A program made the translations under genes and the position numbers. From the NCBI GenBank assembly GCA_039638295.1, contig JBDIWJ010000025.1:1-25934 (forward strand): 25,934 bases of DNA. The letters are read 5' to 3'. The DNA comes from Candidatus Phoenicimicrobium oleiphilum (GTDB lineage: Bacteria > Atribacterota > Phoenicimicrobiia > Phoenicimicrobiales > Phoenicimicrobiaceae). A model generated the notes under the pieces. That model did no database searches and was not told the origin of the DNA. It saw only the letters and a list, made by a program, of their open reading frames with translations. This document shows, one piece after another, positions 1 to 25,934 of the stretch (position 1 is the first letter of the stretch; each line of letters opens with the position of its first letter).

Positions 1-40
1 TAGAGTTACAGGCCGGGCAAAGAGTCGGAATTTTCTTCAT
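1..40 (-). CDS. 5' part of a CDS leaving the window; CxxC zinc-ribbon N-terminus resembling the DUF2089 family
   Basis: Not in the ORF track. Minus strand: GGAGGT SD (46-51), 5 nt spacer, ATG at 40, reading MKKIPTLCPACNS. Confidence 0.6.
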   Translation of the reverse strand, partial: MKKIPTLCPACNS

Positions 41-81
41 TATTTACCTCCATATTAATTAAATCAATGTTGTTATTACTA

Positions 82-110
82 ATATTAATATATATATTTA
101 ATAATGTCAA
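82..110 (-). promoter_or_regulatory. Putative sigma70-type promoter for the leftward CDS
   Basis: Minus strand TTGACA (110-105), 17 nt, TAATAT (87-82). The very AT-rich background lowers specificity. Confidence 0.45.
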
Positions 111-285
111 GTAATAATTAAATAATATTATAAAATAAATTATAATATTGATATTTATAATGAATTTATTATTCCTACACCAAGTACGAATAGTTTTCTT
201 GCAATTAAATATTTTTTTACATAGAATAAACACAATAACCGGAGAAAAAATATTTTTTTACTTTAAAACCTGAGGGAGATATAAT

Positions 286-1212
286 TTGAAAATATCTGTT
301 TCTCAAGAGAATTTAAATACCATATTTGGAATATTGGCCATATTGTTTTGGGGGACTACTATTGCCTTTTCGCGAAGTCTGACAGAACAGTTAGGACCTT
401 TAACCGCGGCTTCCTGGATATATTTGCTAAGTGGTGTCTGGGGTGCTATTTACTTAATTAGTAAACCCGGAGGAATTAAAAGAACCTTCCAGCTTCCCGT
501 TTTATATCTAATCGGTTGTGGGGCTTTATTTGTCATCTATACAGTATCTCTTTATCTGGCCGTGGGTTTAGCTTTCAGCCGTGAACAGGTTATTGAGGTA
601 AGCATTATTAATTATCTCTGGCCAGGCTTAACTCTGGTCTTTTCCCTTCCTATTTTACACAAGAAGGCGAAAATAACTTTAATCCTCGGAGTAGTTCTGG
701 CTTTTAGCGGTTTTTATATGGCTACAGTGGAAAGTGGAATGTTTTCCTGGGAGGTATTCAAGGGAAATTTTCAAGTTAATTATTTTCCTTATTTGTTAGC
801 TTTTATGGCGGCTATTTGCTGGGGTCTCTATTCTAATTTAGCTCGTCGCTGGGCTGGTCATACTGAAGGTGGAGCTGTGCCGCTCTTCCTCTTGGTTACT
901 GGATTAGTTTTAACTTCAATAAGATTTATCTTCCCTGAAGAATCTTCCTGGACTACATGCGTAGTAGCAGAGCTCTTATATATGTCCATTTTTCCCACTT
1001 TTTTAGCCTATTTCTTTTGGGATAGGGCTATGCGAAAAGGGAAAATTATTCTGGTTGCCTCTGTTTCCTATTTTACACCACTACTTTCAATAATTATTAG
1101 TTCTTTATATCTACAAGTGGCAGTTAAAGCCAATCTCTGGTTAGCCTGTGGCTTGGTTATTGCAGGTGCTGTTATCTGCAAATTTTCTATTGTTGATAGA
1201 ACCCAAAAATAA
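286..1212 (+). CDS. EamA/DMT family transporter (YddG-like amino acid exporter)
   Basis: 308 aa with about 10 hydrophobic segments; motifs AILFWGTT, INYLWP, AAICWGLYS, LAYFFWD, SYFTPLLS; GAGGGAG upstream of the TTG start. Confidence 0.85.
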   Translation: MKISVSQENLNTIFGILAILFWGTTIAFSRSLTEQLGPLTAASWIYLLSGVWGAIYLISKPGGIKRTFQLPVLYLIGCGALFVIYTVSLYLAVGLAFSREQVIEVSIINYLWPGLTLVFSLPILHKKAKITLILGVVLAFSGFYMATVESGMFSWEVFKGNFQVNYFPYLLAFMAAICWGLYSNLARRWAGHTEGGAVPLFLLVTGLVLTSIRFIFPEESSWTTCVVAELLYMSIFPTFLAYFFWDRAMRKGKIILVASVSYFTPLLSIIISSLYLQVAVKANLWLACGLVIAGAVICKFSIVDRTQK

Positions 1213-1249
1213 TCTGCCTGAATCCTTGTTTCACCGGGGGTATTATGCT

Positions 1250-1397
1250 GTAAGGGTTCGATTCATCGAACCCGCAATCCCCGTAGGACATGCGTTTCGG
1301 TTGTCAAGAATAAATTCCCGCTCCCCGATCAATTTGAGGACAGGTTTCGTGGGAAGGATATAAGTAAAAAACAGGGTCAGGTAAATCCAACCCTTAC
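1250..1397. repeat. Cluster of REP-like palindromes
   Basis: GTAA-GGGTTCGAT-tc-ATCGAACCC (1250-1273); GTAG-GACA...TGTC (1283-1305); ATTCCCGC...GTGGGAA (about 1314-1355); degenerate inverted copy ending ACCCTTAC (1374-1397). Confidence 0.65.
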
Positions 1398-1463
1398 CCC
1401 TTTAAGTTTAATTAAATTAACTATCCAATCTATAATATTTTTTGATTATTTTTTCTAAAAAAA

Positions 1464-1491
1464 GAAGGATTTTTGAAATAAATGTAGTAAT
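1464..1491 (+). promoter_or_regulatory. Possible sigmaH-like promoter upstream of the AOR operon
   Basis: AGGA(1466-1469)-N14-GTAG(1484-1487)TAAT. The same spacing occurs upstream of the nitrilase-like gene. Confidence 0.35.
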
Positions 1492-1724
1492 AACATTAAT
1501 AAAGGATAATTTAAAAATAAAAATCTAAATGCTTAATTTTGAGAAATGTTCATGTTAGTCCAAAAGTTAAACTACTAAAAATGAAAAAGGAAAATTTCTT
1601 TGGATTACAAAAAAGGAGGTGAGATAGAGGAAAAAATTATCGGAAAATAAATATTTAGATATTTTATATTTTTAAATCTTTTTAGGGGGTGATCATTGGG
1701 TTTAAATATATAAATGAACTAAAC

Positions 1725-1823
1725 AATTTTCCGAACCAGATGGCCTGTAATTTTAAATTATGGCTCCTGGTCGATAGGGTATGACGGGAAACGGTTATGC
1801 CTCCCATTAAGGAAAGGAAAATT
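1725..1823 (+). ncRNA. Moco RNA motif / riboswitch, probably the tungsten-cofactor (Tuco) variant
   Basis: P1 AATTTTCC/GGAAAATT; CCGA after P1; P2 ACCAG..GCC-hairpin-GGC..CTGGT; AGGGT...GGAAAC...GCCTCCC...GGAAAGG signature; lies directly upstream of an AOR operon. Confidence 0.85.
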
Positions 1824-1868
1824 TAATGTAAAGTTAAATTTATCATTTTTTTATAAGGAGGTATTTGA

Positions 1869-2360
1869 ATGAAAGTATTAATTTTGGACCCGTTAAAATG
1901 TACAGGATGTCGAGCCTGTGAATATGCTTGCTCTTTTCAGCATACAGGTGTTTTCAATCCCTTAGATTCGAGAATAGAAGTTAGCACTTTTCTTGAAGAT
2001 CTCAGTTTTGTTCCTACTTTATGTCTACAATGTGAAAAAGCCTACTGTGTAGAAGTATGTCCCACCTCAGCTCTTACCAAAAATGACCAGACAGGTGTAG
2101 TAGATTTTAATAAGGATAAATGTATCGGATGTAAACAGTGTATCATTGCCTGTCCCTGGGGTTCAGTAAAACTTAATTGTGTCGGGAAAGAGATAATCAA
2201 GTGTGATAATTGTGAAGGAGACCCGGCTTGTGTAAAAGTATGCAGTGCAAAAGCTCTTACTTTTGAAGAGGTCGAGGATGTTGTTCTTGTTAAACAAAAG
2301 GGGACAGCTGCTCGTCTTAAAGAGATTGGGAAAGATTTGGCCAAGGGGGTGAGCTCATAA
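1869..2360 (+). CDS. 4Fe-4S electron-transfer subunit of aldehyde oxidoreductase (AorA/DmsB-like)
   Basis: Four Cys groups: CTGCRACEYAC, CLQCEKAYCVEVC, CIGCKQCIIAC, CDNCEGDPACVKVC; AAGGAGGT SD; stop overlaps the next ATG. Confidence 0.92.
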   Translation: MKVLILDPLKCTGCRACEYACSFQHTGVFNPLDSRIEVSTFLEDLSFVPTLCLQCEKAYCVEVCPTSALTKNDQTGVVDFNKDKCIGCKQCIIACPWGSVKLNCVGKEIIKCDNCEGDPACVKVCSAKALTFEEVEDVVLVKQKGTAARLKEIGKDLAKGVSS

Positions 2361-4171
2361 TGATTAAGGGAGGATTTCAAGGAAAAATTTTAAGAGTAAA
2401 TCTTACTAGCGGAAAAATAATGGTAGAAGACTTAAATGAAGATTGGGCTAAAAAATTTATAGGAGGAAGAGGATACGGAACTAAAATTATGTATGAAGAA
2501 GTTGACCCCAAAGTAGACCCTCTTTCTGAAAAAAATAAAGTGATTATTGCTACCGGGCCACTCGGAGGGACATTAGCCCCATCTTCCGGAAGGACTATGG
2601 TTATTACTAAAGGTCCTCTTACCGGAACCATTGCCTGTTCCAACGCTGGTGGTTATTTTGGCTCAGCTTTAAAGCATGCAGGTTTTGATATGGTTGTAAT
2701 TGAAGGAAAAGCTAAGGAACCAGTTTATCTATGGATATATAAAGGTGAAGCGGAACTTAGGTGTGCAAAAGATATCTGGGGAAAAACATCAGATGAAGCG
2801 GACCAAATATTAAGAGAAAAAACTCATCCCAAGGCAGAGACTATGGAGATAGGCCCGGCTGGAGAAAAGCAATCTCTTGTCGCTAATGTAATGTTTAATG
2901 GTCATAGAGCTGCCGGAAGAACCGGAGTGGGTGCAGTTTTGGGGAGTAAAAACTTTAAAGGGATAGCTGTAAGAGGTAACTTGGGAGTAAAGGTAGCTGA
3001 GCCAGAGAAATTTGTGGAAGCGGTTTATAAAACCAGAGAAATATTAAGTAAAGATGCCTTCTCTGGTGGTGGTGCAGCAATGTTAGGAACAGCAATGTTG
3101 GTAAATGTTATAAATGGTGTCGGAGCCTTTCCTACCAAGAATGCTCAAGATGCATATTTCCCTGAAGCAGAGAAGATTAGCGGGGAAACTTTAAGGGAGA
3201 GAAACTTGATAAGGAATGAAGGTTGTGCCGTATGTCCTATCGGATGTGGCAGAGTTACTGAGATTAAAGAGGGTAAATATAAAGGAGCTCACGGCGGAGG
3301 ACCTGAATATGAATCAGTATGGGCTTTAGGGGCAATGTGTGGTGTATCAGACCTTGATGCAGTAGTTATGGCCAATTACCTTTGTGATAAATATGGGATG
3401 GATACTATTTCAGTCGGTTCCACTGTGGCCTGTGGTATGGAACTTTATGAAGAAGAATATATACCTAAAGAAGATTTTTCCTTACCTTTAACTTTTGGCT
3501 CAGGAGAAGCTTTGGTAGAAGCAATAAAACTAATGGGCGAACAGAAAGGGAAGTTAGGTAAACTTTTAGCCCAAGGTTCGTATAGATTAGCAAAACATTA
3601 TGGACATCCCGAACTTTCTATGACTGTTAAAAAACAGGAATTCCCCGCTTATGACCCGAGAGGGGTAAAGGGGATTGGTTTGGAATATGCTACCAGTAAC
3701 CGGGGTGCCTGCCACGTAAGAGGATATACCATTGCTCCCGAAGTTCTAACTGGAGCAGCTGACCGGTTAAAATATGAAGGCAAAGGTGAACTGGTAAAAA
3801 TATTCCAAGATTTAACTTCTGCCTTGGATTCAACCGGTATATGTCTATTTACTACTTTCGGTTTAGGAGGGGAAGATATCGCTTTACTCCTATCTACTGC
3901 TACCGGATTTAAAGTGGATATAAATGAATTTATGAAAATTGGAGAGAGAATCTGGAATTTAGAAAGACTATTTAATATTAAGGCTGGATTTACCAGAAAA
4001 GATGATAATCTTCCGATGAGAATATTAAAAGAACCGATAAAAACCGGTCCCTCTAAAGGAGAGACAGAGGAATTAGACAAAATGCTTGATGATTATTATA
4101 AGGTGAGAGGCTGGGATAAGAACGGTATTCCTTCTAATGAAAAGCTAAAAGAGTTGGAGCTTTTGGACTAA
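2360..4171 (+). CDS. aor: Tungsten-dependent aldehyde ferredoxin oxidoreductase, catalytic subunit
   Basis: 603 aa; GKILRVNL, FIGGRG, AAGRTGVGAVLGSKN, CAVCPIGC, GPEYE, CDKYGMDTIS, RGACH, DSTGIC, YYKVRGWD motifs. Confidence 0.95.
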   Translation: MIKGGFQGKILRVNLTSGKIMVEDLNEDWAKKFIGGRGYGTKIMYEEVDPKVDPLSEKNKVIIATGPLGGTLAPSSGRTMVITKGPLTGTIACSNAGGYFGSALKHAGFDMVVIEGKAKEPVYLWIYKGEAELRCAKDIWGKTSDEADQILREKTHPKAETMEIGPAGEKQSLVANVMFNGHRAAGRTGVGAVLGSKNFKGIAVRGNLGVKVAEPEKFVEAVYKTREILSKDAFSGGGAAMLGTAMLVNVINGVGAFPTKNAQDAYFPEAEKISGETLRERNLIRNEGCAVCPIGCGRVTEIKEGKYKGAHGGGPEYESVWALGAMCGVSDLDAVVMANYLCDKYGMDTISVGSTVACGMELYEEEYIPKEDFSLPLTFGSGEALVEAIKLMGEQKGKLGKLLAQGSYRLAKHYGHPELSMTVKKQEFPAYDPRGVKGIGLEYATSNRGACHVRGYTIAPEVLTGAADRLKYEGKGELVKIFQDLTSALDSTGICLFTTFGLGGEDIALLLSTATGFKVDINEFMKIGERIWNLERLFNIKAGFTRKDDNLPMRILKEPIKTGPSKGETEELDKMLDDYYKVRGWDKNGIPSNEKLKELELLD

Positions 4172-4172
4172 G

Positions 4173-5402
4173 ATGAAATACTTAATTATCGGAGCAAGTG
4201 CGGCGGGGTTATCCGCCGCACTAAAAATAAGAGAACTGGATGTAGATGGAGAAATAACTGTCTTATCAGAAGAGAAATCTCTGCCTTATAGTAAAATGTC
4301 TCTCCCATATCTGTTATCAGGCGAATGCAGTAAAGAAGAAGATTTATATTTAGGAATACCGGAAGGCGTAAAATTATTATTAGACAAAAAAGTGGTATCT
4401 TTGAGAGAAGAAAGGAAAGTGGTAGAAACAGAGACAGGAGAAGAATTTTCCTATGATAAGTTACTTATTGCTACCGGTGCTCACCCCTATCTTCCTGAGG
4501 TAGAAAAGAAAGGTTTTCCTCCCATACTTTCGATAAGAAATTTAGAAGATATATCCCGACTTAAAGACAGTATTAAAAATTCGAAGGAAAAGAGAGTTAT
4601 ATTATCAGGAGCCGGCCTGGTCAATTGTGAGATAGCATGTGCTCTTTTAAAGATAGGAGTACCTTCTGTTTTTGTAATTCGTTCGAACAGAATTTTGTCT
4701 CAAATTTTAGATGAAGAAGGGTCGAGAATAATAGAGGGCATAGCCAAAGAAGAAGGGATAGAATTACTGACTGGTGAAAATATAAAAACAGTTGAAGAGA
4801 AAGATGGTATAACTTATGCTACCCTTGAGTCTGGAAAAGTTCTGAAAGGCAGTTGTGTAGTCTTTGGAAAAGGAGTGAGGTCTTCTGTTGATTTTCTAAA
4901 AGGCACTGGGATAAAAGTAGGTCAAGGTATAAGAGTGGATAAATACTTGCAGACCTCGGTTGAAGATATTTATGCTGCTGGTGATGTTACCGAAAGTATA
5001 GATTTGGTTTATAATGATATCAGAATGCATGCCTTATGGCCGGTAGCTGTAGAGCAAGGGAAGATTGCTGGTGCAAATATGGTCAGAGGTGGAATAGAAT
5101 ATTCAGGAGAAGTTTCAAGAAACATACTTACTATATTTGGGAAAATAATTTTTACCGGAGGTATTAGCACAGAGGATAAATTTGAAGTTTATAAAGAACA
5201 TCTTGCCGGAGAATACCAAAAAATATTAATTCACAATAACAAGCTGGTAGGTTTTGTATTTGTTGGAGCAGTAGATAATCCAGGTGTATATCTTTTTATT
5301 ATGAAAAATAGAATAGATGTAGGGAATAATATAAACTTGCTTTTAAAGGGTGCTCTTTCGTATCCGGTAATTTATCCTTCTATAAGAAAAGTAGGCTTTT
5401 AA
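4173..5402 (+). CDS. FAD-dependent pyridine nucleotide-disulfide oxidoreductase family protein (AorC-like subunit)
   Basis: IIGASAAG, YDKLLIATGA, TSVEDIYAAGD motifs; starts 1 nt after the aor stop. Confidence 0.88.
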   Translation: MKYLIIGASAAGLSAALKIRELDVDGEITVLSEEKSLPYSKMSLPYLLSGECSKEEDLYLGIPEGVKLLLDKKVVSLREERKVVETETGEEFSYDKLLIATGAHPYLPEVEKKGFPPILSIRNLEDISRLKDSIKNSKEKRVILSGAGLVNCEIACALLKIGVPSVFVIRSNRILSQILDEEGSRIIEGIAKEEGIELLTGENIKTVEEKDGITYATLESGKVLKGSCVVFGKGVRSSVDFLKGTGIKVGQGIRVDKYLQTSVEDIYAAGDVTESIDLVYNDIRMHALWPVAVEQGKIAGANMVRGGIEYSGEVSRNILTIFGKIIFTGGISTEDKFEVYKEHLAGEYQKILIHNNKLVGFVFVGAVDNPGVYLFIMKNRIDVGNNINLLLKGALSYPVIYPSIRKVGF

Positions 5403-5452
5403 AAATAAAAAAGTATTTAGAGAGAAGAACATAATAGACTTAAGGTGAATAA

Positions 5453-5731
5453 ATGATTGTAAAAGTAAAAGCATTTGCCAATTTAAGAGAAGTTTTCGGA
5501 GGGGAGATAAAGATAAAGCTAAAAGAGGGAGCTGTTTTTAAAGATCTCCTCTCCCCCGTTTTTTTGCCACCTAAGGCAGTAGAGGCAATAATAGATAGTG
5601 AATCAGGAGAGATTAAGCCCTCCATACTCATCTTGAAGAATGGGAGGAATATCAGGTTTTTAGGAGGCCTCCTTTCAAAATTGGAAGATGGTGATGAAGT
5701 GAGCATATTCCCTCCATTAGGTGGGGGATAA
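5453..5731 (+). CDS. MoaD/ThiS family ubiquitin-like sulfur carrier
   Basis: 92 aa; VKAFANLRE N-terminus, ILKNGRNI, LEDGDEVSIFPPLGGG C-terminal di-Gly. Confidence 0.9.
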   Translation: MIVKVKAFANLREVFGGEIKIKLKEGAVFKDLLSPVFLPPKAVEAIIDSESGEIKPSILILKNGRNIRFLGGLLSKLEDGDEVSIFPPLGGG

Positions 5732-5800
5732 TTTATATAAGTAATTAGACTAAAAATGAGATAATTTTGAAAAAGAAACTTTAAGGAAAATATTATTTTT

Positions 5801-5858
5801 GTTATTCCGCACTTGATGCGGAATCCATAAGTAAGAGCGTATTGCAGTGCGCCCCTAT
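5801..5858. repeat. Two adjacent REP-like palindromes
   Basis: GTT-ATTCCGCA-cttga-TGCGGAAT-CC (5801-5826) and degenerate GTAAGAGCGTATTGCAGTGCGCCCCTAT (5831-5858). Confidence 0.6.
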
Positions 5859-6018
5859 AATTACCGTAACATATCTTCTTTACTGCTTTTAAGTTCAGTA
5901 AATTAATTTTCCCATCTTTATTGCTATCTTTTAGAATTTTAAAAAAGAATGATTTTTAGAGTATTATGGCGTATAATATTTAAATATAAGAGAAAAAAGA
6001 AAAATTTAAGGAGTAGGT

Positions 6019-6672
6019 ATGGAATTAAAAATATCTGAAAAATATAAAAAATTGATAGTTGATACCGGAAGAGAATTGTATAAACAAAATTTGACTATTG
6101 GGACCTGGGGGAATATTAGCTTTCTGGATTCAGATACTGATTTGGTTTATATCAAACCAAGTGGTATAGAGTATAATGAGATCGAAACTAAAGATATAGT
6201 AGTATTAGACAAGAAAGGTAAAATCGTTGAAGGGACTAAAAAACCCTCTATTGAGACCTCTATGCATCTTGCTATATATAATGCCCGTGATGATGTGGGA
6301 GCAATAATTCATTATCATCCCATTTATTCAAGTGTATTGGCAGTAACAGGACTAAGCCTCCCGGGGATCAGTGAAGATTTTGTGCAATTGGTGGGAAATA
6401 AGGTAGTATGTGCAAAATACGGATTACCTGGCTCAAAAGAATTAGCTAAAAATGCGGTAATTGCTTTGGGAGAAAGGAAGGCAGTTTTTCTTCTTAATCA
6501 TGGTACTCTCTGTGTGGGTAGAGATATGAAAGAGGCGATGAAGGTCTGTTCTGTAGTAGAGAAAACAGCTCATATTTATATTTTAAGTAAAAGTATAGGG
6601 AAGTGTAGAATAATTCCTGAAGAAGACATTAAGGCAATGCAGGATTTTGCTAAAGATAGTTATGGTAACTAA
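6019..6672 (+). CDS. Class II aldolase/adducin family protein (FucA/AraD-like)
   Basis: TWGNIS, IKPSG, KPSIE, HLAIY, IIHYHP, LLNHG metal-binding motifs. Confidence 0.9.
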   Translation: MELKISEKYKKLIVDTGRELYKQNLTIGTWGNISFLDSDTDLVYIKPSGIEYNEIETKDIVVLDKKGKIVEGTKKPSIETSMHLAIYNARDDVGAIIHYHPIYSSVLAVTGLSLPGISEDFVQLVGNKVVCAKYGLPGSKELAKNAVIALGERKAVFLLNHGTLCVGRDMKEAMKVCSVVEKTAHIYILSKSIGKCRIIPEEDIKAMQDFAKDSYGN

Positions 6673-6730
6673 ATAAGCCTCTGCTTGCCCTTTTTGTTAA
6701 TTACTAAATCATTGTATTTACATCCCATGT

Positions 6731-6824
6731 CTATACGCTATATGCTGTATGCTATGCGCTAATAATTTCTGCAATTCTTGCCCACATCTTATATTTATTA
6801 CTCATCACTTGTAACTCATTACTG
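6731..6824. repeat. Degenerate heptamer tandem repeats
   Basis: ctatacg ctatatg ctgtatg ctatgcg (6731-6758) and attactc atcactt gtaactc attactg (6797-6824). Confidence 0.6.
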
Positions 6825-6832
6825 TATTTTCG

Positions 6833-7735
6833 CTATGGGACAATTAATTTTAATCTTTTTGGCAGAAGAGTGATAATAAATTTTTTTTGGCCTTCTATTA
6901 CCTCTCCACTCACCTGAGCCAGGATAGGTTCTGAAGATTCAATTATTATTTCTTTAGCCCTATAAAAATTTATCCCTTTAATACTTCTATGTGTGCCTTT
7001 AAATACTTTAGGAATGCTCATAAGATATTTAAATCTTCCCATCTCTTCTACTACACATACTTCTAACAAACCATCATCTAATATGGCTTCCGGTGTTATC
7101 TTAAATCTTCCTCCATAAATTTTTCCATTGCCAACAGCTATAAATAGAATTTTGGACTGAGTCTCTTGCCCGTCAATCTTTATCTTTACTTCGTGGTAAC
7201 CAAAAGGAGAAAGAAGTTTTTTTATGGTAGCAAAGACGTAGATATAAGCACTGAGAGTATTCCAATTAGGGTGTCGATTTTTCAATTGATTGGCTAAATG
7301 GGTTACTTCTGCATCAAATCCTATACCGCAGATATTGGCGAAATATATCTGATTATTAATTAGTCCTACATCTATTTTTTTAGTTTTACCTTTAATTAAA
7401 ATTTTACAAGCTTTAATTATTTCAGAAGGAATATTTGTACTTTTAATAAAATCATTAGCCCATCCTAAAGGGATTATTCCTAAGGCAGGGCTATTTTTTG
7501 ATTTCATAATTCCATTTACTATTTCATTAACTGTTCCGTCTCCACCTACTGATACAATAAGTTCTGCACCATTATCAGCTGCTTTTTGAGCAAGTTCTAC
7601 TGCTTCTCCCTGGTGGGAAGTGGTACAAACTTTGTAATTTAATCCCTTTTTTTTGAGATATTCTAATACTGTTGCCAGGTGATGATTTGGTTTTCCACCA
7701 CCAGCAGTTAGATTGACTATAAGTTCTGCTTTCAA
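6833..7735 (-). CDS. Diacylglycerol kinase family lipid kinase (YegS/BmrU-like)
   Basis: IVNLTAGGG, VGGDGTVNEIVNG, GIIPLGWANDF, GIGFDA, GNGKIYGG, DDGLLEV; AAAGGAG SD before the TTG start. Confidence 0.9.
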   Translation of the reverse strand: MKAELIVNLTAGGGKPNHHLATVLEYLKKKGLNYKVCTTSHQGEAVELAQKAADNGAELIVSVGGDGTVNEIVNGIMKSKNSPALGIIPLGWANDFIKSTNIPSEIIKACKILIKGKTKKIDVGLINNQIYFANICGIGFDAEVTHLANQLKNRHPNWNTLSAYIYVFATIKKLLSPFGYHEVKIKIDGQETQSKILFIAVGNGKIYGGRFKITPEAILDDGLLEVCVVEEMGRFKYLMSIPKVFKGTHRSIKGINFYRAKEIIIESSEPILAQVSGEVIEGQKKFIITLLPKRLKLIVP

Positions 7736-7752
7736 TTTTATTTCTCCTTTGT

Positions 7753-9405
7753 TTAAATATTATTTAATAAAATTTTATAGGTTTCTGGTTTTCTATTCAA
7801 GATAGTGTTGGTGTGAGGGACAATCTCTTTATTCCGAGAAAGTAAAAGTTCAAGCGAAGATAGACTGGCTTGCTCAGTTTTACCCAGACAGGAGGTTAAT
7901 ATTTGCCCCGAAGGAGAAACTATCAGACTATGACCAATACCTTGGTGGCAAATGGAATTAGAACAAGCTATAAAGATTTTATTTTCCGCTCCTCTGCTAC
8001 GGCAGATGTCTATTTGTCTATCATTACTAAATTTGCTGGGCCAGATAATTATATCTGCTCCTTTAAGAGTGAGAATGCGGGCTATTTCTGGGAAAATTCC
8101 TTCATAACCTATCATTACCCCTATGTAACCATAAGAAGTTTTAAATACCGGAAGCCCCAAATTACCAGAGGTAAAAAGGTTTTTTTCTTCTCTTTCTAAA
8201 TGAGTCTTTCGGTATTTCCCTCGGAGTTTACCTGATTCTATAAGAAAGGTGGTTTTATAATAAGATCCATTTGATTTTTCAATTAATGTAATGGCGCAGA
8301 GAACTTTCCTGCCTTTAGTTATTTGTTTGAGTTTATCAATAATCTCCTCTCCATTTTCAGGGAAAACAAAATCGCATTCAGGGAAGACGATGATATTAAC
8401 TTCCTGTTCTAATAGATTATTTATAAAGAATTCTATCTTTTGGAGATATTTTTTAAATTTATCTTCAAATTCCATTTGAACTACTGCAGTTACAGGATTT
8501 AGATTTTTAGGATTACTCTTTTTTTCCATCATAGAATAGATAGGCAAACTATCAGTAGGTTGAACCAATTCAGAATAAAGTTCTGGTATACGGTCATCAA
8601 TTATATTTATCTGATTGTCAATTGATTTATTGATAGCTTTTTCAAGGGAAATTTCATAAAAAAGAATCTCTTCCTGGCAAGAAGAGGCAATTTTGGCTAC
8701 CTCGCCATCAGGTGTGAATATAGCACTTTTCCCACAGTATAATACAGTCTTTGCTTCCATCCCTACTTTATTTGCTGCAATTATCCAGACTCGATTTTCC
8801 AGGGCTCGGGTAGGAATCATATATTCTACCTGAGGATTGGTAAGATTTTCTTTCTCAAGTCCTGAGGTGACCCAGTTAGTAAGGTCAATTAAAATATCCG
8901 CTCCTTGTAAACTTAAACAGCGGACTATTTCAGGAAGCCGTCCATCAGCACATATAAATATGCCCACTTTTCCGAACTCAGTCTCAGATACTGGATATTG
9001 GTCGCCTTCACAGAACCAATGAGAATCAAAATGCCAGAGGAAAGATTTTCGAAAGCGACCCACCTCTTTGCCTTCTGGATTGATAAGCAAAGCAGAATTA
9101 TAAAGAATATTTTTTACAATATCAGTTTCCACTATCCCAAAAGCTATGTAACATTTATATAGTTTAGCTCTTACTTTAACTTCAGTAATTAGCTCTATAG
9201 TCGATTGCTGGAATTCGAAGGGATTTTTTACTATTAGCGGAGAAATATAATAGGCGGGGTAAACACATTCTGGCAAAACCATTAATTGTGGGTGTGTATC
9301 TGCTGCCTTATCAATCATTCTTAAGATATTTTCTTTATTATCGTATCTATCACTATACTCTCGTGCACTTACTTGAAGACAAGCTACCTTTAATTTATTA
9401 ATCAT
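7753..9405 (-). CDS. Carbon-nitrogen hydrolase with two tandem nitrilase-fold domains
   Basis: Domain 1: LPEC, FRKSFL, ICADGRLPE. Domain 2: FPEC, YRKTHL, IGYEGIFPE. ATG at 9405 is preferred over TTG 9411 from spacing to AAGGAGG. Confidence 0.88.
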   Translation of the reverse strand: MINKLKVACLQVSAREYSDRYDNKENILRMIDKAADTHPQLMVLPECVYPAYYISPLIVKNPFEFQQSTIELITEVKVRAKLYKCYIAFGIVETDIVKNILYNSALLINPEGKEVGRFRKSFLWHFDSHWFCEGDQYPVSETEFGKVGIFICADGRLPEIVRCLSLQGADILIDLTNWVTSGLEKENLTNPQVEYMIPTRALENRVWIIAANKVGMEAKTVLYCGKSAIFTPDGEVAKIASSCQEEILFYEISLEKAINKSIDNQINIIDDRIPELYSELVQPTDSLPIYSMMEKKSNPKNLNPVTAVVQMEFEDKFKKYLQKIEFFINNLLEQEVNIIVFPECDFVFPENGEEIIDKLKQITKGRKVLCAITLIEKSNGSYYKTTFLIESGKLRGKYRKTHLEREEKNLFTSGNLGLPVFKTSYGYIGVMIGYEGIFPEIARILTLKGADIIIWPSKFSNDRQIDICRSRGAENKIFIACSNSICHQGIGHSLIVSPSGQILTSCLGKTEQASLSSLELLLSRNKEIVPHTNTILNRKPETYKILLNNI

Positions 9406-9490
9406 TGACAAATCCTCCTTCCTTTAACTATACTTTCTACAAAAAAATTAAAATTCCTGCTATAATAGAAAATAAATTTTAATTTTATAG

Positions 9491-9553
9491 AAATGTAAAC
9501 AAAGGTGCCTGGTAAATGTAAACAAAGGTGCCAGGCACCTTTGTTTACATTTA
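9491..9553. repeat. Perfect 20-bp-arm palindrome with an upstream duplicated arm
   Basis: TAAATGTAAACAAAGGTGCC-A-GGCACCTTTGTTTACATTTA (9513-9553), preceded by AAATGTAAACAAAGGTGCC (9491-9509). Confidence 0.9.
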
Positions 9554-9566
9554 GGTGAGAAGGAAA

Positions 9567-10109
9567 ATGTTAAAAGGTAAATTGGTAAATTTAAGGGCTG
9601 TAGAGAGTAGAGACTTGGAAGAGATAATGAAATGGGTGAATGACCGGGAGGTTACTAAGTATTTATCTAACTTTCTCTATCCGGTTTCTCGAGCAGAAGA
9701 GGAAAAGTTTTTAGAAAGGGCAATGAGTCATAATGATACAGAAAAAAATCTAGTTATGGAGACTAAAGAAGGAGTTTATTTAGGCCAGATTAGTTTACAT
9801 AAAATTGATTGGAAGAATAGGAATGCAGAATTGGGGATTGTGATTGGTAATAAAGAATACTGGGGCAAAGGTTATGGTACAGATGCCATAAATACTCTGC
9901 TTAACCACGCCTTTAATCAGCTGAATTTATATAAAGTATATCTTCGAGTCTTTGAATACAATCAGAGAGGAATATGTTGTTACGAGAAATGTGGATTTAA
10001 AGAAGAGGGAAGGTTAAGAAAAGGTCAATTTTATAATGGGAAGTATTATGACGTAATCTTAATGGGTATATTAAAAGAAGAGTTTGAAAGTTATAAGCAA
10101 AAGATATAA
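9567..10109 (+). CDS. GNAT N-acetyltransferase (RimJ/RimL/SpeG-like)
   Basis: LRAVE, AELGIVIG, YWGKGYGT, GFKEEGRLR, DVILMGIL. ATG 9567 follows AAGGA; the track starts at GTG 9555. Confidence 0.88.
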   Translation: MLKGKLVNLRAVESRDLEEIMKWVNDREVTKYLSNFLYPVSRAEEEKFLERAMSHNDTEKNLVMETKEGVYLGQISLHKIDWKNRNAELGIVIGNKEYWGKGYGTDAINTLLNHAFNQLNLYKVYLRVFEYNQRGICCYEKCGFKEEGRLRKGQFYNGKYYDVILMGILKEEFESYKQKI

Positions 10110-10161
10110 TATAATAAAAAGACAAGGATAAAAATATAAAGAATATCTTGGTGGAATTCTA

Positions 10162-11496
10162 ATGAGTCTTTTTGATAATTATGAAAAAAACAAAATGAAT
10201 AATAATGCCCCTCTTGCCGATAGGATCAGGCCGGAAAGATTAGAGGATTTTTTGGGGCAGGAAAAGATTATTGGTCCAGGGAAGCCTTTGCGTAGGGCTA
10301 TCGAAAAAGATGAACTCCAATCGATTATCCTATGGGGTCCCCCCGGTTCTGGGAAAACAACTTTAGCCAGAATTATTGCTAAAATGACTAAAACCCATTT
10401 TGTTCCTTTTAGTGCAGCAATTTCCGGCATACCTACTTTAAGGAAGATTATCAAAGAGGCGCAAGACCGAAGAAAATATCGACACCAAAGAACTATTTTA
10501 TTCGTAGATGAAATTCATAGATTTAACAAAGCTCAACAGGATGCTTTTCTACCCTATGTAGAAGATGGAACTATAATCTTAATTGGAGCTACTACTGAGA
10601 ATCCTTCTTTTGAGGTTATTTCACCTCTCTTGTCAAGGTCTACTGTTTATATATTAGAACCATTATCTAAAGAAGATTTGAAAAAGATTTTAGAAAAGGC
10701 TTTAGTAGATAAAGAAAGAGGTTTGGGGAAATATAAGGTGAAATTAGAACCGGAGGTCTTGGATTTTATTATTGAACTTGCTTATGGAGATGCCCGGATA
10801 GCTTTAAATATTTTGGAATTTGCAGTAATAACTACCAAGCCAGATAACCAGAATATAAGAAATATAAATTTAAAAACTATAGAAGAAGTGGTTCAGAAAA
10901 GGTGTTTACGTTATGACAAGACAGGGGAAGAACACTATAATATTATTTCTGCCCTCCATAAAAGTATGCGTGATTCTGACCCTGATGCCGCTATTTACTG
11001 GGTAGCTCGTATGTTAGAAGCAGGAGAGAATCCCCTTTATGTTGCCCGGCGGCTGGTGAGATTTGCTTCAGAAGACATAGGTAATGCTGACCCCCAGGCC
11101 TTACAGGTAGCAGTTGCTGCAATGCAGGCAGTCCATTTTTTAGGTATGCCCGAGGCTAATTTAGCTTTAGCTCAAGCTGCAACCTATTTAGCCTATGCCC
11201 CTAAAAGTAATGCCCTCTACAAAGGTTATCAGCTTGCTCAGGAGGATATTAAGAAATGGGGACCATTGCCAGTCCCCTTAGTTATTCGTAATGCCCCCAC
11301 TTCTTTAATGAAAGACCTGGGTTATGGTAAAGGTTATAAATATGCTCACAATTTTGAAGGAGGCTATATTGTTCAGGAACACCTTCCCAAAGAATTAAAA
11401 GGAAGAAGATATTATTTCCCCACCGATAGGGGTTTTGAAAAAGAGATTAAGCAGAGGCTGGAAAAATTAAAAGACAAATATAAAAATAGTCGTTAG
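10162..11496 (+). CDS. rarA: Replication-associated recombination protein A (AAA+ ATPase)
   Basis: PLADRIRP, WGPPGSGKTT, FVDEIHRFNKAQQD, GATTENPSF, ISALHKSMR, ASEDIGNADP, GYKYAH. Confidence 0.96.
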   Translation: MSLFDNYEKNKMNNNAPLADRIRPERLEDFLGQEKIIGPGKPLRRAIEKDELQSIILWGPPGSGKTTLARIIAKMTKTHFVPFSAAISGIPTLRKIIKEAQDRRKYRHQRTILFVDEIHRFNKAQQDAFLPYVEDGTIILIGATTENPSFEVISPLLSRSTVYILEPLSKEDLKKILEKALVDKERGLGKYKVKLEPEVLDFIIELAYGDARIALNILEFAVITTKPDNQNIRNINLKTIEEVVQKRCLRYDKTGEEHYNIISALHKSMRDSDPDAAIYWVARMLEAGENPLYVARRLVRFASEDIGNADPQALQVAVAAMQAVHFLGMPEANLALAQAATYLAYAPKSNALYKGYQLAQEDIKKWGPLPVPLVIRNAPTSLMKDLGYGKGYKYAHNFEGGYIVQEHLPKELKGRRYYFPTDRGFEKEIKQRLEKLKDKYKNSR

Positions 11497-11584
11497 TGAA
11501 TAGTAATTCGTATCGCGCATTGCGTATCAAGTATCACGTGAAGAAAATCAGGAGTCAGGAGTAGGGGCACGATGTATCGTGCCC
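11487..11584. repeat. Heptamer array followed by a GTAG-type REP
   Basis: tagtcgt tagtgaa tagtaat tcgtatc gcgcatt gcgtatc aagtatc; tcaggag x2; GTAG-GGGCACGAT-gt-ATCGTGCCC (11561-11584). Confidence 0.75.
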
Positions 11585-11621
11585 ACAAGAGAAATTACGC
11601 AATAATATAAGTAAAAAAGGG

Positions 11622-12521
11622 ATGAATTTTATGAAAGAAAATATGAAAAAGGAAAAAGAAGAAATAATCCTTAAGGAATTAAAGAAAACAAGAAGAGAAG
11701 AGATGAACTCTTCCGGTGAAAAATATTATAGTATTTCAGTAAATCAGGTTAAAGAGATAGCTAGTAAATTTCAATTACCGAGCAGAAAGATAGAGATATT
11801 ATCTCTAAAAAGTAATATAATCCCTGAACGTTATCATCGTAATTTGGGAGTAATCAATCCTTTCGAACAATTAAAATTGCTTCAGTCGAAAGTTGCCGTA
11901 ATTGGTGCTGGTGGATTAGGTGGAACAGTATTGGAGCTTTTAGCCAGAATGGGAATCGGAGAATTAGTGGTTGCCGACAAAGATATAATAGGAGACAGTA
12001 ATCTGAATCGACAAATACTTTCCCAGGAAACTAATTTAGGGCAGAGCAAGAGTGAGGTTGCAGTAAAGAGGGTAAAAGAAATTAATTCTTCTATAAAGAT
12101 TACCGGATATGCTGTTTTCATTGATTCTGATAATGTAAAAAAAATTGTTAAAGGTGCAGATGCAGTAGTAGATGCTCTGGATAATCTGCCTTCTCGCTTT
12201 GTACTTCAAAAGGCCTGTCGAGAATTAAAAATACCTCTGGTTCATGGAGCTATAGCTGGATTTAGTGGCCAACTTACCACTATATTTCCTGAAGATAAAG
12301 GATTAGAATTAATCTATGGGTCTGCCCGGGACTTGCCTGAACACGGGAGTGAGGCAACATTAGGTGCCCCTACAGTGACTCCTGCTATAATTGCTTCTTT
12401 AGAAGCTCAAGAAGTGATTAAGATATTATTAAAAAAGGAAAAGTTATTTCGAAATAAACTTTTGTATATAGACATTGAAAATGGGGCTATAGAAATACTA
12501 AAATTAGTTGTTAGTGAATAA
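11622..12521 (+). CDS. HesA/MoeB/ThiF family adenylyltransferase (E1-like)
   Basis: RYHRN, VIGAGGLG, SNLNRQ, VVDALDN. The start could be any of the first three Met codons. Confidence 0.88.
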   Translation: MNFMKENMKKEKEEIILKELKKTRREEMNSSGEKYYSISVNQVKEIASKFQLPSRKIEILSLKSNIIPERYHRNLGVINPFEQLKLLQSKVAVIGAGGLGGTVLELLARMGIGELVVADKDIIGDSNLNRQILSQETNLGQSKSEVAVKRVKEINSSIKITGYAVFIDSDNVKKIVKGADAVVDALDNLPSRFVLQKACRELKIPLVHGAIAGFSGQLTTIFPEDKGLELIYGSARDLPEHGSEATLGAPTVTPAIIASLEAQEVIKILLKKEKLFRNKLLYIDIENGAIEILKLVVSE

Positions 12522-12697
12522 TCGTTAGTTTCAAATGCCACTTATAAGATAAATGAATCGACTCTTAAGCACAATTATTTTGTCTATTTTGCCAAGCAAG
12601 TATCTGTTAAACAGGACTTAAGAAAAAGGAAATACCTATACAAGGGATTTATAAAAAATAAAGAATTTAAAAACATTAAAAAGAAAGGTACAAAATA

Positions 12698-13831
12698 ATG
12701 GCCAGAAAATTGAGAGTAGGAATAATCTTTGGAGGAAGGTCAGGAGAACATGAAGTATCCTATTGTTCTGCTACTTCTATTATAAAGGCAATAGATAAGA
12801 ATAAATACACAGTAATGCCTATTGGTATAACCAAAGAAGGTAAATGGATATCTCCTCAAGAGACTGCTCGTGCACTCCAGTCAGGTAAAATAGTTGGGAA
12901 AAGTTCGGTAGTTTTACTAAATGACCCTTCCAGCAGAGCCTTGATACACTTAGACAATGATCAGAGATTAAACACAAACCCACATCTAGAAAAATTAGAT
13001 GTAATCTTCCCGGTATTACACGGTCCATATGGGGAGGATGGGACAATACAAGGTCTCTTAGAGTTGGCTGATATTCCTTATGTGGGGGCAGGAGTAGCCG
13101 CTTCAGCAATTTCTATGGACAAAGAATTCATGAAAATAATATTTAAACAGAAAAATTTACCAATATTGAAATGGATGTCCATTAGGAGAAAAGAGTGGCA
13201 AAAAGATAAGGAAAAAATCTTGACTTTGATTCAGAATGACTTCGAATATCCTCTTTTTATAAAACCCACCAATTTAGGTTCAAGTGTAGGAATAACTAAA
13301 GTTCACAAAAAAGAAGAATTGGAAAAAGCTATAGATTTAGCTTCTTCTTACGATAGAAAGATTTTAATTGAACAAGGATTAGAAGAAATAAGAGAGATAG
13401 AATGCGGTATTTTAGGTAATGATGAACCTCGGCCTTCCGTAGTGGGTGAAGTCAGACCGGCAGGAGAATTTTACGATTATGATTCAAAATATATAGATAA
13501 AGGGACTCAATTGATTGTTCCGGCAGATTTACCTGACAGAATATCCAAAAAAGTTCAGGAAATTGCCCTTTGTGCCTTTAAGGCAATTGATGCTGCCGGT
13601 ATGGCTCGAGTAGACTTTTTTGTAACAAAAAAAGAGAACAGAATATATTTAAATGAAATTAATACTATTCCCGGTTTTACTTCAGTTAGTATGTACCCTC
13701 GCTTATGGGAGGCAACTGGTATCTCTTATCCCAAACTAATCGACCAATTAATTCAACTGGCTGTAGAAAGACATCAGGACAAAAGCCAGAATAAAATATC
13801 TTATGATGAATCAAAACTTTTAGATAGGTGA
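12698..13831 (+). CDS. ddl: D-alanine--D-alanine ligase
   Basis: FGGRSGEHEVS, LHGPYGEDGTIQG, GSSVG, FYDYDSKY, ARVDFF, NEINTIPGFT. Confidence 0.96.
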   Translation: MARKLRVGIIFGGRSGEHEVSYCSATSIIKAIDKNKYTVMPIGITKEGKWISPQETARALQSGKIVGKSSVVLLNDPSSRALIHLDNDQRLNTNPHLEKLDVIFPVLHGPYGEDGTIQGLLELADIPYVGAGVAASAISMDKEFMKIIFKQKNLPILKWMSIRRKEWQKDKEKILTLIQNDFEYPLFIKPTNLGSSVGITKVHKKEELEKAIDLASSYDRKILIEQGLEEIREIECGILGNDEPRPSVVGEVRPAGEFYDYDSKYIDKGTQLIVPADLPDRISKKVQEIALCAFKAIDAAGMARVDFFVTKKENRIYLNEINTIPGFTSVSMYPRLWEATGISYPKLIDQLIQLAVERHQDKSQNKISYDESKLLDR

Positions 13832-13873
13832 TTTTAAAAATATTAATTAGTAATTGAAAAAAGGAGAAAATTT

Positions 13874-14443
13874 ATGATTAAGGATTTAGTTAAAAAGAAC
13901 AGAAGTTTCCGGAGGTATTATGAGGATTTTGTAATTGAAAGGAATACTTTAAAAGAACTTGTAGATTTAGCCAGACTTTCAGCGTCAGCTGCCAACAGGC
14001 AACCTTTAAAATATATCTTATCTTGTGAAAAGAAAAAAAATGAATTAATTTTTCATACTTTAGCCTGGGCAGGTTATCTAAAAGATTGGTCAGGGCCTGC
14101 TGAAGGGGAAAGACCTTCGGCCTATATCGTGATGTTGAATGATACAGAAATCACTAAAAATTACATGTGTGATCCGGGTATTGCTGCTCAAAGCATTCTT
14201 TTAGGAGCAACTGAGAAGGGATTAGGGGGTTGCATATTTGCGTCGGTGAAAAGAGAAGAGTTGAGGTCTATCCTGGGGATTGAAGAAAGATATGAAATTC
14301 TATATGTATTAGCTATTGGTAAACCTAAAGAAAAGGTAGTAATTGAAACAGTTGGACCAGATGGAGATATTAAGTACTGGCGGGATAATCAGGGAGTCCA
14401 TCATGTGCCTAAGAGATCTCTTGAAGAGATTATTATATGTTAA
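13874..14443 (+). CDS. Nitroreductase family protein
   Basis: RSFRRY, SASAANRQP, DPGIAAQSILLGA, GLGGC, VPKR. Confidence 0.9.
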   Translation: MIKDLVKKNRSFRRYYEDFVIERNTLKELVDLARLSASAANRQPLKYILSCEKKKNELIFHTLAWAGYLKDWSGPAEGERPSAYIVMLNDTEITKNYMCDPGIAAQSILLGATEKGLGGCIFASVKREELRSILGIEERYEILYVLAIGKPKEKVVIETVGPDGDIKYWRDNQGVHHVPKRSLEEIIIC

Positions 14444-14532
14444 GAGGCAGAAAGTCTTTAGATTTTTTTAGAGATGAATCAGGGAAAAGAATTTAAGAAA
14501 AGGATTAAGATAGTGTAAGAGTAAAATAATTT

Positions 14533-14578
14533 TTGACAAAATAGAAATATAGTGTTACTATTTTAATAAAAGTAATAC
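14533..14578 (+). promoter_or_regulatory. nikR promoter overlapped by a putative NikR operator
   Basis: TTGACA (14533-14538)-17 nt-TACTAT (14556-14561) with extended -10 TG; GTGTTAC-N13-GTAATAC dyad (14552-14578). Confidence 0.75.
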
Positions 14579-14593
14579 TAATAGGAGAAATAA

Positions 14594-15010
14594 ATGTCTG
14601 ATATAATCCGCTTCGGGGTATCTTTAGAAAAAGAACTTTTAGAAAAATTTGATAGACTTATCAAAGAGAAAAAATATCCTAATCGTTCGGAGGCAATACG
14701 AGATTTAATCAGAGAGAATCTGGTTAAAAGAGAGTGGGTAGAAGGAAAAGAAGTAGCTGGAGCGATTACTCTGGTATTTGATCATCACAAGAGAGAATTG
14801 ATAAATACTTTGACTGATATACAGCATGATTTTTACCAGCTAATAATTTCTAGTCAGCATGTCCATTTAGACCACGACAATTGTTTAGAAATAATTGTAG
14901 TGAGAGGTAAACCCAGAGGAGTTAAAGAGCTGGCAGATAAATTAAGAGCAACTAAAGGGGTAAAATACGGATCTTTGTCTATAGCTACTACCGGAAAGGG
15001 GTTGGTGTAG
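14594..15010 (+). CDS. nikR: Nickel-responsive transcriptional regulator
   Basis: RHH N-terminus RFGVSL, NRSEAIRDLIR; Ni ligands QHDF...HVHLDHDNCLE. Confidence 0.96.
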   Translation: MSDIIRFGVSLEKELLEKFDRLIKEKKYPNRSEAIRDLIRENLVKREWVEGKEVAGAITLVFDHHKRELINTLTDIQHDFYQLIISSQHVHLDHDNCLEIIVVRGKPRGVKELADKLRATKGVKYGSLSIATTGKGLV

Positions 15011-15042
15011 AGAGATAGTTTTCAGATTTAAATTATAATAAA

Positions 15043-15067
15043 AAGGCTAAGAGCCTTATATTTTTTT
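15043..15067 (+). terminator. Weak candidate terminator/hairpin after nikR
   Basis: AAGGCT-aag-AGCCTT followed by ata and a T7 tract. Confidence 0.3.
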
Positions 15068-15134
15068 ACCTTACGCGTAGCACGAAAATAAAAAAAGTAT
15101 ATAACAAAAAATAGTGTGGAGCGGATAGGATATC

Positions 15135-15301
15135 GGTTACCCAATTACCCGGTTAGCCAGTTTACCAGTTAAAATATAGAGGTTACAGATTGCGGGTTAT
15201 AAATTTACAGAGAGAAGTAGGGGCGTATTACATACGCCCTCATAAGGTAGAGAGACGGTATGCCGTGTTAAAGAAATAGACAGGCGGGACACCTGTCCTA
15301 C
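15135..15301. repeat. Octamer/heptamer microrepeats plus three GTAG-type REPs
   Basis: ggttaccc aattaccc ggttagcc agtttacc; GTAG-GGGCGTAT-tac-ATACGCCC (15217-15239); GTAG-AGAGACGGTATGCCGTGT (15247-15268); GACAGG-cgggaca-CCTGTC-CTAC (15279-15301, inverted). Confidence 0.7.
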
Positions 15302-15357
15302 GGTGTTAGTAAATTAATCAGTTAATTAGTGAATTAATAAAATCCAGGAGGAAGAAA

Positions 15358-16143
15358 ATGAAGAATTCAAAGTTTAGAGCAGTTTTAATTTTGAGTTTAG
15401 TGGTAGCATTTTTGTTTGGAGGTTTTATTTCAGCCAGTGCTCATTTCGGAATGATAATCCCCTCTGATGATATGGTAACCCAGGATGATGATAAAAATAT
15501 TAATTTAAAAGTTCAATTTATTCATCCTATGGAAGGTGATTATATGGATATGGTCAAACCTGTACAATTTGGAGTCTTGGTTCAGGGTAAAAAAATAAAT
15601 TTATTAGATACACTTCAGGAGAGAAAGATTAATGATTGCATCACCTGGGAGACTAATTATCAGATAAAACGTCCGGGCGACCAAATCTTTTATGTTGAAC
15701 CTCAACCTTATTGGGAACCAGCAGAGGATTGTTTTATCATTCATTATACTAAAGTAATTGTAAATGCCCTTGGTCTGGAAGTAGGTTGGGATGAAGAAGT
15801 AGGGCTAAAGACTGAAATTATTCCCTTGACTCGGCCATATGGTCTCTGGACAGGAAATGTTTTTCAGGGGATAGTAAAAGTTAAGGGAGAAGCAGTGCCC
15901 TATGCGGAAGTGGAAGTAGAATATTACAATCAAGATGGCAAGATTAAATGGCCAGCTGACCCTATGATTACTCAGGTGATTAAAGCTGACCAGAATGGTG
16001 TGTTTACTTATGCTATGCCCAAAGCAGGATGGTGGGGATTTGCTGCTCTTAATGAAGATGAAGAAAAGATAAAACATAATGGAGAAGAGAAATCAGTAGA
16101 AATTGGAGCGGTGCTCTGGGTTAAAACTTATGATATGGAATAA
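15358..16143 (+). CDS. DUF4198-like exported component of a Ni/Co ECF transporter (NikK-like)
   Basis: Signal peptide ending [43 protein letters not shown]; operon context. Confidence 0.8.
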
Positions 16144-16163
16144 ATAGTAAAAGGAAAATATTT

Positions 16164-16763
16164 ATGCATATTTCAGAAGGAATATTATCTGCACCCGTAT
16201 TAATTACGGGTGCAGGTTTAACTGCTACGGCAGTAGGATATAGTTTAAAGAAGATGGAACATAAAGAAGTGCCCAAAGTAGCCATTCTATCTTCTGTTTT
16301 TTTTGTTGCTTCTTTAATTCATGTTCCTTTAGGCCCTTCAAGTGTGCATCTGATTTTAAATGGAGTAATAGGATTATTATTAGGTTGGCCTGCCTTTCCA
16401 GCGATATTGGTTGCTCTTGCCCTACAAGGCGTGATCTTTCAATTTGGAGGCATTACCACCTTAGGAGTAAATACTTTTAATATGGCCTTACCGGCAATTA
16501 TCTGTTTCTATCTATTTAACCGAGGAATTAAAGGGGCGAATAATTTTATTGCCCTGATCCTGGCCTTTGTTTGCGGATTTTTAGCGGTGTTGTTAAGTGG
16601 AATAATGGTAGCAGCCGCCTTAGTTTTTACTGGAGAACCATTTATACAGATAGCCAAATTAGTGTTAATTGCTCATCTACCGGTAATGATTTTAGAAGGT
16701 GTATTAACAGTGTTTTGTATAGGATTTTTGAGAAAAGTTAAACCAGAAATATTAAATATTTGA
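16164..16763 (+). CDS. cbiM: ECF S component CbiM/NikM
   Basis: MHISEGIL N-terminus, SSVHLILNG, FQFGGITTLGVN, AHLPVMILEG. Confidence 0.92.
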   Translation: MHISEGILSAPVLITGAGLTATAVGYSLKKMEHKEVPKVAILSSVFFVASLIHVPLGPSSVHLILNGVIGLLLGWPAFPAILVALALQGVIFQFGGITTLGVNTFNMALPAIICFYLFNRGIKGANNFIALILAFVCGFLAVLLSGIMVAAALVFTGEPFIQIAKLVLIAHLPVMILEGVLTVFCIGFLRKVKPEILNI

Positions 16764-16815
16764 TTATACAGATTAATTCAGTGGTTACAACCCAAAAAGT
16801 AAGCAGTATAGTAAT

Positions 16816-16892
16816 GTAGGGGCACGATGCATCGTGCCCACAGAAAAAATTAGGTAATAATGTAGTGAGGGCACAATTTATTGTGCCCCTAC
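16816..16892. repeat. Inverted REP doublet (REPIN-like)
   Basis: GTAG-GGGCACGAT-gc-ATCGTGCCC (16816-16839), 29 nt spacer, GGGCACAAT-tt-ATTGTGCCC-CTAC (16869-16892). Confidence 0.8.
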
Positions 16893-17030
16893 AACCCAGT
16901 TATAACCAACAAATCCAAAATTATTATAAAGTTATTTACGATACACTGTGTACACACTCTGCTTTTAAATATTTTTTAGTTTTTTAAGGAATAACCATTC
17001 AGTATATTTCAAATATATCGGAGGGATAAG

Positions 17031-17627
17031 ATGAAAAACAAACTGTACTTAGTGTTGATATTTATATTTTTAATCATTATGGTGATAAATATTCCAGTCT
17101 TTGCTCACAAAGTAAATATCTTTGCCTATGTAGAAGGAGATAGAATCTATACCGAAAGTTATTTTAATGATGGTAAAAAATGTATAGATTCAAAAATTGA
17201 AGTATTTGATAACCAGGGAAATAAACTGTTAGAAGGTTTAACTGATGAAGAAGGAGTGTTTTCTTTTGAGGTTCCTCCAGAAGATGTAATAGAAGGAGAT
17301 TTAAAAATAGTTCTCACTGCCAGTATGGGCCATCGAGCAGAATATACAATTTCAACTGGTGAATTAGGAGACACTATCAGTGTCGGGTCAGCTAAAGAAG
17401 AGTTTGAAGAGCCCGTATCCGTTATTTCTCCTGAAATTTCTTCTCTCGATCTAAAAGAAATTCAATCATTAATAGAAGATACTCTGGATAAAAAACTAGA
17501 ACTAATTATGAGAGAGATTAAAAAGTCTCAAGAGGATAAGATTTCACTTACTGAGATAATCGGTGGCATAGGTTATATATTTGGTATTTTTGGAATTATC
17601 GCTTACTTTTTGAGTCGTAAAAGATGA
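17031..17627 (+). CDS. NikL/CbiL-like accessory component
   Basis: Signal peptide ending VFA-HKVNIFAYVEG; ASMGHRAE; C-terminal TM IIGGIGYIFGIFGI. Confidence 0.75.
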   Translation: MKNKLYLVLIFIFLIIMVINIPVFAHKVNIFAYVEGDRIYTESYFNDGKKCIDSKIEVFDNQGNKLLEGLTDEEGVFSFEVPPEDVIEGDLKIVLTASMGHRAEYTISTGELGDTISVGSAKEEFEEPVSVISPEISSLDLKEIQSLIEDTLDKKLELIMREIKKSQEDKISLTEIIGGIGYIFGIFGIIAYFLSRKR

Positions 17628-17646
17628 TTTAAAATTTTATTTTCAG

Positions 17647-18399
17647 GTGGTTAATTTGATTAAAGAAAAATTTTCAGAAGGAGATTCTCTCCTCCACAGG
17701 CTTGACCCGCGAATAAAGATTATCGTAGCCTTATTCTTTTCGGTAATAATCGCTGTTACCGATAAATATACTTCATTGTGGGGTGCTTTATTTCTTGCTG
17801 TTGCGGCTGTGGCTGTTGCCCGTTTAAGGACCAAAGAATTGATTTCCCGTCTTTTGGTGGTGAACAGTTTTATCTTTTTATTATGGCTGATGCTTCCCTT
17901 AACCTTTCCTGGTGAAAAAATTTATACTTTAGCCTCATTAAGTGTTTCAAGAGAAGGTATTAAATACGCCTTTTTAATTACTGTAAAATCTAATTCAATT
18001 ATTTTAGTTGGGATTGCTCTTCTTTCCACCTCTTCGATATTTAATCTGGTTCATGCCTTGCGTCATTTATATCTTCCTGATAAATTAACCCAGTTGTTTT
18101 TCTTTGCTTATCGCTATACTCAAACTATTCACTCTGAATATATAAGAATAAATAATGCTTTGAAAATAAGGGGATTTAAACCGCAGACCAATCTCCACAC
18201 TTACAAGACTTATGCCTATTTAGTGGGGATGATGTTGGTTAGAAGTTATGATCGCTCCAAGAGAGTTTATGATGCTATGTTGTGCCGAGGGTTCAAGGGG
18301 AAATTCTGGACTTTAAATCATTTTGTTTTTAAAAAATCGGATTTTGTAGCGGGGATTGTAATGATTAGTTGTATTATAGGATTGGTGTTACTGCCATGA
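17647..18399 (+). CDS. cbiQ: ECF T component CbiQ/NikQ
   Basis: LHRLDPRIK, YRY, ALKIRGF, AMLCRGF; its TGA overlaps the next ATG. Confidence 0.92.
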   Translation: MVNLIKEKFSEGDSLLHRLDPRIKIIVALFFSVIIAVTDKYTSLWGALFLAVAAVAVARLRTKELISRLLVVNSFIFLLWLMLPLTFPGEKIYTLASLSVSREGIKYAFLITVKSNSIILVGIALLSTSSIFNLVHALRHLYLPDKLTQLFFFAYRYTQTIHSEYIRINNALKIRGFKPQTNLHTYKTYAYLVGMMLVRSYDRSKRVYDAMLCRGFKGKFWTLNHFVFKKSDFVAGIVMISCIIGLVLLP

Positions 18400-19073
18400 C
18401 TAAAAGAGAAAATGAAACTGTAATCAAAATTACTGACCTTTCCTTTGCTTATCCCTCCCGGGATTATGTATTTAAAAAGTTCAATTTTGATTTTTTTAAA
18501 GGAGAAAGGATAGGTCTGGTTGGGCCTAATGGAAGTGGGAAGACTACTCTTTTCCATCTTATTATGGGACTTTTACATCCATCAGAAGGGAAGATTGAGA
18601 TTTTTGGAAAAGAACGAAAAGTAGAGAATGATTTTGTAGAAGTTAGAGAAAAAATCGGCCTGGTATTTCAGGACCCCGATGATCAATTATTCAGTCCTAC
18701 TGTGGCTGAAGATATTGCTTTTGGTCCTCTAAACTTGAGAAAAAATCGTCAAGAGACTGAAAAGATTCTAAAAGAAACCTTAGAGACGTTGGGTTTAGCT
18801 GGTTTTGAAGATAGGATTACTTATAATCTTTCCTATGGAGAAAAAAGATTAGTCTCTTTGGCTACTGTTCTCTCTATGCAGCCGGAAGTTTTACTTCTTG
18901 ATGAACCAACAGCCTGGCTTGATGAAAAGACGATTAAAAGGATAGCCCGGATTCTAAACAATAATTCTAATTTATCTTATGTAATTATTTCTCATGATAA
19001 AAAATTTTTAAAAGAGACTACTAATTGTATATATGAAATGAGAAATGGAGAGATTAAGATTAAAAAAAAGTAG
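18396..19073 (+). CDS. cbiO: ECF ATPase CbiO/NikO
   Basis: GPNGSGKT, FQDPDDQLF, LSYGEK, LLLDEPT, IISHD. Start placed at the ATGA overlap (18396). Confidence 0.92.
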   Translation: MTKRENETVIKITDLSFAYPSRDYVFKKFNFDFFKGERIGLVGPNGSGKTTLFHLIMGLLHPSEGKIEIFGKERKVENDFVEVREKIGLVFQDPDDQLFSPTVAEDIAFGPLNLRKNRQETEKILKETLETLGLAGFEDRITYNLSYGEKRLVSLATVLSMQPEVLLLDEPTAWLDEKTIKRIARILNNNSNLSYVIISHDKKFLKETTNCIYEMRNGEIKIKKK

Positions 19074-19144
19074 TTTTTGTTTTACCTTCTTAAATATTTG
19101 CAGTTTCTTTTTCCATTTGTTTGCCCATACACCATCAAGCAGAA

Positions 19145-20836
19145 CTATAATTCTACTTTGGACTTTAATTCACTATAACTTCCTGGGAAGTATTTCGTTT
19201 CTTTTCCATTTATCTCCAATATTTCATCTGCTAGTTTTTTTATCAAATATCTATCATGACTCGCCACAATTATAGTACCCGAATAATCAGCAAGTGCATT
19301 CTCTAAAGCTTCACGAACATGTACATCAAGATGATTAGTTGGTTCATCTAAAATAAGTACATCAGGTTGAGATGCCAATACTTTTGCTAAACTAACCTTA
19401 ACACGTTCACCGATGCTAATATTTTTAATCTTTTCATATACTCTTTTCTGGCTAAATTTAAGACAACCTAATACAATCCTTACAAATGTTTCATCTGAAT
19501 TTTCTCGCTTAACTTCAGTTAAAATTGTATTCTCCATGTTTAGATTTTCTTGCTCTTGAGCATGGTAGCCAATCTTTATATTGGTCCGCCATCGAATAAA
19601 ACCAGAATCAGCGGGAATTTCACCTAATAAAATTCTAATAAGAGTTGTTTTCCCTGATCCATTAGGCCCAATAATCCCAATTGTTTTACCTCTTATTATT
19701 GTAAAATTGAGCGAATTAAATAAGATCCTATCTCCAAACGATTTTGACAATTCACAAACATCAAGCACTATTTTACCAGAGTGACGGGCAGTCTCAAGTT
19801 TTACTCTTATCTGTTTCTCAACGGCTGGTTTGTTCACTTTTTCTTCTTCTATCATCTGTTTAATGCGAGTTTCAACTGCTTTTGCTCTCTTGGCTAACTT
19901 AGCTGCGCGGTGAGTAATAAAGCCTTTATCTTTTGCACCAATTTTCTCCTTCTCCTTCCTTTTTGCCCATATTTTACGCCGTTTTGCTTCTCTCTCCATC
20001 TTCTTTATTTTTCGGTTCTGTTCTTCATATTTCTCCCATGCTTGTTTCTCTTTTAAATTTCTCTCATAGATATAAAAACTGTAATTACCAGAGTATATTG
20101 TAGATTTACCATCTCTAAGTTCTAAGATAGATGTAACTACTTTATTAAGAAAATATCTGTCATGTGAAGTAACAAGGATTGTACCTTTATACCTTCTCAG
20201 GTACTCTTCAAGCCATTCCAGAGAATTGATATCTAAATGATTAGTGGGTTCATCAAGAATTAACAGATCGGGTTCTTCTAACAGAATTTTTGCCAATTCT
20301 ACTCTGGTTTTTTCGCCCCCACTTAGCTTGTTATAATTTCTTTTCATATCATCCTTAGTAAAACCAAGCTTAGAAAGGGCCTTTTTTATTTTTTCCTCTA
20401 ATTGAAATCCTTCTATTGTTTCATATTTGCTAAGCAGTTCTCCATAATCCCTAAGAACTTCTGTATCCACATCATTTTCCAATCGTTTTTCTAAAACACG
20501 GAGATTTTTTTCAACTTTATAGACCTCTGGAAGAGCAGCTTTTACTTCTTCTAAAAGAATTCTGTCTGAATCCCTACTTACATCTTGTGGAAGATAACCA
20601 ATTTTTAAATCACATTTCGGCTTTTCTATATTACCTTCAAAGTCAGTTAACTCTCCCACCAAAATCTTTATTAATGTGGATTTGCCAGATCCATTTGGAC
20701 CTACAATCCCAATCTTTTCTTTCAATCCGATAGTAAAAGACACCTTCTCAAGAAGATTTCTATCCTGAGAACTATATCTATAAGTAAGATTATTCACTCT
20801 TAGTAATGTACCAATTAAATCCATAAGAAATCCCAT
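19145..20836 (-). CDS. ABC-F ATPase, antibiotic-resistance (ribosomal protection)-like
   Basis: Two NBDs (GPNGSGKS/GPNGSGKT, LSGGE/ISIGE, LDEPTNHLD x2), no TM segments; long linker WAKRKEKEKIGAKDKGFITHRAAKLAKRAKAVETR. Confidence 0.9.
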   Translation of the reverse strand: MGFLMDLIGTLLRVNNLTYRYSSQDRNLLEKVSFTIGLKEKIGIVGPNGSGKSTLIKILVGELTDFEGNIEKPKCDLKIGYLPQDVSRDSDRILLEEVKAALPEVYKVEKNLRVLEKRLENDVDTEVLRDYGELLSKYETIEGFQLEEKIKKALSKLGFTKDDMKRNYNKLSGGEKTRVELAKILLEEPDLLILDEPTNHLDINSLEWLEEYLRRYKGTILVTSHDRYFLNKVVTSILELRDGKSTIYSGNYSFYIYERNLKEKQAWEKYEEQNRKIKKMEREAKRRKIWAKRKEKEKIGAKDKGFITHRAAKLAKRAKAVETRIKQMIEEEKVNKPAVEKQIRVKLETARHSGKIVLDVCELSKSFGDRILFNSLNFTIIRGKTIGIIGPNGSGKTTLIRILLGEIPADSGFIRWRTNIKIGYHAQEQENLNMENTILTEVKRENSDETFVRIVLGCLKFSQKRVYEKIKNISIGERVKVSLAKVLASQPDVLILDEPTNHLDVHVREALENALADYSGTIIVASHDRYLIKKLADEILEINGKETKYFPGSYSELKSKVEL

Positions 20837-20991
20837 ATATCCTTTGCTATAGAAAGTTTATTTGTATCCAACTTGATACAAAAATGGCAAAAAAAGTTCA
20901 TACCCCAGACATCGTGAGTTAGAAGCAGAATATAAAAATATACTTTCTTCCATAAGAGATTTGGAAGTACTTGCTGATTCGAATTTTATAA

Positions 20992-22944
20992 TTATAACAC
21001 ATCTGCTGAATATAGTTTTTCAATAAATCTTTTTATCTGAGTTGTTTTTATACCGTATTTATTCTTTATAACTTCTAAAGCAAGATTAAGATTACCACTT
21101 TTAAAGAATGCATTTAAAAATTCATACGATAGTTTACTCAATCTAACGTTTTTCAAAGTATCTTGAGCTAATTTATCTTTAACTTTATATATAAGGAGGT
21201 ATTCAGTTTCTTCCTCACAATTAAATTGCACCTGTCTTTCATTGACATCAATTGCAAGATCACTTATTTTATAATTAAAGATTCCTATCCAGTAAATCTT
21301 ACCTTTAAAATCTTTAATTCCGTCAAAATTTTCATGTAAGACTATAGCATTTAATGCAAGCTCATACTTCAATATATCGTGTGTTAGTTTATTCATTTTA
21401 CGAAATTTATAAAGATTGTATAAAAAACTATTAATTTCTTTACGAAAAAAATTTACAGGATTTATATTACTACAATTTCCCCTTATATTTAAACTTTCAT
21501 TCTTACAATATATCTTCCATAATTTTGTGATTTTTATAAAATTTTCTTTTTCATAGTATTTCCAAAGTACTGAGAATCTAGGAAAGAAATGGTAAAGTGT
21601 TGGTATTAGGATGTGTGCTGCAATAATAAAATCTCTTGAGAGATGTTTAGTAGGAAAGTAGTAATAAAAAGGAAATACATCTTTAAAATTTTTTATCAAG
21701 GGAAAGTCTAATATCCTTGTATCTACTATACCAGCGTTATATCCATCAAATTTTAGTAAATTTTGATAAGCATTAAACAAAGCTGTACCAGACAAAGGAA
21801 TCAAAAGATAGAAGGCAAAATGTGCGCCAAGCATTCTAGATTTAAGTAGCATTGTTAACGTATCTTCTACATCCTTTTTTTCTTCTATTGGGAACCCAAT
21901 TATAAAAGATGTCGTGCATTTTATTCTTAATTTCTTTGTCTTTTCTATACTTTTAATCGCTTGCTTAAGCTTTAGATTCTTACCTATATATTCCTGGATC
22001 CTTGAGGAGCCAGATTCAATTCCATAAAAAATTTGTCTTAATCCACCATCCTTTAGCATCATCAATTCTTCTTCTCTTGGATGATCAGCGCGTCCATGAC
22101 ATCGCCAAGTTATGTTGAGATTCTCTTCCTTTATTTTCTTAGCAAGATTTAAAAGCTGTCTTTTGTGGATAGTGGCACAATCATGCAGGAAAAAGAAATG
22201 ATTTATTTGGTATTTCATAGAAAAGTATTTAACTTCTTCTAAGATTCTATTAATAGTTTTAAATCGACTTTTTCTTCCCCAATGTATACTTGTTGCACAA
22301 AATTTACAAGCAAATGAACAAGAACGCCCTATTTCTATCGTTATTTCCTTAAAATCCCGCGCAAAAGGATGAAGATGGTAAGCAGGAAAGGGAAGTAGAT
22401 CTAGATTTTGAATAAGATTTTCTGAAGGATTTCTAACTATAGAAGATCCATTTCTGTAAGTGATGCCATCTATCATATTTAATTTGTCTATATTCCCATT
22501 TAGGAGAAGTTTTATTAAATTCAGGAATATTTTTTCTCCTTCTCCCCTAACTATAATATCAACGCACCTAAAAGTTTTGAGAGTTTCTCTATCAGAGGTA
22601 GTTGCTTGTGGTCCGCCAAATACAATTATTGCGTCTTTCACCCTCCTTTTGTATTCTTCTGCAATTTTTATTGTTACAGGATAAGAATAGCACATTGTAG
22701 TAAACCCTAATATAGTATATGATCTACTTGCTAAATAACAAGCTACCTCTCTGTGGAAATTCTTATCCCGTCTTAATGTTTTCTTCTCAACCAATTTATA
22801 AAGATCAACAATTTCTACTTCTATGCCTGCCTGTTCTAATACCGCACTAAGAGATAGTATTCCAATGGGTATTCCATATCCTTCATCTGAATTAAGAATT
22901 GTTTCACATTCTATAGGAGGTACAGTAATTAATGCGACTCGCAT
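20992..22944 (-). CDS. Cobalamin-dependent radical SAM enzyme (putative RiPP methyltransferase)
   Basis: B12-binding domain (PIGILSLSAVL, GGPQAT, IVRGEGE), CSFACKFC, GIESGS, FIIGFP, long C-terminal extension. Confidence 0.88.
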   Translation of the reverse strand: MRVALITVPPIECETILNSDEGYGIPIGILSLSAVLEQAGIEVEIVDLYKLVEKKTLRRDKNFHREVACYLASRSYTILGFTTMCYSYPVTIKIAEEYKRRVKDAIIVFGGPQATTSDRETLKTFRCVDIIVRGEGEKIFLNLIKLLLNGNIDKLNMIDGITYRNGSSIVRNPSENLIQNLDLLPFPAYHLHPFARDFKEITIEIGRSCSFACKFCATSIHWGRKSRFKTINRILEEVKYFSMKYQINHFFFLHDCATIHKRQLLNLAKKIKEENLNITWRCHGRADHPREEELMMLKDGGLRQIFYGIESGSSRIQEYIGKNLKLKQAIKSIEKTKKLRIKCTTSFIIGFPIEEKKDVEDTLTMLLKSRMLGAHFAFYLLIPLSGTALFNAYQNLLKFDGYNAGIVDTRILDFPLIKNFKDVFPFYYYFPTKHLSRDFIIAAHILIPTLYHFFPRFSVLWKYYEKENFIKITKLWKIYCKNESLNIRGNCSNINPVNFFRKEINSFLYNLYKFRKMNKLTHDILKYELALNAIVLHENFDGIKDFKGKIYWIGIFNYKISDLAIDVNERQVQFNCEEETEYLLIYKVKDKLAQDTLKNVRLSKLSYEFLNAFFKSGNLNLALEVIKNKYGIKTTQIKRFIEKLYSADVL

Positions 22945-23614
22945 TCTTTATACCCCACTAACTTCTGCCATCTAATAATAGATGATATTCCTGCAAAAGC
23001 AGCTGTAAATAAAAAGACACTTCTTACATCAATCATATCGTTCATAAATCTGGCTATCCCCATTGAGAATAGACTTACTATATTATTGGCAGATTGAAGA
23101 GTTAAAAAAATTTTACTATGATAATCTTCAGGAACAACTTCCTGTGAAATTGTCTCTTCATTTTTCTCATACAAAGCCATAAAAATACCCCTAACGATTA
23201 ATATAAATACATCATAATAGAATCTACTTAAGGCGAGCATGAAAATTGTCATACTTATTACACTTCCTGCCAATGCAATCCCTCTACTTTTATTATAAAT
23301 TAAAAATCTCGTTAAAAAGTTTAAAATAAACATTCCTATTACTGCACTTATTCTATTGGAAATAATATAATAGCCCATACTTAGCTACTCCAGCATTTAA
23401 AGCCTCCTTCGGCAGAAAGGACCAAAAATTATTAATGGTATAGCTATAATTATCCATAATGTGCCAATTAAAATCTCTGACTTGATTGTCTCGTAAATAA
23501 TATAGCTGGCTATTATTATTCTGACCAATCTCCTATAAAAGAAACAAGCATACCTATAAAGTTCTTAACAAAATTCCTATTCTTTAATAGAACTATCTGT
23601 GAAGATATTAGCAT
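22929..23614 (-). pseudogene. Decayed MFS exporter (frameshifts plus internal deletion)
   Basis: ATG 23614: MLISSQIVLLKNRNFVKNFIGMLVSFIGDW then stop. Shifted frame IIIASYIIYETIKSEILIGTLWIIIAIPLIIFGPF, then FLPKEALNAGVAKYGLL, then the 149-aa ORF with QEVVPEDYHSKIF. Total length is far below a 12-TM MFS. Confidence 0.75.
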
Positions 23615-24965
23615 CTTTCTCTCTACAAATACTCCTTATTCTGTCTTGATATACACATTCTATAATTTTAGGTTGTATCTCCTCCAGAAGTCTTTTTTCA
23701 CAATAAATTTTCTTGAAATCCCCATACTTTAAGTAGCTTTTATACTTGCATCCACCCCCACAAATAGGAAGAAATTTACATTCATAACATTTTGCAGGAA
23801 AAGAGATTTGTGAAAGTTCATCATGGATTGAATTGTAACCTTCATTAATTACTTCTCCTACTGAGAAAACATTAAAACCCATCATGAAGGCACATTTATA
23901 TATTTTCCCATCTGGACCTATGATTATATTGTTTTTATGAGTGAATGTACAAGGATAGAATCTTCCTAAAGTCTTGGATACTTTTAAATTGCGTTTATTT
24001 ATCTCCTGCAAAATGTGCTTATATGCTTCTATTAATTCTTGTTCATTAAGCTTATAAACTTCATAATGAGAAGACAAATTCTTTTTAGCAGCAGGCAAAA
24101 CAGGTTCTGGAGATACAATGATTTTCTTGTCTATCCCATTCTTTATAAATTCATCGAAAAGTTCACTAAGTGATAATATATTTTGTTTATCAAAATTCAC
24201 TTCCACTATAATTTCTACCTTACAAGATAAATCAGATATCTTTTTTATAGCTTGAATAATTTTATTAAAACTTCCTGACTTGTTTTTAAATAGACGTCTT
24301 TTATCATGAATTTTCCTAGGCCCGTCTAATGTAAATTGGATTCCCTTAAGCTCATTAAGAATTAAGTTGTTAAGATTTATTTTTTCAATAAGAACTCCAT
24401 TAGTAGTTAAACTAAATCCAAAGCTTAGTCCTCTTTGAATAGATATTTTTCTTACTCTATCTATGAAGAAATTAAAACTTTCTAAATCAACCAAGGGTTC
24501 CCCTCCAAATAGATTTAAAGAAATATTCCTGATAGACTTGTTACTATCAAGATATCGTTCCAACCACTTGAGTGTTTTTTCTTTTATAAAATTGTTCATT
24601 TGAACACCTTTTATGTGTTGTTGAAAACAATAAACACATTCCATATTACATTTTGTAGTATAGGCTATTACAAAGTATAACCTATCATTAGTAAATTTAC
24701 CCTTTTTGAAAACTTTCTCTATAACTTCTTTTTCATCAACATCATCTTTTACTAAAAAACCTAGCTCTTCTAGTTTTTTTAAACTCTGAAAAGCTCCACA
24801 GTTTTTATCTTCTTTGTCTTTTTTACTCGAGATCAATATCTCTAAATTTGTTTTATCTTTTTTTGATAATATGATGAGAGTCTCTTTTACATAGTTATAT
24901 CCTAAGAGATAATTGTCATTGTTTGAATAAGGAAACCACAAATTATAGTTTGAAAATTTATACAT
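23577..24965 (-). CDS. Radical SAM/SPASM-domain peptide maturase
   Basis: CNMECVYC, FGGEP, TTNG, TLDG; SPASM Cx18C...Cx2Cx5Cx3Cx15C; RRE-like N-terminus. ATG 24965 (MYKFSNYN) is preferred over TTG 25007. Confidence 0.9.
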   Translation of the reverse strand: MYKFSNYNLWFPYSNNDNYLLGYNYVKETLIILSKKDKTNLEILISSKKDKEDKNCGAFQSLKKLEELGFLVKDDVDEKEVIEKVFKKGKFTNDRLYFVIAYTTKCNMECVYCFQQHIKGVQMNNFIKEKTLKWLERYLDSNKSIRNISLNLFGGEPLVDLESFNFFIDRVRKISIQRGLSFGFSLTTNGVLIEKINLNNLILNELKGIQFTLDGPRKIHDKRRLFKNKSGSFNKIIQAIKKISDLSCKVEIIVEVNFDKQNILSLSELFDEFIKNGIDKKIIVSPEPVLPAAKKNLSSHYEVYKLNEQELIEAYKHILQEINKRNLKVSKTLGRFYPCTFTHKNNIIIGPDGKIYKCAFMMGFNVFSVGEVINEGYNSIHDELSQISFPAKCYECKFLPICGGGCKYKSYLKYGDFKKIYCEKRLLEEIQPKIIECVYQDRIRSICREKDANIFTDSSIKE

Positions 24966-24991
24966 AGCCTTAAATTCTCCTAAATAAAAAT

Positions 24992-25211
24992 GGTTCTTCT
25001 CCAACAAGTGTAGTCATCCACAAAAATAGATCTTTGACAATTTAGTTGAAAGGTAATCTAGTCTTTGCTGTATAGCTTATGTCAAAAACAACATAACTAA
25101 CAAATACAGGAGGGAGACAAGATGCCAACCAATATTATAGTGGACTGGATCAATTTGCCATTAGAGAACGATGAGACAGAAGACTTACTTCTATTTAAAT
25201 TAACGACTTAA
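24992..25211 (+). mobile_element. Possible truncated ISL3-family left end
   Basis: Starts GGTTCTTCTCC after an A/T-rich tract; AGGAGG SD then ATG 25122 MPTNIIVDWINLP..., a 29-aa ORF. No right end or target duplication found. Resemblance is from memory only. Confidence 0.35.
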
Positions 25212-25237
25212 TATGGAAGTCTAACTTCTGCCTCATC
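25170..25237 (-). other. Long imperfect stem-loop downstream of the precursor gene
   Basis: Minus strand GATGAGGCAGAAG pairs with CTTCTGTCTCATC (13 bp, one G-U), plus an inner ACTTC/GAAGT stem. Confidence 0.6.
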
Positions 25238-25274
25238 AAATTCCCATAAGTTGATTTGAGTTTTTAAAACCTTA

Positions 25275-25427
25275 TCATCGGGGTACAGGCATTTTACAAG
25301 CAATCTCTGAAAGTTCTGATACTACTTCCTGAACAACTTCAAATTTGAATATGTTTTCTACTGTATCTATATTCTTCTCTACCTTAATGCTTTTTTCCGC
25401 TATATTTTCTAATTTTTTCTTGCTCAT
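25275..25427 (-). CDS. Putative RiPP precursor peptide (50 aa)
   Basis: AAAGGAGG SD, ATG 25427, MSKKKLENIAEKSIKVEKNIDTVENIFKFEVVQEVVSELSEIACKMPVPR, TGA TAA; first gene upstream of two radical SAM genes on the same strand. Confidence 0.75.
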   Translation of the reverse strand: MSKKKLENIAEKSIKVEKNIDTVENIFKFEVVQEVVSELSEIACKMPVPR

Positions 25428-25712
25428 ATTTGCTCCTCCTTTCATGAAAAAATTTGTCAAAAGCGCCTTTTAGAGTTTTCTGAAGCCCTATTACAATTTT
25501 TTATCTCTTACAACATATGAAGGTAGAACTACTACTGCAACATTGAATAGTATCACTCACCTGCTACCAAACAATTTTGACGAATAATTTAGTGCATAAT
25601 ACAAACATTGTCTTTAGTTGCTGTTTTTGCATTCTCCCAACATTGTCCAACTGATTTTTCCCTGAAACATGATGCCATTGGTAACAAGGAACGGGGTCAT
25701 GAAACTTCCTAC

Positions 25713-25850
25713 CTATCTCTCCACAACAGAAACCTCAGGTGAAAAACTCTGTGTTTGCTGGCTATCAGAAGATGGATCTCCTGAAACTATGGTATTTATG
25801 CATAGACTAAGACTGAGAGTAAGAACCAGGGCAACAAAAAGTTTTTTCAT
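25713..25850 (-). pseudogene. Short signal-peptide-bearing ORF, probably a truncated exported protein
   Basis: Not in the track. AAGGGGGT SD, MKKLFVALVLTLSLSLCINTIVSGDPSSDSQQTQSFSPEVSVVER then TAG; the frame stays open about 30 codons beyond the stop. Confidence 0.45.
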
Positions 25851-25934
25851 TTAAACCCCCCTTAACATTTATTTTTTTCTAAGTATATACCTCTCCATAT
25901 GATTTTCAAATTTGGCAAGCCCTAAAACGCCTAT

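Follow-up and report, generated by a model that had tools for sequence, protein, structure and literature searches.

Five co-oriented minus-strand genes from Candidatus Phoenicimicrobium oleiphilum very probably form a RiPP cluster. They lie in a contig of 25,934 nucleotides, here called the window, which was analysed as a whole. In order, they encode a short precursor peptide (precursor B), a radical SAM/SPASM enzyme, the remnant of an MFS exporter, a B12-dependent radical SAM enzyme and an ABC-F ATPase. All five had been proposed from the letters alone and are present as judged by ORF calls, a ribosome binding site before the precursor and profile matches. The best explanation, which we regard as plausible while placing it somewhat below an even chance, is that the cluster makes a short peptide that blocks the ribosome, with the ABC-F protein as self-protection. 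For this peptide we infer a Cys-thioether link and C-methylation. The combination of precursor, enzymes and ABC-F had not been recognised as a described class, and a search for a matching curated family or paper returned none.

Table 1. Features of the cluster and its surroundings, in window positions.
Feature	Position	Strand	Basis
cbiO 3' part, mark of the insertion site	18663..19029	+	repeat at C48:9067-9434
ABC-F ATPase, ribosomal-protection type, 559-563 aa, with arm	19145..20836	-	NF000355, PDB sequence matches
B12-dependent radical SAM enzyme, 650 aa	20992..22944	-	profiles, model
MFS exporter pseudogene, shortened, three frames	22929..23614	-	Pfam, frame analysis
Radical SAM/SPASM maturase with N-terminal RRE	23577..25007	-	profiles, alignment, model
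Long hairpin just 3' of precursor stop	25164..25245	-	folding energy against shuffles
Precursor B, 50 aa	25275..25427	-	ORF and ribosome binding site
Conserved non-coding leader, modules A and B	25470..25712	-	matches elsewhere
45-aa ORF, signal-peptide-like N-terminus	25713..25850	-	four alleles

The SPASM enzyme is closest to CteB, its best match by sequence and by fold, RRE included. Deposited copies are 462 aa, which makes ATG 24965 the likely start. The structure model (pLDDT 90) contains the peptide-recognition fold of an RRE and, from residue 19, aligns with CteB 1-448 (Z 28.2, rmsd 5.1, 392 aligned). CxxxCxxC stands at 120/124/127, and there are seven SPASM Cys (353, 372, 407, 410, 416, 420 and 436), a number that in CteB is described as leaving an open site (PMC8326336). 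From the Cys count, the auxiliary site would be open here too; RRE, open site and a donor Cys in the core (C44) together fit a ranthipeptide or sactipeptide system. No curated cut-off was reached. The best family, TIGR04280, gave 223.5 bits (cut-off 400; P0003 and P0004 score 228.9 and 187.6), CefB NF038107 201 of 600, SCIFF 104 of 425 and PapB 144 of 340. A quick tree placed the enzyme in a clade separate from the Geopeptide/CefB enzymes.

The B12 enzyme also matches its best family from a distance (ApyD NF050148, 253.8 bits, cut-off 750); ApyD is reported to be a RiPP C-methyltransferase (PMC11117315). Its model (pLDDT 91.5) retrieved CysS, MgmA and TokK as the best Foldseek matches. The C-terminal half is TglI/DUF2063-like and ends in an RRE-like unit of three strands and three helices; residues 412-650 align with the TglHI chain 8hci_C (Z 13.5, rmsd 5.5, 205 aligned). 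The best distant homologues of the SPASM (52%) and B12 (42%) enzymes have accessions two apart in 5/5 named records. This recurring SPASM-x-B12 order, and the peptide-recognition modules in both models, uphold the assignment to a RiPP-type cluster. Neither enzyme falls within a curated family, nor does the precursor, which gave no NCBIfam match at E 10.

Precursor B has a ribosome binding site before it (AAAGGAGG ahead of ATG). It has an acidic/hydrophobic leader (..FKFEVVQEVVSELSEIA) and a short tail, C44-K-M-P-V-P-R50, which holds its sole Cys. There is no Gly or PP motif, and the tail is devoid of aromatic residues and of Asp, Glu, Asn and Thr, the acceptors in known ranthipeptides (PMC8326336). 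The search for relatives found one 94% allele, with 3 changes, all within residues 5-19. The 120 nt after the stop fold at -32.9 kcal/mol, a stability equalled by 0/500 mononucleotide shuffles (z = -2.26 for the whole spacer). Precursor A, of the neighbouring module described below, also has a hairpin behind it. The hairpin after precursor B is likely an mRNA stabiliser or partial terminator.

Different chemistry is unlikely but has some evidence behind it. The SPASM enzyme might form a C-C or C-N crosslink at Lys, Arg or Val, epimerise residues or oxidise Cys, or the B12 enzyme might be non-methylating; in either case no methylated thioether ring would be made. Both enzymes score far under all curated cut-offs, TigE, anSME, ChlB and SuiB rank only 3-8 Z units behind CteB, and the non-methylating AprD4 and OxsB are among the closest folds to the B12 model by Z. 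TigE, which forms C-C bonds, also has seven SPASM Cys (PMC10878394). Peptides of the sister subclade in the quick tree are Cys-poor and end in RPxQKxRxK, so this SPASM lineage need not act on Cys. However, CteB remains the best match, and the tail holds the precursor's one Cys while offering no aromatic residue for cyclophanes. The wider SPASM clade usually lies behind short peptides with Cys towards their end; 70/159 other loci fetched gave such a peptide, a count that is no test because the rule itself demanded a Cys. The cyclopropyl synthases TigE and TvgB have a GYW motif and repeated Val/Ile cores (PMC10878394); here the enzyme has no GYW motif and the precursor a single core. The chemistry may be new, because both enzymes fall outside curated families and have neither an aromatic nor an acidic acceptor to act on.

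Protection-type ABC-F proteins are known to act against lincosamides, streptogramins and pleuromutilins. The ABC-F protein of the cluster is of this type by profile score, which points to the ribosome as a likely target. It scores 495 bits against NF000355, a broad profile with a cut-off of 380, and reaches none of the subfamily cut-offs for Vga, Lsa, Sal, CplR and OptrA; identity to the best ABC-Fs of the plasmid collection is ~35-37%. Both Walker A and both LDEPTNHLD motifs are intact. The best PDB sequence matches are 6HA8 and 8BUU. Residues 166-543 align with VmlR chain 105-483 through a collinear linker of VmlR length, 27 residues longer than that of EttA over the shared span, which by this comparison should be long enough to reach the peptidyl-transferase centre. 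W290 and F306 fall opposite VmlR W223 and F237, residues whose roles are treated in PMC6130385. Residues 290-325, at the linker tip, are unchanged in 7/7 other alleles, with 59 variable sites elsewhere, but this invariance is weak: p is 0.016 when the whole protein is the reference and 0.14 when ABC domain 2 alone is.

It is also conceivable, though rather unlikely, that the RiPP is real and the ABC-F protein is a passenger that gives resistance to peptidyl-transferase antibiotics from other organisms, or a translation factor for the charged, Pro-rich precursor. The protein has an arm, an EttA-like trait that VmlR lacks (PMC6130385), and the PDB search scored EttA and VmlR almost alike (292 and 296 bits). 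Its gene is last in the operon behind a 155-nt gap and, in run X20, lies on separate, deeper contigs than SPASM, although contig depth is a poor measure. ABC-F proteins are reported to relieve stalls at Pro-rich and charged motifs (PMC11381351), but precursor B has no PP motif, and the linker has resistance-type length and the VmlR Trp/Phe pair. Single contigs span ABC-F through precursor in two independent runs, X14 and X15. Homologues at E <= 1e-80 were absent from 29 other family genomes and 85 phylum genomes held one, at 36%, which suggests that ABC-F was acquired with the module. No paper describing an ABC-F within a radical-SAM RiPP operon was found in the open-access literature, judged mostly from listings.

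The MFS gene is broken, as predicted, but the defect is not confined to this strain: each of the four strains seen has a pseudogene. Relatives in runs X14, X15 and X20 have 343-344 extra bases at 23409-23411, and X14 and X20 lack indels at the two remaining frame breaks; gene calls on contigs with the lengths of theirs are 128-aa fragments in all three cases. The predicted overlaps of SPASM with MFS and of MFS with B12 both exist, but the second is particular to the present strain: three relatives have one extra base at 22952, and the MFS fragment ends earlier there. These lesions raise the prospect, which we consider quite unlikely, that the module is decaying or silent, with the exporter dead, the regulator truncated and the genes kept by drift or for the resistance gene. 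Two of the several MFS lesions are common to relatives, the adjacent regulator is cut after about 85 codons, and the gene calls for two B12 alleles give 567 aa, without the first 83 residues. Against decay, there is no shortening of SPASM (462 aa), B12 (650 aa) or ABC-F (559 aa), either here or on contigs with the lengths found in X14 and X15, and the same island has a complete regulator and two MFS genes that are intact. SPASM differs from strain X14 by 6 non-synonymous and 9 synonymous changes (67% non-synonymous expected, p = 0.03), compared with 5 and 1 in the MFS fragment. Fewer amino-acid changes than expected suggest that the SPASM sequence is under selection.

An island of two modules, the second of them (module B) being the cluster, lies between cbiO and ychF and extends beyond the contig end. 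Horizontal acquisition, part of the original prediction, is confirmed by an empty cbiO-ychF site in 17 family genomes. Convergence with cbiO is also confirmed. The 3' part of cbiO is repeated at the far island end, just before ychF (318/368 bases identical, with few differences in the first ~190). The block is more AT-rich than the left part, as had been claimed (30.7% against 35.2% GC; genome 33.4%), but the signal is mild because 12% of equal-size genome windows (n=1206) are as low. GC3 is 0.21-0.24 in the 3 large cluster genes and 0.26-0.34 in 7 left-side genes. REPs were said to be lacking from the block, and indeed 0 positions match elsewhere in the genome, compared with 10-67 matches for each of 4 left-side stretches. 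A Pfam scan of 24 ORFs of the window likewise gave no match to a peptidase, YcaO or Lan domain. Outside the window, sister module A encodes an HExxH membrane protein, and the genome has a TldD/E-type pair at another place.

Both modules begin with a regulator, which in front of B is truncated, together with a signal-peptide ORF of 45 aa and a non-coding leader common to the two. The original prediction did not include the 45-aa ORF, the common leader DNA or the island beyond the contig end. Bases 1-440 of segment 25430-25934 match at 84-89% at G000:C48, G351 and G017. The leader has weak covariation and no Rfam match, and likely holds a regulated promoter. The 4 alleles of the 45-aa ORF are 64-73% identical where measured, with a signal peptide judged by eye and a variable tail ending in ER; it is likely a pheromone propeptide. 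The divergent TPR/HTH-like regulator is full length (551 aa) at C48:7432-9087; it has an HTH-like segment at its centre and matches no curated family. In RRNPP quorum-sensing pairs a TPR receptor adjoins the gene of a secreted propeptide; for the regulator here, the atlas neighbours are TPR+HTH proteins (0.90, 161-170 shared features), and Pfam HTH_26 matched at E 0.02, below the cut-off. Module A encodes an arginase, an acyltransferase-like protein, a methyltransferase and the HExxH protein, and is also found by itself in another genus (95-100% identity).

The insertion site adjoins a NikR/CbiMQO metal importer. This neighbour, and the fact that the core is very short and its cassette pheromone-like, would suit a signal or a metal- or redox-active peptide with regulatory ribosome effects, not an antibiotic, a possibility we rate as very unlikely. 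The importer probably marks an insertion hotspot only, because module A, whose chemistry is unrelated, occupies that site too, and toxicity best accounts for a dedicated ABC-F of the protection type.

A ribosome-blocking product could arise as follows. The secreted 45-aa propeptide and the TPR/HTH regulator would switch the operon on with cell density; the regulator of module A would act in trans because it is the only one whole here. Both enzymes, with the peptide-recognition folds seen in their models, would bind the leader, probably at the FKFEVV strand. Cys44 would bind auxiliary cluster I at its open iron, as in CteB. It would then be linked by a thioether to a carbon within K45-R50 or close upstream. 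The B12 enzyme would C-methylate Met46, Pro47, Val48 or Pro49. The leader may be cut in trans by the HExxH protein or the TldD/E pair, giving a cationic, Pro-rich peptide of 7-9 residues (about 0.8-1.0 kDa) that would leave through a neighbouring MFS. The product would block the peptidyl-transferase centre, and ABC-F, with its linker of VmlR length, would displace it from the ribosome.

The predicted product is thus an undescribed ribosome-blocking antibiotic from the mobile gene cassette of an uncultured subsurface bacterium. To our knowledge, chemical competition has been little studied in slow-growing subsurface anaerobes. A protection gene points to its target, so five genes and a 7-9-residue core offer a cheap test for a new ribosome inhibitor. 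The island itself shows two unrelated RiPP pathways in one regulator/secreted-peptide cassette at one chromosomal site. More tentatively, and somewhat doubtfully, the cluster may represent an undescribed class of very short thioether-cyclised, C-methylated RiPP antibiotics from deep-subsurface anaerobes, which bind the peptidyl-transferase centre, have VmlR-type ABC-F immunity and are modular behind a pheromone cassette. If this is true, the ABC-F would be a marker for mining ribosome-targeting RiPPs, and such a RiPP would naturally select for resistance proteins of a clinically relevant type.

Among known systems, CteB (5WGG/5WHY), PapB and NxxcB share the N-terminal RRE, radical-SAM barrel, seven-Cys SPASM and Cys core, as described in PMC8326336. 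Identity to them is ~20%, and the present system has one Cys, no Asp/Glu/Asn/Thr acceptor in its tail, and an added B12 enzyme and ABC-F. Geopeptide (TIGR04280) and Cys-every-fifth CefB precursors are loosely alike in layout, with a hydrophobic strand, about 8 residues, a Cys and a short tail, but precursor B has no CC. An HMM of 67 Geopeptide-type peptides (hydrophobic-x-x-G, paired Cys near the end) gave no match to it.

Bottromycin has methylated Pro and Val, and it is made with YcaO enzymes from an N-terminal core with a follower peptide. It is likewise a short RiPP with cobalamin radical-SAM methyltransferases and an exporter, and it blocks the 50S A site (PMC7113386). Here, in contrast, the leader precedes the core, SPASM and ABC-F are present, and no YcaO was found among the scanned ORFs, 24 from the window plus those of module A. 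Aminopyruvatide shares an RRE-containing B12 radical-SAM enzyme (ApyD) acting near the peptide C-terminus, but precursor B, with its tail CKMPVPR, lacks the CBX2-3G motif, Tyr and C-terminal Asp of that system (PMC11117315), and no MNIO or P450 was found in the island ORFs scanned. VmlR and VmlR2 (6HA8, 8BUU) are alike in linker length and Trp/Phe positions (PMC6130385); the present protein has an arm, and its gene lies inside a RiPP operon. The streptococcal SHP/Rgg operons for tryglysin, an antibacterial radical-SAM RiPP, also place a regulator and a small signal-peptide gene before the precursor, radical-SAM enzyme and transporter (PMC8092268). The present cassette comes from a different phylum, and its cargo modules are swappable.

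The window is the entire contig G000:C25, and the five minus-strand units that the original prediction placed in it are present. AT-richness of the block was borne out but is mild: GC content is 30.7%, a value matched or undercut by 12% of 1206 genome windows. Dispersed intergenic repeats, with 10–67 genome matches each, lie on the left side and are absent from the block as had been claimed, and no peptidase, YcaO or Lan enzyme was found by Pfam in the 24 ORFs scanned. A molybdenum/tungsten riboswitch (RF01055, 63 bits) precedes ferredoxin and aldehyde oxidoreductase genes elsewhere in the window.

Precursor B, the 50-aa ORF, has C44 as its sole cysteine. A long hairpin forms in the 120 nt 3' of its stop codon, with a folding energy of −32.9 kcal/mol for this stretch, and 0/500 shuffles were as stable. 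A search of 5.8 billion proteins recovered a single relative, a 94% allele with three changes, all in the leader. Among 1.84 billion representatives the matches were this allele and one unrelated repeat protein. Geopeptide membership had been suspected by eye; it was rejected, as precursor B did not match a geopeptide-like profile built on 67 precursors extracted from 70 loci. Nothing relevant was found in the open-access geopeptide literature. The 50-aa ORF is very probably the substrate of a RiPP pathway.

Coordinates of features in the window and in the loci compared with it
Feature	Location	Coordinates	Strand	Detail
Precursor B	window	25275-25427	minus	strong ribosome-binding site; C-terminal end SELSEIACKMPVPR
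Regulator/secreted-peptide/leader cassette	window	25470-25850
Regulator/secreted-peptide/leader cassette	L176	7095-9087
Regulator/secreted-peptide/leader cassette	L183	9775-11770
Regulator/secreted-peptide/leader cassette	L182	211-2220
Module A	L176 (G000:C48)	881-6850	minus
Module A	L183	3554-9526
RPxQKxRxK-like peptide	L016	7808-7975
RPxQKxRxK-like peptide	L017	7513-7695
RPxQKxRxK-like peptide	L056	758-910
RPxQKxRxK-like peptide	L064	1609-1761
Dispersed repeats	window	9491-9564, 11487-11609, 15120-15205, 16763-17001
Riboswitch RF01055	window	1717-1835
cbiO piece	G017:C14	3889-4388
cbiO piece	G017:C304	1-470
cbiO segment differing by ~88 bases	window	18625-18735
cbiO segment differing by ~88 bases	L096	14252-14273

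The best curated family for the SPASM enzyme is the geopeptide maturase, at 223.5 bits against a cut-off of 400. In its AlphaFold model (pLDDT 90), residues 22–102 form three strands and three helices, a recognition-type fold. The model aligns with CteB from the first residue of CteB (Z 28.2, rmsd 5.1, 392 aligned), and CteB is the best match by sequence as well. The window enzyme has seven SPASM cysteines. According to the available text of PMC8326336, seven such cysteines in CteB leave an open, substrate-binding iron. TigE likewise has seven but employs a GYW tyrosine (PMC10878394, available part), which is missing from the window enzyme. A thioether is somewhat favored as a feature of the product and would be located at Cys44. 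A quick tree of 47 proteins groups the window enzyme with its 93% allele, P0004 (52%) and P0003 (50%) in one clade (support 99), and the geopeptide and CefB enzymes fall outside. The four reachable members of a wider 20-row clade have upstream peptides with RPxQKxRxK-like tails, unlike precursor B; one ends in RPSQDDRLK. These peptides form a small family of their own, encoded ahead of related SPASM enzymes. Melainabacteria account for three of the four loci, and two of the four have a B12-type radical-SAM gene downstream. Two other loci (L019 and L099) encode 29-aa peptides ending in HKD(S/G)CGY directly upstream of a SPASM match from a distinct clade.

The B12 enzyme is closest to the ApyD family (253.8 bits vs a cut-off of 750); ApyD itself contains an RRE and is described in the available part of PMC11117315 as C-methylating Tyr. 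Its model (pLDDT 91.5) also has a recognition-type fold, with three strands and three helices at its end. Residues 412–650 match a TglHI chain (Z 13.5, rmsd 5.5, 205 aligned) and NGO1945 (Z 11.1). We take this chain to be TglI, the precursor-binding partner. The precursor leader would be bound by both enzymes. A profile comparison between the SPASM N-terminus and the B12 C-terminus gave a weak result (probability 6, E 0.006). Because the whole-protein fold matches mix methylases (CysS, MgmA, TokK and TsrM) with non-methylases (AprD4 and OxsB), methylation by this enzyme is likely, not certain. The product is probably methylated, and its Met/Pro/Val tail would be the site of C-methylation. Two B12 homologues, P0135 and P0136, share 99% identity across their first 284 aligned residues and ~30% past residue 330. 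The window enzyme is nearer P0135 in the middle and nearer P0136 toward the end. Mis-assembly, recombination or a tandem pair of paralogues could explain this pattern. The same 90% cluster contains a partial B12 protein, P0255, that NCBI assigns to Actinobacteria, through either cross-phylum transfer or mis-binning.

The best distant homologues of the SPASM and B12 enzymes are in records labelled WOR-3 or Micrarchaeia. Their accession numbers are two apart in 5/5 named records, which fits the window order of SPASM, one gene, B12. The accession ranges are MEM5830726-28, MEO0296781-83, MEO0300346-48, MEM2174535-37 and MEM2260777-79. Sister clusters were sought in samples of genomes, and zero counts hold for those sets. 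At the thresholds used, close SPASM matches numbered 0/272 in the phylum of genome G041 and 0/232 and 0/301 in two further samples. Another sample gave matches in 2/401 genomes, both distant (29%), and 2 of the 85 other genomes in the phylum of the window had matches at 28–29%. Among the matches listed, collection scans returned relatives at 23–31% and the window's own sequence only, and the best on plasmids were 27–28%. Viral contigs gave 14 weak partial matches.

The MFS remnant, the presumed exporter, is short and split across three frames. Module B occurs at ~98% identity on contigs of three other studies, from marine sediment (run X14), cold seep (X15) and groundwater (X20). All three have 343–344 extra bases at 23409 and one extra base at 22952. 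The full indel lists for X14 and X20 contain nothing at the other two MFS frame breaks, and MFS gene calls on contigs of X14/X15/X20 lengths are 128-aa fragments. Exporter decay therefore predates the strain split. In one strain pair (window and X14; 32/34 differences in the piece listed), SPASM differs by 6 non-synonymous against 9 synonymous substitutions (p = 0.03); for the MFS fragment the counts are 5 and 1, respectively. Leader cleavage and export would occur in trans. The genome carries a TldD/E-type pair.

Module B is one part of a larger island. Locus L096, near-identical to the window and perhaps from the same source, extends 7 kb beyond it and joins contig C48. Starting at cbiO, the genes run ABC-F, B12, MFS remnant, SPASM, precursor B, 45-aa ORF and truncated regulator; then MFS, GNAT, MFS, SAM-fold protein, acyltransferase-like protein and arginase-family protein; then HExxH membrane protein, precursor A, a second 45-aa ORF and the whole regulator (551 aa). 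At the far end are a copy of the cbiO 3' part and ychF. Precursor A is 32 aa with the C-terminus CNVIRCVIRC. The acyltransferase-like protein, presumably such an enzyme from its motifs, had no Pfam or PDB match. The peptidase label of the HExxH protein is based on HEAGH and an M50 match below cut-off. Precursor A, the HExxH membrane protein, the arginase-family, acyltransferase-like and SAM-fold proteins, MFS and GNAT make up module A, a further RiPP-like cluster with no published description, which merits separate study; its product is likely an ornithine-containing, acylated, methylated peptide, comparable with the arginase and acyltransferase lipopeptides in the available part of PMC8784127.

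Among 20 stretches from 19 family genomes, cbiO is directly followed by ychF in 17, and the other three stop at a contig edge. In genome G017, counted among the 17, cbiO is present as two pieces that overlap but sit on separate contigs, which may hide a similar duplication. Near the duplicated-segment start, ~88 bases of cbiO in the window are missing from L096, a difference that the repeat may have caused during assembly. In genome G351, which belongs to a different genus, this site is occupied by module A without module B. Six of its cargo proteins are 98.5–100% identical to those of the window's genome and the GNAT is 95% identical; ychF, cbiO and the regulator reach 90%, 85% and 83%, respectively. 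Module A is therefore mobile and recently transferred, and the modules are separable. A functional tie to cobalt supply through cbiMQO was set aside because B12-free module A occupies the same site. DNA of the stretch turns up in runs of 12 studies, which cover oil-field, aquatic, sediment and seep samples, with nine rows as possible sources.

In the cassette beside the precursors, the peptide has four alleles and the regulator three (82–83% identical), which suggests distinct signalling types. The 45-aa alleles have a signal-peptide-like start in common and differ in their tails. In the shared leader DNA a double change occurs in just 1/48 pairs. The contig with the G017 copy ends before any cargo, and the regulator was found in 2/85 other genomes of the phylum. 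Atlas neighbours of the regulator are TPR plus HTH proteins at a borderline score. The cassette is reminiscent of how streptococcal radical-SAM RiPPs are placed under quorum sensing, as presented in the available parts of PMC8092268 and PMC10075063, and is a possible case of such control. Promoter and terminator scans were at chance level (38 vs 33 and 2 vs 2.3, respectively), no unusual structure was found 5' of the ABC-F gene (z −0.87), and the island has no Rfam families. RNA runs X5, X17 and X18 contain the DNA as contigs; the X5 contig is no sign of expression, since it covers the whole stretch including spacers and may be DNA.

The ABC-F protein scored 495 bits against a ribosomal-protection cut-off of 380 and reached no named subfamily. 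Its best solved matches were VmlR (296 bits) and a relative from what we take to be Neobacillus (294), narrowly above EttA (292). With 16 candidates scored in each, 29 other genomes of the family yielded no homologue at E ≤ 1e-80. The linker runs collinear to that of VmlR and exceeds that of EttA by 27 residues, with W290 and F306 aligned to VmlR W223 and F237. The window protein has an arm, which VmlR lacks. According to the available text of PMC6130385, such a linker difference from EttA lets VmlR reach the peptidyl-transferase centre. Residues 290–325 are invariant in 7/7 other alleles, with 59 variable sites elsewhere (p = 0.016 overall, 0.14 vs ABC domain 2). The product would block the peptidyl-transferase centre and the ABC-F would rescue the ribosome; self-protection is a plausible role, at slightly less than even odds. 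The complete reading, in which a peptide that is both crosslinked and methylated targets the ribosome, is offered more tentatively.

No description of the cluster was found in the open-access literature, where the homologue tables of PMC11117315 could include related B12 enzymes, nor any report of a protection-type ABC-F inside a radical-SAM RiPP operon. The cluster is rare and partly decayed, yet it points to its own likely target, and testing is cheap. It is no member of the bottromycin family. Bottromycin is an analogue in function: this short RiPP, whose pathway includes B12 methyltransferases, blocks the 50S A site according to the available part of PMC7113386.
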